From NCBI GenBank assembly GCA_036405175.1, contig DASWYC010000002.1, positions 467,714 to 531,713 of the forward strand: DNA of 64,000 nucleotides, given 5' to 3'. This document shows positions 1 to 64,000 of the stretch, in pieces. The notes under the pieces were generated by a model. The model did not search any database. It saw nothing but the letters and a program-made list of their open reading frames with translations, and was not told the DNA's origin. This DNA comes from Minisyncoccota bacterium (GTDB taxonomy: Bacteria; Patescibacteriota; Minisyncoccia; Phycocordibacterales; UBA1006). The translations under genes were made by a program, and so were the position numbers. Within the stretch, counting starts at the first letter, position 1; each line of letters starts with the position of its first letter.

Positions 1-4
1 AGAT

Positions 5-451
5 TTGCGGAAGCATAAGCTTTCATTGCAGGTAAACAAACATACTGATATTTGGGTAACACTTTGCAAAAGTTTTCATGAAGATTGGGATGATGATCCT
101 CGCAAACTTATTAAAGATCGTCATTCATGCGTAACAAGAATTATTAATTACTTACGAGAAAACAAAAAGAAATTTCCCTATTTAAATGGATCAAAAATGG
201 CTAACTATTGGCTCTATATCTTAGATAGCTATACAGATATTCAGTTGCAGAATAAACATAAGCTTTCCATCATTCCGGATACACATGTTGCACAGTGCTC
301 ATGCCATTTAGGGATTACAGAAGAAGGTGCAACACCTGAACAGATCGCAGATGCATGGTTTGTTTTACTAGAAGGATCAAAGCTGACACCTGTTGAAATG
401 CATCCTGTTTTATGGAATTGGAGCCGCAATAATTTCTTACCAGAAGTTTAA
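5..451 (+). CDS. HhH-GPD superfamily DNA glycosylase-like protein, C-terminal part (5' end lies outside window)
   Basis: ORF runs to the left window edge. LNGSKMANYWLYIL (helix-hairpin-helix-like) is followed by IPDTHVAQCSCHLG, which resembles the endonuclease III/MutY VDTHV.RV..RLG catalytic-Asp motif. No C-terminal Fe-S cysteine cluster. Confidence 0.4.
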   Translation: MRKHKLSLQVNKHTDIWVTLCKSFHEDWDDDPRKLIKDRHSCVTRIINYLRENKKKFPYLNGSKMANYWLYILDSYTDIQLQNKHKLSIIPDTHVAQCSCHLGITEEGATPEQIADAWFVLLEGSKLTPVEMHPVLWNWSRNNFLPEV

Positions 452-492
452 ACAACATTTGAAGTTTAAAAAAGAATGAATATAATTCGAAC

Positions 493-1404
493 ATGGAAAT
501 CCCTCATCATCTTAAAGAGCTGTATCGTCACTGGGAGTCTCATGTTGTGTTGCATGATAGCCCTGCGGTAGAAGAGGTTTTTACCGACGCAAAACTCTTT
601 AAAGAAGTTGAATGGTTTATTCACGAGCGTATACATATTTGGGAACAGAAGGTAACCGGCGCACAGCCTCCTTACACCCAAGATCCAATTTTTTCTAAAT
701 ATCGTTTTTGTAATATCTTGCGAGAATTTGATCGTCAAACTATTGAATTTCATACTCTGCTTAATCCTCTCAGAGACAACTTTCCTCTTTGGCTTTTGAA
801 TATGTTTTATTGTCGAATGGTGGCTCGTATAGAAACCATTCAATATGCTGGATTACTCTCATTTAATAATTCTAAGAACAAGAAAGTATACGAACGACTC
901 ATGAACTCTCCTCGTCCACGATTTGGAACTCCGTATGTTTTCCCGGTGAGCGTGATTCAAAAAAGCTCAACTCCCACGCGAGAACTTTTTATTACTGAGT
1001 ATTTACCAGCTATTATGCAGACAGTTGCAGATGAAATAACCGCTTGGGAAAATAAGTCCGTTATTGATGGACTTACACAGATTATTCCTCTATTTAAATT
1101 TAACCTTCACTTTCTGTGGACTGAAGTTCTTATTGATGTTGCGTATCAATTTCCGCAGTATATAGATTTATTTGAAGAGTTTCCCGTTGGCCCCGGCTCA
1201 CTCCCAACTATGCAGCGAATTAATTCGTCAATAAAACCTTCCCTGTTGGTTCAGCAACTTGGTAATCACTCATTTGATGCAGGACTTACTTATAACAATA
1301 AACTTACAAGACTTTCTGCAGAAAACTGGGAAGGTATTGGATGCGAGTTCAGAAAGTACACCAATTTATCTCAAGGGCTTGGCAGAAAACGTTTATTTCG
1401 ATAA
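493..1404 (+). CDS. hypothetical protein
   Basis: 303-aa ORF with no recognisable motif. TATAAT at 481-486 lies 6 nt before the ATG. The overlapping minus ORF 466-843 is judged spurious. Confidence 0.5.
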   Translation: MEIPHHLKELYRHWESHVVLHDSPAVEEVFTDAKLFKEVEWFIHERIHIWEQKVTGAQPPYTQDPIFSKYRFCNILREFDRQTIEFHTLLNPLRDNFPLWLLNMFYCRMVARIETIQYAGLLSFNNSKNKKVYERLMNSPRPRFGTPYVFPVSVIQKSSTPTRELFITEYLPAIMQTVADEITAWENKSVIDGLTQIIPLFKFNLHFLWTEVLIDVAYQFPQYIDLFEEFPVGPGSLPTMQRINSSIKPSLLVQQLGNHSFDAGLTYNNKLTRLSAENWEGIGCEFRKYTNLSQGLGRKRLFR

Positions 1405-1413
1405 GCTACGATT

Positions 1414-1659
1414 ATGAAAACCTCTATCTATACTGCCCCAAGTGAAATTGATGCCCATCTCACAAAAGGCTATTTAGAACAATACGGCATTAAGGTCGTT
1501 ATTAACTCTGATTTTAATGCAGTAAGTCTTTTTGGGCACCCTACTCCTGCTCATTTTAATACGTATGCATATCATTTATATGTTTCCGATGCTGATTTTG
1601 AAAAGGCTCAGCAAATTTTAGCTGAGCGAGACGCATATCATTCATCATCCCAAGAATAA
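1414..1659 (+). CDS. small DUF2007-like protein (putative signal-transducing protein fold)
   Basis: 81-aa ORF; composition and length match the DUF2007 family. Assigned from memory of the family, not from a search. Confidence 0.4.
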   Translation: MKTSIYTAPSEIDAHLTKGYLEQYGIKVVINSDFNAVSLFGHPTPAHFNTYAYHLYVSDADFEKAQQILAERDAYHSSSQE

Positions 1660-1751
1660 TGTAAAGGATCTTCATACTGCATTCATGCAAGAGGTGTATA
1701 CTGCATTTTGAGAATAGCGCACATTATATATAACAAGCTCTTCTCAATACA

Positions 1752-1937
1752 TTGTGTATGCCAACATCAACATTTAATAGAAAGGTTGAAAAGGTTATGC
1801 ATGAGTTTAAGGTAGGAAAACTCAGGAGTAGCAGTGGAGATACGGTGAAAAATCGTAAACAAGCCATTGCTATTGGACTTTCCGAAGCACGTGAGGCAAC
1901 TTCAAAAGTTAGAAAAAGGCCAGAAGGCCACAAATAA
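1752..1937 (+). CDS. small conserved hypothetical protein (start uncertain: TTG 1752, ATG 1758 or ATG 1797)
   Basis: Conserved-looking core MHEFKVGKLRSSSGDTVKNRKQAIAIGLSEAR. AAAGG lies upstream of ATG 1797. A strong hairpin terminator follows. Confidence 0.4.
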   Translation: MCMPTSTFNRKVEKVMHEFKVGKLRSSSGDTVKNRKQAIAIGLSEAREATSKVRKRPEGHK

Positions 1938-1949
1938 ATGAAAAGAGTT

Positions 1950-1980
1950 GAGCGCCGTCCGTCAGGACGGCGCTCTTGTT
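1950..1980 (+). terminator. rho-independent terminator
   Basis: Perfect 11-bp stem GAGCGCCGTCC / GGACGGCGCTC with GTCA loop, followed by TTGTT. Confidence 0.7.
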
Positions 1981-2075
1981 ATATCTAAAAAACTACAAAT
2001 AAATCATGATACACTCAAAGAGTCCCAAGGTGAAATTTTAACAGTATTCTTAATCTAAGAATTCACATTATTTTT

Positions 2076-2921
2076 ATGAAACCCAACAATAAATCTTCAA
2101 TGCGCAAAACAGGTCTTGTCCTTTTAGGCCTCATTGCGCTTGCCGCTGCAGGATACTATCTTGTATGCGCCTTTAAGGGTGATACTTTTATACATCGCTC
2201 ACAAGCAACTATTACCGGAACAGTATCCTATCGTGAACGTATTGCACTTCCAGCAGGCAGTGTTATTGAAGTGAGCTTACTTGATACGTCTCGCGCAGAT
2301 GCACCCGCAACAACACTTGCACAAACCACCATTACTACGACGGGAGAAAATGTTCCAATCCCCTTCACGCTTGAATATAAACCTTCAAAGATTGAAGAAA
2401 ACATGACCTACACCGTATCTGCAAGAATTACTGTTGATGGAAAACTCCGCTGGATAAGCGATCAAGCATATCCAGTAATTACTAATAGCAATCCAACATC
2501 AGACATTGCAATTACGGTAAAAGCAGCCACTGCAGCCAATACCCCAAAGGCTCCCGCTACTCCAGGACAACCAACCACACCATCTACAAAAACTACTCTC
2601 GATGGAACATTCCGCCTCACTTCGTTTAACACCACCAAGATGGAATCAAGCGAAAACTACACCATAACTTTTGGGAACAAAAACAAGTTTACTGCAAAGT
2701 TTTGTAACTCTATGAGTGGAACCTACAAAACAAAAGGAGCCACCATTTCAAGCGAAATGCTTACGACGCTTATGTTTTGCAGCGAACCAAGCCACTTAGC
2801 AACTACAGAATCAGCGTTTAATAAAGCAATGGGTCAAGGAGTAACATATACGTTTAAGGACAAACAGCTCATTCTTAAAGCATCAAATACCGACACCTTT
2901 GTTTTTGAAAAAGTTAACTAA
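2076..2921 (+). CDS. membrane-anchored YbaY-like lipoprotein domain + META/HslJ-like domain protein
   Basis: N-terminal TM/signal anchor; central Thr/Pro/Ala-rich linker. C-terminal half (LDGTFRLTSF...FKDKQLILKASNTDTFVFEKV) resembles the META/HslJ domain. Confidence 0.55.
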   Translation: MKPNNKSSMRKTGLVLLGLIALAAAGYYLVCAFKGDTFIHRSQATITGTVSYRERIALPAGSVIEVSLLDTSRADAPATTLAQTTITTTGENVPIPFTLEYKPSKIEENMTYTVSARITVDGKLRWISDQAYPVITNSNPTSDIAITVKAATAANTPKAPATPGQPTTPSTKTTLDGTFRLTSFNTTKMESSENYTITFGNKNKFTAKFCNSMSGTYKTKGATISSEMLTTLMFCSEPSHLATTESAFNKAMGQGVTYTFKDKQLILKASNTDTFVFEKVN

Positions 2922-2923
2922 TT

Positions 2924-2950
2924 TAAAAACCATCCGCAAGGGTGGTTTTT
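2924..2950 (+). terminator. rho-independent terminator
   Basis: AAAAACCA-TCC-GCAAG-GG-TGGTTTTT hairpin immediately after the stop of the 2076-2921 gene. Confidence 0.6.
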
Positions 2951-2963
2951 GTATACTATACTC

Positions 2964-3386
2964 ATGCATCACGTAGCGATTATGACAAAGTCTTGGGGAC
3001 TCATTCCCAAGATTTTAAATGGTCAAAAAACTATTGAATCACGATGGTACCAAACCAAGCGCACTCCTTGGAATAACGTTCAAGTTGGTGATACGGTATA
3101 TTTTAAAAACTCTGGTGAACGTGTTGCCGCACAGGCTACGGTTGCCAAGGTGCTCCAATTTGAAATTGCAGATCTTGCAACAGCACGTGCAATTATAAAG
3201 ACATACGGCAAAGATATATGTCTAGTTAACACTGATCCAGCTGCGTGGTCTCGGCTTCCTAAGTACTGTATTCTGATATTTCTGAGCAATCCAAAATCTA
3301 TTAAAACATTTTCTATTGATAAAACCGGCTTTGGTGCCGGTGCTGCGTGGATTACCGTTAAGAACATTTCATCAATCAAATTGTAA
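2964..3386 (+). CDS. ASCH domain protein
   Basis: ILNGQKTIESRW motif typical of the ASCH fold. Start set to ATG 2964 because TATACT at 2952-2957 lies 6 nt upstream; the ORF track starts at TTG 2949. Confidence 0.55.
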   Translation: MHHVAIMTKSWGLIPKILNGQKTIESRWYQTKRTPWNNVQVGDTVYFKNSGERVAAQATVAKVLQFEIADLATARAIIKTYGKDICLVNTDPAAWSRLPKYCILIFLSNPKSIKTFSIDKTGFGAGAAWITVKNISSIKL

Positions 3387-3478
3387 CTAATTGACTCTTT
3401 TCTTATTGACTATATACTGAGAGTACAAAGTGCCGAAAGGCTCCGAGAAATCCTACCAAGCAATTGGTGGGATTTCGA

Positions 3479-3871
3479 TTATTGTATTAAATACCTAATG
3501 CGCGATTTTATTACACCAAAGTCTCTATTGTTAAATAAATATAGCTTTCTCTGTAATCGCTTAATACTCATTAACTTCATTTGAGCCAGAATCGCAGCAA
3601 CTTTTTGGCTATCAGGGTCAATGTAGTTGAAATAAAAGTCATATTCTTTCTGTTTGGTAGTCAGTGGAATGCACCAAAACATATGATTGTTGAACTTCTT
3701 CAAGACTAGAACAGGACGCGAAAAGTCCTCTCTACTACCATGCTGTTCAAAGCCAATATTTTTACCTAGTATACTAATCCAAACCTCTCCCTCTTGAGGA
3801 AATCTTTCTACTTTCTGATCAACGCTTTCAAGATCTTTTTTAACTTTATTCCAGAGATCATACTCATTCAT
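3479..3871 (-). CDS. PemK/MazF-like toxin domain protein (orphan)
   Basis: GEVWISILGKNIGFEQHGSREDFSRPVLVL...CIPLTTKQK follows the MazF/PemK pattern (GD.v.v.f..G.EQ.G.RPaVVls...CvPiTs). TAGTAT lies 6 nt before the ATG. No antitoxin ORF on either side. Confidence 0.5.
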   Translation of the reverse strand: MNEYDLWNKVKKDLESVDQKVERFPQEGEVWISILGKNIGFEQHGSREDFSRPVLVLKKFNNHMFWCIPLTTKQKEYDFYFNYIDPDSQKVAAILAQMKLMSIKRLQRKLYLFNNRDFGVIKSRIRYLIQ

Positions 3872-3968
3872 ACAAAAATACTAACACTGGAAACCACTTT
3901 TTAAAGGGTTGTCAAAGAAACTTGTTATTCGTGCAAAGCCTTTAAAAACCACGTACAATAGATCCATC

Positions 3969-6137
3969 ATGAGTACCATTACGCCCGATCATCCGATTTC
4001 TGCTATCAACCGCCTCAGCAAACAACATGTGGAAGGGCTTAAAAAGCTCAGAATCAATAGCATAAAAGATCTACTGTATCACTTTCCTGCTCGCTATGTT
4101 TCTATTTCTGAGCTCAGTAATAGCGATAACTTTATTGATGGACAGCAGGTTTCTCTTTTGGGTGAGATTATTAAAAACGAAGCCAAAAAAACATGGACTT
4201 CAAAAGTTCCTGCATCACAAGGAACACTCAAAACCATTGATGGTAAACGTGTGTCTATGACGTGGCTTCATCAGCCGTACATTGCAAAAATGTATCCCGC
4301 CGGAACACTGGTAAAAGTTTCTGGAACATTGAAAGCTTCAGATAAAGGCGCATCGCTCTTTAATCCAGCCATAGAAAAAACAGAAGCAATGGCAATTGAT
4401 ACGCATGATAGTTTATTTGGCGAAGAAGGTGAAAGTTTTGGCGGAACACTCTATCCGGAAACACGCGGAGTCTCTTCTCAATATCTTTCTACGCTCATTA
4501 AAAAAGTGATTAGCATGCGTATTCACGAGCAGATCCCTGACCCTATTCCCGCACATGTTCGCACTAAACTAAATTTACCGCCCCTTGCAGCAGCCTTAGT
4601 ATGGATTCACCTTCCTGAAAAAAAAGAACATGCGGAGCGTGCGCGTAAGCGGTTTGCGTTTGAACAGATTTTCCTCATTCAAATTCATAACTTTTATCAA
4701 AAGAAGCATTATGAATCCAATAAATCAATTGTGGTGAATTACAACAAAAAAGCCATCCAAGCATTTACAAAAAAGCTTCCGTTTACACTCACCAAAACAC
4801 AGCAATCAATTGTTGATGGTTTGCTCACTAATATTTCAAGTGACACACCAATGTCTCGCCTTCTTGAAGGAGACGTAGGTTCAGGGAAAACTATTATTGC
4901 AGCTATTCTCAGCTTAGCAGTATTTTCTGCACGCACCCCAAGTCGTCCGCTTCAGGTTGCCTACATGGCGCCAACGGAAGTGTTAGCAAACCAACTTTTT
5001 GATACGTTTACCAAATTACTTGCTGATATTCCTATGATTTCTATTGGCCTCATGACCAGTTCTGGTTGCAAAAAGTTTCCTTCAAAAACAAGCTATCTTA
5101 AAAATAACGTGACTCAAGTTTCTGCCACACAGATTAATAAGTGGTCACAAGATGGAACACTTGGTATTTTAATTGGGACCCACTCGTTGATTGGTAAAAA
5201 GTTTACTCCAAAAGATCTAGCGTTGGTAATTATTGACGAGCAACATCGTTTTGGTATTAATCAACGTATGAAGTTGGTGCATACTAAAAATGCTGTGCCG
5301 CACTTTTTATCAATGTCTGCAACACCAATTCCTCGTACATTAGCACTCACGTTGTATGGTGATTTGGATTTGTCGGTGCTTGATGAGGTTCCGCCAGGAC
5401 GTAAGCCGGTGGTGACCAAGCTCATCCGCAATCAAGAAGAGCGTGATGCATGCTATGAACATATTAAAGCAAAACTCAAGGAAGGTCGCCAAGCGTATGT
5501 GATTTGCCCGCGTATTAATGCTGCCGATGAAGGCGATGAACGTAAGCTCCAAACAAAGTCAGTTGAATCAGAAACAGCAATGCTTCAGAAAGTTGTTGGA
5601 CCCAAATATGTAGTAGTTGGGCTCCACGGTAAGCTTTCAAAAAAACAAACTGAAGAAACCATGGAAGCATTTAATGAAGGTAAAATCCACATATTGATTG
5701 CAACATCGGTGATTGAAGTTGGTGTGAATGTTCCAAATGCGACCACTATTTTAATTGAAGGTGCAGATCGATTTGGTTTAGCGCAGCTACATCAGTTACG
5801 CGGACGCGTGATGCGTGGAAGCCATGAGCCATACTGTTTCTTAGGATTCTCAAGCACGAGTCAAAAAACCCAAGATAGATTGGGGGTATTCTTGAAAGCA
5901 AAAAATGGATTTGAATTAGCAGAACACGATTTATCTTTGCGCGGGATTGGAGAGCTTGCAGGCGGTAAGCAATGGGGTGTGAGTGATTTAGCAATGGAAG
6001 CACTCAAAAATCCTCGTCTTGTTGAATATGCACGTGAAGAAGCACGAGGTATTATTGATGACGATATGGAACTCAAAAAACATCCCGTACTTAAAGATTT
6101 ATGTATTACTAATGATGCGTTGGTTCATCTTGAATAG
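3969..6137 (+). CDS. recG: ATP-dependent DNA helicase RecG
   Basis: Walker A DVGSGKT, DEQHRFG helicase motif, N-terminal wedge/OB region; 720-740 aa. Start at ATG 3969; an alternative TTG at 3909 is possible. Confidence 0.9.
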   Translation: MSTITPDHPISAINRLSKQHVEGLKKLRINSIKDLLYHFPARYVSISELSNSDNFIDGQQVSLLGEIIKNEAKKTWTSKVPASQGTLKTIDGKRVSMTWLHQPYIAKMYPAGTLVKVSGTLKASDKGASLFNPAIEKTEAMAIDTHDSLFGEEGESFGGTLYPETRGVSSQYLSTLIKKVISMRIHEQIPDPIPAHVRTKLNLPPLAAALVWIHLPEKKEHAERARKRFAFEQIFLIQIHNFYQKKHYESNKSIVVNYNKKAIQAFTKKLPFTLTKTQQSIVDGLLTNISSDTPMSRLLEGDVGSGKTIIAAILSLAVFSARTPSRPLQVAYMAPTEVLANQLFDTFTKLLADIPMISIGLMTSSGCKKFPSKTSYLKNNVTQVSATQINKWSQDGTLGILIGTHSLIGKKFTPKDLALVIIDEQHRFGINQRMKLVHTKNAVPHFLSMSATPIPRTLALTLYGDLDLSVLDEVPPGRKPVVTKLIRNQEERDACYEHIKAKLKEGRQAYVICPRINAADEGDERKLQTKSVESETAMLQKVVGPKYVVVGLHGKLSKKQTEETMEAFNEGKIHILIATSVIEVGVNVPNATTILIEGADRFGLAQLHQLRGRVMRGSHEPYCFLGFSSTSQKTQDRLGVFLKAKNGFELAEHDLSLRGIGELAGGKQWGVSDLAMEALKNPRLVEYAREEARGIIDDDMELKKHPVLKDLCITNDALVHLE

Positions 6138-6139
6138 TG

Positions 6140-6640
6140 CTAGTTTTCTATTTTATAAATATCTTCTGGATTAAAAACACATATCTCACTCCAGCCTTTG
6201 GGTCGCCCTTTAATAATTTGTTCTTTTCTAAATATTGTTCTTATTTCATCTTCTTTTTCATCATTCCAAATCATAGTCCCATCATATCCTTGAGATATCA
6301 GTTCTTCCTTCATACCGTGGAGTTTGTTTACATCTTCAACTGAAGGATTTTTAAGAATGAGAGGGTTTTTAAGATTGAGGTACGCGGAATATTTATTCTT
6401 TCCGTATGAGTAATCCTCATCAGAATCAGTAAAGTAAATACCTGATCCAAAGAATCCCGCATCACCTTCGTAATTTTTACCTACAAACCCCAGAGAGAAT
6501 GTCTCTATCTGATCATCTGAGTAGTGATAAACCTTCAGCAGTTCACCCTGTTCATTTCTCACCTTACTGTTCGCAAATTGCTCTTCAATCGAGGATTGAT
6601 GCTCTTGTGATTCTTGAAAGTTAATTCTATCTAAATTCAT
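6140..6640 (-). CDS. PARP-like (H-Y-E class) ADP-ribosyltransferase domain candidate
   Basis: KVYHYSD (H-x-S), 24 aa later GSGIYFTDSDED (compare PARP GKGIYFAD), then SEICVF near the C-terminus (compare PARP NEYIVY catalytic Glu). The ORF-track start at 6676 overlaps the tRNA, so the start is moved to Met 6640. Confidence 0.35.
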   Translation of the reverse strand: MNLDRINFQESQEHQSSIEEQFANSKVRNEQGELLKVYHYSDDQIETFSLGFVGKNYEGDAGFFGSGIYFTDSDEDYSYGKNKYSAYLNLKNPLILKNPSVEDVNKLHGMKEELISQGYDGTMIWNDEKEDEIRTIFRKEQIIKGRPKGWSEICVFNPEDIYKIEN

Positions 6641-6645
6641 ACGTG

Positions 6646-6719
6646 TGCACGCACATGGACTCGAACCATGGGCCACCGAGGTATAAGCTCGGAGCTCTAA
6701 CCAACTGAGCTATGCGTGC
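6646..6719 (-). tRNA. tRNA-Ile (anticodon UAU)
   Basis: Canonical cloverleaf on the minus strand: acceptor GCACGCA/TGCGTGC, D-arm GCTCAGTTGGTTAGAGC, anticodon stem CCGAG/CTCGG with loop CTTATAC, T-arm CATGG-TTCGAGT-CCATG, discriminator A. No encoded CCA. Confidence 0.8.
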
Positions 6720-6767
6720 AAGGTAGCCTCATTTTACTACCTTTCCCTTCTTTTGAACACTGGCCAA

Positions 6768-8426
6768 TTAATAGGTTCTCTTCCCTTCAAGAAGATCTTC
6801 TTGAGAATATCCAAGCGCCTTAAGTGCATCGCTCGTAGTCACAAAGAACATATTATTATTCTTCATATACTCATAAATTTCAGATTTAGCGAGCACCGCC
6901 ATTACGCTGCTATGCGCGCTTGAACATACAACATGAACACCTTGTGATTCCAACTGCTTAACAATATCGCCAAATGCTCGCAGGCCATCAAGATCAATCA
7001 ATGCCAATTCGCGCAAACGTAACACTACATTCTTTGCATGCGGTACGCGAGACATAATACGCTCAACATGTTCATCCGCATTAATATAAATGAGTGACCC
7101 CTTAAATGAATACACCGTTGTATCTGATTCTGTGATGTGTGAAATTTCTGCATCATCATACGCTCTACATGTAAGGGTATGCTGCTCGTTGTTAGTAGTC
7201 ACCTCAAATTGAGCTTTGGCCATGTTACGTACCAAAATCAAAAGTGCAATCACAACACCAATCATCAGTCCGACAATAGTATCGATAGCAAACATGAGCA
7301 CGGCAACCCCCATTGCAATAATGAAGTCTCGTTTGCTCTTCTCATACAGATATTTAATCTCATGTACTTCAACCATTTTAATCGCCGCATACATAAGAAT
7401 TCCCGCAACGACACAGAGTGGAATATAGATAAATACTTTAAACAATAAGAGCCCAATTGCTGCAACAAAGATTGCATTCAATACTTGTGAGGTTTTATGA
7501 GTTGCCCCTGACTTAATATTGAGACCGGTTCGTACGAACACTCCGGTTGCCGGCAAACCTCCAAAAATTCCTGATGCAACGTTTGCGATTGAAAGCCCCA
7601 ACAATTCTTTGCGAGAATTAAACTTGGTATTAGTTGCGAGATCTCCAATCTTTGCAGAAATGAGTGTTTCCAAAATAGCAATGAATGCAACTGAAATTGA
7701 GGTAACAATGATGTGTTTTGAAACAGCAAATTGTGGGAATACAGCAAGCTTAAGTGGCTCGTTACCAAACTTATCAAGGAGCGTCACAAAATCAAGCGGA
7801 ATCATCTGCATATGAGACAAATATCCAAGCAAAATTCCAATTGGTGCTACGATTACTACTCCAGGGACTTTCTTTACATATTTCACGAGCAAGAAAAGTG
7901 CTGCAGTGGTAATAATCGTGATCATGAGCGCGGGAAGATACGTCATATCTACGTGCTTGAAGACTTCGATTACATTTTGGATAAACTCTTCATGTTTAGG
8001 AATGCTACCGATCTGGAGGGCATTTTGGAGCTGTCCAGCACCAATAATGAGCCCTACTCCTAGTGAAAATCCATACATGATGGTTTTTGGAATCAACACC
8101 AAGTATTGCTCCAGTTTAAAGAAGTATGCAACGAGCACAAAAAGTCCCGTAAAGAGTGCCACCATTGGCAAGAGCGCTGGCCCAGCACCAAGTGCAAATG
8201 CTGCTAAGACTCCCGAAAGTGCTCCGGCTGGCCCAACGATGTTATAGTTGCTGCCGCCAAAAAAACCGGCCATAAGACCGGCCCATACGGCGGTGATGAT
8301 TCCCATCATCGGTGTTGCGCCCGATGCAACTCCCAAAGAAATTGAAAGTGGTAATGAAATAAGTGCGACTGAAAGTCCAGCGCGCCAATTTTCTTGGAGT
8401 CGTTTAAAAAGCTGTGTCGTGGTCAT
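6768..8426 (-). CDS. SulP family inorganic anion transporter with C-terminal STAS domain
   Basis: 552 aa, multiple TM segments (GVASGATPMMGIITAVWAGL...) and a C-terminal STAS-like domain. Confidence 0.85.
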   Translation of the reverse strand: MTTTQLFKRLQENWRAGLSVALISLPLSISLGVASGATPMMGIITAVWAGLMAGFFGGSNYNIVGPAGALSGVLAAFALGAGPALLPMVALFTGLFVLVAYFFKLEQYLVLIPKTIMYGFSLGVGLIIGAGQLQNALQIGSIPKHEEFIQNVIEVFKHVDMTYLPALMITIITTAALFLLVKYVKKVPGVVIVAPIGILLGYLSHMQMIPLDFVTLLDKFGNEPLKLAVFPQFAVSKHIIVTSISVAFIAILETLISAKIGDLATNTKFNSRKELLGLSIANVASGIFGGLPATGVFVRTGLNIKSGATHKTSQVLNAIFVAAIGLLLFKVFIYIPLCVVAGILMYAAIKMVEVHEIKYLYEKSKRDFIIAMGVAVLMFAIDTIVGLMIGVVIALLILVRNMAKAQFEVTTNNEQHTLTCRAYDDAEISHITESDTTVYSFKGSLIYINADEHVERIMSRVPHAKNVVLRLRELALIDLDGLRAFGDIVKQLESQGVHVVCSSAHSSVMAVLAKSEIYEYMKNNNMFFVTTSDALKALGYSQEDLLEGKRTY

Positions 8427-8480
8427 AATTATATGTACATGAATTGTATGTGTAGTGGGATTGTAGTACGTTATGTGATT

Positions 8481-10334
8481 TTATTCAACCTTTTTAAACA
8501 CAATACCGTGTTGAGAAAGCAGTGCTTCATACTCTTCTTGTTCAAGCGTTTCTTTATCAAGAAGTTCATTGGCAATAATATCAAGAAGATTTTTATTTTC
8601 TTTCACGAGTTTTTCTGCTCGAGCTAAGGCGTCAGTAATAATACGCGTCACTTCTGCATCAATAGTTTGAAGAGTTTTTTCTGCATACGCAGTTTGAGTA
8701 CGATCTGCATAAATTGAATGAGAATTCACTACTTCATATGCAACCGGCCCGAGCGTATCGCTCATTCCAAAACGTGACACCATAGCACGAGCAACATTGG
8801 TTACGTTTTCAAGATCACCCGACGGTCCTGTGCTTACATCACCAAATACAAGTTTTTCTGTTACGTATCCTCCGAGTGTCATAGTAATATCATCAAAGTA
8901 CTCAGCGCGAGTACGGAGCTTCTTTTCTTCAAGGGGAAGCTTCATGGTGTAACCACCTGCATTTCCACGCTGCACAATTGATACGCGGTGCACCGGATCC
9001 GCATCAGGAAGGAGCGTTGCTAACAGTGCATGCCCTGCTTCATGGTACGCAACTAATTTACGCTCATGTTCTGTGTGCAAGTGATTAAGACGTTCTGGCC
9101 CAATCAATACTTTATCTACTGATGACAAAATATCTTCAAGAGAAATGGTTGATGATTCTCTACGCGCTGCTTTAATGGCAGCTTCATTCATGAGTGACTC
9201 AAGATCAGCTCCGGAAAATCCTGATGTTCTGCGCGCCACCACTGCAAGATCAATTCCTTCTTCAAGCGGCTTATTCTTTGCATGAATTTCCAAAATATCT
9301 TTGCGATCTTTTCTGTCAGGTACATCCAAAAATACTCTGCGGTCAAAACGCCCCGGACGCAACAATGCTGGATCGAGTACATCTTCTCGGTTGGTAGCAG
9401 CAATAACTACCAGCTTTTCTTTTGGCTCAAAGCCATCCATTTCTACCAGAATTTGATTGAGGGTTTGTTCACGCTCATCATTTCCTCCTCCAATCCCAAC
9501 TCCGCGGGAACGTCCTACGGCATCAATCTCATCAATAAAAATAATTGCCGGAGCAGTTTTACGAGCCATATCAAAAAGATCACGTACGCGAGATGCTCCA
9601 ACTCCCACAAACATTTCAACAAATTCTGATCCAGACAAATGGAAGAATGCAACCCCAGCTTCTCCTGCCACCGCACGAGCAAGCAGGGTCTTTCCGGTTC
9701 CCGGTGAACCTACGAGCAAGACTCCCTTGGGAATCTTTGCACCAACTTTAAAAAACTTTTCTGGTGTTTTTAAAAACTCAACAACTTCTCTGAGTTCATT
9801 CTTTGCGGTTTTGTTTCCTGCAACTTCGTTAAAAGTAACTTTTTTATCTTTCTCTCCGGCAAGCTTTGCTTTGCTTTGTCCAAATGAGAATGCCTTCATG
9901 GCACCTCCACCACCCTGCATGCTTTTGCTAAGGAACCACATAATCAGCAGGAACAAAATAATTGGTGAAAAGAGTGGCAAAATACGTAGCAATGTATTAC
10001 CAAACGTCTTTTGGCTTTTTACGGTAATATCAAGCTTGCTGAGCTGCTCTGGAGTTACAGCAAAGCGTGAAATAGTTTCTGTAAATGAAGTGTTTGCCTC
10101 CTTGGTGGCACGCTGTTCTTCTTTGCCGACAGTAAGCACAATGTCTTCACCATTAATTTCAATCTTACTTACTTTATCTTCTTTAATAAGGGTTGCAACT
10201 TCTGCCAAAGAAAGACGCTCAGGCTTAGCGAACATACTTCCTCGGTTGACAATAAGGGTAATAACGAGCGAAATAACCACTGCCCAACCAATGTAAATAA
10301 TAAGATCGAGCGCATTGCTATTTTTCTTTTTCAT
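8481..10334 (-). CDS. ftsH: ATP-dependent zinc metalloprotease FtsH
   Basis: N-terminal TM, AAA+ Walker [24 protein letters not shown], Zn-binding HEAGHAL. TATACT lies 7 nt upstream of the ATG. Confidence 0.95.
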
Positions 10335-10471
10335 GCGATTAAGTATAGCAAAAATTGAGCTGGCGTCTAATAAAAAAATCCCTACCTCAAAAATAGTGAC
10401 AGGGATTCTGAGTTAAATTGCTGTTGATTATTAATTAGTACTAATTTAACCTGCTTTTTATAAAAAGTCAA

Positions 10472-11008
10472 TTATTGATTCATTCCCTCCAATGCATTCC
10501 AGATCTCCTGCTGAATTGCCTCATAATCCGGTAATTCTTGTGCTTCTGCCACCCCAACTGATCGCAAAAATTCTCCGGTGGGTACCAGATAGGTTTGATC
10601 AGCATTTTTTTCTTCTTCAATGAGCCCACGCATCAAAAGTACACGCACAATAAATCGTGATGAAACGCCACGTAAGTAATCAAGCTGGCTACGGGTGATT
10701 CTGTCACCGTAGGCAATAAGTGAAAGTGTTTCTGCTTGAACCGGCGTAAGTACTCCTGCTGATTCTTCATCAATCAACCGTGTTAAATCTTTTCCCAGTG
10801 ATGGGTCAGTCACTAATGCAATGTCTTTTTTTGAAATCAAGACCGCAAGCCCTGTCCCTTCTAAGCGAGTTTTAACTATGTTTCCTATCTGATTGAATTC
10901 ATCACCTTCAAGATTAAAAAGTTTTTCACATACCTCACGTCCAATTACACGAGCCTGAGTATATAAATATGCGGTTAAGAGTGTCGCCTTGTCGTTGAGA
11001 CTATTCAT
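10472..11008 (-). CDS. scpB: segregation and condensation protein B
   Basis: SLIAYGDRITRSQLDYLRGVSSRFIVRVLLMRGLI winged-helix motifs typical of ScpB; lies directly downstream of scpA. Confidence 0.8.
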   Translation of the reverse strand: MNSLNDKATLLTAYLYTQARVIGREVCEKLFNLEGDEFNQIGNIVKTRLEGTGLAVLISKKDIALVTDPSLGKDLTRLIDEESAGVLTPVQAETLSLIAYGDRITRSQLDYLRGVSSRFIVRVLLMRGLIEEEKNADQTYLVPTGEFLRSVGVAEAQELPDYEAIQQEIWNALEGMNQ

Positions 11009-11012
11009 AGAA

Positions 11013-11795
11013 TTATTGTAGCAAATCAGGATCTTTTTTAATAATCACAAACTCATCACCGTCAATTTCAAGATCTAAATCGCCATGACGCACTTCTTCC
11101 AAAATTGAAACAAATGAAATTGCCACGTGTTTGCGACGCACCGCTGGTGTATAGTCTTCCGGATGAAGCAGCGTCTCATGGAGTTTAGTAAACACACCGC
11201 TCAGTGGAATACGTTTTTGTGAATCAAAAAGACTATTAGTCACACGCTGCACAATATTTTTAATTTCGTGAATCGGCACTACTTTGCGCACGATCACTTT
11301 TTTATGCACCACTTCCTCACGTTCTTTCTTCACTTCTCCCTGCAAAATATTTTGTACGAGTGTTCGCATAAGTGACGGCTTGAGTGATGGATCAGATCTA
11401 AAGTGCGCTTCAATAATTTGCGCACGTTGTGGCAACCAAACTCTATACGCTTTTGCCATTTTTTGAATCTGCAAAATAGTGCTGCGCATGCGAGCAAGAA
11501 TTTCCAACTTTTGTGTCATCAGTACCACCTCCTGTTCTTCTTCAGAAGACGACCCTAATAAGTATGATGACTTGGCCACCACCAACACCGAGAGTACATA
11601 TATAAGTGAAACTACCTCATCATGAGAAATTCCTTCAACCTCGCTAATATATCTGCTGAAATCATCAACCAAACTACTAAGAGAAATAGTAGAAACGGAG
11701 AGCTTTTTTTTATCAAGTAAGTCAAGGAGCGCATCAAGTGGTCCCTCAAACTCGTCTGTTTTTGCAACAAAATTTTCTGATAAAGTAACATTCAT
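11013..11795 (-). CDS. scpA: segregation and condensation protein A
   Basis: EFEGPLDALLDLLDKKKLSVSTISLSSLVDDFSRYI N-terminal kleisin motif. Confidence 0.8.
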   Translation of the reverse strand: MNVTLSENFVAKTDEFEGPLDALLDLLDKKKLSVSTISLSSLVDDFSRYISEVEGISHDEVVSLIYVLSVLVVAKSSYLLGSSSEEEQEVVLMTQKLEILARMRSTILQIQKMAKAYRVWLPQRAQIIEAHFRSDPSLKPSLMRTLVQNILQGEVKKEREEVVHKKVIVRKVVPIHEIKNIVQRVTNSLFDSQKRIPLSGVFTKLHETLLHPEDYTPAVRRKHVAISFVSILEEVRHGDLDLEIDGDEFVIIKKDPDLLQ

Positions 11796-11810
11796 TGTCT
11801 TTAGTATATA

Positions 11811-12383
11811 TTATTCTTGATTATATGGCTTATTATCTATAATTCTTTGTGCAGTTTCTGGACTGAACGCAAATCCTACCTTTGAATAAGCATCCTCAAC
11901 TGCCTCAAATTCTTTACCCTCAAGATTAGCGCGTTCAATATAGGCTCTCACCGCTTGTTCATTCAGATCTCTAACATTTCCCACTAAATTCTTCGCAGAA
12001 CCCTTAAGGTCTTCTACAAAGAATTTAATGTCATTGACATGTAGTCCAGACCCAATTCCTCTGATCACATTTATTTTATCTTCTATCGTTTGTACATTAA
12101 TTTGATTTAGCGCTGGATTAACTTTTACGAGCTCATCATAAAATTCTTCCACCTGAGCGGACACATCTACAACATTCATTTGATCAAATAATTTATCTCC
12201 GTATTTAAAGGTCACTTCTTTGGTAAAATCACCAAGCTCCCACTTTTGACCAAAATCATTGTCAACTTCTAAATTTTTATAATCTTTAGACTTTGTGAGT
12301 TCCAAAACTTCTGATACAAATTCACTACTTTTAAACTTTTCTTGTTGAGCATTCGCCCCAAAGCCTTTTTCAATCATGGTCAT
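11811..12383 (-). CDS. hypothetical protein
   Basis: 190-aa ORF with protein-like composition and no recognised motif. Confidence 0.45.
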   Translation of the reverse strand: MTMIEKGFGANAQQEKFKSSEFVSEVLELTKSKDYKNLEVDNDFGQKWELGDFTKEVTFKYGDKLFDQMNVVDVSAQVEEFYDELVKVNPALNQINVQTIEDKINVIRGIGSGLHVNDIKFFVEDLKGSAKNLVGNVRDLNEQAVRAYIERANLEGKEFEAVEDAYSKVGFAFSPETAQRIIDNKPYNQE

Positions 12384-12446
12384 AGTATAAAACCTTTTTA
12401 CTCGTTATAAAAGCCTAAGTTTTATTAAATATGCTAAAATAGCCCC

Positions 12447-13229
12447 ATGAAAGACCTCATTATTTTTGATACAGAAACAACCGGAAATACCAGTTCAGAT
12501 TTCTTGTGCCAACTAGCATACAAAGCCGTTGGAGAACAAGAAATCACCATTATCTATGCCAAACCACCAAAAGCAATTCCATTTGAAGCAATGGCAACAC
12601 ACCATATTACCGAGAAGCGCGTAGCTAATGAACCAGCGTTTCAAGAGAACCCTCAATATGCAGACGTGAAAGCATTGTTTGAAAATCCTAACACGATTGC
12701 GATTGCACACAATGCACCTTTTGATGTTGCTATTTTGAAGAATGACAAGATCAATGTTGCAACCATGCTCGATACCTGCAAAGTTGCCGCTCACACAAAA
12801 AAATATCACAATGCAGAACGTAATGGCCTTCAGTATTTGCGCTACTTTTTTGATATTGATATTCCTTTGAGTGAAGCACTTCCCCATAGCGCAGAAGGAG
12901 ATGTATTGGTGCTAGAAAAGATTTTCATTAAATTGCGCGATATTATTATGCAGCATGAAAATAAATCAGAAGAAGAAGCGTTGGCTGAAATGTTGCGACT
13001 CAGCACCGCACCGCTCATGATTGAGACCATCACCTTTGGAAAATACAAAGGACGCAAAGTACTTGATATTGCTGTTGAAGATAAACGATACTTGCAATGG
13101 CTCTATGATGAAAAACTTAAAAATACCGAACAGGATGAAACTGATTGGCTCCGTACTTTGGAGCGTGCGCTGGGAATTCCAACCCCACCAACCAATTTAT
13201 TTGAAGATGCGTTTATTCAGTACGAATAA
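12447..13229 (+). CDS. DEDDh 3'-5' exonuclease, ExoX-like with C-terminal KYKG domain
   Basis: Exo I FDTETTG, Exo II HNAPFDVAIL, Exo III HSAEGDVLVLEKIF. The C-terminal ETITFGKYKGRKVLDIA is ExoX-C-like. TAAAAT lies 6 nt before the ATG. Confidence 0.7.
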   Translation: MKDLIIFDTETTGNTSSDFLCQLAYKAVGEQEITIIYAKPPKAIPFEAMATHHITEKRVANEPAFQENPQYADVKALFENPNTIAIAHNAPFDVAILKNDKINVATMLDTCKVAAHTKKYHNAERNGLQYLRYFFDIDIPLSEALPHSAEGDVLVLEKIFIKLRDIIMQHENKSEEEALAEMLRLSTAPLMIETITFGKYKGRKVLDIAVEDKRYLQWLYDEKLKNTEQDETDWLRTLERALGIPTPPTNLFEDAFIQYE

Positions 13230-13233
13230 CAAA

Positions 13234-13261
13234 AGGTCTCTTTTTAAGAGACCTTTTGATT
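13234..13261. terminator. bidirectional hairpin terminator
   Basis: AAAAGGTCTCTT-TTTA-AGAGACCTTTT between convergent genes. Confidence 0.65.
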
Positions 13262-13268
13262 TAAAAAG

Positions 13269-13694
13269 TTAATCCTCTCTCGCCTGTGGCAATGCAAGCA
13301 GTAGATAATATCCTTGAAAATCTTTTATAAGTTCGAAGGGCTCGGCTTCAATTAAGCCGGATTCTTCTAACCAAAAAACAATAGGTCGTTCTTGTGTTGA
13401 TTTTCTTGAAAGAGCGATGATCCGCTTGTTAATAAGCTCAGGATACTTTTTAGTATCCCTCAGAATAATTTCAATAATACCTGCACCAAACCTACCCGCT
13501 TCACAAGCATCTGACACAACTTCATATGCCTTTACATTTATATCTGAATCTGTAATAGGAAGAAGGGTTAGCTTGTAATAGCGATGGCTCTGCCACCAAA
13601 GACCCTCAACACCGTACCCGGTATTAATTTCTTCTCCAAATTTACCTTGGAGATCATTTAGCAGATTTGTTATTTGCCGTTCAATTGTTTTCAT
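13269..13694 (-). CDS. hypothetical protein
   Basis: 141-aa ORF, no recognised motif. Confidence 0.4.
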   Translation of the reverse strand: MKTIERQITNLLNDLQGKFGEEINTGYGVEGLWWQSHRYYKLTLLPITDSDINVKAYEVVSDACEAGRFGAGIIEIILRDTKKYPELINKRIIALSRKSTQERPIVFWLEESGLIEAEPFELIKDFQGYYLLLALPQARED

Positions 13695-13794
13695 CTTTGT
13701 ATAAGGTTTTATTTATGAGCATTATGTTATTAAAAGTAAGAAATGTCAATTAATAGGACCTGCTCAAAATGATGAAATCCGCTATACTGGAATT

Positions 13795-14874
13795 ATGAAT
13801 CCTCTACTCATTATTCTCATTGTTTTAGCAATAGTAATTATTGTGATTTTGATCAACGTTCTTAAAAAGTTGAACGCCCCAAAAGACAGCAGTGCCCAAA
13901 CCTTGGCAGAAAACTTGGAGGCAACGCGATTGCTTCATCAGGAGCTTTCTCGTACCCGTGATTCTTTGGGGGCAAAAATTGATTTTACGCAACAGTCAGC
14001 GAGTGAATCTATTGAACGCCAACTACGCCATCAGATGAGTGAGGTGCAAAAAATGACAGAAGAACTTGTGCGTGTTCAGGAAGGAACCAAAAAGATTGAA
14101 GGGTTTGCAACACAGCTTCAATCGCTTCAGGATATTCTCAAAAATTCAAAACAGCGTGGAAATCTTGGTGAATACTACTTGGAAAGCGGGCTCCAAAATG
14201 TTCTCTCATCAAAGAATTACCAGATGCAGTATAGATTTGCTAATAATGAAGCGGTTGATGCGGTAATCTTTGTGAAAGAAAAACTCATTCCAATTGATGC
14301 AAAGTTTTCACTTGAGAACTATGAACGACTCATCACCGCAAGCAACAATACCGATAGAGAAACATACATTCGTGCATTCAAAAATGATTTCAAAAAGCGT
14401 ATTGATGAAACATCAAAGTATGTGCGTCCAGAAGAAAACACCATGGACTTTGCGTTTATGTTTATTCCAAGTGAAGCAATTTATTACGATGTTTTGATTG
14501 CAGAAGTTGGTGCGGTAAAAATTAATACGCAAGATTTGATTGAGTATGCGTTCCAAAAGAAAGTACTCATTGTTTCACCTACTACCCTGTTGGCATTTTT
14601 GCAGACCGTTTTGCAAGGACTCAGAATGCTTCAGATTGAAGAACGCGCACATGAGATTCAACAGGAAGTTGGTAAACTCTCGAAACATTTTTATGCGTTG
14701 TCTGATGTGATTGGAAAACTTGGAAAGTCGTTGCAGGTTTCAAATAATCATTATGATTCAATTGAAAAAGAATACCGAAAGATTGGAAAAGATATTATGG
14801 CTATTTCTGGTGAAGTGGTTCCATTGATTGAAAAAGTAGAAAGAGGTGGAACACTTAATTTAATTGAGGAATAA
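13795..14874 (+). CDS. rmuC: DNA recombination protein RmuC
   Basis: N-terminal TM, long coiled-coil, RGNLGEYYLESGLQNV core of the RmuC family. TATACT at 13783-13788 lies 6 nt before the ATG. Confidence 0.7.
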   Translation: MNPLLIILIVLAIVIIVILINVLKKLNAPKDSSAQTLAENLEATRLLHQELSRTRDSLGAKIDFTQQSASESIERQLRHQMSEVQKMTEELVRVQEGTKKIEGFATQLQSLQDILKNSKQRGNLGEYYLESGLQNVLSSKNYQMQYRFANNEAVDAVIFVKEKLIPIDAKFSLENYERLITASNNTDRETYIRAFKNDFKKRIDETSKYVRPEENTMDFAFMFIPSEAIYYDVLIAEVGAVKINTQDLIEYAFQKKVLIVSPTTLLAFLQTVLQGLRMLQIEERAHEIQQEVGKLSKHFYALSDVIGKLGKSLQVSNNHYDSIEKEYRKIGKDIMAISGEVVPLIEKVERGGTLNLIEE

Positions 14875-14877
14875 GAA

Positions 14878-14904
14878 AAGTCGTATGTTGTACGACTTTT
14901 TAAT
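14878..14904 (+). terminator. rho-independent terminator
   Basis: AAAGTCGTA-TGTTG-TACGACTTTT after the rmuC stop. Confidence 0.65.
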
Positions 14905-14921
14905 TTTATTTATAACCCTAT

Positions 14922-15611
14922 TTACTTTATTGACTTACTTTTAAAAGATATTGGCTTAATAACTTCCCTTAAATGTTTTTCTCTCAACACAAACATCGTG
15001 CTAAAAAGAATTCTACTCGTTGGTTTTATTTTTTTGAATTTGACCTTGCCATTCTCTTTTCTAATAAGAACAACTTTACCTTCCACCATTCTTGAAGTAA
15101 GATACCACGGCGTATCAATAAGATATGCCTTCTTCCTTAGGTCGTGAAGGAATACAACCAGCCATTCCTCTATGCTTAAAACAATGTTATTACTTAACGA
15201 CTTTTCAAGAAGAGATGCCTTTACTTGATGATCCCTGGATGACTTGAACCACTTTTCATTCATTCGAATAAGCCACAAAGAAGAGTTTATATGTTCTTCG
15301 TGTAGATCTACGAATTTCATCATATGGGATAAAAGATGTGGCATACGGATTGAAGTATTAAGGTTTGATGCCATAAACATTTTTACCCACCCTCTCTCGA
15401 AGTTTTCCAAAGCAAGTCCTCCATTTTTCTTTAGAAAAAGATGTCCGCTTCTACTTAAAAGTGGCAGACACTCTGTAGTGAAATCCTGAAAGTATTCTTT
15501 CTGAAAACATACTAAATTTTGTTGTAAAAACTTTACGTTATTATTGAAAACACGAAATTTATGGATTACCTTCATCGAGGGTTCCACACTTACTTTACGA
15601 GCTGCTAACAT
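14922..15611 (-). CDS. hypothetical protein
   Basis: 229-aa basic protein with no recognised motif, adjacent to the tRNA-Glu locus. Confidence 0.4.
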   Translation of the reverse strand: MLAARKVSVEPSMKVIHKFRVFNNNVKFLQQNLVCFQKEYFQDFTTECLPLLSRSGHLFLKKNGGLALENFERGWVKMFMASNLNTSIRMPHLLSHMMKFVDLHEEHINSSLWLIRMNEKWFKSSRDHQVKASLLEKSLSNNIVLSIEEWLVVFLHDLRKKAYLIDTPWYLTSRMVEGKVVLIRKENGKVKFKKIKPTSRILFSTMFVLREKHLREVIKPISFKSKSIK

Positions 15612-15716
15612 GCCGGTTTGTTTTGTTGTTAAAAATTATTTTGACCAACACTATACAATACTTTACATAATGAAGCAAGTCCTTCGTTGAAAATTCCATT
15701 AAAAATGATATGATTT

Positions 15717-15742
15717 CCCTATCGGTTATACACTAGGATACA
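15717..15742 (+). repeat. degenerate copy of the tRNA-Glu 5' portion (tRNA fragment)
   Basis: CCCTATCGGTTATACACTAGGATAC versus the tRNA 5' region CCCTATCGTCTATCGGTTAGGACAC, 31 nt upstream of the intact tRNA. Confidence 0.4.
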
Positions 15743-15773
15743 AAGTGGACTGATTACATAGTGTTTCAAATAC

Positions 15774-15845
15774 GGCCCTATCGTCTATCGGTTAGGACAC
15801 AGGATTCTCATTCCTGGAAGCGGGGTTCGATTCCCCGTAGGGTCA
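15774..15845 (+). tRNA. tRNA-Glu (anticodon CUC)
   Basis: Acceptor GGCCCTA/TAGGGTC, D-arm GTCT..GGAC, anticodon stem CAGGA/TCCTG with loop TTCTCAT, T-arm CGGGG-TTCGATT-CCCCG, discriminator A. Resembles bacterial tRNA-Glu. Confidence 0.8.
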
Positions 15846-15950
15846 CACTCTTCTAACACAATTCTTAATTGATTTACTATAATTTTAAATCATGGTAAAT
15901 AAAAAGAACCTAGAATTAACTAGGTCCCTAAAGTAAACTTTTGAAAACTT

Positions 15951-16457
15951 TCAAGCAAGAGCTGACATTTGAATTTCCTGCTGCAACCTATCAAATTCAT
16001 CACCATCCACCATCTTTTTTTCTTGAAGCCTGGTTAGTGCAGCCTGTGCATCTTTTTTTGTACGAAGGTCAGTCGTATAACCACTCTTAGTGTAAATCCT
16101 CCCATGATTGCCACATGATTTGCATACTTTAAAGTATGCAAACTCTACAGGCTCGTCAGGAGAACTAAGGATGTCATTAAGTGAAGATATCGCAAGCAAA
16201 AACCCAATTATACCCGGGAAACCACTTGCAAAGAAGGGCTCTGAGCTATCTTCGCTTTCTGGCATCTTTTCAGCATCCAAGACCTGCTCTCTCATTGTCA
16301 AGAATTCATCGTGAGTTATATCACCCTTACTAACAAGTTCGCCGATTTTCTTATAGGCTTCATGTTTTGTTTTAATCACCAAACTTTCTGCGCCTGATTC
16401 AAATTTAATAGTTAGTTCTTTGCCATCTTTTGAGAACTCAAGGATATTACCTTTCAT
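15951..16457 (-). CDS. hypothetical protein
   Basis: 168-aa ORF, no recognised motif. Confidence 0.4.
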   Translation of the reverse strand: MKGNILEFSKDGKELTIKFESGAESLVIKTKHEAYKKIGELVSKGDITHDEFLTMREQVLDAEKMPESEDSSEPFFASGFPGIIGFLLAISSLNDILSSPDEPVEFAYFKVCKSCGNHGRIYTKSGYTTDLRTKKDAQAALTRLQEKKMVDGDEFDRLQQEIQMSALA

Positions 16458-16589
16458 TGTTTTCTATTTTTAGAGTTATGAATATGTTTTTAAAGCCGGA
16501 ACTCCGGACAGGTTCTAGAGTAATATAACATACATACGATAAAAGTCAATATAAACTCCATTTTCAGCTATAATCAAAAATAATGTATC

Positions 16590-17261
16590 CTACCAATGGA
16601 TTTCCTTCTTCCCCCACTTCTTCAAATACTCATTACACTTTGAAAAATGTTTACATCCAAAAAATCCTGAGTGTGCAGAAAATGGTGACGGATGTGCAGC
16701 TTCTAATACTAAATGTTTACCTGTATCAATCAAAACTTTTTTACTCTTTGCAAAACTTCCCCATAACATAAAGACCACATGTTCGTGATGTTCAGAAACT
16801 CTTGTAATCACTTCATCAGTAAATTGCTCCCACCCTTTTCCTTGATGTGATGCTGGTGTACTCGCAACAACGGATAAAATTGCATTCAATAAAAATACTC
16901 CCTGCTGCGCCCAGCCTTCAAGATTTCCATTGGTAAAATCTTTTTTGATTCCTAAATCATCTTCAATTTCTTTGTAGATATTTTGAAGTGATGGTGGAAC
17001 CCGCACACCATTTGGAACAGAAAAAGATAAACCATGCGCCTGCCCTGCACCATGATAAGGGTCTTGCCCCAAGATAACCACTTTTACCTGAGAAAATGGT
17101 GTGAGCCAAAATGCTTTAAAAATATCTGCGGGTAACGGGTATACGCGTTTAGCTTGATACTCACTCCGCACAAAATCACTCAATGTTGCAAACGTATCTA
17201 ATGCAAAGAAATCACCCAATTCTGCTTTCCACTCTGGTTCAATGGCAACTTCCTTCTTCAT
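16590..17261 (-). CDS. ung: uracil-DNA glycosylase (family 1)
   Basis: VVILGQDPYHGAGQAHGLSFSV water-activating loop and a C-terminal HPSP motif. Start moved to the internal Met that aligns with E. coli Ung; the ORF track extends to 17312. Confidence 0.85.
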   Translation of the reverse strand: MKKEVAIEPEWKAELGDFFALDTFATLSDFVRSEYQAKRVYPLPADIFKAFWLTPFSQVKVVILGQDPYHGAGQAHGLSFSVPNGVRVPPSLQNIYKEIEDDLGIKKDFTNGNLEGWAQQGVFLLNAILSVVASTPASHQGKGWEQFTDEVITRVSEHHEHVVFMLWGSFAKSKKVLIDTGKHLVLEAAHPSPFSAHSGFFGCKHFSKCNEYLKKWGKKEIHW

Positions 17262-17293
17262 GTTTCTAGTATACGCGCCAAATGCGCAGGGTG

Positions 17294-18067
17294 CTACTGA
17301 GTATCTAAACAAGCCATGGTTTGCGCCATCTTAGCAGTATGTTGCTCCCAGGTGCTGTATACGTCGATATCAAATCCAGTATCAACAAGTTTTTCTGCAT
17401 TTACTACTTGGAATTTTCCAATAGCATTCACGAGATCTTGATTCATAACTCCGGTTGCTTTGCCAAAGTAGTATCCTTCTTTATTCAAAAACCATTGAAC
17501 TCTAATAATATCTTCGCGACTACTATCTTTTGTTATGGTGAGTGGAATACGATCAGCACACGCACGTGCAATGTCTGCATCAATATTTTCTGTTGGCACT
17601 ACCACCTTCTCACGAAACGATTGGATAAATCCTGATTGCTGAGTATACAATCGCCCCTGCACCACATCGCGGTACGATACGGTCATTCCTTTTCCGGTTG
17701 GTTGATTTTGAAGTTCAAGGATAAGTGAATTCCCCTGTGCTGCTACATACATAACAGGATTCAATGAACCGTCATCAATCACACTGAATTGGGTTGGCTT
17801 TGGCTGTACGGTATTAATGATAGTATCTGGAAATACAATGTATACACGATTATCTGTGCTGTACGCACTCAACAATTCTTTTTGAATAGGCAATGGTTCA
17901 GTATTGTTATCTGCAGAAGCAACTTCACCCCCCATACGTGGCTGATCATATACGACCTTGCCCATGTTTGAATACACACTCACAATTAATCCCCCAACAA
18001 TTAAAACCCCAACAGCGAGAGGAGTATACAAATGTTGTTGAGGCTGAGGAGCAGGCTTTTTCTTCAT
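17294..18067 (-). CDS. membrane-anchored protein with C-terminal peptidoglycan-binding (PG_binding_1-like) domain
   Basis: N-terminal TM; C-terminal IIRVQWFLNKEGYYFGKATGVMNQDLVNAIGKFQ resembles PG-binding domain repeats. Confidence 0.55.
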   Translation of the reverse strand: MKKKPAPQPQQHLYTPLAVGVLIVGGLIVSVYSNMGKVVYDQPRMGGEVASADNNTEPLPIQKELLSAYSTDNRVYIVFPDTIINTVQPKPTQFSVIDDGSLNPVMYVAAQGNSLILELQNQPTGKGMTVSYRDVVQGRLYTQQSGFIQSFREKVVVPTENIDADIARACADRIPLTITKDSSREDIIRVQWFLNKEGYYFGKATGVMNQDLVNAIGKFQVVNAEKLVDTGFDIDVYSTWEQHTAKMAQTMACLDTQ

Positions 18068-18110
18068 AGACTAAGTATATCAAGCGCAATCCTACGATAA
18101 TGTGGATATG

Positions 18111-19145
18111 TTACCGAGTAACCTTAACTTCAATGCTTGCACCAGTAGTATCCGCTGGTACTTCTGTAGGCACCTTGGTGCGCCCGTTAAACCAGAGTAA
18201 GGCACCAATAATAACCACTAAGATTAGTACATCAAAGAGAATCTCTCGGTATTTGATTTGCGCATGGAGTAGATTTGCAATGACAAATGCGATTAGGACG
18301 ATAAGGAGAATTGATACAAGAATGATTCTATTTAACAATCGTGGCGAGGTTGAAATTTCATTAAATGTACGCTGAAGCCACGTCTGTTTGGCAGTAGCGC
18401 CAAGAACAGCTGGTGTTGCAGGTGCAGAAGCCACTACATCACCCGCCGCTTGCTGAACAGAACCTTGCGGTACTTTTGGTGCATTTGCTGCAAGAGGACG
18501 AATTGGCTGAGTAAGGGCAATTTCTCGCATTTTAAGCGCCTTCTGCGCATGAGCATAGACTGAATAGCGTTGCCCACTTGGTGGAGCGGCAAAGAACTGT
18601 ACTACATAGGTAGTTTTGTTTCCTTTATATACTCCCTCTGCCAAACCAACTCCCGTACGAGTGTATTGAGGCTTAATCAAGTTAGCATAGTGGGTTGGCG
18701 ATGCAATCCACGCCTCTTCAATATCTTTTGAATCAGTAAAGTTTACCGCCAGATTCTCGCCAGCGTACCTATACGTGTAATCAACAGCATCGTACCAAGC
18801 CCATGGTGCAATCCCATCCGGATCAACATGCGAGAAGTATCCCCGCTGAGCCATATCTTCTGCCTTTGCCTGTGCTGCCAAACTTAACAACGGATCTTCA
18901 ACAACTGGTCCAGCCTCTTGCTGTGCACGCGTGTGATTTGTGAGTTCAGTAATAACACTTGCGAGAATAGTTCCATCATGTGTTGCGGTTGATTTTTGAA
19001 TTAAATAAAATCCTTGGACAAGTAATAATCCAACAACAAGCGTAGCAAGGCTTGTACGCGTAAAAAATGCTGGACGTCCATCATATTTTTTATGCGGTGC
19101 AAAATAGCGCTTTAAAAAACTCTGGGGCTTCTTTCCCTTCTTCAT
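18111..19145 (-). CDS. CAP/SCP (PR-1-like, YkwD-like) domain protein with C-terminal TM anchor
   Basis: HVDPDG...YAGENLA...SPTHYANLI...TGVGLAEG CAP-domain motifs; C-terminal hydrophobic helix. Confidence 0.6.
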   Translation of the reverse strand: MKKGKKPQSFLKRYFAPHKKYDGRPAFFTRTSLATLVVGLLLVQGFYLIQKSTATHDGTILASVITELTNHTRAQQEAGPVVEDPLLSLAAQAKAEDMAQRGYFSHVDPDGIAPWAWYDAVDYTYRYAGENLAVNFTDSKDIEEAWIASPTHYANLIKPQYTRTGVGLAEGVYKGNKTTYVVQFFAAPPSGQRYSVYAHAQKALKMREIALTQPIRPLAANAPKVPQGSVQQAAGDVVASAPATPAVLGATAKQTWLQRTFNEISTSPRLLNRIILVSILLIVLIAFVIANLLHAQIKYREILFDVLILVVIIGALLWFNGRTKVPTEVPADTTGASIEVKVTR

Positions 19146-19321
19146 ACTTGTATTATATCAACCAGTCTACCCTGATACCAAGAGGTAACAACAATATCAG
19201 ATATTTGTGTTATGGATTAAGGGTGCCGGCATGCGCTTTGCGCATACCGGCGCTCATCCTAACCAAATACCCTTCAACGACAAAAATCCCACCAGTGTGG
19301 GACTTTTGCCTATGTATGACA

Positions 19322-21298
19322 TTATTTATTGAGTTCAGCACGAGTCTTTGGCCCAACGATTCCGTCAGCTACCAATCCGTGTTGTTTTTGCCATGCTTTT
19401 ACTGCAGCACGCGTAAGCGGTCCAAAGATACCGTCAATCTTTCCTTTATAAAGATCTCCGAGTACTTTTTGAAGTTCAATCACTTCATCTCCAATTGATC
19501 CATAGCGGAGTGTCATAGTGAAGCGATATGAGCTTGCTCCCAAAACTTCTCCACCTGTTGTTGAACCTGTTGAAGATGATGCGGTTGTTCCGGTTGAGCT
19601 TGATGAGGTTCCTGATGTTGAAGAACCAGTATCAATTGCTCCACCTCCCCCGCCAGAAACCACTGCTGGTCCAGACAATGTAGTCATTCCAGCATCCGTC
19701 CAATAAGGAGTAGTACTGATGCTTCCAACATTTCCTGAGAAATCAGGATTTGCTGATCCCCAGTAGTTGCTTTGAACGTTAAGATTGTTTCCACTGTCAT
19801 TCTTTACCTTTGGAGTATCAAATGAGTTATTGGTTACGGTTACCTGTGCTGCGTTAGCAGATGTTCCATCCGCAACAGCTCCAGTTGAGTGACATGAGTC
19901 AATACTCAAGAGGAATGTGTCGCCAGTAGCGCTGGTAATGTTTGAGATAGTATTGTTAGTGATAACTACACTTACTGGAACAGTAGTATTTGCACAGGTT
20001 GGCGTAACTTCAATACCACGTGCCCATCCTTGTGAACCAATAGTATCAATTTTGTTTCCAGAAATAATTGCATCATTAATAACTCCTTGAATCATAACTC
20101 CGTATGACCCCTTGGTATTTGCGTTAACAATTGAAGAGATTACGTTGTTTGAAATAGTAGTGTTATTAAGTGTTGCACTGTCGCTGTATACATGAACTCC
20201 TTTTACGCTTACGCCATTCCATGAGGGATTGGTGATTGCAAGTCCAGATACAGTTACATCACTTGAAGTAATAAGAATTGCTCCGGTTACGGTAGCTTCG
20301 GGAAGACGTGAAGCGGTTCCAGCAAGCCCTTGGTTTGGACCAACAAGTTTTACTGATTTTGCAATAGCAACATCTTCAGCATATGAGCCAGCTTTAACAT
20401 TGATAGCTCCTCCCGCAATTACTGCATTGTATCCAGCGTTAATTGTAAGGAATGGGTTTTGCTGAGTTCCCTGATCGTAGTTAGCATCGCCGGTTGCTCC
20501 CGCTTCAACATATACGTTAGAAAGCGTAGGAGTTGCGAATGCTTTGTTGATGATAAGTGCATTGTTGTTAGCAGCAGAAATTCCTGCAACATCGGTATAA
20601 TTGTTGGTTCCTGCAGGAATAAATGCAAAGTCAACCGTGTTTCCTGATCCAGTGTTTCCGGTGATAGTAATATTTGCATCAGCAACAATTACCCATCCTT
20701 TGGTTCCCGATACGGTGTTGTTTGAGATAGTTCCGGTTGAAGCATCAAAGTATCCAGGTTGGCGGAAGTTAGCAATGGTGTTTCCGTCAATAAGGAATCC
20801 GGTAACACCCGGACTCATTACCACAACGCGTGATACATCAGGATCACCAATAACATATTGTCCGGTGAATGAGTTATTTGAAATAGTTGCGTTGTTAGCC
20901 TGAACACCAATCATGTGCTGACCAGTTTTGTCAGTCTTAGTGAAGGTAAGATCTTGGATCGTTACCCCAGCTGCAGTAATAGTGAAGAGTTGATTTGAAC
21001 CAGAGGTTTCAATTGCTCCACCATTCATTCCTTTAATAGTGATTACCTTGGTGATAGTAGTACCGGCAGTGAGGTTCTCAGTAGTTCCATCAAAAATAAT
21101 TGTGTCACCATCTACTGCTACAGTGTATGCATCAGCGAAGGTGTCAAATGGATCTGCTTGTGTTCCTGTTCCAGGAGCAACTGCAGGGGTACCAACATAC
21201 AAGTCGGTTGCAGCAAAAGTAGTTTTTGCAGACGAAGCAACAACAATAAATGTTGCAATGAGTGCAAAACCAAATGCTTTGAAAAGTTTAGCTGTCAT
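19322..21298 (-). CDS. secreted right-handed beta-helix repeat protein with Gly/Ser/Thr linker and C-terminal peptidoglycan-binding domain
   Basis: Signal peptide; many NNTISNN / ITNNTIS parallel beta-helix repeats; poly-G/S/T linker. C-terminal DEVIELQKVLGDLYKGKIDGIFGPLTRAAVKAWQKQHGL resembles PG_binding_1. Confidence 0.6.
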   Translation of the reverse strand: MTAKLFKAFGFALIATFIVVASSAKTTFAATDLYVGTPAVAPGTGTQADPFDTFADAYTVAVDGDTIIFDGTTENLTAGTTITKVITIKGMNGGAIETSGSNQLFTITAAGVTIQDLTFTKTDKTGQHMIGVQANNATISNNSFTGQYVIGDPDVSRVVVMSPGVTGFLIDGNTIANFRQPGYFDASTGTISNNTVSGTKGWVIVADANITITGNTGSGNTVDFAFIPAGTNNYTDVAGISAANNNALIINKAFATPTLSNVYVEAGATGDANYDQGTQQNPFLTINAGYNAVIAGGAINVKAGSYAEDVAIAKSVKLVGPNQGLAGTASRLPEATVTGAILITSSDVTVSGLAITNPSWNGVSVKGVHVYSDSATLNNTTISNNVISSIVNANTKGSYGVMIQGVINDAIISGNKIDTIGSQGWARGIEVTPTCANTTVPVSVVITNNTISNITSATGDTFLLSIDSCHSTGAVADGTSANAAQVTVTNNSFDTPKVKNDSGNNLNVQSNYWGSANPDFSGNVGSISTTPYWTDAGMTTLSGPAVVSGGGGGAIDTGSSTSGTSSSSTGTTASSSTGSTTGGEVLGASSYRFTMTLRYGSIGDEVIELQKVLGDLYKGKIDGIFGPLTRAAVKAWQKQHGLVADGIVGPKTRAELNK

Positions 21299-21497
21299 AA
21301 ATTATAGATTTAGGATTAAAAGTACGGACTACAATAAATAACCGTATGCGGTAGATATACTATAATTTACCACCCAAGGCACCTTGCGGAGTCTCGTTTT
21401 TGTGTTGAATTATATTATTTTTACCAAGAAATATGGTTATTTATTTGTTAACTGAAAGGTAACCCGTCCAGACTATCATGGAAGAGATCAAGAAAAG

Positions 21498-22181
21498 CTA
21501 AAGACTCGGAGGTTTGATTTTTAGCTTGTCTATTCTAGATTCAATATCCATATTGGTCTGATCTCGCCACATTTCATATAAAGTCAAAATTCCATTATAC
21601 AACTTTTCATCATCAGTGATTATAATTCGCTGAACTAGTAGAGATATAGTATTTTCTTCGACAGCTCTAACAAAAGCATATTTGAGGCAACTTATTATAT
21701 TATTCTCCTCGAGTTTTAACTCAATAACACGCAAAGAAAACTCTTCCAAGACGTTTAGCAGATTTAACTGAAAAGTATTTATTTCTCTCTCAAGTAATTG
21801 TGACTGAGCCTTAGCATTTTCCCATTCTCTTGCAAAGATTTCATCCAACGATTCTCTTCTCTTGAATCTTATTAGCTTAAATTTATAATCAGGAAACTTT
21901 ACTGGCACCTCTTTGACTAATTTATTATATTCGCTTAATACATTTTCTCTGAAAAAAGAAAGTATCTTAAAAATGGAATCCTGTTTATCTTTTTTCTGTA
22001 AGTACTGAAATTGTAGAACTGCAGTAAAAAATGAAACGGCTGCAACTATTGTTGCAATTTTTTCCAACACATCCAAAAGATATATATCCAAGAAAAGCGC
22101 TGAAATAAAAAAGATTCCTGATGCAATAAGCAGTATTGGCTTCTTCACCCTAAAAGCTAGTGCTATTTCCATTACTCTCAA
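21498..22181 (-). CDS. hypothetical membrane protein (two N-terminal TM helices + coiled-coil region), AT-rich
   Basis: 227-aa ORF in a markedly AT-rich segment next to tRNA-Asp. Confidence 0.4.
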   Translation of the reverse strand: MRVMEIALAFRVKKPILLIASGIFFISALFLDIYLLDVLEKIATIVAAVSFFTAVLQFQYLQKKDKQDSIFKILSFFRENVLSEYNKLVKEVPVKFPDYKFKLIRFKRRESLDEIFAREWENAKAQSQLLEREINTFQLNLLNVLEEFSLRVIELKLEENNIISCLKYAFVRAVEENTISLLVQRIIITDDEKLYNGILTLYEMWRDQTNMDIESRIDKLKIKPPSL

Positions 22182-22254
22182 TAATAAGATGAGTTACCTG
22201 AATATTCAATTTCATAAAGAAAAACCCTCTATTTCTAGGAGTTTTTCTTTGCTG

Positions 22255-22328
22255 CGCGGTGAATGGGACTTGAACCCACGACCCCTCGCGTGACAGGCGA
22301 GTGCTCTAACCAGCTGAGCTACCACCGC
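22255..22328 (-). tRNA. tRNA-Asp (anticodon GUC)
   Basis: Minus strand: GCGGTGG..., D-arm AGCTCAGCTGGTTAGAGC, anticodon loop CTGTCAC, T-arm GTGGG-TTCAAGT-CCCAT, discriminator G. Overlapping plus ORF 22263-22451 is spurious. Confidence 0.8.
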
Positions 22329-22501
22329 AGAATCTGTTTGATTTTCCGTAGTATTTTATTCCCTACAGATGGGAATACTATATCAAAAACTAGCTATTTT
22401 GACAACACGCTTTTATTTATTTGGCAAACAAAAAGCCAAGTTCTAATTTAATAGAATCTGGCTTTATTTAAAAAACATAATGTTGAATTGCCTATTCAGA
22501 C

Positions 22502-22696
22502 TTAAGGAATAGGGATGGGTTCTTTAAACTTAATATCTCCTTGCTCTGCTTTAATCGTGTAGGAATTCGACGAGTAACTTCCCTGTTTTTTAGAAGTATC
22601 CGGCTTGTTGGTAACTATTGCCGTATTCCTGCTCACAGAACAAGAACAAATGGCTATCAGCAACAAAAGAAGTATAGTGATTTTTATTTTCTTCAT
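22502..22696 (-). CDS. small putative lipoprotein
   Basis: 64 aa with a lipobox-like signal peptide (MKKIKITILLLLLIAICSCS); last gene of the efflux operon. Confidence 0.35.
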   Translation of the reverse strand: MKKIKITILLLLLIAICSCSVSRNTAIVTNKPDTSKKQGSYSSNSYTIKAEQGDIKFKEPIPIP

Positions 22697-22775
22697 CTAT
22701 TCTAATTTGGTTAAATTGCAATTTAATTTCTTAAGTATTAGATCAATTTATTACAGAAAAGTCAATCTTTGCAGG

Positions 22776-23450
22776 CTATTTGTTCACCACCTTCCCATCA
22801 GAAACCTTAATAATGCGATTTGCTCGCTTTCCGTACTCTTCTTCGTGTGTCACCATCACGATCGTTTGCCCATGTTTATGAAGCTCCTCAAAAAGTTCAA
22901 TAACCTGATTTCCAGAATATGAATCAAGGTTTGCGGTTGGTTCATCGGCAAATAAAATCTCCGGCTCACCGGCAATTGAACGTGCAATTGATACGCGCTG
23001 CTGTTCTCCTCCGGAAAGTTCACGCGGAAGATTATGTAATCTATGACCTAATCCAATTTTTTCCAAGACTTCTTGTGATTTAGTTTCTGCATGACTTGCA
23101 CTCATGCCACGCGCCAAAAATGGGACCATGCAATTTTCTATGGCGGTTAAGTCTGGCAACAATGCATAATCTTGAAATACATATCCCAAATTATTCAAAC
23201 GGAATTTAGTGCGCTCATATTCATCCAAATCATCAACGCGCTTACCAATTAAGTGAATCTCTCCGCTGGTTGGTCTATCCAAAAGCGACAATTGGTACAA
23301 AAGCGTAGACTTTCCTGCTCCAGAACGTCCCATAATTGCTACAAACTCTCCCTCTTTAATTTCAATATCCAACCCTTTAAGAACATGAGTTTCAAGTCCA
23401 TCTTTCTCATAGGTTTTTATGATATTTTTTGCTTCAATGATATTTTTCAT
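22776..23450 (-). CDS. ABC transporter ATP-binding protein (MacB/LolD-like)
   Basis: Walker [12 protein letters not shown], signature [14 protein letters not shown], Walker B ILFADEPT. Confidence 0.85.
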
Positions 23451-23451
23451 A

Positions 23452-24741
23452 TTACGATCTTCCTAAAATACTTTCTAGGGTTGGCTTGCGGGAAATCTTA
23501 CGAGCCGGAAGATATCCAGCCAAGGCGGTCAACATGATAATAAGGATTCCCTTAAATACCGTCTGCCCAAGCGGTGCTGACATAATCCCATCGCTAAACG
23601 GAAAGTTAAGCGGATGGGCGTTAAAGAATGGTACCAATAATCCGTAAATGATTCCAAATCCGAACACTACCCCAATGATTGAATACACCACCGCCTGAAA
23701 TACTGATGCAATTTCTACTGACGTATGATTTACTCCAACAGCCTTCAAAAATCCAATAAACTTTCTGCGTGCCACGGTGTTAATGTAGATGATAATAAAT
23801 ACAGTCACTGATGATACCAAGAGTCCAATGAATCCAATAATTGCACCCAACACCGAGAACGCCATTCTAATCTGCAACAAGAAATCCGGGATTGCTTCTG
23901 CTGCGGTTTTAATGTTAGCAAATTGATCAAATCCAAGTGCCATTAACTTTCCTTTAAGTTGATCGTCGGTAATTAAACTATCATGCTTGATGGCAATTTC
24001 ATTTCCACTCAAATCAGGGCGCGGTGCAAGATCAAAAAAATCCTGTTCATTCACAAATGCTCTGATTGAAACTTCTGCAACTTTTGTTTTTATAATTCCT
24101 TTTACGGTAAATTCTTTTTGCGCACCATTCACTTCAATACGCACACGGTCGCCAGGATACACATCACCCAAAGAATCAAAGTCTTCTCCAAATCCTGATG
24201 AGTAACGGCCAAATAAATTAGCTCCCAACAATACATATCCGCGATCCTGCGGTGTAAGCATTTCTCCTTCAACAATAAATCGTGAAAGCCCTGACACACG
24301 CTCTTCATCCATCACATTAATCCCCGTGAGTTGTGTTCCGGCATTGTCTTCTTTAGCTTCAAAATCCCGACGCGACACATAATTCCCCACCACATTTGCC
24401 ATGGTAATATATCGCTGTGTTGAGGCGGTCACGCCCGGAATAGTATCAACCGACTTTTTAATAGTTTGCCCATTTTCAATTGCATTTTTACCCGGGAAAT
24501 TTTTAATAATCACCCCTCCGGTAAACTGATCCTTGTTGGCAATATTTCCTCCCTCAATAAGTCCCACCAAAATTCCTGAAATTCCAACTAATGACAAAAA
24601 CGTAAGTGTCATGATAACAATCATTAAAACAGTGGTGCTTTTTGGTGCACGTAATAGCTGACGTTTGCCTAAAAAGAATCCTACGCGCAATGTCTCTTTT
24701 CCAATGAGCGCCATACTAGTTTTCTGCCTCTGGAATTCCAA
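23452..24741 (-). CDS. ABC transporter permease, FtsX/MacB-like
   Basis: N-terminal TM, large periplasmic domain, C-terminal 3-TM FtsX-like module; stop overlaps the ATPase start. Confidence 0.8.
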   Translation of the reverse strand: MEFQRQKTSMALIGKETLRVGFFLGKRQLLRAPKSTTVLMIVIMTLTFLSLVGISGILVGLIEGGNIANKDQFTGGVIIKNFPGKNAIENGQTIKKSVDTIPGVTASTQRYITMANVVGNYVSRRDFEAKEDNAGTQLTGINVMDEERVSGLSRFIVEGEMLTPQDRGYVLLGANLFGRYSSGFGEDFDSLGDVYPGDRVRIEVNGAQKEFTVKGIIKTKVAEVSIRAFVNEQDFFDLAPRPDLSGNEIAIKHDSLITDDQLKGKLMALGFDQFANIKTAAEAIPDFLLQIRMAFSVLGAIIGFIGLLVSSVTVFIIIYINTVARRKFIGFLKAVGVNHTSVEIASVFQAVVYSIIGVVFGFGIIYGLLVPFFNAHPLNFPFSDGIMSAPLGQTVFKGILIIMLTALAGYLPARKISRKPTLESILGRS

Positions 24742-26302
24742 TTACGTCACCCGCTTGAATACCGGTGCGGATTTCAACATACCCATCATCAGAAACACGT
24801 CCGATAGTTACGTCAGATGCTTCTACCTCTTCGCCTTTTATTTTGTATACATGATTAGTATTTTTCTTAGCGTCATAAATTACCGCGTCTTTTTTAACTG
24901 CCAATACATCCGGAATTGAAACGGGAATATATACCGATGCGGTAAGTCCTGGACGAAGTGTCATACCTTCAATTGGCTGAAGTTGTGCCGTTACCTGATA
25001 CACACGCGTTCCATCAATTACGGAATCAGCCAATTCAACGTGAGAAATGGTTCCCTTATATGCAGTTCCCGGCAAAGCATCATATCTAATTTCAACCTCC
25101 TGCCCTTCTTTAATAAAGAAGATGTCAGTTTCTGGAACTTGGATTTTTACTACATACACATCATTAGAAACAAGACGGAGTCCGCTTTCGGTTGATGATG
25201 CAAACTCACCAAGTTTATAGTTGAGGCTTGCAATCACCCCATCAAACGGTGCGCGCATGATTGATGATGAAATTTGTGAGATTACCTGAGAGAGTCCACT
25301 CTGTGACATTTGAAGTGATGCGCGAGAAATTGCAACATCTTCTGCACGAGCTCCACTTACTACACTTTTATTCTTAAGATCTTCAGTAGTTGCTCTCAGG
25401 CGTGCTTCTGCAACAGCAATATCTTTATCTTTTACGAGCTGATTATATGCAGCAAGATTACGTGAGTATGATGTTCCCTTTTTGTTTGGCACTTCAACAA
25501 TCCATTTAGTATTTCCATAATTATCGCCCTTAGTAAATGTTATATAGATTCCTCGTGTTCCAACTTTTACTGGCACCCCAAATGCAATTTCTGATGCACC
25601 GTTTTCCAACCCTGAGTATTCAAGAGAAATTCCTGATCCTGCAGTTGAAGGATATACGATCAATACATACCGTCCCTCTACTGAAGACAAATACGTTCCA
25701 CTCACTTTTGGAGGTGTTTGACTGAATGAAAGATTCTCGGGTGTTGCATCAAGATCTGATGAATAGAGTGTGGTTCGAGCGTCAGCAATCAAGCTGTCAT
25801 ACTTTGCAATAGTTTGCTCAACATTAAGTGCGGCGGTTGCACTTGCCTGGCCTTGGATGGCTCTATCTTCAGCACGATCACCACTTACTACTTTTTGATA
25901 TTGTGCTTGAGAAGATGATACTTCTGCCGCAGAACGCGCCCGCGATGCTTCAAGTTCACTGGTATCAAGTGACACCAATATTTGCCCCTTCTTAACAAAA
26001 TCTCCTTCTTTAACATTCACCGACTTTACCAATCCTGAGCGACTAAATGCCAACTGAGAATCGTTCTCTGCTTCTACGCGTCCCAAGAATCTAAGGTTCT
26101 GAACAATAGTTCGCTGTTGTACCGGCTCTTTGGCTACAAAATATGGATTTTTACTGCCCCCACCGATAGCAAGAATGAGTGCAATTACTACACAAACAAC
26201 CGAAGCAGCAATTACCCCAACTTTATTACGAGCAAAAAACCCTTTTACAGCGCCTTTTTTGATGTGCGGAATTTTTAGATTATTTTTCATGTTGGTTTTC
26301 AT
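24716..26302 (-). CDS. HlyD/MacA-like periplasmic adaptor (membrane fusion protein)
   Basis: N-terminal TM, long coiled-coil hairpin, beta-barrel/lipoyl-like segments; overlaps the permease start. Confidence 0.7.
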   Translation of the reverse strand: MKTNMKNNLKIPHIKKGAVKGFFARNKVGVIAASVVCVVIALILAIGGGSKNPYFVAKEPVQQRTIVQNLRFLGRVEAENDSQLAFSRSGLVKSVNVKEGDFVKKGQILVSLDTSELEASRARSAAEVSSSQAQYQKVVSGDRAEDRAIQGQASATAALNVEQTIAKYDSLIADARTTLYSSDLDATPENLSFSQTPPKVSGTYLSSVEGRYVLIVYPSTAGSGISLEYSGLENGASEIAFGVPVKVGTRGIYITFTKGDNYGNTKWIVEVPNKKGTSYSRNLAAYNQLVKDKDIAVAEARLRATTEDLKNKSVVSGARAEDVAISRASLQMSQSGLSQVISQISSSIMRAPFDGVIASLNYKLGEFASSTESGLRLVSNDVYVVKIQVPETDIFFIKEGQEVEIRYDALPGTAYKGTISHVELADSVIDGTRVYQVTAQLQPIEGMTLRPGLTASVYIPVSIPDVLAVKKDAVIYDAKKNTNHVYKIKGEEVEASDVTIGRVSDDGYVEIRTGIQAGDVIGIPEAEN

Positions 26303-27170
26303 AATACTTGGTTAAGACATTTTTATCAATACACACCAAATCAGTCGCTTCTTCTTTAAGACGCTTGGCAATTTCTGGCGGAATACCAAAATCTTGTGAA
26401 AGCTTTCGCTCTTCAATCATGCTCAAATCTTTAGCCAAAATGATATTATGTGATACTAGTTTTTCAAGCTCAAACATTGAAAGTGATGGCAAGACCGTTA
26501 CCGGATACATGCATTCTTCAACGATCATTTCTTCAAGCCCTGCCCCATCTGGATAACTCCATCCAATTAAACGCACACCAGAATATTCAGAATACTTGAC
26601 GGCATGCGTGGTGAACTTTGTATTCGTTACGAGCCACATTTCATACTGCACTCCAGGCTTAATGAGTCCCTTCTTCTCCATTTCTTTAAAAATATCTTCA
26701 CGACGAGCATGTGCATACATAGCTACATCAAGATGTGTTTTGTATCCGTATTCTTTATGAAACTTTGCTTCAACAAACACAATTAAATTATTATGCTCAG
26801 CAACAATGTCGATCTCATGTTCAATACCAGAAACACCGCGTACTAATTGATTGGTCTTTGTTTCAAATCCGTATGATCGAAGGATTGCCGCAACATATTG
26901 TTCAAACGGGAATCCCGTTGGGCCAAGTGCCGACACCGCACGACGCAAACTATAGCGAGCGGACGCTGCAAGCTTATGTTCGCTTAAAAGAGAAAGTGTT
27001 GTACGCCAGATTTTTTTAGTAGTAGTTTCAACATCAAGCCGTTCAATTGCACGCACCAGGATTTCCTGTGCTGCTTCCTCGGGCACCCCAGAATCAATCA
27101 AAGATTTTTCAAGCTTCTTTGCATCAAAATTCTCAACTGTTCCATCAGACTTAATGACTGTTTTCACCAT
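26280..27170 (-). CDS. ATP-cone domain protein fused to PD-(D/E)xK (Mrr-cat-like) restriction-endonuclease-like domain
   Basis: N-terminal IKSDGTVENFDAKKLEKSL matches the ATP-cone. Central IEHEIDIVAE...IVFVEAKF fits the D-(D/E)xK nuclease core. The 3' end overlaps the adaptor gene start by 23 nt. Confidence 0.55.
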   Translation of the reverse strand: MVKTVIKSDGTVENFDAKKLEKSLIDSGVPEEAAQEILVRAIERLDVETTTKKIWRTTLSLLSEHKLAASARYSLRRAVSALGPTGFPFEQYVAAILRSYGFETKTNQLVRGVSGIEHEIDIVAEHNNLIVFVEAKFHKEYGYKTHLDVAMYAHARREDIFKEMEKKGLIKPGVQYEMWLVTNTKFTTHAVKYSEYSGVRLIGWSYPDGAGLEEMIVEECMYPVTVLPSLSMFELEKLVSHNIILAKDLSMIEERKLSQDFGIPPEIAKRLKEEATDLVCIDKNVLTKYYENQHEK

Positions 27171-27225
27171 ACGTTACTGGATAATTGTACCATACGCCGC
27201 TCCTTTGTGCGGTATAATTATAAGT

Positions 27226-27903
27226 ATGAATTCACCGGAAAATATGCTCATGGGCGAACTCTTGGCAGCTCACAACAACATCCTTCACCCAGAACATAAC
27301 TATTATCTTGATCTCATTACGCGTGAACTAAGCTTTAGCGGTGAGCTATTGAGCCGCTATCCTTCTACTATTTCTGCTTTTGGTTCTGCGCGCACGGCGT
27401 TTGATGCCGAGCACTATGCGCAAGCAGAAGCATTAGGAGCAGTTGTAGCTAAGCATGGATATACAGCGCTTACCGGTGGTGGTCCGGGGATTATGGAGGC
27501 ATTTTCAAAAGGTGCGTACACTAACAATGGAACTACCATTGGGTTTTCAATCAAACTTCCTAATGAACAAGCATCAAATGATTACCTTACCCACAATATT
27601 ACGTTCAATTATTTCTTCACCCGTAAATATGCATTGATTGCGCATTCACATTTGCTTTTGTATTTCCCTGGCGGCTATGGAACACTTGATGAAATGTTTG
27701 AAGCATTTACTTTGATTCAAACGCGCAAGTTTGATCATAAGGAAGTGGTATTAGTGAACCGTGCATTTTGGGAACCACTCGTGACATTTATTAATGATCG
27801 ACTCAAAGGACAAGATGCGTACATTTCACCTTTTGATGATGAATTCTTCCGCATCATTGATACCCCAGAAGAACTTGAGGCTATTTTAGAACTCTACCGA
27901 TAA
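27226..27903 (+). CDS. LOG family (TIGR00730) Rossmann-fold nucleotide-binding protein
   Basis: LTGGGPGIMEA and PGGYGTLDE motifs. TATAAT at 27213-27218 lies 7 nt before ATG 27226; the ORF track's upstream start is less likely. Confidence 0.8.
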   Translation: MNSPENMLMGELLAAHNNILHPEHNYYLDLITRELSFSGELLSRYPSTISAFGSARTAFDAEHYAQAEALGAVVAKHGYTALTGGGPGIMEAFSKGAYTNNGTTIGFSIKLPNEQASNDYLTHNITFNYFFTRKYALIAHSHLLLYFPGGYGTLDEMFEAFTLIQTRKFDHKEVVLVNRAFWEPLVTFINDRLKGQDAYISPFDDEFFRIIDTPEELEAILELYR

Positions 27904-27904
27904 A

Positions 27905-27932
27905 TTAAAACCTCTCAATTGAGAGGTTTTAA
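27905..27932. terminator. bidirectional hairpin terminator
   Basis: AAAACCTCTCAATTGAGAGGTTTT palindrome between convergent LOG and secA. Confidence 0.7.
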
Positions 27933-27937
27933 TTTAT

Positions 27938-30286
27938 TTACGAAATTCTAGCAGTAGTAACCGTAGGTTGCTGTTCTTTGATTGCCTTAGTATCAAGATT
28001 TCCAAGAATCTCTGCAATCTGACCATACCACGCATTTTCCAATTCTTTAAAGAGACGGATACTTTCTTTCTTGTATTCAACTACCGGCTCACGTTGTCCG
28101 TATGAACGGAGTCCTGCTGACTGCTTTGACTGTTCAAGCAAATCAAGATGTTCTGACCACAATCGATCAAGTGCAAACAATGCAACGCGTCCAATAATAT
28201 CTTTGTATTGGGTTTCATCTAATTCTGAACGTTTAGCATCAATAGCTTCTCCAGCATCTGGATAACGTGATTTAGTTTCTTCAACAATTTCATTCAAGAT
28301 AGCCTCATCGCGAGACAAAATTCCATCACGGCGCTTGTAGATAAGGGTACGGTGATATGAGGCAACATCATCGTACTCAAGAATATGCTTACGAGAATCA
28401 AAGTGGAATCCTTCAACTCTATCTTGTGCATCTTCAAGACGACTGCTCAAAAATCCAAGACTTACTGGCTCAGTACTATCTGCAACACCCAAACTCTTGG
28501 CAAGTTCTTTTACTTTATCTCCACCGAAGATACGCATAAGATCATCATCCAACGAAACATAGAACTGAGTTTTTCCAGGATCTCCCTGACGCCCCGTACG
28601 TCCACGGAGCTGGTTATCAATACGGCGTGCTTCATGACGTTCGGTTCCAAGAACAAACAAGCCACCAAGTGCACGGATCTCATCCGCCTCTTCTTGTGTT
28701 GCTTGTGGTCCACCCAACTTAATATCAACTCCACGTCCTGCCATATTAGTTGCAATGGTTACCGATCCTCTCTTTCCTGCTTCTGCAATTACCAATCCTT
28801 CTGCTTCATGATTTTTTGCGTTCAATACCGTATGACGAACACCGGCACGGGTAAGATATTGTGAAAGCAATTCGTTCTTTTCAATTGCAACGGTACCAAT
28901 CAAAATTGGCTGACCAGTCTTGTGGATCTCTTTAATATGTTCAACGATTGCATTGTATTTTGCTTTGATATCGATAAAGATGAGGTCAGACAAATCAACA
29001 CGAGCAATTGGGCGATGTGTTGGGATTGGAACAACATCCAAGTTATACACGCGCGCAAATTCTTCTTTTGAAGTCATTGCGGTTCCGGTCATTCCTGCCA
29101 ACTTTTTATAAAGCTTAAAGTAGTTCTGATAGGTAATAGACGCAAGCGTACGTGATTCTGACTGAATCTCTACACCTTCTTTGGCTTCAATAGACTGATG
29201 AAGACCGTCACTCCAGCGGCGTCCTTCCTGAAGGCGTCCAGTAAATGGATCAACGATCATTACTTCACCATTACGTACTACGTAATCAATATCATTTTTA
29301 TATAAATGACGAGCTTTGATTGCAGTCTCAACATGATGTACATACTTCATGTTTTCTGCAGTGTACAGATTATCAAGCCCAAGCTCTTTTTCAATCTTTG
29401 CAATACCCTGCTTAGTTACCTGAATAGCTTTAAGTTTTTCATCAAGCTTAAAATCATCTTCTGGGGAAAGGATTGATGCAATTCGTGATGCAACTTTATA
29501 AAGCTCTGCAGCATCATCAGCTTGTCCAGAGAGAATCAACGGAACGCGTGCTTCATCGATCAAAATTGAGTCCGCCTCATCGACGAGTGCAAATGCATGA
29601 ACACGCTGCACTTTATCTTCAATACGAATTACGGTGTTATCGCGGAGATAATCAAATCCATATTCATGGTTGGTTCCGTAGGTAATATCACATGCGTATG
29701 CTTCTTTGCGCGTACATGGTTTCAAAAACTCTTCGTATACTTTGTAGTATCCTGCGGTATCAGCTTCGTTATCGAGCTGTTTTGCAGAAGGATCATACAT
29801 ATATGAAACCTGATTTGAGTTAATAATTCCCACACTCAATCCCAATGCGTTGTATACCTGTCCCATTTGTTCCCCATCGCGTTTTGCAAGATAGTCGTTT
29901 ACCGTTACCACGTGTGCCCCCTGCCCTTGCAATGCTGCAAGATATACCGGAATCGTTGCAACCAATGTCTTTCCTTCTCCTGTTCTCATCTCGGCAATCA
30001 TTCCCTTAAAGAGTACGATTCCTCCGATTACCTGCACATCAAAATGACGCATGTTAAGCGTACGCTTTGCAGCTTCACGCACTACGGCAATTGCTTCTGG
30101 CATGAGTTTGTCAAAATCCTCACCCCTTGAAAGGCGATCTTTGAATTCTGTAGTTTTTGATTTAAGCTCCTCATCGGTAAGCTTTTGGATGCTTTCTTCA
30201 AAATTATTCACCAATGTTACGATTGGTCTGATTTTTGCAAGAATGCGTTCGTGTTCAGGTTTAAAAAGCGAGGTCAAAAAGTTCAT
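27938..30286 (-). CDS. secA: preprotein translocase subunit SecA
   Basis: 782 aa with DEAD-like motor motifs, PPXD and HSD regions; N-terminus MNFLTSLFKPEHERILAK. Confidence 0.95.
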   Translation of the reverse strand: MNFLTSLFKPEHERILAKIRPIVTLVNNFEESIQKLTDEELKSKTTEFKDRLSRGEDFDKLMPEAIAVVREAAKRTLNMRHFDVQVIGGIVLFKGMIAEMRTGEGKTLVATIPVYLAALQGQGAHVVTVNDYLAKRDGEQMGQVYNALGLSVGIINSNQVSYMYDPSAKQLDNEADTAGYYKVYEEFLKPCTRKEAYACDITYGTNHEYGFDYLRDNTVIRIEDKVQRVHAFALVDEADSILIDEARVPLILSGQADDAAELYKVASRIASILSPEDDFKLDEKLKAIQVTKQGIAKIEKELGLDNLYTAENMKYVHHVETAIKARHLYKNDIDYVVRNGEVMIVDPFTGRLQEGRRWSDGLHQSIEAKEGVEIQSESRTLASITYQNYFKLYKKLAGMTGTAMTSKEEFARVYNLDVVPIPTHRPIARVDLSDLIFIDIKAKYNAIVEHIKEIHKTGQPILIGTVAIEKNELLSQYLTRAGVRHTVLNAKNHEAEGLVIAEAGKRGSVTIATNMAGRGVDIKLGGPQATQEEADEIRALGGLFVLGTERHEARRIDNQLRGRTGRQGDPGKTQFYVSLDDDLMRIFGGDKVKELAKSLGVADSTEPVSLGFLSSRLEDAQDRVEGFHFDSRKHILEYDDVASYHRTLIYKRRDGILSRDEAILNEIVEETKSRYPDAGEAIDAKRSELDETQYKDIIGRVALFALDRLWSEHLDLLEQSKQSAGLRSYGQREPVVEYKKESIRLFKELENAWYGQIAEILGNLDTKAIKEQQPTVTTARIS

Positions 30287-30526
30287 AAAATAAAAGGTTG
30301 TTAGCCGGTAATTGAGATGAGGATATCTAGGAAAATCCTGTATATAAAATACCCCGAATTAGCACTGATGGCAAGCGGAAGAACGACCTCCTATCAAACG
30401 TTTATGAGTGCTCCGCATGCCGTCACTGATAACTCAGGGTACTGTCTAAGTATACTCCTCCCTGAGGGCTTGGTTTGGGAGTTTCCACAGAATAAAGCTG
30501 ATTGTAAGGGATTTTGTCAATAAAAA

Positions 30527-30556
30527 AGCCCCTCATTTTTATCATGAGGGGTTAAA
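30527..30556. terminator. hairpin terminator
   Basis: AAAAAAGCCCCTCAT-TTTTAT-CATGAGGGGTT downstream of the 30563-30976 gene. Confidence 0.65.
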
Positions 30557-30562
30557 GGACTG

Positions 30563-30976
30563 CTAATAATCTTCATAGTCCTCTATCAGAGTACAATCCC
30601 AAGAATAATTCTGAGGATTATCTTCATCTGGAATAACATGAACATTATCAAAAAAGATGCCGGTAAGTGCCGAGTCAACCTTTCTAAAATCGTTGAATAG
30701 TTCTAACTTCAAAACTTGCATACAGATATACGCACGCATTATTTGAGTGGGATACTGTTCAGCTTGAAGCTTTAAGTCGAGTTTTCCGATTTCTTGACAC
30801 TGTTCATCAGAGCAACCACCTTCTTTCAATGCTTTATTGAATTCAGGCACCGATATCATTGTATTCTCACTCACGATTTTCTCAAGGTGAAGTCTGACTT
30901 GCTTATCTGTGAAGCTATAAATGATGGAGTAAACCATAGCAGCTCCAAGAGACATTTTTAATTCAAAGCTTTTCAT
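30563..30976 (-). CDS. hypothetical protein
   Basis: 137-aa ORF, acidic C-terminus, no recognised motif. Confidence 0.4.
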   Translation of the reverse strand: MKSFELKMSLGAAMVYSIIYSFTDKQVRLHLEKIVSENTMISVPEFNKALKEGGCSDEQCQEIGKLDLKLQAEQYPTQIMRAYICMQVLKLELFNDFRKVDSALTGIFFDNVHVIPDEDNPQNYSWDCTLIEDYEDY

Positions 30977-31053
30977 CTATTTAAGTTTTAAATGTTTGCG
31001 AATATACTGATAGAAGTATAATACTATTATATTTATATATGTCAATATCTTTT

Positions 31054-31824
31054 CTATTTTCCTAAGATGTCTTTGACCTCTTGGAAGGTTAAGGTTTCTG
31101 GCCGTCTGATTAAAAGCTCTTCTGAAAGATTTGGAATAAGTGATTCAAACTCACTTCCCATCAGGTTATTACGGATAGTTTTACGTGGCATTCTATAGAG
31201 TGTTTTTATTAGACTAAAAAATATAGCAAGATCGGTTGGAAGTTCTGGCTTTTTGATATTTTCAATACTCAACAATCCCGCATCAACATTTGGTGCCGGA
31301 GAAAACGATCCTCGTGCAATAGTTTTAAGATATTTTGGTGTTCCAAAAATTTCAATTGAATGAGAAAGAATTGAAGAATCACCATCACGCTTAACAATTC
31401 TATCAGCAACTTCTTTTTGAATAATCAGACACACGCGTTGCGGCAACACACTCGCTTCTTCTAAAATGCGTCTAAAAATGAGACCAGTGATATAAAACGG
31501 AATATTCGCAACTACCTGATATTTCCCCCCTACTATTTCTTCATACCTAAAATTAGTGATATCACCTTCAAGCAACGTAAACGTTCCATTTTCAATTTCA
31601 CTCGCAAATTCTTCTTGCAAAATTGGAATTAAATCATGATCAGCCTCAAGAGAAGCTACTTTAACACCACGCTTTAATAACTCACGCGTCAACACGCCTC
31701 GCCCCGGACCAATTTCAAAAACTGGAATAGTTATATCCAGATTCATCGTATCAACAATGTGTTCAATGGTTCGCCCACCGTTCAAGAAATTTTGCCCAAG
31801 TGACTTTTTTGCCTGAGGATACAT
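31054..31824 (-). CDS. rsmA: 16S rRNA (adenine1518/1519-N6)-dimethyltransferase
   Basis: LGQNFL N-terminal motif, SAM-binding EIGPGRGVLT, KsgA/Dim1 length. Confidence 0.85.
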   Translation of the reverse strand: MYPQAKKSLGQNFLNGGRTIEHIVDTMNLDITIPVFEIGPGRGVLTRELLKRGVKVASLEADHDLIPILQEEFASEIENGTFTLLEGDITNFRYEEIVGGKYQVVANIPFYITGLIFRRILEEASVLPQRVCLIIQKEVADRIVKRDGDSSILSHSIEIFGTPKYLKTIARGSFSPAPNVDAGLLSIENIKKPELPTDLAIFFSLIKTLYRMPRKTIRNNLMGSEFESLIPNLSEELLIRRPETLTFQEVKDILGK

Positions 31825-31904
31825 AGTTTTATTAGAAAGACTATATCATAACAAAAGCACCCAATCTACAAATCAGATTGAGTGCCAAGTTTAATACAAA
31901 AATT

Positions 31905-32351
31905 TTATTCCCCGTCTTCTTCATCATCGTCTTCTACAGGAAATTCAACGGTCTCTCCCTCGCAAGTTAGTTTACAACCATCAATAGGCACAACCAATAG
32001 GTCATCTTTTTGAGGGTCTTTATCCTGGACAAAGCCTGCACTAACAAAACCAAAGTTACGTTTTTCTAATTCGGGCTTGAAATTACGTGGATGATAGTAG
32101 TGCAGCTCTTTTAGTATCCCCGGCGTACATTCATCTTCTTTAACCTGAGTTAGGTTTAAAAAATTGCCAAAAATAAGGGTAGGAGAATGTAATACCCCAA
32201 CTACTTTAGCCCCTCCATTAACAATAACTACCTCCTTGCCAGCAAAACGGTTTACTACATCGTCCATAAGATCTCCTTCTTCCTGAGAAGGAAAACCTAA
32301 GCCTTTCATAAAGTCCTGAACTTCTTTTGAGTCGTCTTTTTTACTATACAT
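31905..32351 (-). CDS. hypothetical acidic protein
   Basis: 148 aa with a D/E-rich C-terminus, no motif. Confidence 0.45.
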   Translation of the reverse strand: MYSKKDDSKEVQDFMKGLGFPSQEEGDLMDDVVNRFAGKEVVIVNGGAKVVGVLHSPTLIFGNFLNLTQVKEDECTPGILKELHYYHPRNFKPELEKRNFGFVSAGFVQDKDPQKDDLLVVPIDGCKLTCEGETVEFPVEDDDEEDGE

Positions 32352-32432
32352 GTCAATAAGTGTTTAAAAGTTTATTGTAAAATATCAGTTTCGAGTATAT
32401 TATATCATATTAACTATATGATGTCAATACAA

Positions 32433-32462
32433 AAAGGGGCGCCCTTTGGGCGCCCCTTTTTC
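32433..32462. terminator. hairpin terminator after fusA
   Basis: AAAAGGGGCGCCC-TTT-GGGCGCCCCTTTTT GC-rich palindrome. Confidence 0.75.
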
Positions 32463-32481
32463 TCATTTATAGAAAGAAAAA

Positions 32482-34641
32482 TTATTCTTCTTTCTTCATT
32501 CCACGCTTCTTAATGATGTCTTCTTGAACATTCATTGGAACAGCATCGTAACGAGCAAACTCCATTACAAAGGCTCCACGTCCAGACGTCATAGAACGAA
32601 GCTGGTTCATGTATCCGAACATTGATGCCAATGGAACGGTTGCACGAATTGCTTGCGCAAATCCACGCTGTTCTGTTCCTTCAATAATTCCACGCTTTGA
32701 AGAAAGGTCTCCGGTAACATCTCCCACATATTCATCTGGAACGGTTACTTCAACTTTCATCATAGGCTCAAGAATTACCGGACCTGCACGGCGAGCTCCT
32801 TCTTGGAATGCCATAGATGCTGCCAAACGGAACGCAAGTTCTGATGAGTCAACATCGTGCATAGATCCAAAGGTAAGTTCTGCAGAAACATTGGTGAGTG
32901 GATATCCCGCAAGAACTCCACGATCCATGGTTTCTTTAATTCCCTTCTTAACAGCTGGAATAAATTCTTGTGCAATAACTCCTCCCTTGATTGAGTTGAT
33001 GAATTCAAATCCTTCTTCTCGTTCAACGTTCTTAGGAATTTTTGCCCCTTCTTCAATTTCTTCAAGCGGCTTGAAGGTAAGCACCACGTGTCCATACTGT
33101 CCTTTTCCTCCTGACTGCTTAACATACTTGTGTTCAACATCAGCAACGGGACGAGTAATAGTTTCGCGGTACGCAACCTGAGGTGTTCCAACATTAGCTT
33201 CAACACCAAATTCGCGTTTCATACGATCAACCAAAATTTCAAGGTGAAGTTCTCCCATTCCCGAGATAATCGTATCAAGAGTTTCTGGATCGGTCTTAAC
33301 TTTGAAGGTAGGATCTTCTGCCATCAAGCGGTTAAGTGCCATTCCCATTTTTTCCTGATCAACCTTGGTTTTTGGTTCGATCTTAAGTGATACCACTGGC
33401 TCTGGGAAGTCAATTCCTTCCAAGAGCACTGGTGAATCTTCTACACACAAGGTGTCTCCGGTGGTGCAGTCTTTAAGACCTACTGCCGCAGCAATTTCTC
33501 CTGCGTACACAGATTTAACTTCTTCACGCTTGTTTGCGTGCATACGAAGAATACGTCCGATGCGTTCCTTGTTTCCGGTACGCATGTTTACGATGTAACT
33601 TCCTGCTTCAAGTACTCCAGAGTACACACGAATATAGGTAAGCTGTCCAACGTATGGATCGTTCTGCAATTTAAATGCGAGCGCTGAGAATGGTTCCTTA
33701 TCATCAGCATGGCGAACAACTTCTTCTCCGGTCTCAGGGTTGTGCCCTTTGATTGGTGGAATATCAGTTGGTGATGGAAGATATTCAATAACGGCATCGA
33801 GCACCAATTGAACTCCCTTGTTTCTAAGAGCAGTTCCGGTAAATACTGGGAAAATTTCCGCAGCAATTACTGCTTTACGAACGGTCTTCTTAAGTTCATC
33901 AATTGAGATTTGTTCTCCGGCAAGATAGCGGTTCATGAGTTCTTCGTCGTTTTCAACGATTTTCTCAATCAAGATATCATGATACTTTTGAGCTTCAGCC
34001 TTCAATTCTTCTGGAATTTCATGTTCAATAATTTTATTTCCCATGTCTCCTTCAAAGGTGTATGCCTTCATTTTCATGAGGTCAATAACTCCTTGCATGG
34101 TATCTTCTTCTCCCCATGGAAGTTGGAAGCGTACCGCCTTTGGTGTCAGGCGATTCAAGATTGATTGGTATGAACGTTCAAATGACGCACCAGTACGGTC
34201 AATCTTGTTGATAAAACAAACACGAGGAACTTTATATTTATCTGCTTGGCGCCACACCGTTTCTGACTGTGGTTCTACTCCAGCCACTCCATCAAACACG
34301 GTTACTGCACCATCGAGCACTTTCAATGAGCGCTCAACTTCTACGGTAAAGTCTACGTGACCTGGGGTGTCGATAATATTAAAGCGATGTTCCTTATCTT
34401 TGTTGTCTTTGTCGTAGGTTGGACGCCAGAAACAAGTAGTTGCTGCAGAGGTGATAGTAATTCCACGCTCCTTCTCCTGTTCCATCCAGTCCATCGTTGC
34501 TGCTCCTTCGTGTACTTCTCCAATTTTGTGAGACACTCCGGTATAGAAAAGAATACGTTCAGTGGTGGTAGTCTTTCCTGCATCGATGTGGGCGATAATT
34601 CCAAAGTTACGAACTTTGTCTAGGGGGTAATCACGACTCAT
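32482..34641 (-). CDS. fusA: elongation factor G
   Basis: GTPase G1-G5 ([22 protein letters not shown]) and EF-G domains II-V. Confidence 0.95.
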
Positions 34642-34738
34642 ATAAATATGATAGTTTTTCAGAACACGTTACGCCATTTCAAACAGCGCACAGTTATTCT
34701 GATAATTAGTTAATTCAATAAACAGGTACCTCAATAGA

Positions 34739-35209
34739 TTACCACGTAAAGTGTGCAAAGGCTTTGTTAGCTTCTGCCATTTTGTGGGTATTCTCTTTCT
34801 TACGAACTGCTGAACCTTCACCTTTTGAGGCTTGGATAATTTCATCAGCAAGACGTTCATGAGTTGGCTTTCCTTTTCCTGAGCGTGTTGACTCAAGCAT
34901 CCAACGAAGTGCAAGTTGCACGCGGCGTTCTGGGCGAACTTCACGTGGAACCTGATAGTTTGCTCCTCCTACTCGGCGAGAACGAACTTCCATAAGTGGA
35001 GACGCGTTCTTAATAGCAAGATCAAATACTTCAAGCGGATTAGTGTTTCCTGTTTTTTCTTTAACAAGATCAAATGCTGCATATACTACGCGCTCTGCGG
35101 TTGATTTCTTTCCGTCGAGCATTACGTAGTTAATCAAGCGCGCAACCTTAATTGAGTTGAAATTAAGATCAGGCTTAACTGGGTACTTTCGTTTAATTGG
35201 TCTACGCAT
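34739..35209 (-). CDS. rpsG: 30S ribosomal protein S7
   Basis: MRRPIKRKYPVKPDLNFNSI... full-length uS7. Confidence 0.95.
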   Translation of the reverse strand: MRRPIKRKYPVKPDLNFNSIKVARLINYVMLDGKKSTAERVVYAAFDLVKEKTGNTNPLEVFDLAIKNASPLMEVRSRRVGGANYQVPREVRPERRVQLALRWMLESTRSGKGKPTHERLADEIIQASKGEGSAVRKKENTHKMAEANKAFAHFTW

Positions 35210-35213
35210 ACTT

Positions 35214-35636
35214 TTACTTCTTTACTGCTTTAGGGCGCTTAGTACCATAAAGTGATCGAGAAACACGGCGCTTGTCGATTCCTTTGGTATCAAACACACC
35301 ACGCACTACGTGATAACGAACTCCAATGAGGTCTTTCACACGACCACCACGAAGAAGCACTACTGAGTGTTCTTGGAGGTTATGACCTTCTCCTGGAATA
35401 TATGCGGTAACTTCTTTTCCGTTAGAAAGACGAACACGAGCGATCTTACGAAGCGCTGAGTTTGGTTTCTTTGGAGTTGTTGTTGAAACCTTCGTACACA
35501 CACCACGCTTAAATGGAGATGCGTATTCGGTTGGCTTGTTTTGAAGAGAGTTGAACCCTACACGGAAAGCCGTGGTACGTGTATTACGCACTTTGTCAGT
35601 TCGCCCCTTCTTGATGAGCTGTCTAATAGTCGACAT
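35214..35636 (-). CDS. rpsL: 30S ribosomal protein S12 (with about 13-aa N-terminal-region insertion)
   Basis: [22 protein letters not shown] and [19 protein letters not shown] conserved blocks. An extra [13 protein letters not shown] segment sits before KRGVC relative to E. coli S12. Confidence 0.95.
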
Positions 35637-35835
35637 ATGATATAAAATTCAGAAGCCTTTTAAAATAAAGACTTTTTAGATAAAACTTAGTTTGGTTTGA
35701 GTATTTCCCAGCAAAGGATTTACTCATGATAATGTGTGGTTCACCGCCGAGTGATCCACCAAAGCACGAAGCAAGAATACCACGGGTTTGGGATTTTTGC
35801 AAGAAAAAAGCCCCAAAGGGACTTTTTAGCTTTTT

Positions 35836-36639
35836 CTATTCCTCCTCGCGAATTTCAATTTCTTCCACAAAGATTCTAATATCTCCATCCTCCTCAACTA
35901 CTGCTACTGGTTTTTCTACCATGCGAGGTTCTGGCGGAAGTTTTTTAGCTGCCTTTTTGGGTGCTACTTTTTTAGGAGCAGCCTTCTTTGGTGCAGCTTT
36001 GGCTGGAGCTTTTTTAGCAGGTGCCTTTTTTGCGGGAGCTTTTTTAGGAGCAGCTTTCTTAGCTGGTGCAGACTTTTTGGGTGATGATTTTTTAGCAGGA
36101 GTTTTAGCATTCTTTTTTGCAGCTTTCTCCTTTTCTGCCTGCTTCTTGGCATTTTCTACATCCTTGATTTCTTGTTGAAGCTTTTGAACATCTTTCAATA
36201 CCTGATCAGCGTGCTTAGCTGGAACTACTTTTCCATACACTTTCACAATCTTTCCCTGAGGATTAATCAAATACGAAACGCGTTGCATTGATTGGGTTAC
36301 CTTTTTACCATTATCTTTAACATTCAATACTCCATAGCGCTCAGCTACCTTTCCTTTTTCATCAGAAAGAACAGTGAATGGAAGCTTATAGTCTTTAGTA
36401 AATTTTTTGTGAGATTCCTGATCATCAAGAGAAACTCCAAGAATCTTTACCTTTGCTTTTTTAAAGTCTCCATATACATCACGAAATGAGCAGGCTTCAT
36501 CGGTGCAGCCGGGAGTAAAATCTTTTGGATAAAAATACAAAAGCACCCATGAATCTTTATAGTCTGCAAGGGTGTGTTTGTTGCCCTTGTAATCATACAG
36601 GCTGAGTGCAGGCGCCTTGGTTCCAGTCTCTAACAACAT
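35836..36639 (-). CDS. bcp: peroxiredoxin Bcp/PrxQ fused to C-terminal histone-H1-like Lys/Ala/Pro repeat tail
   Basis: Peroxidatic FTPGCT and resolving DEAC cysteines. Residues about 155-235 are AKK/PKK/APAKK repeats, followed by an acidic end. The DNA shows matching tandem degenerate repeats at 35950-36150. Confidence 0.8.
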   Translation of the reverse strand: MLLETGTKAPALSLYDYKGNKHTLADYKDSWVLLYFYPKDFTPGCTDEACSFRDVYGDFKKAKVKILGVSLDDQESHKKFTKDYKLPFTVLSDEKGKVAERYGVLNVKDNGKKVTQSMQRVSYLINPQGKIVKVYGKVVPAKHADQVLKDVQKLQQEIKDVENAKKQAEKEKAAKKNAKTPAKKSSPKKSAPAKKAAPKKAPAKKAPAKKAPAKAAPKKAAPKKVAPKKAAKKLPPEPRMVEKPVAVVEEDGDIRIFVEEIEIREEE

Positions 36640-36670
36640 ACAATCAATCAGATTACCTAGTATGCGAATA

Positions 36671-37249
36671 TTATAAATTATTTTCCAAAGAAATACGAAG
36701 TCTGTACACGATTGGCATCACTACACCACTAACAATAGTGCTTATCAAGAGAAATGCGAGCAAATGTGTTGATGGAATTTGGTCAAAAATACGGAAATAT
36801 GAGAAACAAAGAATAGTTCCGTGGGCAAGAATGATTCCAGCGTATGAAATATACATCATCTTTACCTCCTTGGTTACCGTTTCTTGATACGTTGGCACAT
36901 GTGGTGTTCCCAGCAAGAGCCGAATATCGTTAAACTTTGGTAATGCATAGGTGGCGATCAAAAATGCATTTACCACCGTAACATAGGTCCATACCAAGAA
37001 TGTTCGTGTCTCATAGAGTGCATTAAGGTGCTCCGGATACAAAACAAATAAAAGGAGTGCAATGATGTGAATAAAGACACTCGTGATAAATGCGGTGGTT
37101 GCAACTGAGTATTCTGCACCAAACACATGAGGGATGCGTCCTGTATGCATGAACTGGAGCACTAAAATAGATTCAACAATAGCTGCCAAGAATCCTAAAA
37201 TTCCTGCCGATGCCATCACCCACCACACAATTCCTGCAAACATGTCCAT
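36671..37249 (-). CDS. hypothetical polytopic membrane protein
   Basis: 192 aa with 5-6 predicted TM helices. Confidence 0.45.
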   Translation of the reverse strand: MDMFAGIVWWVMASAGILGFLAAIVESILVLQFMHTGRIPHVFGAEYSVATTAFITSVFIHIIALLLFVLYPEHLNALYETRTFLVWTYVTVVNAFLIATYALPKFNDIRLLLGTPHVPTYQETVTKEVKMMYISYAGIILAHGTILCFSYFRIFDQIPSTHLLAFLLISTIVSGVVMPIVYRLRISLENNL

Positions 37250-37281
37250 GCGTTTAGTATATCAAAGTGTTTGAAGCGTTT

Positions 37282-37710
37282 TTAATTATTGAGCAAGACT
37301 TCAAGCACGCTGCGCTTTCGTGTGGGTGCTGGACCAAATTGATTAGTTCCCGGTGTTCCCTTTTTAACCAATAAGAAAATAAAAAGTGGCGCACTCATAT
37401 ATGGCAAGAATGAAATTAAAATAACAAGTGGTGTAATATTGCAATCCTTAAGACGACGTACGCTCAGTCCTACTGAAAAAATTCCCTGCAAAAAATAGAG
37501 CGGAAAGAGTGTCCACATGAATGATGATGAGCGAAGCACTGTATAAAAATGAAATGGTGAACCTTGAAGCACTTCTGGTGTAGTGAGTGCGATAAATCCA
37601 AGTGTAACAATACTAAACACAATACCATTTACAAGCATTGCCAGAAAAAATTGCATACGATTTACGCGACCTTCAAATACGCGAGCCCATAATCTGAGGA
37701 ATGAATTCAT
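37282..37710 (-). CDS. DUF805-like inner membrane protein
   Basis: FEGRVNRMQFFLAML matches the DUF805 (F.GRI.R.EFW) signature; start moved to the internal Met. Confidence 0.5.
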   Translation of the reverse strand: MNSFLRLWARVFEGRVNRMQFFLAMLVNGIVFSIVTLGFIALTTPEVLQGSPFHFYTVLRSSSFMWTLFPLYFLQGIFSVGLSVRRLKDCNITPLVILISFLPYMSAPLFIFLLVKKGTPGTNQFGPAPTRKRSVLEVLLNN

Positions 37711-37778
37711 GGAATGAGTATAACAAAAACTCAAGGTGGTGCCGAGCATTATGAAGGCTCAATAGATTGTTAAGTGTA

Positions 37779-37811
37779 AATGAGCGGCGCCTACGGCGCC
37801 GCTCATTTATT
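37779..37811. terminator. hairpin terminator
   Basis: AATGAGCGGCGCC-TAC-GGCGCCGCTCATT perfect 13-bp stem downstream of the MGMT-like gene. Confidence 0.75.
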
Positions 37812-37814
37812 CAG

Positions 37815-38108
37815 CTACTTCCCTGCTTCTGCTTTTTCTTTGGCAAGGATTTCTTGCTTAACTGCTACTCCTCCGCGATTATACCCGTGCATTTTCCCAT
37901 CTGATCCAATTACCCTGTGACATGGCACGTCGGGAAGATAATTATTCTTCATAAACATTCCTACTGCACGAGCAGCATTGGGGCTGCCTGCCAATGTAGC
38001 AACCTCTTTATAGGTTTTGGTTTCCCCTTTTGGAATCTTGCGCACAATATCAAGTACTTTTTCTTTAAATGGAGATGTTACAGGCATAGTCCTTTGATTA
38101 TATGACAA
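37815..38108 (-). CDS. stand-alone methylated-DNA-[protein]-cysteine S-methyltransferase DNA-binding/active-site domain protein
   Basis: TYKEVATLAGSPNAARAVGMF...PCHRVIGSDGKMHGY with the PCHRV active-site cysteine; only 97 aa (C-terminal Ogt domain alone). Confidence 0.7.
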   Translation of the reverse strand: MSYNQRTMPVTSPFKEKVLDIVRKIPKGETKTYKEVATLAGSPNAARAVGMFMKNNYLPDVPCHRVIGSDGKMHGYNRGGVAVKQEILAKEKAEAGK

Positions 38109-38149
38109 AAAGAAAACCCTCGCAAAACTAAGGTTTTCTCATGCAATAA

Positions 38150-38401
38150 CTATCGCCTCCACGGTTGAGTCATCATATAATTATCAAACTGTCCGATTTT
38201 TTGATAGGTATAGTGGTGAGCGGAATAAATCTGACGCGCAGCCATCTTACCACCGCGATACATACCCTTCCCACCATGCTTAAAGATGGCAACGATAGCG
38301 ATTCGTATTCCGCTAAATGTAAGTGGAATTAAATGTGAAAAAAGCTTAAATAACTCATTTCTCAAAACGAATGCGGCACCGAGAATAAGATACAAATACA
38401 T
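38150..38401 (-). CDS. small hypothetical membrane protein
   Basis: 83-aa ORF with one hydrophobic helix; weak. Confidence 0.25.
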   Translation of the reverse strand: MYLYLILGAAFVLRNELFKLFSHLIPLTFSGIRIAIVAIFKHGGKGMYRGGKMAARQIYSAHHYTYQKIGQFDNYMMTQPWRR

Positions 38402-38415
38402 AAAAATATCCTAAA

Positions 38416-40596
38416 CTATTTTTTTGGAAATACCAAGCTAAAGGTTACACCTGTTGCGCCATATTCCGGATTTGACTTAAACGTGAGTCCAAGATGAAGC
38501 GCATCAGCAATTTGTTTAGACATATACAAACCCAACCCGCTTCCTGAGTACGTATCTTTGATATTGGTTGCTCGATAAAACTTTTGGAAGATGTGTTCTG
38601 TTTCCCCTTCCGGAATTCCTGGCCCGCTGTCGCGCACCGAGAAAATAATTGATTGATTAGTATCTTCTATGGTAATACCAATCTTACTACCAAGTGGTGA
38701 ATATTTAATAGCATTTGAAATCAGGTTCTGAAGTACCATCTTAAGCATTTTTTCATCAGTTGTCACAACAGCCTGTGATGGTGCACCAGTCTCAACCGTA
38801 AGCTGTTTTTCGTTAATCATTGCCTGAGATTCTGCAATGAGCGCACTGCGCAGATCTTCCAGCTTTACTGCTTTAGTTTCAACCGAGAGCACACCAAGTT
38901 CGAGTTTAGAAATATTAAGAAGCATATTTACCATATCGATCATTCCTTGATTGGTGTCATGAATCATCGTGATTTGTTTTTTTACTTCACCATCAGAAAT
39001 TTTTTCAAGCAAGCTTTCTGATGCCCAACGAATAGCAGTCATTGGCGTACGTAGCTGATGTGAGGCAAACATAAAGAATTCCCCTTTCTTTTGTTCTGTC
39101 TGAGCTTCAACAGTAACATCATTCATCAAAAATACCATTCCCAAATATTCACCAAGTGCAATAATTGGTGCAGCAGATAGTGCAATATGCATTGTTACGT
39201 TCTTACCTTGCAATATCAACGGATGTTCAAGCGAATAGTATGAGAACTTATTCTGAGAAGCTACAAGTCCTGAAAGTGAAAAATTAGGATCGTCTTGTTT
39301 AATAATGGTAAATAACTGATTGAAGTCTCCACCTTGGAACACGCCAAAAAGCTCATTAAATTTTTTGTTACTACGCACAATCATATTGTTGGTATCAACC
39401 ACACACATAAGATCTCCGAGTGACGAAATAAGCGCATCGTCATTTGCCTTTTGACGCAACAGCTGCTTGTTGAGCACCTCAACACGACCAAGTGTATCGG
39501 TAAGCTCCCGCGTCTTCTCGGAAACTTTTTGCTCCAGCGATGAATATGATGAATACAAAGATCCCGCCATTTTATTAAACATCTGGATGATTGACTGAAA
39601 TTCAATCGTGCGTGATTCTCCTAATTGGATTTGAAAATTCCCTTTCTCAATAGAACTCAAGTTATCTACAATTGATCTAAGCGGTCTAATTAAATAGCGT
39701 CCAAGCATCATAATCTCGTAACTAAAAATTGTGAGCAAGAGCATGAGGCACGTAAGTCCCAGCAAGAAGTTGTTTGCGAATGAAGAATAGAGTGTTCGTG
39801 TATTTACGAGTCCAATGATTCTCCAGTTAGTATCTTCAAGTGGACGCACTGCAGCAATATAATGGGCACCAGTAAGCTTAAGATTAAAAACTTTATCAGC
39901 GTTACGTGTAATCGCCTCACCAAGCGAAGCATTTTTGAGCGCCATGGCATCATGTACATGTGACGATACAAGAATCTTTGCATCACGATCAATGATCATT
40001 ACCTGCTGATCATTTGATGTAATAACCGAAGGAATACCTTCCCACAACACATGTGTATCAACGTATCCAACAATAACACCCGCAACGTCATCAACATCTG
40101 CAGTTAATGGCACTGCAATTACCATAATGGTGCGTCCCCCGATATCTGCAGGATCAACCACAATAGTGCGTTTTTCTTGAAGTGCTTTTTGGGTAATATA
40201 TTCTTCCGCAGCCTGAAGCCCTTCGCTTATCACGTCATCCGGCATGCGATAATTTTTATAGACACTTGCAAGCCCAGTATTGTATACATTAATTCCTACA
40301 ATTGAAGGCTGGTTAGCAAAGAATGAACGTGTGTACGTAGTACGATCAGCATCACGCGTTGCCCAAATATATGAGCCCACAAAAGTAAGTTGTTCTTCCA
40401 TAGATGCAAGGACACCCGATACTACATCGGTGGTCTTATTAACCAATTCATACGGAGTTTGACGCACCAAATTACGATTCTCAACAAACGAGCGAATCGT
40501 CAATACACAAAGCACAATAACTACGCATCCCACTGAAAAAAGAAATGGTAATCCCAACTGGCGCAAAATTGTTTTAGGAGCGTTATTGGTGTTCAT
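38416..40596 (-). CDS. sensor histidine kinase with extracytoplasmic sensing domain
   Basis: N-terminal TM, about 250-aa periplasmic domain, second TM plus HAMP-like region, PAS-like region, H-box FMFASHQLRTPMTAI, HATPase GSGLGL at the C-terminus. Confidence 0.8.
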   Translation of the reverse strand: MNTNNAPKTILRQLGLPFLFSVGCVVIVLCVLTIRSFVENRNLVRQTPYELVNKTTDVVSGVLASMEEQLTFVGSYIWATRDADRTTYTRSFFANQPSIVGINVYNTGLASVYKNYRMPDDVISEGLQAAEEYITQKALQEKRTIVVDPADIGGRTIMVIAVPLTADVDDVAGVIVGYVDTHVLWEGIPSVITSNDQQVMIIDRDAKILVSSHVHDAMALKNASLGEAITRNADKVFNLKLTGAHYIAAVRPLEDTNWRIIGLVNTRTLYSSFANNFLLGLTCLMLLLTIFSYEIMMLGRYLIRPLRSIVDNLSSIEKGNFQIQLGESRTIEFQSIIQMFNKMAGSLYSSYSSLEQKVSEKTRELTDTLGRVEVLNKQLLRQKANDDALISSLGDLMCVVDTNNMIVRSNKKFNELFGVFQGGDFNQLFTIIKQDDPNFSLSGLVASQNKFSYYSLEHPLILQGKNVTMHIALSAAPIIALGEYLGMVFLMNDVTVEAQTEQKKGEFFMFASHQLRTPMTAIRWASESLLEKISDGEVKKQITMIHDTNQGMIDMVNMLLNISKLELGVLSVETKAVKLEDLRSALIAESQAMINEKQLTVETGAPSQAVVTTDEKMLKMVLQNLISNAIKYSPLGSKIGITIEDTNQSIIFSVRDSGPGIPEGETEHIFQKFYRATNIKDTYSGSGLGLYMSKQIADALHLGLTFKSNPEYGATGVTFSLVFPKK

Positions 40597-41767
40597 ATAT
40601 ATATGAAGTTACATAATCAAGTGATTCATCGTTTAATTGGTACAGTGTAACCATGTTGTTTTTTATCTCACCCTGAGTGTCTAAGAAATTTCTTTGATAT
40701 GAACCATTAAATGATTTGAGTCGAGCCAATGCTGTCATATATGCCCCACGACTCACGCTTGAGGTGTTACGCATAATTTCAATAATTGCTGAGGCAGCGT
40801 CATATCCTGCCAATGCATATTTGTCTGGATCAGTATTGTATTTTTTATTAAATCGAGCAGTAAATTCTGGTGCATTGCGACGAGCAACTGCTTCATTACC
40901 CCCTAACCCAATTACATATATTGGATTAGTAAGCTGCTGCCCTGTAATAAAAATCTGGGATGTGCGATTAAATTCATGATTAAAAATAATGGGTATTGAA
41001 GTAGTTGCAAGTTGCTTAAGAATATTTGGCAATGTTGGATCATTAGGAGAAAGTCCAATGTAGACTCCTGTTCCCTTTTTTAATGATGAAACCAAAAATG
41101 ATTGAGGAGTCACCTGAGTAATCCCTAGACCCGTTTCTTGATGAAGCTCGTTATTACTCACTGCAACCAAACCTTGCAACTTCAGTGTCTCTACAATGTT
41201 CTGAAGCGCATACTCCTCCACCGTTTCATTTGGCACTACGCGAATACTTGAACGAAATCCTGTAGGAAATATCTTGGTAGTCATGGCACTGTTGGACTGA
41301 TCGGTATGATATACATCCGTAGCCGATGCAGTCGGAATATTCACAATGTATGACGTATTCAGAATTGGAGTAACAGCCTGTACGTTCATTTCATCAAGCG
41401 GTCCAATATATGCGATTACCCGCCCATCACGCGTAGCATCTTGTGCAGCTTGCACCTCTTGAGCTGCAACTGAGACACCAGAAATATTTCCTGTATCAAC
41501 AATCTCTGGAACCACCTTGCGCCCATTTACCACACTAAAATCATCAAATGCAAGCCGTACTCCATCAATAACTGACTGTCCCTGTTCACCATGTACAGGC
41601 ACGGCAATCACTACTTTTGCAATATTATTTCTCTGTGCCGAAACTTCACGCAAATTAAACCAGAGGGTTACACCGCACAACAATAACGAGAGTGTTACAC
41701 CCGTATAAAATCCTCGTTTTATCTTTTGTGATTCAAAGAAATCTTTGCGCGGAACCTCAGTATTCAT
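40583..41767 (-). CDS. periplasmic substrate-binding protein (type 1 PBP, LivJ/Peripla_BP_6-like), membrane anchored
   Basis: Signal anchor, then AKVVIAVPVHGEQGQSVIDGVRLAFDDF...VIAYIGPLDE typical of branched-chain amino-acid-type binding proteins. Start set to ATG 41767 (TACAAT 7 nt upstream); its stop overlaps the kinase start. Confidence 0.6.
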   Translation of the reverse strand: MNTEVPRKDFFESQKIKRGFYTGVTLSLLLCGVTLWFNLREVSAQRNNIAKVVIAVPVHGEQGQSVIDGVRLAFDDFSVVNGRKVVPEIVDTGNISGVSVAAQEVQAAQDATRDGRVIAYIGPLDEMNVQAVTPILNTSYIVNIPTASATDVYHTDQSNSAMTTKIFPTGFRSSIRVVPNETVEEYALQNIVETLKLQGLVAVSNNELHQETGLGITQVTPQSFLVSSLKKGTGVYIGLSPNDPTLPNILKQLATTSIPIIFNHEFNRTSQIFITGQQLTNPIYVIGLGGNEAVARRNAPEFTARFNKKYNTDPDKYALAGYDAASAIIEIMRNTSSVSRGAYMTALARLKSFNGSYQRNFLDTQGEIKNNMVTLYQLNDESLDYVTSYIYEHQ

Positions 41768-41854
41768 CTCTTCTATTGTAATATATGAAGGATTGGCAAA
41801 ATGAATAACCAAAATAGTTGTGCAACTTTTAGGGTAGGTAGTATACTAATAGGC

Positions 41855-42448
41855 ATGAACCCTAACCAAGCTCAAACTCCAGGAACAAAAGAGTCAGATG
41901 ATTCTTTCATGAGATTTATTTTTATCGTAATGCTTATTGCCCTCCCTATTCGCATCTTCATTTTTTGGCCATTCGTAGTGAGTGGCGAATCAATGGTGCC
42001 AACATTCCAAGATAAGCAATACCTTATTATTGATAAACTTCATTTTAAGCTTCATGATATTGAGCGTGGCGACGTAGTGATCTTTAAATATCCAAAAGAT
42101 CCTTCTCGCTATTTCATTAAGCGTATTATTGGTCTTCCTAATGAAACCGTATTGGTAAAAAATGGTGTGGTTACTATTTCTGATCAATCAAAGCAACATA
42201 TTATTACGTTGAATGAACCATATATTTCTGAAACCACGAATGGTTCAAGCGAAATCACACTTGCTGACGATGAATATTTTGTAATGGGAGATAATCGTCC
42301 ACAAAGTTCTGATTCACGTGTATGGGGTCCTGTTCAAAAAGATCTTATCGTAGGACGTGCTGCCGCTCGCCTCTTCCCACTTTCATCTGCCGATATTCTT
42401 CCTGGCGAGTATCACTACCTGCTCGATTCAAAAGAAACTGCTAAGTAA
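41855..42448 (+). CDS. lepB: signal peptidase I
   Basis: GESMVPTF (Ser box), KRIIGLPNE (Lys box), GDNRPQSSDSRVWGPV. Start chosen at ATG 41855, with TATACT 41842-41847 lying 7 nt upstream. Confidence 0.8.
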   Translation: MNPNQAQTPGTKESDDSFMRFIFIVMLIALPIRIFIFWPFVVSGESMVPTFQDKQYLIIDKLHFKLHDIERGDVVIFKYPKDPSRYFIKRIIGLPNETVLVKNGVVTISDQSKQHIITLNEPYISETTNGSSEITLADDEYFVMGDNRPQSSDSRVWGPVQKDLIVGRAAARLFPLSSADILPGEYHYLLDSKETAK

Positions 42449-42456
42449 TTGTGCGT

Positions 42457-43692
42457 ATGACTTCAAAATCTTCATCCACCACGAAAGCTCCACCCCTTGC
42501 ATCGGTTGCAAACGCAAAGAACCGCCTTATTGAAACACAAGCAATTTTGGAAAAAGCTCATGAGATCGCGCTCTTCTACGGATTTGAAACGACCATCCTA
42601 CCAAGTATTGAGCCCTCACTCTTTGCACGTGAAAAGAAGTCTCACTACTCTCTTTCGCTTGGTCGCCAGAAAGACTACCAATTTACCACCGATGCAACCC
42701 TTTCTCTTCTTTCAATGAAGACAGCGTCGGTTGATCCTAAAAATCCTCTCTATACATTTTCACTCTTGCCAAAGATTTCTATTGAAGATGGTGTGATTGC
42801 CTCATCATTTGACATTCGTTTTGATATTCATAATTCGGCTAAGCCGGTTTCTGATGCCATTGTTATTGGAACTACCATGAAGCTTCTTGATGCCATTAAG
42901 GTTAAAAACGTAACGCTTAAAATCGGCACCGTTGGCGATAAAGACTCAAAAGTTGCCCACGAAAAAGAAATTAAATCTTTCCTTAAAAAGAGTCTTTCAA
43001 AAATGGATCCAAAAGATAAGGACTTGTACAAGGTGTCGCCTCTTTCTATTCTCTTTTCTGAACATGAAAAAACAAAAGAGGTACTTAAGCATTTACCGGA
43101 CACCATGAACACCCTCTCTCCTCAAGCTAAATCATTCTTTAAGAATTTAATTGAATATTTAGAGGAAACTCAGATTGCCTATGAGTTTAATCCAACATTT
43201 ACCTTTGGCGATCCGTTGGTGTATCACACGGTATTTGAAGTAGTTCACAATGAAACGCTTCAGGTATTAGCGCGTGGGTATAGATATGGTGAAGGGCTCA
43301 AACAATACGGCATTACCAAAGAACTCCCATCTATTGGTGTACAGATATTTATTGATACCATCATCATGCAACCTGATTGGGGTGAAGTTAAGTCACGCAT
43401 TGCCCCACAAGCAAAGTTCTACTTTATTCAATGCGGCATTGATGCTAAATTGAAGAGCTTGCCGATTTTGGAAGAGCTTCGCACCTCAAACATTTCAGTA
43501 CTTCAATCTATTACCGAGGACTCACTTTCTAAACAATTGGAAGCTGTTGAGAAGAATGAGATCCCCTATGTGCTTATCTTTGGGCAAAAAGAAGCCATTG
43601 ATGGAACGGTATTAGTAAGGACGATGAAAACTCGCGCACAGGTGGCGGTAAAAATCAAAGAATTGGTAAAACACTTAAAGGGGCTTAAATAG
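42457..43692 (+). CDS. histidyl-tRNA synthetase-like class II aaRS paralog with degenerate motif 2 and C-terminal anticodon-binding-like domain
   Basis: N-terminal GFETTILPSIEPSLF (HisRS motif 1-like), ARGYRYGEGL (motif 3-like), C-terminal PYVLIFGQKEAIDGTVLVRTMKT (HGTP anticodon-binding-like). The motif 2 arginines are not conserved. Confidence 0.55.
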   Translation: MTSKSSSTTKAPPLASVANAKNRLIETQAILEKAHEIALFYGFETTILPSIEPSLFAREKKSHYSLSLGRQKDYQFTTDATLSLLSMKTASVDPKNPLYTFSLLPKISIEDGVIASSFDIRFDIHNSAKPVSDAIVIGTTMKLLDAIKVKNVTLKIGTVGDKDSKVAHEKEIKSFLKKSLSKMDPKDKDLYKVSPLSILFSEHEKTKEVLKHLPDTMNTLSPQAKSFFKNLIEYLEETQIAYEFNPTFTFGDPLVYHTVFEVVHNETLQVLARGYRYGEGLKQYGITKELPSIGVQIFIDTIIMQPDWGEVKSRIAPQAKFYFIQCGIDAKLKSLPILEELRTSNISVLQSITEDSLSKQLEAVEKNEIPYVLIFGQKEAIDGTVLVRTMKTRAQVAVKIKELVKHLKGLK

Positions 43693-43699
43693 CCTCTTT

Positions 43700-43955
43700 T
43701 GCTCATCTTGGGATATGTGATATTCTCTGAATACAGATAAACAGTCATGGTACAGTTCGGTTCGAATCCGAGATCTGGACTCTTCCTAGGACAAGCTCAG
43801 CTATGTATCAGCCACTCAGAGGAACGCAAACTGTTCCGCTCTCATGAAGACCTGAGTAGACTACGAGAATAGGAGTTCAATATGCATGAGTGCAGACAGG
43901 GATTTTTATGAAGAGTTGTCTGTATTTGGGTAGACACTACGTCTACCCTTTTTCA
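43700..43955 (+). other. unassigned structured non-coding element with tRNA-like T-arm motif and 3' intrinsic terminator
   Basis: About 250-nt gap, more GC-rich than flanks. Contains TTCGG-TTCGAAT-CCGAG (canonical GGTTCGAATCC T-arm), a GAGGAAC...GTTCC hairpin, and a GGGTAGAC-ACTAC-GTCTACCC-TTTTTC terminator at 43928-43955. Not foldable into a complete tRNA. Confidence 0.3.
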
Positions 43956-43989
43956 TTGCCTAATCGTTAAAAATCAGTATACTTTTTGC

Positions 43990-44526
43990 ATGCTTTCACT
44001 TATTGAAGAAACATCACCTATTCTCCATAATGCGTCTCGTGACGTTACTGATACTGAATTTAAGACAGCCGAGCTTAAGCAAACTATTGACGATATGTTT
44101 GCACTTTTGCGTGCAAAAAAAGACGGAGTTGCACTTGCCGCCCCTCAAGCTGGTATTGCTCAACGAATTTTCATTATCACTCCTGATATTTTTAAAAACC
44201 CAGATTCACACGAGCTGGTGTACATTAATCCCAAGGTCATCTCACTTTCAAAAGAGCAGGTACTCATGGAAGAAGGCTGCTTGTCTGTTCCCTATATCTT
44301 TGGAAAGACCAAGCGTTCAATACAGGCAACTATTGAAGCGTATCGCGTAGATGGAACAAAATTTACAAAGTCTGGCACTGGATTGTTGGCACAAATCTTT
44401 CAACATGAGACGGACCATCTTGATGGCATTCTTTTCAATACTCATGCAACTCATCTTCACAAGCTAACCCCAGAAGAAATTCTTCGCTTTGAACAGGAGG
44501 ATTACACCATTAATCCAATGTATTAA
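43990..44526 (+). CDS. def: peptide deformylase
   Basis: GVALAAPQ (motif 1), EGCLSVP (motif 2), HETDHLDG (motif 3). TATACT lies 6 nt before the ATG. Confidence 0.9.
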   Translation: MLSLIEETSPILHNASRDVTDTEFKTAELKQTIDDMFALLRAKKDGVALAAPQAGIAQRIFIITPDIFKNPDSHELVYINPKVISLSKEQVLMEEGCLSVPYIFGKTKRSIQATIEAYRVDGTKFTKSGTGLLAQIFQHETDHLDGILFNTHATHLHKLTPEEILRFEQEDYTINPMY

Positions 44527-44529
44527 TAT

Positions 44530-45372
44530 ATGAACGCGCCTCGTATTATCTTTTTTGGAACACCGGAGCTATGTACTACCTATTTGGATTCTCTCACGAG
44601 TGCCGGATTTGGACCTGCATTGATTATTACTACTCCTGATAAACCAGTTGGACGCAAACAGGTCATGACTCCTCCACCAGTTAAAGTATGGGCCATTGAT
44701 CATGGCATCGAATTTCTTCAGCCGGAAAAACTTACACCGGAATTTATTGCAGAAGTTGCATCACGTGAAAAGTTTGATTTAGCAATTGTGATTGCTTATG
44801 GAAAGATTCTCAAAGAAGCACTTATTAATCTTCCAGCCCATGGAACATTAAATGTTCATTACTCTTTGCTCCCTCGTCATCGTGGTGCATCACCAACAGA
44901 AGCAACTATTCTTGCTGGCGATGAAGAAGGCGGTGTAACGATTCAGAAAATGGTGTTTGAGCTTGATGCAGGAGATATTGTTTCTCAGGCAAAAATTCCG
45001 CTTGAAGGAAACGAGTTTAAAGATGAACTGCTTGGCGTACTTACCGATATCGGTGCCGAGTTGCTTCTTGAAACTATTCCCCCGTACATGAATGGCGATA
45101 TTACCCTAGAACCTCAAGCTACCGATGGTATAACCATGTGCACCAAGATTTCAAAGGAGGATGGGCGCGTTGACCCCAGGTCTGATGATGCACATACACT
45201 TTGGCGTAAATATAGAGCTTATTATGGCTGGCCAGGAATCTTTTATATGCTTGATGAGAAGCGTGTAAAAATTACTGAAGCATCGTTTGTAGATGAGAAG
45301 TTTATTATCGAAAAGATTGTTATTGAAGGAGAAACAGAAACAGATTTTGATGAGCGGATTCATTTAAATTAA
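44530..45372 (+). CDS. fmt: methionyl-tRNA formyltransferase
   Basis: N-terminal formyltransferase domain IIFFGTPE, NVHYSLLPRHRGASP, plus a C-terminal domain; translationally coupled to def. Confidence 0.9.
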   Translation: MNAPRIIFFGTPELCTTYLDSLTSAGFGPALIITTPDKPVGRKQVMTPPPVKVWAIDHGIEFLQPEKLTPEFIAEVASREKFDLAIVIAYGKILKEALINLPAHGTLNVHYSLLPRHRGASPTEATILAGDEEGGVTIQKMVFELDAGDIVSQAKIPLEGNEFKDELLGVLTDIGAELLLETIPPYMNGDITLEPQATDGITMCTKISKEDGRVDPRSDDAHTLWRKYRAYYGWPGIFYMLDEKRVKITEASFVDEKFIIEKIVIEGETETDFDERIHLN

Positions 45373-45386
45373 AAGCAAGAGATTGA

Positions 45387-45419
45387 AACAGGCGCGACCT
45401 TCGGTCGCGCCTGTTTCAA
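45387..45419. terminator. bidirectional hairpin terminator
   Basis: GAAACAGGCGCGACC-TTCG-GGTCGCGCCTGTTTC perfect 15-bp stem between fmt (+) and the pilin cluster (-). Confidence 0.8.
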
Positions 45420-45424
45420 TCATC

Positions 45425-45943
45425 TTAACTATGCGGAAAATCTTTATACTTCACTCGCTCAACGACTGCACTAAAATATGGATCGGTCGCAAGCGGCGCC
45501 ACCATTGCTCCGCTGCTTTGTCTACAACTACTAAAGCCGCGCGCAAACATCATTGATTGGCTCCCCTGACTACCCAATGTGCTCCCATTAAGATCATAAT
45601 AGATAATTGCCTGAGCACAGGTTCCTGTTGTGGTATCAATCATACCCGTCAACATACGATATTTAAAGGTCCCATTTGTGCCTGATGTATATGAAGCCGA
45701 ATTTCCATTACATGTATATCCTGACGATGGCCATGTTGCGTTATTGAGTCGATCGTATCTAAATGCACACTCCATCATTGCATCAAGTGCCTCATAGGCA
45801 TTATTTTTATTCTGTGTAGTAATAGTTTGCATAGCACGAGATTTACCAATCTCGGTGATTGAAACGAACGCAAGCGAAAGAACACCAATCACTACAATCA
45901 CATACAAGAGCGCAATTCCTTTTTGAGATTTAAGATTATTCAT
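45425..45943 (-). CDS. GspK/PilX-like pseudopilin (no Glu5)
   Basis: N-terminus KSQKGIALLYVIVVIGVL lacks the +5 Glu, like GspK-type minor pseudopilins; last gene of the pilin operon. Confidence 0.45.
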   Translation of the reverse strand: MNNLKSQKGIALLYVIVVIGVLSLAFVSITEIGKSRAMQTITTQNKNNAYEALDAMMECAFRYDRLNNATWPSSGYTCNGNSASYTSGTNGTFKYRMLTGMIDTTTGTCAQAIIYYDLNGSTLGSQGSQSMMFARGFSSCRQSSGAMVAPLATDPYFSAVVERVKYKDFPHS

Positions 45944-46446
45944 ACCAGTTTGTAAAAATCGCTTTAGCTGCCACCGACTGAGTACTGCCCCGCTCTTGAT
46001 ATGTCACGGTTGAATTTACGCGAATTTCTGAAGGTCGTCCATTTGAGTCTGTGTTTAACGTATCAACTGTAATAGTACGTGTAAATGGCGAAGCTGTTGT
46101 TGCAGCTGCCTGATGTCCATATCCAAGTGCGCTTATTTTAAGTGCCGGACATGTTCCTGAACACGGCTTAAGCTCCGGGAGCGCAGCTCCGTCATTTACT
46201 ACATAGCATGGGACACTTGCCGTACACGTATTAATCGTTAAGTAGAAAAGTTTTTGTTGAAGAAGATTTGAATCTTTAATTGCACGAACTAATTCTGTCC
46301 CCTCTTCTGCAAGTAGCTCAGCCTGAATACGTACATCAGAACCAACCGTAGTGCGCAATGAATTTCCTAGTGCAAAAATTACTCCTGTTGTTACAAGCAT
46401 CAAAATGGTTACTGCGATTAATGTTTCAATAATGGTAAATCCTTTC
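45936..46446 (-). CDS. type IV pilin-like minor pilin (prepilin N-terminal methylation motif)
   Basis: MKGFTIIETLIAVTIL class III signal peptide: G-1, F+1, E+5. Confidence 0.6.
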
Positions 46447-46449
46447 ATA

Positions 46450-47136
46450 CTATTGCCATGTACTATTATATACATTTTGAATATTAACAATATTTCGTGA
46501 CTCGACCGTAAACTGGAATGTATAGTCTTTTGATGTGCCTCCAGCTGGAACAATGGTTCGTGCACGCATGAGCACGGTCACACGTGGGTGTACCGTCTTC
46601 TCTCCAATCTCGCCATCACCAATTGGTTTAAAACAAATTGAGTATACAGAAAGATCTTTAACGAGTGGCAACATCACCGTGTATTTTGTTGGATCAGCAG
46701 AATCAACATCAGTAGTAAGAACTAAACGCACGGTCTGCTGGTTGGCACTTGGAATATTAACCTTTTGAGTTGTTAAAAGATAGAGTGTCTGTTCATATCC
46801 ATCTTCCATAACATGATCAAGGTCATCATCCAACATTCCTATAGTCTCACCAAATCCCTGTGCTCCATCGCAGGCACTATTTGCTCCAAAGTTCTGCGCT
46901 GTTCCTAAATCAATCAGTTTGTATCCTGTATATTTTCTAAGTTCATTTTTGATTGAAAAGAGTGACTCGCTAAAATTCACCACGTAGTCCTGCTCTTTTT
47001 GAGATTTGCGCTGCGCACTCATGATTGTTGCAATAAGCCCCATTGCAGACAACGTAATAATTAAAAAGACTGTGATAGCAACCATCATTTCAACCAAAGT
47101 AAATCCTTTCAATTTTTTAATGATTTTTATAGACAT
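46450..47136 (-). CDS. type IV pilin-like minor pilin (PilW/GspJ-like)
   Basis: KKLKGFTLVEMMVAITVFLI prepilin motif. Confidence 0.6.
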   Translation of the reverse strand: MSIKIIKKLKGFTLVEMMVAITVFLIITLSAMGLIATIMSAQRKSQKEQDYVVNFSESLFSIKNELRKYTGYKLIDLGTAQNFGANSACDGAQGFGETIGMLDDDLDHVMEDGYEQTLYLLTTQKVNIPSANQQTVRLVLTTDVDSADPTKYTVMLPLVKDLSVYSICFKPIGDGEIGEKTVHPRVTVLMRARTIVPAGGTSKDYTFQFTVESRNIVNIQNVYNSTWQ

Positions 47137-47813
47137 ACTTGAGTAGTGCAGGCGCGACCAATAACCATCCCTCCATATGGAGACAATGTAATTGTGTACC
47201 ACAATGGTTGAAGTGGTGTTTTAAAGCTGAGTCGTATTCCTCTGCCAGAGTAGTAATCGGTGCCGGTCGAACTTGCAAAGAATGCGTACGGCCGCTCATT
47301 TGAGCCATGGTACGCCAAAGAAACTCCCTGCTGAAGCTGAGTTCCTGCTGTTGCCGTAGCTTCACAGTTAGCATGCGAGTCGCTCACAAAACATACTGAA
47401 TCAAATACTACACCAGGTGGAATGGTAATCGTTTTATAGATAGTATCACCGCCAGAAGCACTATACGCAAAAGAACCATACTGGGTTTTACTATAGCTTC
47501 CCGCTTTGCGATACAACGAAATGGTATTTCCTTGAACCAAAATACCACGCACTCCAGCAATATTTGCTGATGTACTTGGTGTATATTCCGCAAGTGATGC
47601 CGTACGGAATGACGCCAAGTCTGCGTATGAGCTTGCACGTACGGCGCCTTGTCCATATACGCTTGGCGTAAGTCCGCTCTGAACCTCAGAAATAAATGCT
47701 GCAATTTCTCCTTTACGAAGTGCATTTTGATAACTAAACACCCCAACAATGGTGAGTATTCCCAAAATCAGAAATACAACGAGCATTTCCGCAAGCGTAA
47801 AAGCTTTTTTCAT
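47127..47813 (-). CDS. type IV pilin-like protein (Ala at -1)
   Basis: MKKAFTLAEMLVVFLILGIL prepilin motif with A-1 and E+5. Confidence 0.6.
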   Translation of the reverse strand: MKKAFTLAEMLVVFLILGILTIVGVFSYQNALRKGEIAAFISEVQSGLTPSVYGQGAVRASSYADLASFRTASLAEYTPSTSANIAGVRGILVQGNTISLYRKAGSYSKTQYGSFAYSASGGDTIYKTITIPPGVVFDSVCFVSDSHANCEATATAGTQLQQGVSLAYHGSNERPYAFFASSTGTDYYSGRGIRLSFKTPLQPLWYTITLSPYGGMVIGRACTTQVCL

Positions 47814-47844
47814 AACTTTAGTATACCACTGGCAATGTTCATAA

Positions 47845-48687
47845 TTAGCCCAAAATACCCACGATCACAACACCAACAAATGCAATAATGAGCGATGGCC
47901 CAAACGGAATTACCTGCCCTCGCTTAAGTTTAAATGTTTTATGAGTGCGATAGTTTTCAACGAATGCCCACAGTAGTCCAATAATAGACGCTCCAAAAAG
48001 TGTCATCATCAAGAAGAAGAGACTCTGTTCAAAGAAAAACTTCGGCACACAATTTTTACAAAAATTTGCGAATGATAGCAATGGGAATACCAACATACCC
48101 ATAGCTCCCATTAAGATACCGTCACCATACCCCATCCATCGCTCCCTAGAGCCGATTGAAATAAGTACGAGCGGCATTGCCCACAACAATCCACTGCCAA
48201 GAATATATTTAATAAATATCAAAAATGGCGCTGCTTGAGGATTAATAAGAATAAATACCAGGATTATGGTAATAAGAACAACTGCATACAGCCATGCTAA
48301 TAATACATTTGGAAATACATAGTGGCGCGCATCAATAAGTGCCAAGAGCATAAAAAGACTTAAAATAGTACTTCCCACCAAAGCCCACACCGCTGCGTTC
48401 ATAGTAATGCCCATGAATCCAACAATGGTATAGATCATCAAAGAAAACACGAGTGCAAAACCAGCTTCAATAGCAATGTATGACCCTGAGCCTCTTATCT
48501 TGCATGTCTTACACCCAATAAACGCCCCAACAAATGGGATGAGTGAAGCTACTTCTAGCGGCTTTCCGCAATTATCACACTGCGAACGACCATGCATGGT
48601 TTTTACCCCAAACCGATCTGCAAAGCACATAAGAAAACTCGCCAATGTTCCCCCTAATAAAATAACAAGCATGACGAATATGATCAT
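47845..48687 (-). CDS. pilD: prepilin peptidase / N-methyltransferase (A24 family)
   Basis: N-terminal CxxC...CxxC zinc-binding motif (CFADRF...CDNCGKPL...CKTC), polytopic membrane domain, acidic residues of A24 peptidases. Confidence 0.85.
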   Translation of the reverse strand: MIIFVMLVILLGGTLASFLMCFADRFGVKTMHGRSQCDNCGKPLEVASLIPFVGAFIGCKTCKIRGSGSYIAIEAGFALVFSLMIYTIVGFMGITMNAAVWALVGSTILSLFMLLALIDARHYVFPNVLLAWLYAVVLITIILVFILINPQAAPFLIFIKYILGSGLLWAMPLVLISIGSRERWMGYGDGILMGAMGMLVFPLLSFANFCKNCVPKFFFEQSLFFLMMTLFGASIIGLLWAFVENYRTHKTFKLKRGQVIPFGPSLIIAFVGVVIVGILG

Positions 48688-48720
48688 ACTTGTTATTATA
48701 CGCTACTATTTTTCTATTTT

Positions 48721-50781
48721 TTAGTGAGGCATTTTAGTTCCATCAGCCTTGAGCATCACCGTATATCCTTGCTGTTGTCCATCCCAGTTACTAAACTCTC
48801 CAACCACAAAGAGTGAACCATCTGAATTCTCTGAAACAGAGCGGACAATGCGTGTTCCCAAAGCACCACTTGGACTGGTTCCATACTTAGATGGACGATA
48901 CTTGTTTAACTCAACAATTCCGTTACCTGCGTTGAATGTTGTATCAAGTGCTCCAGCTGCTGTAATACGAATTATATTATTCACACTTGTTGTGTTATAT
49001 TTATTAACATCACCAAATACCAATATCTTTCCAGATGAGAGCTTAATCATATACGCACCATATCCTGCTTCGATCTTGAGACTTCCACTATTAAATGTGG
49101 CGTCAGTTGTTCCATTGCTGTTAAGGCGCATGATATTTTTATAATTGTTATTTGATGAAGTAAATTGTCCTGAGATATATATCTTGCCATCAATTTCAAT
49201 AATTGATTGAATCCATGCAAAGTTATTAAATTGACTACGTGAAACACGGAATGAAGTATCAACGGTTCCATCACTGTTGAGGCGTGCCATTACTGACTCT
49301 CCTGGTGTTATATTTTTAATATCAAAGTCACCACTTGTAGAACTTGCTCCTGTTGCAGCATAGATTTTACCATCTGAAGCTTTCATAAGAGGCGCAACCC
49401 ATCCACCTCCGCCCCATACAAGTTGGTCACTGCTAATCTGATTTGATGCCATGGTTCCATCAGAGTTCAAAATAACAATTCCACTAAGAACATCTTGTCC
49501 TGATGATTTAGTATTGTCATCCCATTTCTTAAAGCGTCCACTTACCCAAATCTTTCCAGCTGATTCAATACTTGAAGCAGTACCACAATACGGTGCACCA
49601 AGGCCACACATAAGTCCATCATCAAGTTTGGTCATGAATGCACTATCAAGTGTTCCATTTGAGTTGAGCATGATGAGTCCTTTACCATCTACGCGAAGAT
49701 CGTTATACGTAGTTTCTGCAGAATCATCAAAGCCTGAACCAAGTACTAAGATCTTACCAGTACTCAACACATTAACTCCCGCAGTACCAGCACCTCCTCC
49801 TTGAGTGAAGAATGGTTCTGCATCAGTATCAGGATTAGAACTGCCGTTTTCATTTGCACCCTTAAGACCGTTGAGTGCTCCGGTGGTTTGGAATGTGGTA
49901 TCAAGCTCTCCTTTTTGATTAATACGTGCAAGCTTCCATACGGTGGTAGTGTCGTACATATTAAAGCTTCCTCCTACCACATATTTGCCGTCTTGCTGCA
50001 CATCCGCAGTTCTTACAATGTAGTTAAATGGTGCGAAGTGATTGCTTGGTCCACAAACGTCACCCACTGATCCGTCTTTGTCACACGCATCACAAGGATC
50101 TTGTTCGTTAGGAATTCCGTCATCATCGCAATCGGTATCACAATCGTCCCACTGGGTGGTGGGATTATCGATACAAATATTACAATTTGCCTGTCCAGGA
50201 GTACATACCTGTCCCCCATCTTGACTAAATCCAGATCCAAGTTCATAAACCACCGTTGAGTTATCAGGATCACACTGCCAGTCATCAACTAAGTTGGTTG
50301 GTGAAATTTCACCGGCAAATCCGGTATAGTCCGTACAATACATGGTCACATTTGGTGACTTAGTTTCAATATCGGCAATAACAAACCATGCAGTTCCGTC
50401 ACTCTTTTCGTGACAGGTTACGGCATTGTCTTTTCCGATATCGGTATTTGATGCAACTTCTTTTACAAACGAATCACTTGCTGGATTATATGCAGCATAT
50501 GAAAGACGCTTGGTTACACTTTGTGCATCCTCAACAAATCCAACTGAACACAAATCATTTCGATATACTTTTGCGTTTGTTGAACCTCCAACGGTTGTTG
50601 GTGTTAATAATACTTCTGACTTCTGACGAAGTGCAGAAACGGTTTTAATAGCAGCTGCTTTTGCTGCACGCTGACGCGCTCCTGCCAATGAAGGAAGAAG
50701 TACGGTAGCAAGAATAATAATTACTGACAATGATATAAGTAGCTCGGGGAGCGTAAGTGCTTTAAGAGTACGATGATTCAT
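48721..50781 (-). CDS. large pilin-like adhesin: prepilin N-terminus + thrombospondin-type-3-like Ca-binding Asp/Cys motif + delta-60-like repeat (beta-propeller) domain
   Basis: KALTLPELLISLSVIIILA prepilin helix (A-1, E+5). DCDDDGIPNEQDPCDACDKDG resembles TSP3 DxDxDGxxDxxD. About 5 repeats of ..S/NDGT.DTSF.. / AAGALDTTFNAGNG resemble the delta-60 repeat. Confidence 0.55.
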   Translation of the reverse strand: MNHRTLKALTLPELLISLSVIIILATVLLPSLAGARQRAAKAAAIKTVSALRQKSEVLLTPTTVGGSTNAKVYRNDLCSVGFVEDAQSVTKRLSYAAYNPASDSFVKEVASNTDIGKDNAVTCHEKSDGTAWFVIADIETKSPNVTMYCTDYTGFAGEISPTNLVDDWQCDPDNSTVVYELGSGFSQDGGQVCTPGQANCNICIDNPTTQWDDCDTDCDDDGIPNEQDPCDACDKDGSVGDVCGPSNHFAPFNYIVRTADVQQDGKYVVGGSFNMYDTTTVWKLARINQKGELDTTFQTTGALNGLKGANENGSSNPDTDAEPFFTQGGGAGTAGVNVLSTGKILVLGSGFDDSAETTYNDLRVDGKGLIMLNSNGTLDSAFMTKLDDGLMCGLGAPYCGTASSIESAGKIWVSGRFKKWDDNTKSSGQDVLSGIVILNSDGTMASNQISSDQLVWGGGGWVAPLMKASDGKIYAATGASSTSGDFDIKNITPGESVMARLNSDGTVDTSFRVSRSQFNNFAWIQSIIEIDGKIYISGQFTSSNNNYKNIMRLNSNGTTDATFNSGSLKIEAGYGAYMIKLSSGKILVFGDVNKYNTTSVNNIIRITAAGALDTTFNAGNGIVELNKYRPSKYGTSPSGALGTRIVRSVSENSDGSLFVVGEFSNWDGQQQGYTVMLKADGTKMPH

Positions 50782-50853
50782 AGGTATACCCTTAATTGTA
50801 ATATGAAAATTTTATGAGATTAGATGTTATCCACTTATTAGTATCAACTAAAA

Positions 50854-51324
50854 TTACTGACATGAGTTTGCATCAATATTTGCATACCCTGTTGAAGGAA
50901 CTACAGCTGCAAATCCACCAGAGTCTACACAAAAAATTGAAACATTGCTTCCTGTGATATCAACATCCATTGCTGCAACAAAATTATCAGTACCAGAAGT
51001 ACAGAAGTTAGCACCATTCGTAGTCGCAACGGTAGCACTTGGAGCTGCAGCGGTTGAATATCCAAGTGTGGTTCTTGCCTTATCAAAGAGGTCGCGTACA
51101 CCATTTACTCCTGCAGTGGTACAAATGCTTGCAGGCAAATTACCGCTTATTGTTCTAAGACGTTCAGCTTCTGATCTAAGAGATGAGAGTGACGATGTTG
51201 CACTTGCACTTTTAGCCTTGTTACGTGCCCCAGACAATGACGCCAACGCAACAGATGCAAGAATACCAATAATTGCTACCACAACGAGAAGCTCGATGAG
51301 GGTGAATCCTTTTTTAGAGTGAAT
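50854..51324 (-). CDS. type IV pilin (PilA-like), paralog 1
   Basis: KKGFTLIELLVVVAIIGILASVALASLSGARNKA. The N-terminal coding 94 bp is identical to the paralog at 52004-52480; Cys pair in the C-terminal region. Confidence 0.7.
   Translation of the reverse strand: MHSKKGFTLIELLVVVAIIGILASVALASLSGARNKAKSASATSSLSSLRSEAERLRTISGNLPASICTTAGVNGVRDLFDKARTTLGYSTAAAPSATVATTNGANFCTSGTDNFVAAMDVDITGSNVSIFCVDSGGFAAVVPSTGYANIDANSCQ
51221..51314. repeat. 94-bp perfect direct repeat (copy A) within the pilin 5' coding region
   Basis: Identical to 52368-52461; encodes the conserved pilin N-terminal helix. Confidence 0.85.
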
Positions 51325-51401
51325 CATATAAATAGATGAGTTAGAGCTCATAAAGATACCTATGAAAGGTTGAATTTAGTATACCATGCCTCGTACGTGT
51401 T

Positions 51402-51968
51402 TTAATTGAATGGCACGTTACTTAAATCGAATACCCAATCTTGTGCTTGACCAGAACTGTCTCCTGTTTTTATAAATGGCTTTCCAAACATACACCCAGC
51501 ACTTCCCTGCGTACAGCTGGCACTCATAGTAGCGTTAACAACGGTCATACATGTGTTTGCGCTTCCACTAAATTGAATGATTCGGTCATCATCATGCTGA
51601 AGCTCACGCCCATCAGGACTTCCTAGCATTGTGCTTACTGAGTATGCTTCACAGGTGCTCGTATTTCCATCAAGATCAAATGCAATGTATGTCACCTGCG
51701 CCTTTTGATCAGTGCTAAAATTTTGAAATTGAACCAAATTTGAATCATTTAACGATGCTGGATATTTTCCGTATTTTGCTTTATATGATTCAACGTTACC
51801 CGTAATAGATCTTACAAGACTGGCTTTATTGGTGTCATCGCCTACGGTGCGACTTCGGCTTACCATTACGGTAATAATACCAATAAACACTCCAATGAGA
51901 CCTATCACCACAAGCAGTTCAATTAATGTGAATGCTTGTAGAGACGATCTATTAGAGTGTTTTTTCAT
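51402..51968 (-). CDS. type IV pilin-like protein
   Basis: LQAFTLIELLVVIGLIGVFIGI prepilin motif with A-1. Confidence 0.6.
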   Translation of the reverse strand: MKKHSNRSSLQAFTLIELLVVIGLIGVFIGIITVMVSRSRTVGDDTNKASLVRSITGNVESYKAKYGKYPASLNDSNLVQFQNFSTDQKAQVTYIAFDLDGNTSTCEAYSVSTMLGSPDGRELQHDDDRIIQFSGSANTCMTVVNATMSASCTQGSAGCMFGKPFIKTGDSSGQAQDWVFDLSNVPFN

Positions 51969-52003
51969 ACTATCTTTATTGTATATCAGAAATATACGAA
52001 AGC

Positions 52004-52480
52004 CTAGTTACATGCGGTAGAAGCAATAGCCGTTGAGGTGCTCTTAGCGTTTCCAGAGTCATCAACACAGAAGTAACTGGTTGCAGAAGTACTTGAGTCA
52101 AGGTCCATGATAACCGCAATGCTTGATGGTGATGTTGAAGCATTGATAGTACATACAACAGTGTTACCTGCACCAGTTCCTGTACCGTTGTTGGTGTTGG
52201 TCTTAGTATAGGTACCTCCTGCTGAAGTAACAGCCTTGTCAATCAAGGTAAAGATTGAACCTGCAGAACAAACAGTCGCAGGAAGAGAACCATCTGAACC
52301 GCGCAAAGTTTCAGCTTCTGCACGGATTGCAGAGATAGTTGATTGAGCACTTGCCTGACGTGCACGGTTACGTGCCCCAGACAATGACGCCAACGCAACA
52401 GATGCAAGAATACCAATAATTGCTACCACAACGAGAAGCTCGATGAGGGTGAATCCTTTTTGGGTTTGGGTGTTTTTCAT
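52004..52480 (-). CDS. type IV pilin (PilA-like), paralog 2
   Basis: TQKGFTLIELLVVVAIIGILASVALASLSGARNRA; divergent C-terminal domain with conserved Cys. Confidence 0.7.
   Translation of the reverse strand: MKNTQTQKGFTLIELLVVVAIIGILASVALASLSGARNRARQASAQSTISAIRAEAETLRGSDGSLPATVCSAGSIFTLIDKAVTSAGGTYTKTNTNNGTGTGAGNTVVCTINASTSPSSIAVIMDLDSSTSATSYFCVDDSGNAKSTSTAIASTACN
52368..52461. repeat. 94-bp perfect direct repeat (copy B) within the pilin 5' coding region
   Basis: Identical to 51221-51314. Confidence 0.85.
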
Positions 52481-52520
52481 ATTGATATCATTAGTATACA
52501 GAAAATTTTCTTCACAATCA

Positions 52521-52943
52521 TTACGCGGCTAGTTTTCCACTGTTTCCTGAGTCTTCTCCTATGCGATGTTCAGAGTTAAAGGTATTTTTACCATGAGCCT
52601 GATCCTCCTCTTCTCCGCCTTCGTCTTCAAATTCATCATCAAATCCTCCATCTTTATATGCAGATACGGCTTCCTTATAATTCTGAGCCGTTGTTTTAAG
52701 GAGTTCAATGTACTTAGGCAATTCAGCACTTAAACGCTTAAAGAGATCGTCTTCATCTTTTGCTTCTTCAGTAATTTGCTCAAAGAGATTTGCCTCTTCT
52801 TCACTTGCTTGCTCAAGAAACTTCTCAAGTGCTTCGTTATATACCGTAAACGCTATTTCTGGGAAAATTTCTTCTGCTTCATCTTTAGGAAATGCAGACA
52901 TTCCTGTGTGTTCGTAGATAAGATAATCAAGTGGTGAATTCAT
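52521..52943 (-). CDS. acidic hypothetical protein
   Basis: 140 aa, strongly D/E-rich (DEFEDEGGEEED), between the giant protein and the first pilin gene. Confidence 0.45.
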   Translation of the reverse strand: MNSPLDYLIYEHTGMSAFPKDEAEEIFPEIAFTVYNEALEKFLEQASEEEANLFEQITEEAKDEDDLFKRLSAELPKYIELLKTTAQNYKEAVSAYKDGGFDDEFEDEGGEEEDQAHGKNTFNSEHRIGEDSGNSGKLAA

Positions 52944-52960
52944 ATGAAATCAGTATATCA

Positions 52961-55900
52961 TTATTTCTTAAATTTAAGTCCACCACGTAAACGCACAAGA
53001 TCACGCAACTTTTTCTGCTGTTCCAGGAATGCTTCAAAACGGAACAAGCGCAACATATAGTTCTTAAGAGGTTCTCCCTTAAGTGGACGGATTCCCATTT
53101 TAAGACCCTTTCCATGCTCATTTACCATCAAAAACTCTGGTGGAATACCTGCGCGTACCAAATTAGCAGTTCCATTTCGAATCGATTCCACTGAACTTCC
53201 TGGTTCATATGCATAGGTGCTACTAATCAGACTGTGAACCTCTGGTGTAGATATCTCAATTGGTGAGTTCTGTAATTCAACCTTCATTGTTTCTGGATTT
53301 ACTACCAACTGATTAAATGGCTTTTGTGCACCCGGGAAATTTGGAACATTTTGAATATCTTTATTAAGATCAATGACCAACTGATTCACGCTGTAGAGCT
53401 TTGCATTGAGCTGGGTTTTTAATGAACGCTCTGCAGGGTTCAATGAGGCGACATCGCCTTTTACACGACCACCCTGGGCCAACATCTTTTCAACTGTTGG
53501 ATTAGTATCAAAGTATCCTGGGATTTTTTCATTGGGACCAATAATATTAACCTTCTCTTTCCCTACCATGCCGTCAAGCTTCATCCATGCATCAAGCTTT
53601 TCTTTGGCACCAAAGTCGTAATCCCCTTCTTTGATTATGCGAGGGTTATACATCTTGGTATAAATTTGATCCCATTCTAATTGAGTTTTTGGGAGACGCG
53701 TTGAAACACCAGGCGTACCAAGCATTTCATCTGGTGTAGTAATATGTCCAAAAATGTTATCAAGATACAATCCCCCTGTTCCTTTTTTAATATTTGCCAA
53801 CAATTCACCGGTAATTACTGGATCAGCATTTACCTCCATAAATTCACGAACAATCTGCTTGCGGAGTTCTGCATTATTTAATGTAAACAAAGTTGCATAT
53901 TGATCACCCTCAAGCGGCGGCTTGGTCCACATGCGTGAATACTTGGTAATACTATTGAGTGCCCCATTTTTATCAAGAGATCCAGAATACTGAACTCCAT
54001 TACTATCTAAACCGGCACGCACAATATTAGGATCAACAAAATACCCTTCTCGAGAACCTGAGTAAACAAGATTGCCAGGATTCAAAGGATCTTCAAGTTG
54101 AACAGCTTTAATTTGAGGATTATATGTTTCTGATCCAGTTCCAAAGCCATCGTCATCCGTAACAAATCTTGGACCACCCATACTATCAACGGTTCGATTA
54201 GTTATTACAGGGCTTGCAGCACTGGTATTTACTGTTCCAACGTCATCATCGGTAACCATCTCTACTTTTTCTGAAGATGGAGTTAGTATCTGATTCTGTC
54301 CAAATTTGTCCATTTCAAGCTCATTACTAAAATCATCTGAAATAATGCCAGCGTTATATGATGAAACTGGAGCCCTTTGAGACGCAATCATGTCTTGCAT
54401 TTCTTTATCTAATGCTTCTCGAGATGAAGAAATTCCCTGATCACTCATTGATGGAGGAGCAATTTCCTGATCATTGTTGTCAATAAAATTGCTTGCAGTT
54501 TTTGGAATAACCACATTATCAACCGGAGGTTTAAACTCTGGCTCAGGCGCCTGAGCAATATCATCATCTGTTACAAAACGAGGATTTTCCTGAGCGTCCA
54601 ATCCGCCAGCTGCCTCGGCAACATCTTTCGGCAATTTATTTTCAGCAATAATCTTCTCTGCTACTTCTCGTGCTTTTTCATCTACAGATCCAAGATCTTG
54701 AGCCTCAATCTTAAGACGATGTTGAGGAATAACCTTAGCCTCATATGGAACTTTATTATCAGGGTTACCTGGCTGAGTATTAAATAATTTATTTGGATCA
54801 ATTTGTTGAGTCTTAGGAGGCACTTCTTCTCCATGTGCCCCAAATACGTCGTGAGCAAGGCCCAATAATGCACCCAATGCAATAAATCCTGCTGATACTG
54901 ATGCTTGTTTTGCAGCTTTTTCTGCAACGTATTTTCGCTTAGCAGATTTAATTACCTCAACTTGAGCTTTAATTTTTCGGATGCGCTCTTCTTCTGCTGT
55001 TTCAGACTGAGCTGGACTAGTAATTGTTTCAACCTGAGCACGCTTATCTGAATACGTAGAAATTAAATATGCTGCACCCATCACCTTATTCAAGGTTAAA
55101 TATTCAGTTGCACGTTTACCTATTTCAGAATCCTCAAGTTCTGGATCAACGATTCTTCCATCTACTTGATTTTCAGAACTAAATGTTAACAGTCTATTCT
55201 TAAGAGCAATATTAGAAAGTTCATATAAATCCTGAATCTTTTTCTGGGCACGTGTTACATTAAAGTAATCATCTGGATCAATGTCATCATATTCTGCAAT
55301 TGCATTTCTGAGCTGTTCGATCATATCGCTTGCAGCTACATTCTCCTTCCGCATCGCCTCAATAACACCCTGTTCCCCCCTGTTCATAAGGCGACCATAC
55401 CAAGCAAATAGTCCCTTTTTATAGATCTTCTCTTCAGTACCTTTGATTGATGCTGATTCGCCCTTATACCCAGGAGCCTTCTCAAAATCCTTACCCATAC
55501 CAAGCATTTCATACGTACGCTTATGATTTAAACGTGCGTTCTCCTGAACAGATGCCAACGCAAAACGCACCACAGCACCAAGCCCCATAGTTGGTAACAA
55601 ATTAGTAAACGCCACCGCATGATCAACAGTCATACCAACAATTTTTCTACGCAAATACCCAAGAGACATTGAGGCACCCGCATATGCAGCTGATCGTCCA
55701 TACTTGCGCTCAACTTTCTTTTCATGATCAAGCTCAACCTCTACCATGCGCATAAAGTCACCTGCCGACTTTGAGGAAATAGCATTACTCATAATATCAG
55801 CTCGCAATGCATCAGGAACCTGCCCCTCCAAAGATTCAACAAGCTTTACCAACTCAAGCTCTTTAAAACTAATTTTCTCTCGCTCGGCAGTCTGAAATGG

Positions 55901-58292
55901 ATCATGTAAGCCAAAGAATTTTTTAACACCAGAAAATGTTTCTTTAATCTCTTTTCCAATCTTGGTGCGACCTTCTTCTGTTGTCACATTATTTAAAAGA
56001 TTCCCCGTTGCTTTAATTGGTACATTTACGATTGTTGAAACCGTGTCACCAAAATCCTGTTTACCAAGCTCTTTCCAAAAACTCTTCTTTCCCATTTTCT
56101 GTAAGAGTGAGTGTTCTTTAGGAGGACCAAGCTTAAGATAATCATCGGAGAGTTCGTTCAAAGAACCAATAATCTTGCTTCTCACTGACTCGTCCGCAAT
56201 TCCATCAAGAGAGTTTTCTAAATCTTCACGATCTGCAAAAGCATCACGCTTTGTATTAATATACGTATTTACAAGTTCCTTCATTTTATAGGTAAATTCA
56301 TCTTTCAATTTATCTTGTGCTTCCCCATCAAATTCTGCAATGGTTGTCTTTACTCCAACACCAAAAAAGCGTTTGGCCTTGGCAAGCTTACCGAGCATTT
56401 TAGGAACAAAAGTTCCATCTTGCATCTCACCAGCATATTTATTATTACGAAAATCAATTTCCTGTTCACGCTCAAAGGCTGTCTTCATTGAATACAAGAC
56501 TTTCTTAAGAATGAGTTCACGATGATTTGATGGAATATGTTCAAGGTCAGGAATTTCATCAAGTATTTCCTGTTGAGTAAATCCATACTTTTCATATGAT
56601 TCGGTAATATCAAACGTATGTTCCTCTTTTTTGAGCTCAGCTTTTTTAGGTTCAACCATTAGAGGAGTCTTTCTATCAAGAGGAACGGGCTCTTTATCAG
56701 TATCAGCCTCTTCATTTTCGTCCAACTTTGGAATCCCCATGTGATCAATTGGTTGAGCATATAGTTTACCTATTTTGTTTACAACCTTATTCAAGAAGCT
56801 CGGTTTTTTTTCTTCATCCTCTACATCATCTGTAAGTTTTAGATCCTCCTGCTTAATCTCTACCGAAAGTGGATACGGATTAGTACCAACAGGAGCAAAT
56901 GGCACATTCCCCATCTGGTTAAACATCCTATTTAAAAGACTTGGCTTCTGTTCACCTGCTTCTACTGGAATCTCTTCTTTTGGTTCAATAACATCGTCCG
57001 GTTGTGAGACTGAATAAGGAACATATCCCACAGGAGAAAATTCAACATTCCCCATTTGATTAAAGATCCTATTCATAAAACTTGGCTTTGACTCACCTAC
57101 CTCTAGCGGAACTTCTTCTTGCTGCAACACATCACCACCTGGCTCAAGTTCGCCACCTTCTGGAGATGGAGTAATAAGCATATGGTCCACAGGATATCCT
57201 GACATATCGCCCACCTTTTGCACCATCCTACCAATTCGCGTAGCATTTTGTTGTGCAATCTTTTTTTCTTTTTGTTTTTCTTGAAGCAGGCGTTCCTCTT
57301 CTGATCCAGGCTCTAAAAGATTATTGTTATCAGAATCATCCTCCATTACTACGTTTTCAATATTACCAGTGGTAAACGGTGCCATAGATCTATTGATTGA
57401 AACAAATGCATCCGTAATTGGCGTCGCTAGATTCATATGGATAAAACTAAAGAGATCCCTACCACTGTCAGGAATTGTATTTACCGTTAAACCGCCATTT
57501 TTATATTTTTCATAAAATTCTTCTAGCTTTTTCTGCTTTACAAAACCACTCTGGATTCCTAATTCCAAAAAAGATTTTGGAAAATTGAGGTCTTCGTAGA
57601 ATGCTAAAACATTCGGCGCAAGCTCGAGCTTCTTGCTTTCTTGTTCAACAGAAGCGCTAATTAGCTGAGAAAAGATACTTTCTCTTTTTGTTTTATTATC
57701 CTTAATATACTCATCAAAAATTACTGCCTCATCGGTAATATTGTATGCAACAAATACGCGCTTTAGATTTGAAGGTATCTCATCAGCCTTGTTCACATCT
57801 GTAACTTTTGCAGCTGACAATAAAAGCACCTTGCGAACTAAGTCTTTATTATTAATATCAATATACGACGCAAGCTTTTCAGCAAATAGATAGAATTCAG
57901 CGTTATTGTAATAATCTATACGAGAAGCGATCTGTTCAAAAGAAAGAGGGCTTTGGGTATTGTTAAGAACATTCTGCAGACTCGTTGCACACTCACTTTT
58001 TTCTGCCTTTGTTTTAGATTTGTACCCTACGAGTTTACTCAATAAGCGTGCCCACACAATAACTTCATCGTCAATTGATATATTATCTTGTTTTTTAAGT
58101 TCTTTTATAAACTTAAGCACACTTTTTGATTCCCATAATACATATTGTGTTTCTTTCAAAAAGGCATCCAGATAGACCCCATTCTCACTTTTTAATTTTT
58201 CAGCAAAAGCAACATCAAAAGGTTTAAATTCTTTTTCTGAATCCTTCCGAGACTCTTCTTGATTTTTTTGCGGACCATTCTCCAACGACATG
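52961..58292 (-). CDS. giant (about 1776 aa) multidomain protein of unknown function
   Basis: Continuous ORF. First ATG at 58292 is preceded by TATACT + 6 nt; the ORF track extends to TTG 58309. Internal 3x tandem repeat about 45 aa (KPSFMNRIFNQMGNVEFSPVGY / KPSLLNRMFNQMGNVPFAPVGT / KPSFLNKVVNKIGKLYAQPIDHMG). Duplicated PRFVTDDD motif, central hydrophobic segments, no N-terminal signal peptide. Confidence 0.7.
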
Positions 58293-58334
58293 TTCTTAGT
58301 ATACAACAATAACCATCTTAAAAGATGGTTATTG

Positions 58335-58670
58335 TTGGTATGAATACACCGATAAGCCGAATTCTGTAGTTTGTGTACATGTATCTGGGAGCTGTGTTAC
58401 CACAACCCTCAAGCGGCACTCCGTATTGCTACGGCACGGCCTTGCATGTGCGTATGAATTTTGCCGTTTCACCTTGTATGTTGCCATACAAGCTCACCCA
58501 CAAGGGGTGCCCGTTGATTGCTCTTGGGGCGTCTCTGCTCGCATCACTCATGAGTCATAGCTCATGGATGGGTATTACCCACTACGGTCCTCATGCATTA
58601 CTGCATGACATGTTCGGACTTTCCTCTCCTTGCGGAGCGTACACATGGTGTGGTAGTAGTATAGAGAATT
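58335..58670 (-). ncRNA. rnpB: RNase P RNA (bacterial type A-like); ends approximate
   Basis: Minus-strand reading contains GAGAGGAAAGTCCGAAC (P4 5' strand, compare GGAAAGUCCGGGC), AAGGTGAAACGG (compare AAGGGUGAAA.GGUG) and ACAGAATTCGGCTTATCGG (P4 3' strand, compare ACAGAACCCGGCUUAUCGG). GC-rich relative to flanks. Confidence 0.75.
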
Positions 58671-58699
58671 ACCATGAAAAAACAAGGTGTAAAGATAGA

Positions 58700-58728
58700 G
58701 CCCGATCAGCTTCGCTGATCGGGCTCAT
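58700..58728. terminator. hairpin terminator
   Basis: GAGCCCGATCAGC-TTCG-GCTGATCGGGCTC perfect 13-bp stem downstream of the DUF192 gene and upstream of rnpB. Confidence 0.75.
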
Positions 58729-58739
58729 TTTGTGTAAGT

Positions 58740-59168
58740 TTATTTCTGAATTGGTATCTCGCCGAGATTAGTTTCCAATACGTACTTAGCCGGAACTGGT
58801 GAAGAGAATACTTTTGGATATGAATCTGCAGGTACCGATGATGCACGGAATACCTCATGTAAATTCTCATCAATCCAAATAATATCAATTGGATACTTCA
58901 TATCTTTCATCCAAAACCCATACTGACCAACTTCCTTGAATTCAAACAACATCCCCTTTCCTGCTGCCAAACTTGGCGTATTTGAAAGTCCTTGTTCGCG
59001 TAAGGCTTCCGTATTTGCTACGCATACGTGAATACTCTTTTGATGTAAAGTAAATTCTTGAGCACAGGCATCATCCCATCGAGGCTCTCTATGCTTAATA
59101 TGTGGTATTGCAAATACAACTGCAATCCCGGCAACAATAACGAGCCCGAACCACCAAAATTTTTTCAT
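58740..59168 (-). CDS. DUF192-like (COG1430) domain protein with N-terminal TM
   Basis: GKGMLFEF...FWMKDMKYPIDIIWIDEN...KYVLETNLG matches the DUF192 consensus; start set to the internal Met. Confidence 0.55.
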   Translation of the reverse strand: MKKFWWFGLVIVAGIAVVFAIPHIKHREPRWDDACAQEFTLHQKSIHVCVANTEALREQGLSNTPSLAAGKGMLFEFKEVGQYGFWMKDMKYPIDIIWIDENLHEVFRASSVPADSYPKVFSSPVPAKYVLETNLGEIPIQK

Positions 59169-59169
59169 A

Positions 59170-59586
59170 CTACTGAGCACTCGCAGGAGCTTGTTGAGCT
59201 GATTTAACAATGTTGAGCTTAAGCAAAACAAGTTCAAGTACTTTTTTAAGTTCCATATCTGCTTTAATTAAATAATCCTGAGCCTTAAGATCCATGGCTC
59301 CCGCAATATTTTGAGCATCTCCAATATTGGTTAAAAATACCGCCGGTACGTTCTTGCCCCAATCACCTCCTTGTTCTCGAATTTCCTTAAGTGCCTGAAG
59401 TCCATCCTTTTGTGGCATCTGTACATCCAATAACAAAATATGCGGCTTTTCTGCGAGCCCTTTTGCCACCACTTCTTCACCATTCACACACTCAACAACA
59501 GAAAATCCCTCAGATGTAAAAAGATTTGAGAGCGTTCCGAGTAGCGTTCGCTCATCATCAGCAATAAGTACCGTATATTGATTCAT
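59170..59586 (-). CDS. stand-alone response regulator receiver domain protein
   Basis: VLIADDE...LLLDVQMPQKDGL...K receiver motifs (phospho-acceptor Asp within LLLDVQMP); no output domain. Confidence 0.8.
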   Translation of the reverse strand: MNQYTVLIADDERTLLGTLSNLFTSEGFSVVECVNGEEVVAKGLAEKPHILLLDVQMPQKDGLQALKEIREQGGDWGKNVPAVFLTNIGDAQNIAGAMDLKAQDYLIKADMELKKVLELVLLKLNIVKSAQQAPASAQ

Positions 59587-59796
59587 AGTAAATATAGTAT
59601 ATACTAGTGTTACGCTTTTTTAAATAAGCTCAATATCTTAATTACAAAATTTCATTTTAAAACTTTTATCCAAAGCCAGTAAAGGATTAAGATGAGTACA
59701 TGTAAAAAACACCAGTGAGTAAGGTATTGAAGGGCAAGAGAACAAATGTTTTCTTGTCCATTTTTTAATACAAATTTTAATACAAAAATTGAAAAC

Positions 59797-59833
59797 AGCC
59801 GGACGATCGAAGATCGTCCGGCTGTTTTACGTT
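59797..59833. terminator. bidirectional hairpin terminator after rplB
   Basis: AAAACAGCCGGACGATC-GAA-GATCGTCCGGCTGTTTT perfect 17-bp stem. Confidence 0.8.
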
Positions 59834-59855
59834 CTTGAGTCTTACCTCACCTAAA

Positions 59856-60737
59856 TTATTTAGGTGTATTGCGCTTGGTCTTGCGGCGAGATACCACAAG
59901 GTTGCGTGAATACTTACGAGGGTTACGGGTTTTAACTCCGTAGGCTTGTTTTCCATAGCGGGTCTTTGGACCTTTACGGAGACCAATACCTTGTTTCTGT
60001 TCTCCTCCTCCGTGTGGGTGATCAACTGGGTTCATAGCAGTACCACGAACAGCTGGTCGAATTCCACGCCAACGACTACGTCCTGCTTTTCCTTTAGAAG
60101 CAAGTCCGTGATCAGTGTTTGAAGCTTCTCCGATAGTTGCAAAACAAATATCAGGAACCTTGCGCACTTCACCAGAAGGCATTTTAAGAAGAGTTGATCC
60201 TGCGTCATGCGCAGCAACAGATACTGATGAACCTGCAGAACGAGCAAGCTTTGCTCCTCCTCCAGCTTTCAATTCAATATTATTTACCAACATACCAACA
60301 GGAATGTATTTCAACATCATGCGGTTTCCAGTGGTAAGCGGAGCTTCATCAGCAATGATGAAGGTTGATCCAACAGTCATCCCCTTTGAAAGGACAACAT
60401 AGCGGCGCTCTCCATCTTTAAAGAGGGCGAGTCCAATATATGCTGAACGGTTTGGATCGTATTCCACGGTTTCAATACGCGCAGGAATATTCTTTTTATC
60501 CAAAAGAAAATCAACTACGCGGTACAAACGCTTGTTTCCTCCTCCTTTGTGTGGAGCAGTGATGCGTCCGTGGTGGTTGCGTCCCATGTGACGCTTGCGT
60601 CCGAAGGTCAATTTCTTGAACGGTTCAGATGCAGTAACAACATCCTTGTGCTTCACCAATCTGGTGTGACGCAACGAAGGTGTTGCTGGTTTAAATTGTT
60701 TAATTGCCATAGTGTATTGTGTCGCTATCGGTGACAC
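59856..60737 (-). CDS. rplB: 50S ribosomal protein L2
   Basis: Full-length uL2 with the conserved GGGKRLYRV... core and C-terminal basic tail. Confidence 0.95.
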   Translation of the reverse strand: MSPIATQYTMAIKQFKPATPSLRHTRLVKHKDVVTASEPFKKLTFGRKRHMGRNHHGRITAPHKGGGNKRLYRVVDFLLDKKNIPARIETVEYDPNRSAYIGLALFKDGERRYVVLSKGMTVGSTFIIADEAPLTTGNRMMLKYIPVGMLVNNIELKAGGGAKLARSAGSSVSVAAHDAGSTLLKMPSGEVRKVPDICFATIGEASNTDHGLASKGKAGRSRWRGIRPAVRGTAMNPVDHPHGGGEQKQGIGLRKGPKTRYGKQAYGVKTRNPRKYSRNLVVSRRKTKRNTPK

Positions 60738-60758
60738 GCCATAATCTTATTTCTATAA

Positions 60759-61097
60759 TTAGAACTCAATAGTATCTCCTTTTTTAAGGGTTACATACGC
60801 TTTTTTAGGAGTCTTAACGATTCCTACCTTGTTGCGAATGATGCGCTGTTCACGCTGATCGCTGACAAGATTTACTTTTGCAGGACGTACTCCATAGAGT
60901 GCTTCAACTGCAAGACGTACTTGAGTTCTATTAGCTCCGTGCGCAATATCAAAAACGTAAACGTTATTGCTATTGAGCTGTGCAGCTTTTTCAGTAATTC
61001 GAGGATTTTTAATGATTGAAGCAACTGAAGCTTTAACAGCATCTGAAAGCTTAGAATCAGTCTTTACAACTTTTTTTGCTCTAGGCATATTATTCAC
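60759..61097 (-). CDS. rplW: 50S ribosomal protein L23
   Basis: uL23 core ...YVFDIAHGANRTQVRLAVEALYGVRPAKVN... Confidence 0.9.
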   Translation of the reverse strand: MNNMPRAKKVVKTDSKLSDAVKASVASIIKNPRITEKAAQLNSNNVYVFDIAHGANRTQVRLAVEALYGVRPAKVNLVSDQREQRIIRNKVGIVKTPKKAYVTLKKGDTIEF

Positions 61098-61791
61098 TTA
61101 CTTTTTTAGTCATTAAATTATTCCATCGACCAAGCATAATATCTTGTACTGAATCTGCATCTGCAACTACTACGTAGCGAGCTTTTGCAATATCATACGC
61201 AGACACGTTTCGTGCTGTTGTGATCTTTGCATACGGAAGGTTTTTAAATCCTTGAAGAATTGCTTTGGTTGCAGCTGGTACAATCACGAGCATGTTGTTT
61301 ATGTTCTTTTTTGTATCAAGTGTTCCAAATCCTTCAACGGTTTTCCATCCTCCAACAATCGTTTCACCTTCTTTGGTCTTTCCTTCTACTTTTTCAAGTG
61401 ATTCGGTAAAGAGTACGTTTCCGGTGCGATTCTTTTCTGAAAGGAGTGACACGAGTGCGCCGAGTCTCATCTTAGAGTTAATCTTTTGTGAGTAATCTTT
61501 TTCACTGCGTGGTCCGTGCGTGGTTCCTCCACCTACCCAGATTGGTGATCGGGTTGATGCATGACGAGCACGTCCGGTTCCCTTTTGCTTCCAAGGCTTC
61601 TTTCCTCCTCCAGCAACTTCTCCTCGGTCTTTAGTGTGAGCCGTTCCTGATCGCATATTTGCCATCATTGAGGTCACTACTTGGTGAACAAGGTCTTGCT
61701 TGAATGGGTTACCAAAAACTTCAGGAGCAAGATCGATAGCTTTTACTTTCTTACCCGCAAGCGAGTAGAGTGTAGATGTAAGTTTTTCCAT
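61090..61791 (-). CDS. rplD: 50S ribosomal protein L4
   Basis: uL4 length and KQKGTGRARHASTRSPIWVGGG motif. Confidence 0.9.
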   Translation of the reverse strand: MEKLTSTLYSLAGKKVKAIDLAPEVFGNPFKQDLVHQVVTSMMANMRSGTAHTKDRGEVAGGGKKPWKQKGTGRARHASTRSPIWVGGGTTHGPRSEKDYSQKINSKMRLGALVSLLSEKNRTGNVLFTESLEKVEGKTKEGETIVGGWKTVEGFGTLDTKKNINNMLVIVPAATKAILQGFKNLPYAKITTARNVSAYDIAKARYVVVADADSVQDIMLGRWNNLMTKKVSE

Positions 61792-61792
61792 A

Positions 61793-62398
61793 TTACTTTA
61801 CTGAGTTAATAGTAACGAGTGAGCCCGGACGACCAGGGAGAGCTCCTTTAATGTACATAAGATTTTGCTCTTTATTAATGAGCAAAACCTGGAGATTTTT
61901 TACGGTGATAGTATCTCCTCCCATACGGCCTCCCATACGTGTTCCTTTGAACACACGTTGAACACCACCAATACCAATAGAACCTGGCTCTCGTTCTGAG
62001 TGCTTTTGTCCATGACTACGGCGGCCTCCTTTAAAGCCGTGACGCTTCACAACTCCTTGGAATCCTTTTCCTTTTGAAGTTCCTGAAGCAATAACTTTAG
62101 CTCCTTCAACCATATCAAGTTCAAGAACTGATCCAATTGGAGAAAGTGCATCAACTTCTAATTCACTGATGTGTCTAAAGTTTCCAAGGCCATTGAATTG
62201 ACCTTTTTGTGCATTGTTAATGTTTTTTTCTTGTTTGGTTCCATACCCAACAATGAGGGCTTGGTAACCATCTTTTTCAACAGTGCGATGACCAATAACG
62301 GTAAGGGGCATAATTTCTACCATCGTTGCTGGAGAAACTTTTCCGTCAGTACCGAACACTTGTGTCATCCCACGTTTTGAACCGATTACGGTATTCAT
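61793..62398 (-). CDS. rplC: 50S ribosomal protein L3
   Basis: uL3: GTSKGKGFQGVVKRHGFKGG... motif. Confidence 0.95.
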   Translation of the reverse strand: MNTVIGSKRGMTQVFGTDGKVSPATMVEIMPLTVIGHRTVEKDGYQALIVGYGTKQEKNINNAQKGQFNGLGNFRHISELEVDALSPIGSVLELDMVEGAKVIASGTSKGKGFQGVVKRHGFKGGRRSHGQKHSEREPGSIGIGGVQRVFKGTRMGGRMGGDTITVKNLQVLLINKEQNLMYIKGALPGRPGSLVTINSVK

Positions 62399-62467
62399 AT
62401 ATGTAGAGGTTCCCTCTTACCCATTTCTAAGCAAGAGGGAACGTGCGATGTTTTAGTTTGTAATTAC

Positions 62468-62815
62468 TTACACGGTCTTAACTTTCACATCAACTCCTGA
62501 TGGAAGATTAAGGTTCGTGAGAGCCTCAATGAGTTTTGGTGAGGGGTTGATAATATCAATGAGGCGTTTGTGTACACGGATTTCAAACTGTTCGCGTGCG
62601 TCCTTGTGAACGAAGGTTGAACGGTTTACGGTGTACTTTCTAATTTCGTTAGGAAGTGGAACAGGACCCTTAACAATTCCCTCATGCTTGAATGCAGTAT
62701 CAATGATTTGTTTCACTGATGTGTCCAAGAGTCGGTTTTCATATGCACGAATGTGAATACGAAGTTTGATAGCATCTTCTGCTCCAGCCGCCTTTTTAGC
62801 TTTTGCTGTTGCCAT
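62468..62815 (-). CDS. rpsJ: 30S ribosomal protein S10 (with Lys/Ala-rich N-terminal extension)
   Basis: uS10 core IRIHIRAYENRLLDTS...GPVPLP preceded by MATAKAKKAAGAEDA. Confidence 0.9.
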   Translation of the reverse strand: MATAKAKKAAGAEDAIKLRIHIRAYENRLLDTSVKQIIDTAFKHEGIVKGPVPLPNEIRKYTVNRSTFVHKDAREQFEIRVHKRLIDIINPSPKLIEALTNLNLPSGVDVKVKTV

Positions 62816-62857
62816 ATCTTAGTACGCCTTTATGAGACGGGGCAAAGCCCCGTACCA

Positions 62858-64000
62858 CTAAGCGTTAATCTTGGTAACAACTCCTGCTCCTACGGTTCGT
62901 CCTCCCTCACGGATGGTGAATCGCTGTTGTTCTTCAACAACTACCGGCGCAACGAGTTCAACATTGAACTTAACAGTGTCTCCAGGCATAACCATTTCAA
63001 CACCTGCTGGAAGAGTTACAGATCCAGTTACGTCAGTTGTACGGATGTAGAACTGAGGCTTGTAACCTGCGAAGAATGGAGTGTGACGTCCACCTTCTTC
63101 CTTCTTAAGAATATATACTTCACATTCAAAATTGGTGTGAGGCTTTACAGTCTTAGGAGCTGCAAGTACCTGTCCACGATGAATGTCTTCCTTCTTAACT
63201 CCACGAAGAAGAATTCCTGCGTTGTCTCCTGCCATTCCTTGTTCGAGTGACTTGTTGAACATTTCAACTCCAGTAACGGTAGTTGATGCAGTATCTTTAA
63301 GTCCTACGATTTCGATGGTTTCTCCAACTTTAACAATTCCACGTTCGATCTTTCCGGTTACCACGGTTCCACGTCCTTCAATTGAGAAGATGTCTTCTAC
63401 TGGCATGAGGAATGGCTTTTCGGTATCGCGCTCTGGAAGTGGGAAGTATTCATCAGCAGTATCAATCAATTTCTTGATCTTTTGTGCCCATGGATCTTCA
63501 GCTGAAGTTGATTCAAGCGCCTTAAGCCCTGATCCGATCACGAAAGGAGTTTCCTTTCCATCAAATCCGTACTTGGTGAGGAGCTCGCGGATTTCCTCTA
63601 CAACGAGTTCAATCATTTCAGGATCATCAACCATGTCTTCCTTGTTAATAAATACCATGAGTTTTGGAATTCCCACCTGACGAGCAAGAAGAACGTGTTC
63701 GCGAGTTTGTGGCATCATTCCGTCGGTAGCTGCAACAACGAGGATTGCTCCGTCCATCTGCGCTGCTCCGGTAATCATGTTTTTAATGTAGTCCTGGTGA
63801 CCTGGTGCATCTACGTGTGCGTAGTGGCGATTAGGAGTCCAGTACTCAGAGTGGTGAAGAGAAATGGTAATTCCACGCTCCTTTTCCTCTGGTGCATTGT
63901 CGATGTTATCTACGTTTTCTACGCGAGCCCCGTACCCGTTTCCGAGCATATTAAGCACGTGAAGAATAGACGCAGTAGTGGTAGTTTTTCCATGGTCAAC
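62858..64000 (-). CDS. tuf: elongation factor Tu (N-terminus beyond right window edge)
   Basis: [11 protein letters not shown]1 motif at the window edge; [16 protein letters not shown], domains II/III. Ends ...VTKINA. Confidence 0.9.

Follow-up and report, generated by a model that had tools for sequence, protein, structure and literature searches.

In the 64,000-nucleotide stretch of DNA analyzed here (the window), the gene lying directly 3' of tRNA-Ile likely encodes a cytoplasmic, stand-alone, NAD+-dependent ADP-ribosyltransferase (ART) of the ART-PolyVal family, an accessory gene that would be co-transcribed with the tRNA. Judged by its sequence and by a structural model, the protein is a member of this known family, within the H-Y-[D/E] clade of ARTs and with a PARP/diphtheria-toxin-like fold. 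The gene and its convergent neighbor are located as follows.

6140 to 6640, minus strand: ART coding sequence, 166 aa, predicted stand-alone ART-PolyVal ADP-ribosyltransferase (ORF, PF18760, AlphaFold model, PARP fold, viral PolyVal ART models, exact NCBI match)
3909 to 6137, plus strand: recG, convergent, the boundary of the variable slot (ORF; Pfam RecG domains on an identical locus; the 82% identical RecG of the closest relative, L020, marks the same boundary)

The gene and its motifs

The ART ORF runs from an ATG at positions 6640 to 6638 to a TAG at 6142 to 6140, and its product is identical to the NCBI hypothetical protein VGE63_02635 (“Candidatus Paceibacterota”; P0001), for which the gene call is also 166 aa. 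A longer, GTG-started ORF (6676) given by the ORF tool begins within the tRNA and found no support in the homologue alignment. ART is a single-domain protein amid housekeeping genes (ftsH, sulP, tRNA-Ile, and recG) on a 668-kb CPR contig, and an identical locus is present in soil or groundwater samples (SRR11449179-188); the stop codon of recG lies 2 nt from that of ART, with no intergenic terminator.

An earlier note on this DNA had recognized in the ORF three motifs in the order of the catalytic elements of PARP-type ARTs, namely, KVYHYSD (residues 36 to 42), GSGIYFTD (65 to 72), and SEICVF (151 to 156). The ORF and its motifs are real, and the order is right, but the spacing given between the first two, 24 residues, is not: GSGIYFTD begins 22 residues past the end of KVYHYSD, and H39 and Y69 are 30 residues apart. 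A chance resemblance can be set aside because the protein matched the Pfam family PF18760 (ART-PolyVal) well above its gathering score (E value of 4.7e-12; 47.3 bits versus a cutoff of 31.2 bits) and no motif residue is lost in any of 14 close homologues.

Family and fold

The alignment to PF18760 places ART residues 29 to 164 on profile positions 1 to 133 of 140, and PHROG 21376 was matched with an E value of 3.9e-11. No other Pfam family (no PARP, no Arr-ms, and no other ART family) matched at an E value of ≤10, and NCBIfam gave no match. In the Foldseek search of the AlphaFold model (pLDDT, 88.8) against the PDB, the best 50 matches were all catalytic domains of PARP1/2/3/4 or tankyrase (E values from 4e-4; probability of ca. 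1), while among viral models (BFVD) the best were PolyVal ARTs (E value of 8e-10). Searching PDB sequences with the family profile returned weak PARP matches alone (E values of 0.5 to 2), over the H-Y region. Thus, profile and structure searches both returned the ART fold that the earlier reading implied; its “PARP-like” label holds for the fold and for the His and Tyr positions, but the family is ART-PolyVal and not PARP proper.

ART-PolyVal was described as a domain of phage and conjugative-element polyvalent proteins, of H-Y-D type with the D in strand 5, and its describers predict protein targets (PMC5512222). An exhaustive HMM search yielded 3,533 representatives of the family, mostly giant proteins of 1,000 to 7,000 aa. 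ART shares with them the motif series VYH, GxGxYF, YLxxxNP, GYDG, and F-x-P-x-x-I but, unlike a domain of an injected effector of that size, it stands alone, with 166 aa, on a CPR chromosome. Its clade departs from the family further: YH[YF]S replaces YHGT, D160 replaces a Q that is 91% conserved, the presumed PARP-Glu position is always Glu, and ca. 20 residues are inserted. Close relatives were not found in phage collections. Large phages, among them Dickeya phage JA11, Yersinia phage fHe-Yen9-03, and Salmonella phage Mutine, encode solo ART-PolyVal-like proteins of 149 to 225 aa, which are also single-domain and have the same fold (Foldseek E values of 4e-7 to 3e-5) but are only 17 to 19% identical to ART. 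No experimental work on ART-PolyVal or PF18760 was found in the literature searched.

The catalytic domains of PARPs (the mono-ART PARP10, PARP1/2, and tankyrase) have the ART fold in common with the protein, and their His, Tyr-Tyr, and “YD” positions, with the putative third-triad position, follow one another in the same order as its own and at similar spacing (H-Y, 30 residues versus 32 to 34 in PARPs; Y-E, 83 versus 92). Identity is nevertheless ca. 15%, neither the helical regulatory domain nor the acceptor-loop region of PARPs is present in ART, and poly-ADP-ribosylation is not expected.

Predicted catalytic residues

Conservation within the family, the model, and profile alignments (hhalign) to PARP10 and PARP1, whose reference sequences were verified beforehand (that of PARP10 against the PDB), point to the following positions.

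6524 to 6526, minus strand: His39 codon (VYH motif, strand 1), predicted NAD-binding His (conservation and PARP alignment)
6434 to 6436, minus strand: Tyr69 codon (G-x-G-I-Y-F, strand 2) (conservation and PARP alignment)
6404 to 6406, minus strand: Tyr79 codon, in the helix after the Tyr69 strand (aligned to PARP1 Y907)
6281 to 6283, minus strand: Asp120 codon (GYDG), family-invariant acid (conservation, model, and hhalign)
6199 to 6256, minus strand: clade-specific insertion, ca. residues 129 to 148, modeled as a beta-hairpin lying between the strands of D120 and E152 (alignment and model)
6185 to 6187, minus strand: Glu152 codon (SEICVF), at the putative PARP third-triad position (extended hhalign and conservation)

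The first two are the firmest. H39, in model strand 37-41, is conserved in 97% of 698 family domains, and the Y69 position, in model strand 68-71, is occupied by Y, F, W, or H in 97% (62% Y; 34% F, W, or H). With PARP10 (probability of 86.7%; E value of 4.4e-6), H39 aligned to H887 and Y69 to Y919; with PARP1, H39, Y69, Y79, and E152 aligned to H862, Y896, Y907, and E988, the last two pairs at lower confidence.

The identity of the catalytic acid is less straightforward. The earlier reading took the Glu of SEICVF as the third element and, in fact, E152 falls on PARP1 E988, although on I987 in PARP10, and in both cases where hhalign had extended the alignment greedily and with low confidence. 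All 14 members of the CPR solo clade have this residue, while only 32% of all family domains have Glu there. The acid that the family conserves is instead D120 (D in 637 of 661 domains, 96%), which directly precedes the fifth model strand (121-126), pairs with PARP10 D976 (in “RYDS”) in the extended hhalign, and is probably what the published H-Y-D description (PMC5512222) means by its “D in strand 5.” Between the strands of these two residues lies the insertion (model strands 132-136 and 139-143), whose columns are filled in less than one-third of 753 family domains and in ca. 6% at the center. From its sequence, the protein carries both candidate catalytic acids, D120 and E152.

Arr, the rifampin-modifying enzyme, is a stand-alone H-Y-D enzyme of ca. 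140 to 150 aa. Given that ART is also small and solitary, that the Glu position is often nonacidic within the ART-PolyVal family, and that a target cannot be inferred, we considered a small-molecule ART of this kind, an NAD+ glycohydrolase, an NAD/ADP-ribose binder, or some otherwise degenerate or nontransferase domain. However, H39, Y69, Y79, D120, and E152 are all intact and are invariant in the 14 solo homologues, the Pfam search disclosed no Arr-ms, and structurally the protein comes closest to PARPs and to phage PolyVal ARTs, macromolecule modifiers by their describers' prediction, all of which makes this explanation very unlikely.

The tRNA-ART junction

Upstream of ART, the arrangement on the same strand is as follows.

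6641 to 6645, minus strand: spacer CACGT, 5 nt from the tRNA discriminator to the ATG (sequence; the gap is 4 nt by ARAGORN)
6646 to 6719, minus strand: tRNA-Ile(UAU), CCA not encoded, presumably on one transcript with ART (Rfam RF00005, 70.7 bits; 6645 to 6719 by ARAGORN, anticodon TAT)
6720 to 6767, minus strand: sulP-tRNA spacer with an 8-bp hairpin (AAGGTAGT...GCTACCTT) and TAAAAT in the loop (sequence and fold)

ART does lie directly 3' of the tRNA, as had been noticed, with a gap one or two nucleotides shorter than the 6 nt then claimed. The CACGT spacer is too short for a promoter, a terminator, or a ribosome-binding site. Shine-Dalgarno (SD) sites are nearly absent from this genome, SD-like motifs preceding 6 of 61 gene starts, and a −10 hexamer ending 6 to 7 nt before the ATG is found in 11 of 45 genes (ca. 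0.15 expected). No such hexamer (TA[TC]A[ACT]T) occurs in the 40 nt before the ART ATG, a consensus promoter scan of positions 6641 to 6719 gave no site, and there is no terminator between the tRNA and the ORF. The RNA fold at the junction was no more stable than that of shuffled sequence (z = −1.0). Given the gap of at most 5 nt and the lack of a promoter box, ART most likely shares a transcript with the tRNA, and we infer from this anatomy that it is probably released from the tRNA-Ile co-transcript as a near-leaderless mRNA. The co-transcription put forward by the earlier note is thereby favored by strand, spacing, and the missing promoter box, the transcript itself being a deduction. The sulP-tRNA spacer may harbor the promoter or a processing structure of the tRNA-ART transcript; a weaker promoter-like site lies inside sulP at 6883 to 6855.

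It could also be that transcription of ART starts independently, from a promoter within the tRNA gene, or that ART is barely expressed, and that its closeness to the tRNA reflects genome compaction alone. CPR genomes are highly compact, the anticodon-loop region reads TTATAC, which weakly resembles the host TATACT box, and most ART homologues at other loci are preceded by a promoter-like box of their own (those in L001 and L052 do carry a −10 box before the ATG). But the hexamer and the consensus promoter are both absent here, and the tRNA-ART arrangement recurs in L058, where the homologue starts 16 nt past a tRNA-Ser(UGA). We regard an independent start or negligible expression as rather unlikely.

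Co-transcripts of tRNA and mRNA are familiar from the “tRNA punctuation” model of animal mitochondria and from the thrU-tyrU-glyT-thrT-tufB operon of Escherichia coli. The tRNA-Ile-ART pair resembles them in that the mRNA lies directly 3' of the tRNA, processing would set its 5' end, and the message would be near leaderless, as mitochondrial mRNAs are. It differs in being a single junction on a bacterial chromosome with an accessory gene downstream, known here from DNA sequence. The literature searched held nothing on leaderless translation in CPR, on bacterial tRNA punctuation, or on bacterial leaderless mRNAs made via tRNA processing.

A variable slot and a probably mobile gene

tRNA-Ile(UAU) is conserved beside ftsH/recG in 23 CPR species, and the ART gene is present in none of the 23 GTDB species loci bearing this tRNA. 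The closest relative, L020, has in the same tRNA-Ile/recG slot an HIT gene (its start is uncertain, as starting at in-frame GTG codons 34 to 40 nt downstream would make the N terminus more like that of other HIT proteins), with no DNA similarity between the ART and HIT segments beyond the tRNA and recG. In other lineages, the slot holds sigma-factor or two-component genes. The ORFs abutting tRNA-Ile in L016 and L032 were judged spurious (GTG started and of low complexity).

Stand-alone relatives of ART number ca. 15, and those with a named source all come from CPR bacteria. A scan of metagenomes contributed 12 ART loci (4 of them close), a search of IMG/VR produced 2 distant matches, and tblastn against 50,697 phage records produced none. 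These relatives occupy ca. 10 different neighborhoods, in 3 of which the gene starts ≤60 nt from a tRNA or 5S rRNA gene. The neighbors include several that hint at RNA or translation (tRNAs, rRNAs, aminoacyl-tRNA synthetases, ABC-F, a DEAD-box helicase, and RuvX plus a tRNA-binding protein). A functional link to the convergent helicase was discarded: the window gene is RecG, while that in L011, L042, and L054 is an unrelated DEAD-box protein of ca. 405 aa with no RecG tblastn match. The 104-aa ORFs that flank ART in L008 belong to no Pfam family.

Traces of insertion were found at two of the other sites. In L001, where the solo ART is 60 nt from the 5S rRNA gene, direct repeats of the 5S 3' end flank the homologue (24 + 32 nt, a duplication of 52 nt), and in L052 it is flanked by a 53-nt direct repeat of the 3' region of its target and placed after a tRNA-synthetase gene. 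The window has no integrase (none within ±8 kb of ART) and no att-like repeat, the tRNA 3' end not being repeated between 5600 and 6800. The low overall GC content of the gene (0.347 versus 0.403 ± 0.025) was rejected as a sign of recent transfer, its GC3 (0.305) being within the host range (0.326 ± 0.027). Together, the variable content of this slot among related genomes and the duplications at the two other sites support the horizontal insertion that had been proposed: ART is probably a lineage-specific accessory gene in a variable tRNA-Ile(UAU)/recG slot, moving as a single-gene unit.

The earlier note had gone on to propose a toxin or defense function. In this explanation, ART would be the toxin of a toxin-antitoxin (TA) or antiphage defense system at a tRNA integration site, like DarT or CmdT, poisoning DNA, RNA, or protein when triggered. 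ART belongs to the H-Y-[EDQ] clade that includes both of these small bacterial enzymes, whose targets are DNA or mRNA, so that a protein is not the only possible substrate of such ARTs (PMC11618068), and ART-PolyVal has been grouped with the Tox-ART-HYD2 toxins (PMC5512222). Furthermore, the gene fills a variable slot at a tRNA, its homologues often adjoin TA modules (RelB/YafQ, ParE/Phd, HigB-like/HTH, and Fic), and there is a PemK-like gene in the window at 3479 to 3871. DarT and CmdT, however, are always paired with an antitoxin (the DarG macrodomain; CmdA plus a SecB-like chaperone), whereas ART has no partner: the window contains no antitoxin, macrodomain, or chaperone next to it, its neighbors being the tRNA upstream and recG downstream; no partner gene is conserved over the ca. 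10 contexts; and the adjacent TA pairs are complete without it. PADLOC returned no match at an E value of ≤10, and the absence of an integrase and of att-like repeats also speaks against an integrated system. In one lineage, moreover, several species hold ART in the same ABC-F/DEAD-box position, which resembles the stable inheritance of a tolerated gene. With the balance of this evidence, a toxin or defense role is unlikely.

A broader possibility starts from the accessory enzyme favored above, i.e., that solo ART is a self-contained, ca. 0.6-kb, single-gene mobile cassette of CPR that lands repeatedly 3' of stable-RNA and other genes and is expressed at tRNA sites by tRNA punctuation. We put this forward tentatively, as somewhat improbable. 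As a further step of the cassette reading, its target might be RNA or the translation apparatus, which is less likely.

Proposed mechanism and implications

In the mechanism that we favor, His39, Tyr69, and Tyr79 would hold NAD+ as in PARPs, and Asp120 or Glu152 would be the acid that promotes ADP-ribosylation of a macromolecular target, a protein according to the family's describers or possibly RNA. tRNA-Ile and ART would be transcribed together, RNase Z-type cleavage after the discriminator would make the 5' end of the ART mRNA, and this near-leaderless mRNA would be translated by a host in which leaderless translation appears to be routine.

Neither the ART enzyme nor the tRNA-ART junction changes current understanding unless confirmed by experiment. 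ART-PolyVal is, however, among the commonest enzymatic domains of giant phage and plasmid effector proteins, and a stand-alone ART of 166 aa with all of the candidate catalytic residues offers a handy route to the target of the family and to a test of D120 versus E152. Along similar lines, the tRNA-Ile-ART pair is a concrete, testable candidate for a bacterial junction at which tRNA processing would generate the 5' end of an mRNA.

A stand-alone ART-PolyVal gene next to tRNA-Ile

An earlier note had placed a candidate PARP-like ADP-ribosyltransferase (ART) gene at positions 6140 to 6640 of the window, immediately after tRNA-Ile. The coordinates proved correct, with the gene found on the minus strand, and so did the adjacency to the tRNA; the gap between the discriminator base and the ATG measures 5 bases (CACGT) instead of the 6 nt given there.

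Features around the ART gene.
6640 (ATG) to 6142-6140 (TAG), minus: ART open reading frame, 166 codons, with KVYHYSD at residues 36-42, GSGIYFTD at 65-72, and SEICVF at 151-156
6719 to 6646, minus (same strand as ART): tRNA-Ile, anticodon UAU (ARAGORN; Rfam, 70.7 bits)
3909-6137, convergent with the ART gene: recG
8426 to 6768, minus: sulP, upstream of the ART gene
10334 to 8481, minus: ftsH, upstream of the ART gene

The ATG at 6640 is the sole canonical start 5' of the conserved residues 22 to 27, and in an alignment of homologues all start sites fall within a few residues of it. The identical protein in NCBI is a hypothetical protein from a "Candidatus Paceibacterota" MAG (668-kb contig), and the same protein in the same context is present in four further assemblies. 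Only 2 nt, with no terminator, lie between the recG and ART stops (6135 to 6142), so that the two converging transcripts must overlap; on the ART strand, the closest terminator-like hairpin is found ca. 255 nt into recG (5869 to 5884). Just upstream of recG are a PemK/MazF-like toxin ORF (3479 to 3871, minus; PF02452, 26 bits), for which no antitoxin was identified, and an adjoining ASCH-domain ORF (2949 to 3386, plus).

ART-PolyVal (PF18760) was the only family returned by the Pfam search (E = 4.7e-12; 47.3 bits, cutoff 31.2), with nearly the whole profile covered. The protein also aligned to an internal region of the 1,664-position profile PHROG 21376, while NCBIfam and PADLOC gave no match. 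When 1.8 billion representatives were searched exhaustively by HMM, 3,533 relatives were retrieved, the best of which were nearly all giant proteins (1,000 to 7,000 amino acids) with several ART stretches. The domain was defined from such proteins, the "polyvalent proteins" of phages and conjugative elements (PMC5512222). The AlphaFold model, built on an alignment of 59 sequences, was confident (pLDDT, 88.8; pTM, 0.80), and its best 50 Foldseek matches in the PDB were all catalytic domains of PARP1/2/3/4 or tankyrase (E from 4e-4, probability of ca. 1, TM of 0.35 to 0.47 on the query). Among predicted viral structures, the best matches were annotated PolyVal ARTs (E = 8e-10), including a few solo phage proteins of 149 to 225 amino acids. 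The protein is an intact member of an ART family with a PARP/diphtheria-toxin type NAD+ site; the PARP-like ART reading of the earlier note was borne out, and the family name becomes ART-PolyVal.

Predicted catalytic residues and marks of the solo clade

The ART-PolyVal profile was aligned to PARP1 and PARP10 catalytic-domain sequences verified against PDB chains (PARP1, 100% to 6m3i_B; PARP10, identical to 9frp_A over 188 residues). Against PARP10 (86.7% probability, E = 4.4e-6 over the core), H39 matched H887 and Y69 matched Y919; against PARP1, H39, Y69, and Y79 matched H862, Y896, and Y907. In the low-confidence part of the alignments, reached by greedy extension, all runs placed E152 (SEICVF) on E988 of PARP1, and E152 fell on I987 of PARP10, the third triad position. 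The His, Tyr-Tyr, Glu order read in the earlier note is thus collinear with PARPs, the Glu column belonging to that low-confidence part.

What that reading overlooked is an invariant aspartate. Across 740 domains extracted from 222 proteins, His39 (97%), Pro93 (94%), Asp120 (96%), and Gly121 (92%) were conserved, but position 152 was Glu in only 32% of the domains and otherwise V, S, Q, T, or I, a variability reminiscent of the split between H-Y-E and H-Y-I/L PARPs. The family was named H-Y-D by its describers, with the "D in strand 5" (PMC5512222). Asp120 of the GYDG motif, which greedy extension placed on D976 of the PARP10 "RYDS" motif, directly precedes the fifth strand of the AlphaFold model and, from that position, is very probably this residue. 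As H39, Y69, D120, and E152 are all invariant in 14 close solo homologues, the protein is predicted to be active whether D120 or E152 is the acid.

The searches turned up about 15 stand-alone relatives (159 to 177 amino acids, 49 to 65% identical). Two of them have a source name, in both cases a CPR bacterium, e.g., Giovannonibacteria; the phage collections searched contained no close relative. This solo clade has YH[YF]S where the family has YHGT, Asp in place of the 91%-conserved Gln160, and a beta-hairpin insertion of ca. 20 residues (129 to 148) between the two acid-bearing strands, where PARPs carry acceptor-site loops. An 18-nt tandem repeat (89% identical; window 6344 to 6379, minus-strand codons 88 to 99) encodes LNLKNP-LILKNP, a duplication that must be old, since it is present in all close homologues.

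A variable slot, and putative insertion scars at other loci

Presence of the gene at this tRNA was compared in related genomes, using one genome per GTDB species. None of the 23 tRNA-Ile(UAU) loci found (L013 to L035), almost all labeled Patescibacteria/CPR or unclassified, had an ART ORF. Many had ftsH, the tRNA, and recG as neighbors, with varying cargo between tRNA and recG: sigma-factor genes, two-component genes, or nothing. In the closest relative (L020; RecG 82% and SulP 81% identical), this slot (3762 to 4280) holds a HIT-family hydrolase gene (PF01230, E = 3e-25), separated from recG by a bidirectional terminator hairpin. Its start may equally plausibly be an ATG spaced 1 nt from the tRNA discriminator or an internal GTG 34 to 40 nt downstream. 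On this evidence, the slot is variable and ART occupies it in a lineage-specific manner. In the window, neither a repeat of the tRNA end nor an integrase within 8 kb of the gene was found, and its GC3 was normal (0.305 versus 0.326 ± 0.027), with low overall GC. More generally, many CPR lineages conserve a tRNA-Ile whose UAU anticodon is encoded in the genome, usually beside ftsH and recG and in varying orientation.

Contexts of stand-alone ART genes in related genomes (L-numbers denote loci; P0003 is a homologous protein).
L001 to L006: 60 nt after 5S rRNA; then RelB/YafQ
L058 (2024-2985): 16 nt after tRNA-Ser(UGA); stop overlaps the ruvX start; then a tRNA-binding-domain gene
L008: ca. 0.9 kb after tRNA-Ser(GCU)
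L057: after a HigB-like/HTH pair, 0.5 kb before 23S rRNA
L011, L042, L054 (three related species): between an ABC-F ATPase and a convergent DEAD-box helicase
P0003 contig: after a Fic gene
L052: after a class-I aminoacyl-tRNA synthetase
L059: after an AAA/DUF4143 ATPase
L007: after HTH genes

In three of about 10 independent contexts, the ART start follows the 3' end of a same-strand stable-RNA gene by no more than 60 nt. With a background of ca. 5% of genes, a rough assumption for such genomes, the binomial chance is ca. 0.01, so that a preference for these ends is suggestive, not proven. One CPR lineage (L011, L042, L054, and the P0003 contig) has kept ART between the ABC-F ATPase and the DEAD-box helicase in several species, with an HTH_17 and Fic/Doc pair inserted beside it in L042.

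At L001 and L052, direct repeats of the local target enclose the ART gene and a short promoter-bearing upstream region, and all independent assemblies of the two loci show them. In L001, 52 nt from the 3' end of the 5S rRNA (5904 to 5955) recur downstream of ART in two parts (24 nt at 100%, 6504 to 6527; 32 nt at 97%, 6624 to 6655), split by a 96-nt hairpin-containing insert that is flanked by a 4-nt AGTA duplication. In L052, 53 nt comprising the upstream gene's stop and terminator hairpin (3899 to 3951) recur at 4508 to 4560 with 91% identity. These repeats resemble an insertion scar left by a unit of ca. 0.6 kb, inside which no recombinase was found at either locus. Within 857 to 5941 of L001 (the Giovannonibacteria locus), two LAGLIDADG homing-endonuclease ORFs break up the 23S rRNA gene, which ends about 1.5 kb from the 5S; such introns are typical of CPR rRNA genes.

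Expression from a tRNA-abutting start

[quoted passage not shown] 0.15 (e.g., ATGs at 10334, 11008, 13795, 18067, 19145, 37249, 43990, 47813, and 48687). TATACT/TATAAT-type hexamers at this distance have the geometry of leaderless mRNAs, and from its gene starts the genome looks largely leaderless. In the literature searched, we found nothing on leaderless gene starts in CPR bacteria. The homologues in L001 and L052 are preceded by a -10-type box (gcTATAATggtaaatATG; TTAAAATtgtgttATG); the window ART gene has none, the tRNA occupying that space.

As the 5-nt gap leaves no room for a terminator, the simplest reading is that a single transcript would carry tRNA-Ile and the ART ORF, starting either in the 48-nt sulP-tRNA spacer, where a hairpin has a TAAAAT-containing loop, or further upstream. 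The tRNA gene does not encode CCA. In such tRNAs, RNase Z cuts after the discriminator and leaves a 5'-phosphate on the trailer, so that the ART mRNA would begin CACGU-AUG. The ambiguous start of the L020 HIT gene was given no weight here. The literature searched yielded no bacterial precedent for such an arrangement.

Function and target

The protein, in which no signal peptide or hydrophobic segment could be read from the sequence, presumably uses NAD+ to ADP-ribosylate a macromolecule. On analogy with phage T4 Alt, the family's describers make a case for protein targets (PMC5512222), and recent work shows that DNA or mRNA can also serve as targets of ARTs in the same broad clade (PMC11618068). 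RNA- or translation-related genes made up ca. 9 of 20 immediate neighbors, compared with an expectation that we put at roughly a quarter, a weak hint of an RNA or translation target. A toxin or defense role, one of the options in the earlier note, is possible but unsupported, and we consider it improbable, given that there is no antitoxin, macrodomain, or chaperone beside the window gene, no partner conserved across ART contexts, and no PADLOC match. That note's observation and main interpretation hold up, once the strand, the gap, and the family name are corrected and Asp120 is added.

With its stand-alone form and chromosomal location, the gene adds a new member to a family that is known but biochemically uncharacterized. 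Because Pfam's precomputed annotation already recognizes the domain, the protein as such is only modestly novel. Two candidate leads are more unusual: the apparent scars of single-gene insertion at other loci and the tRNA-abutting, seemingly promoterless start in what appears to be a largely leaderless genome.

What the first reader, a model, noticed from the sequence alone, without database searches (positions are those of the whole stretch)
48721..50781. 686-aa pilin-anchored adhesin: prepilin helix + TSP3-like Ca-binding Asp/Cys cluster + delta-60-like repeat propeller
The N-terminus is a class III (prepilin) signal with Ala at -1 and Glu at +5. The body carries an acidic Cys-rich DxDxDG-type motif and at least five ~55-aa repeats with (S/N)DGT.DT(S/T)F cores, typical of delta-60 repeat beta-propellers. 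This architecture suggests a tip or minor pilin presenting an adhesive propeller, which is rarely described. It lies directly upstream of pilD.
Basis: partly seen in the sequence, partly recalled or inferred. Interest (0 to 1): 0.6.

Follow-up and report, generated by a model that had tools for sequence, protein, structure and literature searches.

The report
Pilus subunit carrying a propeller head
This gene from an ultra-small (CPR/Paceibacterota) bacterium encodes a type IV pilus subunit fused through a cysteine- and aspartate-rich stalk to a seven-bladed "delta-60" propeller, most likely a sticky head shown on the pilus; this design is already catalogued, so it is a new example, not a new principle.

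Summary
Window 48721-50781 (-) is a real 686-aa ORF, 100% identical to a Candidatus Paceibacterota "hypothetical protein". It has four parts:

- **Signal:** a class-III-type signal, MNHRTLKA|LTLPE.
- **Pilin module (aa 9-172):** a complete four-cysteine module, homologous end to end to about 100 stand-alone pilins and to the neighbouring pilin genes.
- **Stalk (aa 173-245):** 73 aa with 8 Cys, 17 acidic residues and an invariant DxDxDG loop.
- **Propeller (aa 246-686):** delta-60/DUF5122, above both curated cut-offs. I count seven repeat units, not five.

The gene sits in a nine-gene operon: three pilins, this gene, a prepilin peptidase 33 nt downstream, four minor-pilin-like genes, then a strong terminator.

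TSP3 kinship is not supported (8 bits against a cut-off of 25). The N-terminal motif fails the curated N-methyl HMMs.

The best reading is a modular type IV pilin presenting a ligand-binding propeller. This is not new in kind. Raynaud et al. 2021 list pilin + IPR013431 architectures. The Saccharibacteria propeller-bearing pilin PilX2 is needed for efficient host binding.

Verdict: new member of a known kind, modest interest. Cleavage, pilus incorporation, calcium binding and adhesion are all inferred.

The parts
50758..50781 (-). Leader peptide, aa 1-8 (MNHRTLKA); predicted prepilin-peptidase cleavage after Ala8
   Evidence: Sequence. Homologs read RG|FTLPE (P0003) and KA|FTLPE (P0004). Ala at -1 also occurs in two other pilin genes of this operon and in 5 of 97 related pilins.
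50611..50757 (-). Alpha-1 helix, aa 9-57, with Glu13 (= +5) and hydrophobic alpha-1N (LTLPELLISLSVIIILATVLLPSL)
   Evidence: AF2 model with MSA gives a helix at 11-57, with pLDDT 86-90 over residues 11-30. The best PDB sequence matches are pilin alpha-1 helices (Geopilin E 0.0076; Thermus PilA). BLASTP to pilin 52004-52480 gives 51% identity over aa 2-58, E 6e-15.
50266..50610 (-). Globular part of the pilin module, aa 58-172, with four Cys (C78, C123, C149, C170)
   Evidence: It aligns end to end with stand-alone pilins, for example P0025 '...VTCHEKADQSAWAV...MFCVDSTGLA...FSCPP'. It also aligns with neighbour pilin 50854-51351 over aa 7-162. 82 of 98 relatives have exactly 4 Cys. AF2 confidence here is low (pLDDT 30-50), with an alpha+4-strand topology only.
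50047..50265 (-). Acidic, Cys-rich stalk/linker, aa 173-245 (8 Cys, 17 D/E, 1 K/R); length varies between homologs
   Evidence: P0003 and P0004 carry extra CxNPxPxTGxC-type insertions. Total Cys counts are even in all three members: 14, 16 and 18.
50053..50139 (-). Conserved core of the stalk, aa 215-243: DTDCDDDGIPNEQDPCDACDKDGSVGDVC, containing a DxDxDG loop (D217-x-D219-x-D221-G222); putative Ca2+ site
   Evidence: 24 of 42 columns are invariant in the 3-member alignment. Pfam TSP_3 gives only 8 bits, E=3. No PDB relative was found.
48724..50046 (-). Seven-bladed delta-60 (DUF5122) beta-propeller, aa 246-686. Units: [675-686 + 252-283], 286-359, 372-425, 438-492, 500-549, 552-604, 606-673
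   Evidence: PF17164 scores 145 bits and TIGR02608 126 bits. The unit HMM supports seven units. AF2 pLDDT is mostly 75-95, with seven groups of strands. Foldseek matches NHL, DFPase and other propellers at probability 1.0, with TM about 0.5 on the target. A profile search found 5638 delta-60 proteins.
47845..48687 (-). Prepilin peptidase (PilD-like), 280 aa, 33 nt downstream of the target
   Evidence: A24_N_bact scores 38.9 bits (cut-off 23). Peptidase_A24 scores 21.2 bits, below its 26.5 cut-off. It has CDNC/CKTC pairs, plus D119 (IDAR) and D189 (GYGD). No NCBIfam hit.
52004..52480 (-). Pilin (158 aa, G|FTLIE), first gene of the pilin run
   Evidence: N_methyl 37.3 bits and TIGR02532 38.5 bits.
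51402..51968 (-). Pilin (188 aa, QA|FTLIE, Ala at -1)
   Evidence: N_methyl 22.6 bits and TIGR02532 20.1 bits.
50854..51351 (-). Pilin (165 aa, G|FTLIE), paralog of the target's pilin module
   Evidence: N_methyl 37.4 bits. BLASTP to the target gives 32% identity over aa 7-162, E 1e-8.
45425..47813 (-). Four minor-pilin-like genes: 47127-47813 (A|FTLAE), 46450-~47136 (G|FTLVE), 45936-~46475 (G|FTIIE), 45425-45943 (G|IALLY, no Glu5). Presumed priming/tip complex
   Evidence: N_methyl scores 20.2, 28 and 23 bits for the first three. NCBIfam hits are ComGD/ComGE/ComGF/GspJ/PilV-like and all below cut-off.
45381..45421 (-). Intrinsic-terminator-like hairpin (19-bp stem, 11 GC, T-rich tail) closing the operon

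Best explanation
The gene encodes a modular type IV pilin.

**Steps shown by sequence and homology**
1. It has a class-III-type signal (leader MNHRTLKA, Ala -1, Glu +5, about 24 hydrophobic residues).
2. A complete four-cysteine pilin module of the same family as the neighbouring pilins follows.
3. Next comes a 73-aa acidic stalk with 8 Cys and an invariant DxDxDG loop.
4. A seven-bladed delta-60 beta-propeller completes the protein.
5. The gene lies inside a pilin operon, immediately upstream of a prepilin peptidase.

**Inferred mechanism**
- The adjacent PilD-like peptidase cleaves after Ala8 and methylates Leu9.
- The alpha-1 helix is extracted from the membrane and polymerised into a type IV pilus by an assembly machine encoded elsewhere in the genome.
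- The four downstream minor pilins, one of which lacks Glu5, prime assembly and cap the tip.
- This subunit keeps Glu5 and a major-pilin-like module. It is therefore incorporated at low copy, just below the tip complex or sporadically along the shaft.
- The disulfide-bonded stalk, probably stabilised by Ca2+, holds the roughly 48-kDa propeller clear of the filament surface.
- The propeller binds a ligand, most plausibly a surface glycan or protein of the host or partner cell, given that all cultivated Patescibacteria/CPR bacteria are obligate episymbionts (PMC11623550). Pilus retraction would then pull the cells together.
For: **Architecture.**

**Pilin identity.**
- A phmmer search of aa 1-250 against 1.84 billion representatives gave 101 hits. 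Nearly all are 140-190-aa proteins aligned over residues ~6-170.
- 97 of 98 of these carry the class III motif, and 82 of 98 have four Cys.
- The module matches the neighbouring pilins with E 1e-8 and 6e-15.
- The family member P0003 has the canonical G|FTLPE.
- Ala at -1 occurs in two other pilins of the same operon.
- The best PDB sequence matches are pilin alpha-1 helices.
- The AF2 helix 11-57 is confident over residues 11-30.

**Context.**
- The operon runs three pilins, target, PilD, four minor pilins, terminator, with gaps of 31-72 nt.
- This context is conserved in L003, and the pilin-trio + target arrangement is conserved in L001/L002.

**Extracellular character.**
- Cys counts are even (14, 16, 18) in the three members.
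- Gly+Ala+Ser+Thr (GAST) content is 36%, against 25-28% in cytoplasmic proteins of this window.

**Propeller.** The AF2 model with MSA has pLDDT 75-95 in this region, and Foldseek gives probability 1.0 to beta-propellers.

**Precedents.**
- Modular pilins, including IPR012902-IPR013431 architectures (5 of 1219), are catalogued, and S. sanguinis PilB is a proven adhesin (PMC8179133).
- TM7x PilX2 is a CPR minor pilin with a C-terminal 7-bladed propeller. Deleting it halves host binding without abolishing the filaments (PMC11623550).
Against: - The N-terminal motif is sub-threshold for both curated models: PF07963 scores 10.5 against 21.2 bits, and TIGR02532 gives no hit.
- Leu at +1 and Pro at +4 occur in none of 97 related pilins. 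Pro +4 is conserved within the family.
- No assembly ATPase, PilC platform or PilM/N/O gene was found among the window ORFs that I scanned.
- The AF2 model of the globular pilin part and of the stalk is low-confidence, with pLDDT 25-50.
- The ortholog in a close relative (L003, about 85% nucleotide identity) is split by a 13-bp deletion in the stalk. The gene may be dispensable, or that 5.6x-coverage assembly may be wrong.
- No ligand, no Ca2+ binding, no cleavage and no incorporation has been shown.
- The delta-60 family has no characterised function that I could find. It has no PDB relative by sequence and no literature in the held library.
Confidence: 0.7

Rival explanations
1. It is a membrane-anchored surface protein, not a pilus subunit. 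The atypical N-terminus (Ala -1, Leu +1, Pro +4) is not processed. It acts as an uncleaved signal-anchor, so the propeller is displayed on the cell envelope on a pilin-derived pedestal.
For: - The motif fails PF07963 and TIGR02532.
- Leu +1 and Pro +4 are unseen in 97 related pilins.
- TM7x PilX1 and PilX2 were likewise not predicted to carry PilD signal peptides (PMC11623550).
Against: - The family member P0003 has a fully canonical G|F at the cleavage site with the same downstream sequence.
- Glu +5 and the whole pilin module, including its four Cys, are conserved. That conservation is hard to explain if the module never enters a filament.
- Ala -1 is used by two other pilins of the operon.
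- The gene sits directly in front of the peptidase gene.
Confidence: 0.12
2. It is a minor pilin of a competence (Com-like) or secretion pseudopilus. The operon would build a short DNA-uptake or secretion filament, and the propeller would bind DNA or a secreted cargo instead of a host surface.
For: - The best NCBIfam pilin matches for the target and its neighbours are ComGE, ComGC, ComGD, ComGF and GspG/H/J. All are below cut-off.
- Saccharibacteria, which are CPR bacteria, are naturally competent (PMC10187176, abstract).
Against: - All those matches cover only the shared N-terminal helix and fail their cut-offs.
- In TM7x the propeller-bearing pilin's filament did not contribute to competence.
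- The stalk is strongly acidic (17 D/E against 1 K/R), and the whole protein is net acidic (76 D/E against 53 K/R), which does not favour DNA binding.
Confidence: 0.1
3. It is a pilus-delivered enzyme. The propeller would be catalytic (for example a glycoside hydrolase, lyase or esterase-type propeller) and would modify the partner's cell wall instead of merely binding it.
For: - Foldseek matches include GH130 mannosidases, sialidase/pseudaminidase, levanase, arabinanase, rhamnose-glucuronate lyase and DFPase.
- Modular pilins with predicted peptidase modules exist (PMC8179133).
Against: - Those matches are generic propeller similarity: TM 0.26-0.55 on the target, rmsd 8-19 A, 8-16% identity.
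- No catalytic family is hit in Pfam or NCBIfam.
- The closest sequence relatives are delta-60 repeat proteins with T9SS sorting domains and no annotated enzymatic function.
Confidence: 0.08

Closest known systems
Modular type IV pilins (Raynaud et al. 2021, PNAS; S. sanguinis PilB = pilin + vWA, PilC = pilin + lectin), including the catalogued architecture IPR012902-IPR013431(-IPR013431)
   Same: - An N-terminal class III signal and pilin module, joined by a linker to a C-terminal module that is not specific to pilus biology.
- The gene is encoded in the pilus locus.
- The predicted role is ligand binding presented by the filament.
- Five of the 1219 InterPro modular pilins in their Dataset S1 carry IPR013431. 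From memory, this is the InterPro entry for the delta-60 repeat (TIGR02608).
   Different: - The module here is a full seven-bladed delta-60 propeller. None of these propeller-type fusions has been studied experimentally in that paper.
- The linker is a long (73 aa), Cys/Asp-rich, length-variable stalk, not PilB's short loop.
- The class III motif is atypical (A-1, L+1, P+4) and would be missed by an IPR012902-based census.
[quoted passage not shown]
   Same: - It comes from a CPR bacterium.
- It has a pilin N-terminus plus a 7-bladed C-terminal propeller.
- Its signal peptide is non-canonical.
- It is encoded next to the major and minor pilins.
- Its deletion roughly halves host binding while the filaments are still made (PMC11623550). 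This is the best functional model for the present protein.
   Different: - The PilX2 propeller is made of RCC1 repeats. Here it is made of delta-60/DUF5122 repeats, and no RCC1 hit appears at E<=1.
- No Cys/Asp-rich stalk is mentioned in the PilX2 passages I read.
- The phylum-level lineage differs (Paceibacterota).
- I could not compare the sequences directly.
PilY1 / PilC tip-associated adhesins (P. aeruginosa, Neisseria)
   Same: - A beta-propeller is associated with the pilus and implicated in adhesion.
- PilY1 carries a DxDxDG-type Ca2+ site that tunes pilus dynamics (from memory: Orans et al. 2010). This is a possible functional analogy for the DxDxDG loop here.
   Different: - PilY1 is not a pilin. 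It docks on the minor-pilin tip complex.
- Its propeller belongs to another family (IPR008707). No Pfam hit to it was found, and it is not in the top 50 Foldseek matches.
- Its Ca2+ site lies inside the propeller domain, not in a stalk.
Delta-60 repeat proteins (TIGR02608 / PF17164 DUF5122), mostly secreted proteins, many with T9SS sorting domains in Bacteroidota
   Same: The same repeat family, scoring above both curated cut-offs. A profile search found 5638 relatives at about 27-35% identity over the whole propeller.
   Different: - None of the 135 retrieved delta-60 relatives outside this small family has a class III N-terminus.
- The repeats here are degenerate, with long insertions, compared with the regular ~52-aa canonical unit.
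Thrombospondin type 3 repeats (PF02412) / generic DxDxDG calcium loops
   Same: The motif D-x-D-x-D-G-x-x-N-x-x-D-x-C is flanked by cysteines, acidic and invariant in the family.
   Different: - It is not significant against the TSP_3 HMM: 8 bits against 25, E=3, and no hit at all for the two homologs.
- No thrombospondin or COMP chain was found with a profile of the core.
- There is a single copy, not an array.

Membership tests
Type IV pilin (class III signal peptide protein) | Short polar/basic leader ending in Gly (rarely Ala) at -1 | tested here: met
   The leader is MNHRTLKA with Ala at -1. Homologs have G (P0003) and A (P0004). A-1 also occurs in two other operon pilins and in 5 of 97 related pilins.
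Type IV pilin (class III signal peptide protein) | Glu at +5 followed by ~20 hydrophobic residues forming alpha-1N | tested here: met
   The sequence is L-T-L-P-E13 followed by LLISLSVIIILATVLLPSL. AF2 gives a helix at 11-57 with pLDDT 86-90 at residues 11-30.
Type IV pilin (class III signal peptide protein) | Curated N-methylation-motif HMM above threshold (PF07963 / TIGR02532) | tested here: not met
   PF07963 scores 10.5 bits against a 21.2 cut-off. TIGR02532 is not reported at E<=1. Leu +1 and Pro +4 are atypical.
Type IV pilin (class III signal peptide protein) | Globular pilin domain homologous to known pilins, with a C-terminal disulfide | tested here: met
   Residues ~6-170 align with about 100 stand-alone pilins (best E 1e-8 library-wide) and with the neighbouring pilin (E 1e-8). 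The four-Cys pattern is shared by 82 of 98. Structure-level confirmation is weak, with pLDDT 30-50.
Type IV pilin (class III signal peptide protein) | Cognate prepilin peptidase present | tested here: met
   The adjacent gene 47845-48687 scores 38.9 bits on A24_N_bact and has two CxxC pairs and two Asp motifs. Its Peptidase_A24 domain is below cut-off (21.2 against 26.5 bits).
Type IV pilin (class III signal peptide protein) | Assembly machinery (PilB-type ATPase, PilC platform, PilM/N/O) in the genome | tested here: inconclusive
   None was found among the window ORFs that I scanned with Pfam. The rest of the ~668-kb contig could not be read. [quoted passage not shown]
Type IV pilin (class III signal peptide protein) | Cleavage, N-methylation and incorporation into filaments | not testable with these tools
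   This needs biochemistry or proteomics of sheared pili.
Modular pilin (sensu Raynaud et al. 2021) | Pilin module plus an extra, independently recognisable domain not specific to pilus biology, joined by a linker | tested here: met
   The protein has a pilin module (aa 9-172), a linker (173-245) and a delta-60 propeller (246-686). The definition is taken from PMC8179133.
Delta-60 repeat / DUF5122 beta-propeller | Repeat HMMs above the curated cut-off | tested here: met
   TIGR02608 scores 126.3 bits against 76.5, and PF17164 scores 145.2 bits against 27.
Delta-60 repeat / DUF5122 beta-propeller | Closed beta-propeller fold | tested here: met
   There are seven units with a split first/last unit. 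The AF2 model with MSA has pLDDT 75-95. Foldseek gives probability 1.0 to NHL, DFPase and other propellers. I inferred blade count from repeats and strand groups, not from coordinates.
Thrombospondin type 3 repeat (PF02412) | HMM match above cut-off | tested here: not met
   The score is 8 bits against a 25 cut-off, E=3. The two homologs give no hit. The PDB profile search found no TSP or COMP chain.
Thrombospondin type 3 repeat (PF02412) | Ca2+ coordination by the DxDxDG loop | not testable with these tools
   The motif D217-x-D219-x-D221-G222 is present and invariant. Binding is untested.
PilY1/PilC tip adhesin | PilY1-type C-terminal propeller domain (IPR008707) and a non-pilin N-terminus | tested here: not met
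   No Pfam hit to that family appears at E<=1. PilY1 is not among the top 50 Foldseek PDB matches. The protein has a pilin N-terminus.
PilX2-type (TM7x) propeller pilin | RCC1-repeat propeller | tested here: not met
   No RCC1 family hit appears at E<=1. The propeller is delta-60. A direct sequence comparison with PilX2 was not possible.

The most novel reading that the evidence does not exclude
The pilin module is of the major-pilin type: it has four Cys, keeps Glu5 and is a paralog of the operon's putative major pilins. The linker is a long, rigid, disulfide-rich stalk, possibly dependent on Ca2+. On this reading the protein would not be a single tip adhesin. It would be a shaft-decorating subunit, incorporated repeatedly so that the pilus becomes a multivalent 'bottle-brush' of propellers, with Ca2+ controlling stalk rigidity or presentation. 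The case would also give the first functional handle on the very large, uncharacterised delta-60 repeat family, as a ligand-binding module.
Probability: 0.15. Interest if true: 0.5.

Novelty: new member of a known kind. Interest (0 to 1): 0.3.

Why it matters
All CPR bacteria cultivated so far live attached to other microbes, and little is known about how they recognise their hosts (PMC11623550). Type IV pili are nearly universal in the group, and one propeller-bearing pilin, TM7x PilX2, is already linked to host binding. This gene is a candidate host-recognition subunit for a Paceibacterota lineage that has no cultured representative.

It also attaches a function-suggesting context (presentation on a pilus) to the delta-60 repeat. 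I retrieved more than 5600 members of that family, and I found no solved structure by sequence and no literature for it.

The public record calls the protein 'hypothetical'. Its atypical class III motif is missed by the standard N-methyl HMMs, so censuses of modular pilins based on IPR012902 would overlook this small family.

It does not reveal a new principle.

Tried and rejected
- **Single-sequence AlphaFold2.** Mean pLDDT was 39.9, so the model was unusable. I replaced it with a 68-row MSA model, mean pLDDT 67.6.
- **TSP3 homology.** Pfam on the isolated linkers of all three family members and a PDB search with a profile of the conserved core were both non-significant. I rejected homology and kept only the DxDxDG motif.
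- **PilY1/PilC kinship.** No HMM hit and not among the top Foldseek matches. Rejected.
- **Word-indexed homolog search with the pilin-module alignment A2.** It returned only P0024.
- **Scans for more family members with A2.** GTDB representative genomes gave none. JGI metagenome contigs gave one locus, L004, which turned out to be an unrelated pilin-like protein matching only the N-terminal helix. Together, the family is known from only three lineages.
- **Literature on delta-60 / DUF5122 / TIGR02608.** Nothing functional was found.
- **Assembly chimera.** I considered and rejected this for the fusion. The identical protein is on 7 contigs, and the same architecture occurs in two paralogs from independent assemblies.
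- **The 1782-aa upstream ORF.** No Pfam hit and no PDB sequence hit.
Full report
**1. The observation**

The ORF at 48721-50781 on the minus strand is real: 686 aa with an ATG start. It is 100% identical to an NCBI protein labelled 'MAG TPA: hypothetical protein VGE63_02870 [Candidatus Paceibacterota bacterium]'. That protein is seen on 7 contigs, the longest 667,975 bp. The window has about 40% GC throughout.

- The N-terminus is MNHRTLKA|LTLPELLISLSVIIILATVLLPSL, with Ala at -1 and Glu at +5.
- There is an acidic, Cys-rich segment.
- There are repeats with cores such as LNSNGTLDSAF, LNSDGTVDTSF and LNSNGTTDATF.
- A prepilin-peptidase-like gene starts 33 nt downstream.

**2. The repeats and the propeller**

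Pfam DUF5122 (PF17164) scores 145.2 bits against a cut-off of 27. NCBIfam TIGR02608 'delta-60 repeat' scores 126.3 bits against 76.5. Each detects five stretches.

I built an HMM from 400 canonical repeat units cut out of retrieved delta-60 proteins. It resolves seven units:
- 286-359, with an insertion
- 372-425
- 438-492, degenerate
- 500-549
- 552-604
- 606-673, with an insertion
- a split unit whose first part is the C-terminal 675-686 and whose second part is 252-283

The split unit is the usual 'velcro' closure of a propeller.

A single-sequence AlphaFold2 model was useless, with mean pLDDT 39.9. A 68-row alignment gave mean pLDDT 67.6. The propeller region is mostly at 75-95, with seven groups of strands.

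Foldseek against the PDB gives probability 1.0 matches to NHL, DFPase, strictosidine-synthase-like, sialidase and GH130 propellers. These matches are loose: TM about 0.3-0.55 on the target, rmsd 8-19 A, 8-18% identity. The fold is therefore a propeller without a close solved relative, and PilY1 is not in the top 50.

A profile of the three family propellers retrieves 5638 delta-60 proteins at 27-35% identity. Many carry T9SS sorting domains, which marks them as secreted or surface proteins.

**3. The pilin part is a whole pilin module**

The curated N-methyl models do not accept this N-terminus. PF07963 scores 10.5 bits against 21.2, and TIGR02532 is not reported. The only NCBIfam pilin matches are sub-threshold (ComGE, 23 bits).

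An exhaustive phmmer search of residues 1-250 against 1.84 billion representatives gives a clearer picture:
- It returned 101 hits.
- Three are family members: P0024, P0004 and P0003.
- The rest are almost all 140-190-aa proteins aligned over query residues ~6-170.

Of these 98 proteins, 97 carry [GA]F[STA]xxE near the N-terminus. Gly is at -1 in 92 and Ala in 5. Exactly four cysteines occur in 82, like C78, C123, C149 and C170 here.

An example is P0025, '...SVTCHEKADQSAWAV...MFCVDSTGLA...FSCPP'. The target reads '...AVTCHEKSDGTAWFV...MYCTDYTGFA...WQCDP'.

The module also matches the adjacent pilin genes:
- 32% identity over residues 7-162 with 50854-51351, E 1e-8
- 51% identity over residues 2-58 with 52004-52480, E 6e-15

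The two full-length homologs read RG|FTLPE (canonical Gly-Phe) and KA|FTLPE. The best PDB sequence matches are pilin alpha-1 helices. The AF2 helix 11-57 is confident at its N-terminal end. The globular part has only a low-confidence alpha + four-strand topology.

Atypical features remain. Leu at +1 and Pro at +4 occur in none of the 97 relatives. Ala at -1 is used by two more pilins in this very operon, QA|FTLIE and KA|FTLAE, so the local peptidase presumably accepts it.

**4. The stalk**

Residues 173-245 contain 8 Cys, 17 Asp/Glu and 1 Lys/Arg. Its length varies among homologs through CxNPxPxTGxC-like insertions. The distal 42 residues are the most conserved stretch of the linker, with 24 invariant columns. 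They include D-x-D-C-D-x-D-G-I-P-N-x-x-D-x-C-D-x-C-D-x-D-G.

This contains an exact DxDxDG loop. I consider it a plausible Ca2+ site from general knowledge of such loops. Homology to thrombospondin type 3 repeats is not supported:
- TSP_3 gives E=3 and 8 bits against a 25 cut-off.
- The two homologs give no hit.
- No TSP or COMP chain is found with a profile of the core.

All three family members have even Cys counts: 14, 16 and 18. The protein's Gly+Ala+Ser+Thr content is 36%, against 25-28% in cytoplasmic proteins of the window. Both points are consistent with an extracellular, disulfide-bonded protein.

**5. Context**

On the minus strand, the genes run in this order:

| Coordinates | Gene | N-terminal motif |
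|---|---|---|
| 52004-52480 | pilin | G\|FTLIE |
| 51402-51968 | pilin | A\|FTLIE |
| 50854-51351 | pilin | G\|FTLIE |
| 48721-50781 | the target | A\|LTLPE |
| 47845-48687 | PilD-like peptidase | - |
| 47127-47813 | minor-pilin-like | A\|FTLAE |
| 46450-~47136 | minor-pilin-like | G\|FTLVE |
| 45936-~46475 | minor-pilin-like | G\|FTIIE |
| 45425-45943 | minor-pilin-like | G\|IALLY, no Glu5 |

- The PilD-like gene scores 38.9 bits on A24_N_bact and has CDNC/CKTC pairs and Asp in IDAR and GYGD.
- A 19-bp-stem terminator at 45421-45381 follows the last gene.
- Gaps around the target are 31-72 nt.
- A subunit lacking Glu5 is what is expected of the tip-most member of a minor-pilin cap, as known for GspK-type subunits (from memory).
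- No PilB/PilT/PilC/PilM gene was found among the window ORFs I scanned. The machine must be encoded elsewhere.

The arrangement recurs in related assemblies. L003 is syntenic at about 85% nucleotide identity. L001/L002 carry three pilins followed by two tandem paralogs, P0004 and P0003.

The family is very rare. There are three lineages in 1.84 billion representatives, none in GTDB representative genomes and none in the JGI contig scan.

**6. Mechanism**

*Shown:* the domain architecture, the pilin homology and the operon context.

*Inferred:*
- PilD cleaves after Ala8.
- The subunit is polymerised into the pilus via alpha-1.
- The four minor pilins prime and cap the filament.
- This subunit keeps Glu5 and a major-pilin-like module, so it is inserted at low copy below the cap or along the shaft.
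- The stalk holds the ~48-kDa propeller away from the filament.
- The propeller binds a ligand on a partner cell or surface.

The adhesion inference rests on two precedents. In S. sanguinis, PilB (pilin + vWA) is a proven adhesin, and modular pilins are widespread (PMC8179133). In the CPR bacterium TM7x, the minor pilin PilX2 carries a C-terminal heptabladed propeller of RCC1 repeats and has a non-canonical signal. It is required for efficient host binding but not for filament formation (PMC11623550).

Rival readings are an uncleaved surface anchor, a competence or secretion pseudopilus subunit, and a catalytic propeller. They are listed with their evidence. None is excluded, and each is less consistent with the conserved pilin module and its context.

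**7. Comparison and novelty**

The protein meets the definition of a modular pilin. It is a bona fide delta-60 repeat protein. It fails membership tests for TSP3, PilY1/PilC and RCC1-type PilX2.

The architecture itself is already catalogued. Dataset S1 of Raynaud et al. lists IPR012902-IPR013431-IPR013431 (4 proteins) and IPR012902-IPR013431 (1 protein) among 1219 modular pilins. It also lists fusions to RCC1 (IPR000408) and, going by my recollection of several other listed accessions, to Kelch, NHL, BNR and FG-GAP repeats. That IPR013431 is the delta-60 repeat entry is from memory; I could not verify it with the tools.

The particular points here are:
- the Cys/Asp-rich, length-variable stalk with an invariant DxDxDG loop
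- the atypical class III motif, which hides the protein from HMM-based censuses
- the major-pilin-type pilin module

I rate it a new member of a known kind, with modest interest (0.3). Its main value is as a candidate host-recognition subunit in an uncultured Paceibacterota lineage. It also offers a functional hint for the uncharacterised delta-60 family, for which I found no PDB relative by sequence and no literature.

Noticed in passing
L003:492-2542 (ortholog of window 48721-50781): In a close relative (about 85% nucleotide identity, syntenic locus) the gene is split into a 254-aa product (P0024) and a 413-aa product (P0002). The cause is a 13-bp deletion in the stalk region, at about aa 195. 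The contig has only 5.6x coverage, so this may be a real pseudogene or variant, or an assembly error.
   Followed up: partly
L001:7961-12220 and L002:12273-22220: A second lineage carries two tandem paralogs of the pilin-propeller gene, P0004 (651 aa) and P0003 (739 aa), after a pilin trio and a GIY-YIG ORF. In L002 they are followed by a gene for a 5077-aa product with DUF5122 and PG_binding_1 hits. That product has an N-terminal hydrophobic segment but no class III motif.
   Followed up: partly
window 52961-58309 (-) and 52521-52943 (-): A 1782-aa ORF has no Pfam hit and no PDB sequence relative. It is followed by a 140-aa highly acidic ORF. Both lie directly upstream of the pilin operon on the same strand. 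Any relation to the pilus is unknown.
   Followed up: partly
window 45425-45943 (-): The last gene of the operon has a pilin-like N-terminus, MNNLKSQKG|IALLY, without Glu at +5. It has no Pfam or NCBIfam hit. It is a candidate tip-capping minor pilin (GspK/PilX-like by position only).
   Followed up: no
window 46450-47202 and 45936-46565 (-): The longest-ORF starts (GTG) of two minor-pilin-like genes lie well upstream of their class III motifs. The likely true starts are internal ATGs, near 47136 and 46475. The genes would then overlap their upstream neighbours by only about 10-26 nt.
   Followed up: partly
window 493-1404 (+): The protein has a 5-hmdU DNA kinase helical domain (PF18723, 55 bits). 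This domain is known from phage DNA hypermodification systems and is unexpected in a small CPR genome.
   Followed up: no
window 2076-2921 (+): The protein combines a YscW-like lipoprotein domain (129 bits) with a META domain.
   Followed up: no
window 18111-19145 (-) and 19322-21298 (-): A CAP (cysteine-rich secretory protein) domain protein lies next to a 658-aa protein that ends in a PG_binding_1 domain. Both are probably further surface or secreted proteins of this episymbiont-type genome.
   Followed up: no

Follow-up and report, generated by a model that had tools for sequence, protein, structure and literature searches.

Orphan giant open reading frames (ORFs) beside pilin genes are common in CPR genomes. 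CPR bacteria depend on host cells, and most of the molecules by which they make contact with these cells are unknown; suspicion usually falls on giant lineage-specific proteins, on which sequence alone seldom gives a handle. The window analysed here (a single stretch of DNA, 64 kb in its whole length), from an ultrasmall bacterium of the Paceibacterota, carries such a gene, a 1776-aa ORF lying between rnpB and a set of type IV pilin genes. The locus raises the question of what this protein is and whether it belongs to the pilus system beside it. Its link to pilus function is suggested by adjacency only. The most informative property of the gene is an extreme, sharply bounded divergence, which had been missed in the first-pass annotation of this DNA.

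An intact giant gene downstream of rnpB

The features of the locus, all on the minus strand, are as follows.

58337..58656, minus strand: rnpB, a reduced class A RNase P RNA of 320 nt, matching RF00010
58305..58336, minus strand: 15-bp hairpin directly after rnpB, with compensatory changes in relatives
58298..58303, minus strand: TATACT -10-like box, ending 6 nt upstream of the giant ATG
52961..58291, minus strand: giant coding sequence of 1776 codons and a stop codon; the protein is acidic, with a pI of 5.15, a net charge of about -51 and a single Cys
52521..52943, minus strand: small partner ORF of 140 aa, acidic (pI 4.2), preceded at 8 nt by a TATACT box of its own
45425..52480, minus strand: type IV pilin block, adjoining the giant and partner genes and linked to them by adjacency alone
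52004-52480, 51402-51968 and 50854-51351, minus strand: pilins
48721-50781, minus strand: 686-aa fusion of a pilin and a beta-propeller (DUF5122/delta-60)
47845-48687, minus strand: PilD
47127-47813, 46450-47202 and 45936-46565, minus strand: pilins
45425-45943, minus strand: pilin-like ORF of 172 aa, judged by eye, with no family match
45381..45421, minus strand: strong intrinsic terminator with a 19-bp stem, the end of the co-directional block

The giant gene is genuine and intact, and encodes a 1776-aa acidic protein. It runs from an ATG at 58291 to a stop codon at 52963-52961; the uninterrupted 1776-aa ORF of the earlier coordinates (52961-58292) stands, with its start off by one. At 40% GC, 1776 stop-free codons would arise by chance with a probability of about 1e-50. 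The same gene sequence was recovered independently in three sequencing runs, and identity among three independent assemblies excludes a frameshift artefact, which had been named as a finding that would count against the gene.

The location immediately downstream of rnpB was also borne out. The RNA matched RF00010 over its full length (model positions 1-367, E=3e-26), and was missed at the default threshold because its 86 bits fall below the gathering score of 100. RF00010 was found at the same position in two related loci, L004 and L005 (94 and 83 bits), so the RNA is real and kept in place at both. The hairpin that follows it, in which a CATC/GATG pair in the window is replaced by CGCC/GGCG in L005, is probably the rnpB 3' end or a terminator structure. 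A single-domain response regulator (RR) is also encoded near the giant locus.

A family of three proteins

An exhaustive HMMER search of 1.84e9 representative proteins returned two true relatives of the giant protein, 1347 and 886 aa long, both encoded at the corresponding locus of genomes from two closely related sister lineages of Paceibacterota. No further relatives came from profile and locus scans. All three family members belong to one Paceibacterota clade. Cys is scarce in all of them (1 in 1776 residues, 0 in 1347 and 2 in 886), compared with 0.35% in housekeeping proteins.

No match to the giant protein was found in Pfam, NCBIfam, PHROGs, PADLOC, PDB sequences, phages or plasmids, with E<=0.01 as the limit for Pfam and NCBIfam. 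When all three family members were compared with Pfam at E<=10, the sole match was Uteroglobin in one member (E=0.43), which was rejected as a chance match. The absence of a recognisable catalytic motif had been noted before, and our analyses agree and add that no domain is recognisable: there was no profile match and no Walker A, nuclease or peptidase motif. Homology to an SMC protein or an RNase, which the first-pass annotation had listed as evidence against its own reading, was looked for and not found; an identity as an SMC, another housekeeping ATPase or an RNase was rejected on the missing Walker A motif and profile match. Models of the type IV pilus components PilB, C, M, N, O, Y1 and FimV showed no similarity to the giant protein, and a class III prepilin signal (G/FTLIE) was absent. 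The N-terminus is hydrophilic, consistent with the earlier statement that a signal peptide is lacking. Two AF2 models (pLDDT 46 and 36) were unusable and therefore gave no fold evidence.

Architecture of the giant protein

Alignment and composition divide the protein into the following regions.

57350..58249, minus strand: N-terminal all-alpha domain, residues 15-314, with helices taken from a low-confidence AF2 model only
56672..57265, minus strand: acidic Pro-rich disordered region, residues 343-540, found in the window allele only
54917..56647, minus strand: central all-alpha region, residues 549-1125, common to relative P0002 at 25% identity
54830..54916, minus strand: hydrophobic helix, residues 1126-1154, preceded by a basic flank that is conserved
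53951..54829, minus strand: acidic Pro-rich linker, residues 1155-1447, pI 4.3, with no alignment to the relatives
52964..53950, minus strand: conserved basic C-terminal domain, residues 1448-1776, pI about 9

Three modules are conserved (the N-domain, a helix-rich region ending in the hydrophobic helix, and the basic C-domain), and they are joined by allele-specific acidic Pro-rich linkers with repeated short motifs. The N-domain is 28% identical to residues 7-274 of the other relative, P0003, and shares a W[DE]S.[SE]V motif. The C-domain carries the motifs HITTPDE.GTPG..RLPK, ESI.NGTA and PLKGEP..NY.LRL.RF ahead of a basic helical tail; a C-terminal region was correctly noticed earlier, but its conserved part spans about 300-330 aa and not the ~450 aa first proposed.

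The linkers contain the repeats. The three tandem ~45-aa repeats reported previously are 47-aa units starting at residues 402, 449 and 496, with a degenerate fourth copy near residue 346; in the DNA they appear as a 115-nt repeat (74% identity, 141-nt spacing, 56865-57120). Each copy includes an amphipathic 11-mer (residues 350, 406, 453 and 500), placed at 47-aa intervals and 56 aa from the degenerate first copy, with hydrophobic moments of 0.68-0.85 against 95th and 99th percentiles of 0.58 and 0.69. In the second linker the two known PRFVTDDD copies lie at residues 1237 and 1374, and a further VTDDD occurs at residue 1346.

The central hydrophobic segment recognised in the first reading is present at residues 1126-1154. 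Its KD19 value is 1.69 in the window protein (P0001) versus 1.01 in P0002 and 1.21 in P0003 at the homologous position, and its summed Hessa dG is +1.0 versus +6.6 and +5.3 in the relatives, while the charge of the upstream flank is +4 to +5 in all three proteins. On these values the helix is a possible N-in membrane anchor, marginal in the relatives and a credible span in the window allele only. Moderately hydrophobic Gly/Ala-rich helices also occur within the central region at residues 864-916; P0003 is without central hydrophobic helices.

A sharply bounded, hyper-divergent gene

Comparison with the nearest relative, L005, yielded a new result: the giant gene is the sole hyper-divergent gene of its neighborhood, and its divergence is sharply bounded. 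Flanking genes are 62-99% identical to those of L005 at the protein level (L2 99%, propeller pilin 89%, PilD 80%, partner 76%), while the giant proteins align at 33% and 28% over their two ends. In blastn, 90% identity extends as far as 58294, 3 nt short of the ATG, and similarity resumes (80%) at 52975, 14 nt ahead of the last base of the stop codon. Between alleles, identity of about 30% is confined to the terminal domains, and length differs two-fold. Across the three known lineages on which this comparison rests, pairwise identity is 25-33% in all three pairs, though L2 identity is 99% versus 87%; distances among the three alleles are roughly equal, unlike those among the genomes.

Synonymous positions gave the same picture. 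Four-fold-site identity of the giant gene was 0.30 (n=53), equal to the saturation value of 0.32, with the sites taken from a ~32%-identity alignment in which partial misalignment is possible. Values for the flanks were 0.59 for non-ribosomal genes (Fisher p=7e-5) and 0.66 for all flanking genes pooled. The upstream neighbors were also low (DUF192 0.36, RR 0.45), so the whole rnpB region, not the giant gene alone, may be a recombination-prone hotspot. Gene content varies nearby as well: L005 has an inserted Ser-hydrolase, and L004 has a C39 protein.

Within each of the three lineages the giant gene is 100% identical across independent samples. Programmed hypervariation (a DGR or phase variation) was rejected on this lack of within-lineage variation and on the lack of a reverse transcriptase among the genes scanned. 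A genomic island at a small-RNA gene was likewise rejected: there was no repeat of the rnpB 3' end, no integrase domain among the genes scanned, and GC was flat at 0.37-0.42.

Gene order, promoters and the partner ORF

The first-pass annotation had the giant gene heading a pilin operon. The co-directional block that it described (the giant gene, the 140-aa acidic ORF, eight pilin-like genes and PilD) is present, and seven of the downstream ORFs, including the 686-aa propeller pilin, have a prepilin N-methylation motif. No terminator had been seen before 45419, in agreement with a sole strong terminator at 45421-45381. Genes for a pilus motor or platform were found nowhere in the 64-kb window.

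Transcription of the block as one unit is less well supported. The box spacing places the predicted start of the giant transcript at the A of the ATG, that is, leaderless and with no SD, and an invariant TTGTATACTA followed by 6-7 nt and the ATG stands upstream of the gene in all three lineages. The leaderless start proposed earlier is thus plausible, but it is not a special trait of this gene: the pattern was found in 11 of the 62 window genes, against 0.27 expected by chance, and an SD-like motif in only 3 of the 62. A TATACT, TATACA or TATAAT box 6-12 nt before the ATG, with no SD, precedes the giant gene, the acidic ORF, pilD and four pilin genes, and the boxes of the first two are conserved across lineages. 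The conserved box, placed for a leaderless start, suggests that the giant gene has its own promoter. Since several genes of the block have -10 boxes of their own, a single pilin operon is doubtful, and separate leaderless transcripts would be at least as likely as one polycistron.

The proposed synteny with pilins was seen in the window and in the very close L005, and was not seen over the short stretch assembled downstream in the L004 lineage. L005 has the same order of giant gene, partner and pilins, which says little on function because the genomes are closely related (L2 99% identical). Genes for a C39-peptidase protein and a non-pilin ORF come after the pair in the L004 lineage, with no pilins within 3.7 kb downstream, where all assemblies end. 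In every lineage the giant gene lies directly after rnpB and directly before the conserved small acidic ORF; as this order is kept in three lineages, the conserved unit is a two-gene module.

The partner ORF is 72-76% identical in the two other lineages (BLASTP). Two of its three orthologs, P0007 and P0006, matched PF18908 (DUF5663) over positions 2-82 of 84 with 17.0 bits (E=0.009) and 13.8 bits (E=0.09), below the gathering threshold of 23.7; P0005, the window's own copy, had no match to this family among those listed. In size and acidic helical character the partner resembles DUF5663, for which no known function or literature was found, and it is a possible divergent member. PADLOC gave one weak match for the small ORF (E=0.022).

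Candidate functions

Our best explanation, held tentatively, is an envelope-associated protein at the host or phage interface whose exchanged or ancient alleles are under diversifying selection. On this reading the alleles at the locus would have diverged long ago or been exchanged; recombination in the conserved flanks would swap them, and diversifying selection would maintain them. Such an allele pattern is known for proteins at the host or phage interface. The helical N-terminal part and the four amphipathic motifs would lie on the cytoplasmic face of the membrane, the hydrophobic helix would serve as an anchor that keeps the N-terminus inside, and the Pro-rich acidic linker would span the wall to leave the basic C-domain exposed. 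Docking would be the task of the conserved ends, with the small acidic protein and possibly the pilus apparatus as equally conserved partners; the linkers and the central region would be free to diversify. Envelope localization and this topology are weakly indicated, because the protein has no signal peptide and the span is credible in one allele only. Against an exposed C-domain, it is the best conserved part of the protein, whereas the exposed domains of adhesins are usually the most variable.

A pilus-associated factor (for assembly, anchoring or the tip), co-expressed as the first gene of a pilin/PilD operon, would fit the position ahead of eight co-directional pilin-like genes and PilD, the lack of a strong terminator before 45421, and the same order in L005. 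We consider it unlikely: L005 is too close (L2 99%) for this order to tell much, the third lineage has non-pilus genes after the pair, several block genes have their own -10 boxes and no SD, and the protein has neither a prepilin signal nor similarity to PilB, C, M, N, O, Y1 or FimV. The pilins are moreover 62-89% conserved against about 30% for the giant protein, which argues against co-evolution of the two. Disorder could by itself make a protein evolve fast, as in a cytoplasmic or membrane-peripheral hub like PodJ, HubP or FimV, with the repeated amphipathic motifs recruiting clients or binding the membrane. The acidic, predicted all-alpha chain with long disordered stretches and a basic C-terminal helix, the four motifs at 47-56-aa spacing, the missing signal peptide, the weak membrane span in relatives, and the pilus locus and single-domain response regulator nearby all suit such a scaffold. 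However, disorder alone fails to explain the saturation of synonymous sites and the equal distances among alleles, identity is likewise about 30% in the structured end domains, and no LysM, TPR, FimV C-terminal motif or match to any such family was found, so that this account also seems improbable.

Delivery to the host cell is another candidate role. In an exported effector or membrane-inserting translocator with a small acidic chaperone, as in a T3SS translocator with its class II chaperone or an LXG protein with its helical partner, the lack of a signal peptide, the several moderately hydrophobic Gly/Ala-rich helices and the conserved acidic helical partner (~100 aa; 140 aa in the window) immediately downstream would fall into place, and the divergence pattern suits a host-facing protein. 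With no secretion system in the window, no homology to translocator, LXG or chaperone families, and no central hydrophobic helices in P0003, we regard it as quite doubtful. Two further roles, as a polymorphic toxin paired with an immunity protein or as an anti-phage defense gene in a variable hotspot, are very improbable. A hyper-divergent gene between conserved flanks with variable gene content nearby (the L005 Ser-hydrolase and L004 C39 protein) would be expected of either, but conservation of the giant protein is highest in its C-domain and the small ORF keeps 72-76% identity across lineages, which excludes toxin-immunity co-variation; PADLOC had no match for the giant protein and the one weak match for the small ORF, the giant protein has no Walker A, nuclease or peptidase motif, and there was no att repeat, integrase or compositional shift.

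The preferred reading of an envelope protein at the host or phage interface can be extended, more speculatively and with little confidence, to a two-gene module of Paceibacterota, new to description, that would work in the envelope or in host contact. Under diversifying selection, alleles would be exchanged at a fixed site downstream of rnpB, the giant protein would be exported or inserted into the membrane without a signal peptide, the DUF5663-like partner would serve as chaperone or docking factor, and the pair would act with the type IV pilus in host recognition. The handle on the giant gene is an evolutionary one: a single gene bounded within a few bases, with ancient or exchanged alleles, in surroundings that evolve normally, pilins included. 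This pattern makes the giant protein and its conserved partner priority candidates for a host or phage specificity determinant in this clade.

Comparison with known systems

FimV, HubP and PodJ are large, acidic, membrane-associated or single-pass hubs with long disordered repeats that are tied to type IV or Tad pili. The giant protein is like them, by analogy only, in size, acidity, disorder and variation of length and sequence among relatives; it differs in having no LysM or other peptidoglycan-binding domain, TPR, FimV C-terminal motif or sequence similarity, and in a membrane span that is not robustly conserved. To our knowledge, synonymous-site saturation is not a feature of these hubs. 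PilY1 and modular pilins offer a second parallel, a large protein beside minor pilins, and the present locus also has a beta-propeller module. PilY1 carries a signal peptide and has its beta-propeller at the C-terminus; in the present locus the propeller is instead fused to a pilin in a separate 686-aa gene, and the giant protein is predicted to be all-alpha and disordered, with no prepilin or Sec signal.

In its evolutionary pattern the giant gene resembles flagellin fliC, the C. difficile slpA cassette and class I/II pilE, which likewise show sharply bounded divergence with conserved termini around a hypervariable middle and an allele age exceeding that of the flanking genome. It has no homology to them, no within-population variation was seen, and its surface exposure is only putative. 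Among CPR bacteria, most of the giant predicted surface proteins of Vampirococcus lugosii have recognizable interaction or adhesion domains such as WD40, PKD, integrin or fibronectin (PMC8080830). The protein described here has none. The likeness lies in a length of >1300 aa, a CPR genome and a location near cell-surface genes, and such CPR giant proteins are suspected to mediate host contact (PMC8080830).

The giant gene and its relatives

The giant ORF runs uninterrupted on the minus strand from a first ATG at 58291 to a stop codon ending at 52961 and encodes 1776 aa. The first-pass annotation had placed it at 52961-58292, which is exact at the stop and one base off at the start; the uninterrupted frame that it described was borne out. 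A stop-free run of 1776 codons at 40% GC has a chance of approximately 1e-50, and the identical 5331-nt gene is present in three independently assembled sequencing runs. The gene is therefore real and intact, and a frameshift artefact, the objection anticipated in that annotation, is excluded.

All sequence features listed at first pass (tandem repeats, two copies of PRFVTDDD, a hydrophobic segment and no N-terminal signal peptide) were found again. Three 47-aa repeats begin at residues 402, 449 and 496, with a degenerate fourth near residue 346, and are visible in the DNA as a 115-nt repeat of 74% identity at 141-nt spacing. PRFVTDDD lies at residues 1237 and 1374, and VTDDD at 1346. The N-terminus is hydrophilic, and the protein is acidic (pI 5.15, net charge approximately -51) with a single Cys. 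Simple catalytic motifs such as Walker A and HExxH were not found in it.

Searches of the whole protein against Pfam, NCBIfam, PHROGs, PADLOC and PDB sequences gave no matches. In a word-indexed search of 5.8 billion proteins the only hit was the query; its NCBI entry, from a 668-kb contig of a Candidatus Paceibacterota MAG, is labelled a hypothetical protein. When residues 578-1776 were compared exhaustively by HMMER with 1.84 billion cluster representatives, two true relatives from sister lineages emerged, P0002 (1347 aa, E=2e-60; locus L004) and P0003 (886 aa, E=4e-29; locus L005). A further hit, P0004, was rejected as a false positive: it is a eukaryotic protein with Ig repeats, and 13 weak repeat matches add up to its score. 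Relaxing the thresholds for all three family members, or searching with N- and C-domain profiles, brought no matches from family and structure libraries; matches to the designed repeat protein 7q58 and to flagellins at E ~0.6 were considered noise. The C-domain profile found nothing in the 5.8-billion-protein index, a genome scan recovered only the L004 lineage again (L007), and metagenomes yielded nothing in either of two scans, the first using the C-domain profile and the second anchored on the propeller pilin described below. The giant gene thus has no detectable homologue beyond three lineages.

Sharply bounded divergence

The divergence of the giant gene is extreme, sharply bounded and saturated at synonymous sites, which is a new finding. 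The giants of the window (1776 aa) and L005 (886 aa) can be aligned only in the N-domain (28% identity) and the C-domain (33%), while their neighbours are well conserved.

Protein identity between the window and L005
L2: 99%
L23: 94%
L4: 88%
DUF192: 80%
Response regulator: 76%
Small partner (acidic 140-aa ORF): 76%
Pilins: 62-80%
Propeller pilin: 89%
PilD: 80%

At the DNA level, 90% identity extends through rnpB and its hairpin to 58294, 3 nt before the ATG. Nothing is detectable across the giant ORF until similarity, at 80% identity, starts again at 52975, 14 nt short of the last base of the stop codon. Where the giants can be aligned, at approximately 32% identity, their four-fold degenerate sites are 30% identical (n=53), which matches the 0.32 that base composition predicts for saturation. 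The corresponding value is 0.59 for the non-ribosomal flanks (Fisher p=7e-5 versus the giant) and 0.66 for all flanks pooled, although DUF192 and the response regulator, at 0.36 and 0.45, are also near saturation. L005 alone carries an extra Ser-hydrolase gene between DUF192 and rnpB (L005 3480-4040). Together with the near-saturated synonymous sites of DUF192 and the response regulator, this insertion suggests that the surroundings of rnpB as a whole may be a hotspot of recombination or gene flux.

The three alleles are roughly equidistant (25-33% identity), whereas the genomes are related hierarchically (L2 99% versus 87%). The giant has conserved ends and linkers that are specific to each allele. 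Independent samples and projects gave 100% identical copies of the gene within each lineage, which rules out programmed or population-level hypervariation. No att-like repeat or compositional (GC) shift marking an island was found, nor an integrase domain among the genes scanned, and tblastn of the giant against phages and plasmids gave no match; an origin as an integrated island or mobile element was rejected on these grounds. On the simplest reading, the giant alleles long predate the genome around them, and would have been exchanged via recombination in the conserved flanks, or kept by long-term diversifying selection.

A conserved pair downstream of rnpB

The loci of P0002 and P0003 have the same order as the window: tuf-S10-L3-L4-L23-L2, response regulator, DUF192, rnpB, giant and small acidic ORF. 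On DUF192 in connection with pili, the literature yielded nothing informative. Since the pair is kept after rnpB in all three lineages and the partner is well conserved, the conserved unit is a two-gene module of giant and small partner at a fixed locus. The partner (140 aa, pI 4.2) is confined to the same three lineages and is 72-76% identical across them by BLASTP. Full-length, sub-threshold matches to DUF5663 (PF18908) were obtained for two of its three orthologues; this is a family without known function, on which the literature yielded nothing informative.

The ribosomal str/S10 cluster is itself rearranged (59856-63958 and 32482-35636). The run from tuf to L2 stops after L2, with S19 and later genes absent from the window; the response regulator, DUF192, rnpB and the giant follow L2, and S12-S7-EF-G lies 24 kb off. 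The break after L2 is common to all three lineages.

Downstream features on the strand of the giant gene
52521-52943, minus strand: small acidic ORF, 140 aa
48721-50781, minus strand: 686-aa modular pilin with a prepilin N-terminus, a Cys/Asp-rich linker and a DUF5122/delta-60 beta-propeller (89% identical in L005)
45421-45381, minus strand: the only strong terminator on this strand

Eight pilin genes and pilD had been proposed downstream. Seven ORFs, the 686-aa modular pilin among them, carry a prepilin N-methylation motif and PilD is present; the eighth, a 172-aa ORF, is pilin-like by eye and has no family match. The 686-aa protein would carry, fused to a pilin, a counterpart of the PilY1 propeller. 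Two paralogous major-pilin genes share a 95-nt stretch of 100% identity in their N-terminal coding halves (52367-52461 and 51220-51314), which suggests recent gene conversion between them.

Synteny with pilins held in part. In L005 the pair is followed, as in the window, by three pilins, the propeller pilin and PilD. What follows it in the L004 lineage is a secreted C39-peptidase protein of 947 aa and an ORF that is not a pilin. The C39-peptidase protein (L004 14532-17375) stands where the pilins would be. Every available L004-lineage assembly, including L008-L010 and spanning three projects, breaks at the same point just past it, suggesting a repeat or strain-variable region there.

rnpB, predicted promoters and leaderless starts

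At the Rfam gathering threshold, rnpB was not found in the window. A sensitive scan located it at 58337-58656, minus strand, as a full-length RNase P RNA of class A (E=3e-26, 86 bits versus a threshold of 100), so that the proposed adjacency of rnpB and the giant gene stands. Reduced rnpB genes occupy the same position in both related loci (L004 9626-9948, L005 4136-4450). The three RNAs are approximately 315-323 nt long and score 83-94 bits, below the gathering threshold of 100, and default annotation would therefore miss them. A strong, bidirectional terminator-like hairpin between DUF192 and rnpB (58698-58726, 13-bp stem, 9 GC pairs) implies that rnpB has its own promoter.

The 3' hairpin of rnpB is maintained by compensatory changes in all three lineages and is followed by an invariant TTGTATACTA, with 6-7 nt between TATACT and the ATG. 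This conserved -10 box suggests that the giant gene has its own promoter. The predicted transcription start is the A of its ATG in all three lineages, which supports the leaderless mRNA proposed at first pass. Across the window, 11 of 62 genes have a (TGn)TATACT box that stops 4-14 nt short of the start codon, where chance would give 0.27, and an SD-like motif precedes only 3 of the 62.

Examples of TATACT boxes in the window
58298-58303
52952-52957
47820-47825
43978-43983
10342-10347

The leaderless or near-leaderless pattern is thus genome-wide and not peculiar to the giant gene; a literature search on leaderless genes in Patescibacteria yielded nothing informative. Separate -10 boxes precede the small ORF, pilD and four of the pilin genes, and the one before the small ORF is conserved in the relatives. 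Leaderless translation requires a 5'-terminal AUG, and the boxed genes are therefore probably transcribed individually. The first-pass view that the giant heads a pilin operon is accordingly weakened: the genes lie next to each other on one strand with no strong terminator before 45421, but the separate boxes argue against a single operon.

Domain organization

The domain map is based on pairwise comparison with the relatives, composition, and the secondary structure of low-confidence AF2 models.

Predicted regions of the giant protein
Residues 15-314: all-alpha N-domain
Residues 343-540: acidic, Pro-rich disordered region with four strongly amphipathic 11-mers
Residues 549-1125: all-alpha central region, with Gly/Ala-rich, moderately hydrophobic helices at 864-916
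Residues 1126-1154: hydrophobic helix terminating a long helix
Residues 1155-1447: acidic, Pro-rich linker bearing the PRFVTDDD motifs
Residues 1448-1776: basic C-terminal domain (pI ~9) with a very basic helical tail

The 11-mers have hydrophobic moments of 0.68-0.85, compared with 95th and 99th percentiles of 0.58 and 0.69 within the protein. The best conserved motifs lie in the C-domain (HITTPDE.GTPG..RLPK, ESI.NGTA and PLKGEP..NY.LRL.RF). The AF2 models, one of the C-domain from a three-sequence alignment (pLDDT 45.8) and one of residues 1-1200 from that sequence alone (pLDDT 35.6), were too poor for fold assignment, and Foldseek with the C-domain model gave no match in the PDB at E<0.5.

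The hydrophobic helix meets the classical transmembrane criterion in the window allele only (KD19 1.69, summed Hessa dG +1.0); the homologous segments of the two relatives have KD19 values of 1.01 and 1.21, with dG at +6.6 and +5.3. All three proteins share a basic stretch of charge +4 to +5 just upstream. Since one allele passes the criterion and all three keep the flank, membrane anchoring with the N-terminus inside is possible.

Possible roles of the giant protein

Divergence of this pattern is typical of loci facing hosts or phages. We tentatively favour, at less than even odds, an envelope-associated protein at a host or phage interface, because of the divergence pattern and a linker and helix layout that fits an N-in, C-out arrangement. 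The succession of basic flank, hydrophobic helix and Pro-rich acidic linker would suit such an envelope protein, and the conserved ends would dock to conserved partners. The first-pass view of a pilus-accessory factor appears unlikely: pilin adjacency is limited to two genomes that are very closely related (L2 99% identical), and genes for a pilus ATPase or platform are missing from the 64-kb window. We consider a cytoplasmic or peripheral hub protein, likened to PodJ, HubP and FimV, equally unlikely.

The small acidic partner figures in two further readings. In one, quite doubtful, the pair would form a chaperone-assisted envelope or host-contact module that lacks a signal peptide and undergoes allele exchange. 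In the other, which has a slim chance, the giant would be an exported effector or translocator with the small protein as its chaperone. A toxin/immunity or defence gene is highly improbable, since conservation lies in the C-domain and the small ORF and the co-variation of toxin and immunity is not seen.

The data on the giant gene demonstrate no new mechanism. Orphan giant proteins near cell-surface genes are familiar in CPR genomes (PMC8080830), and the protein described here is a lineage-specific giant of this known kind, with an unusually clean evolutionary signature.
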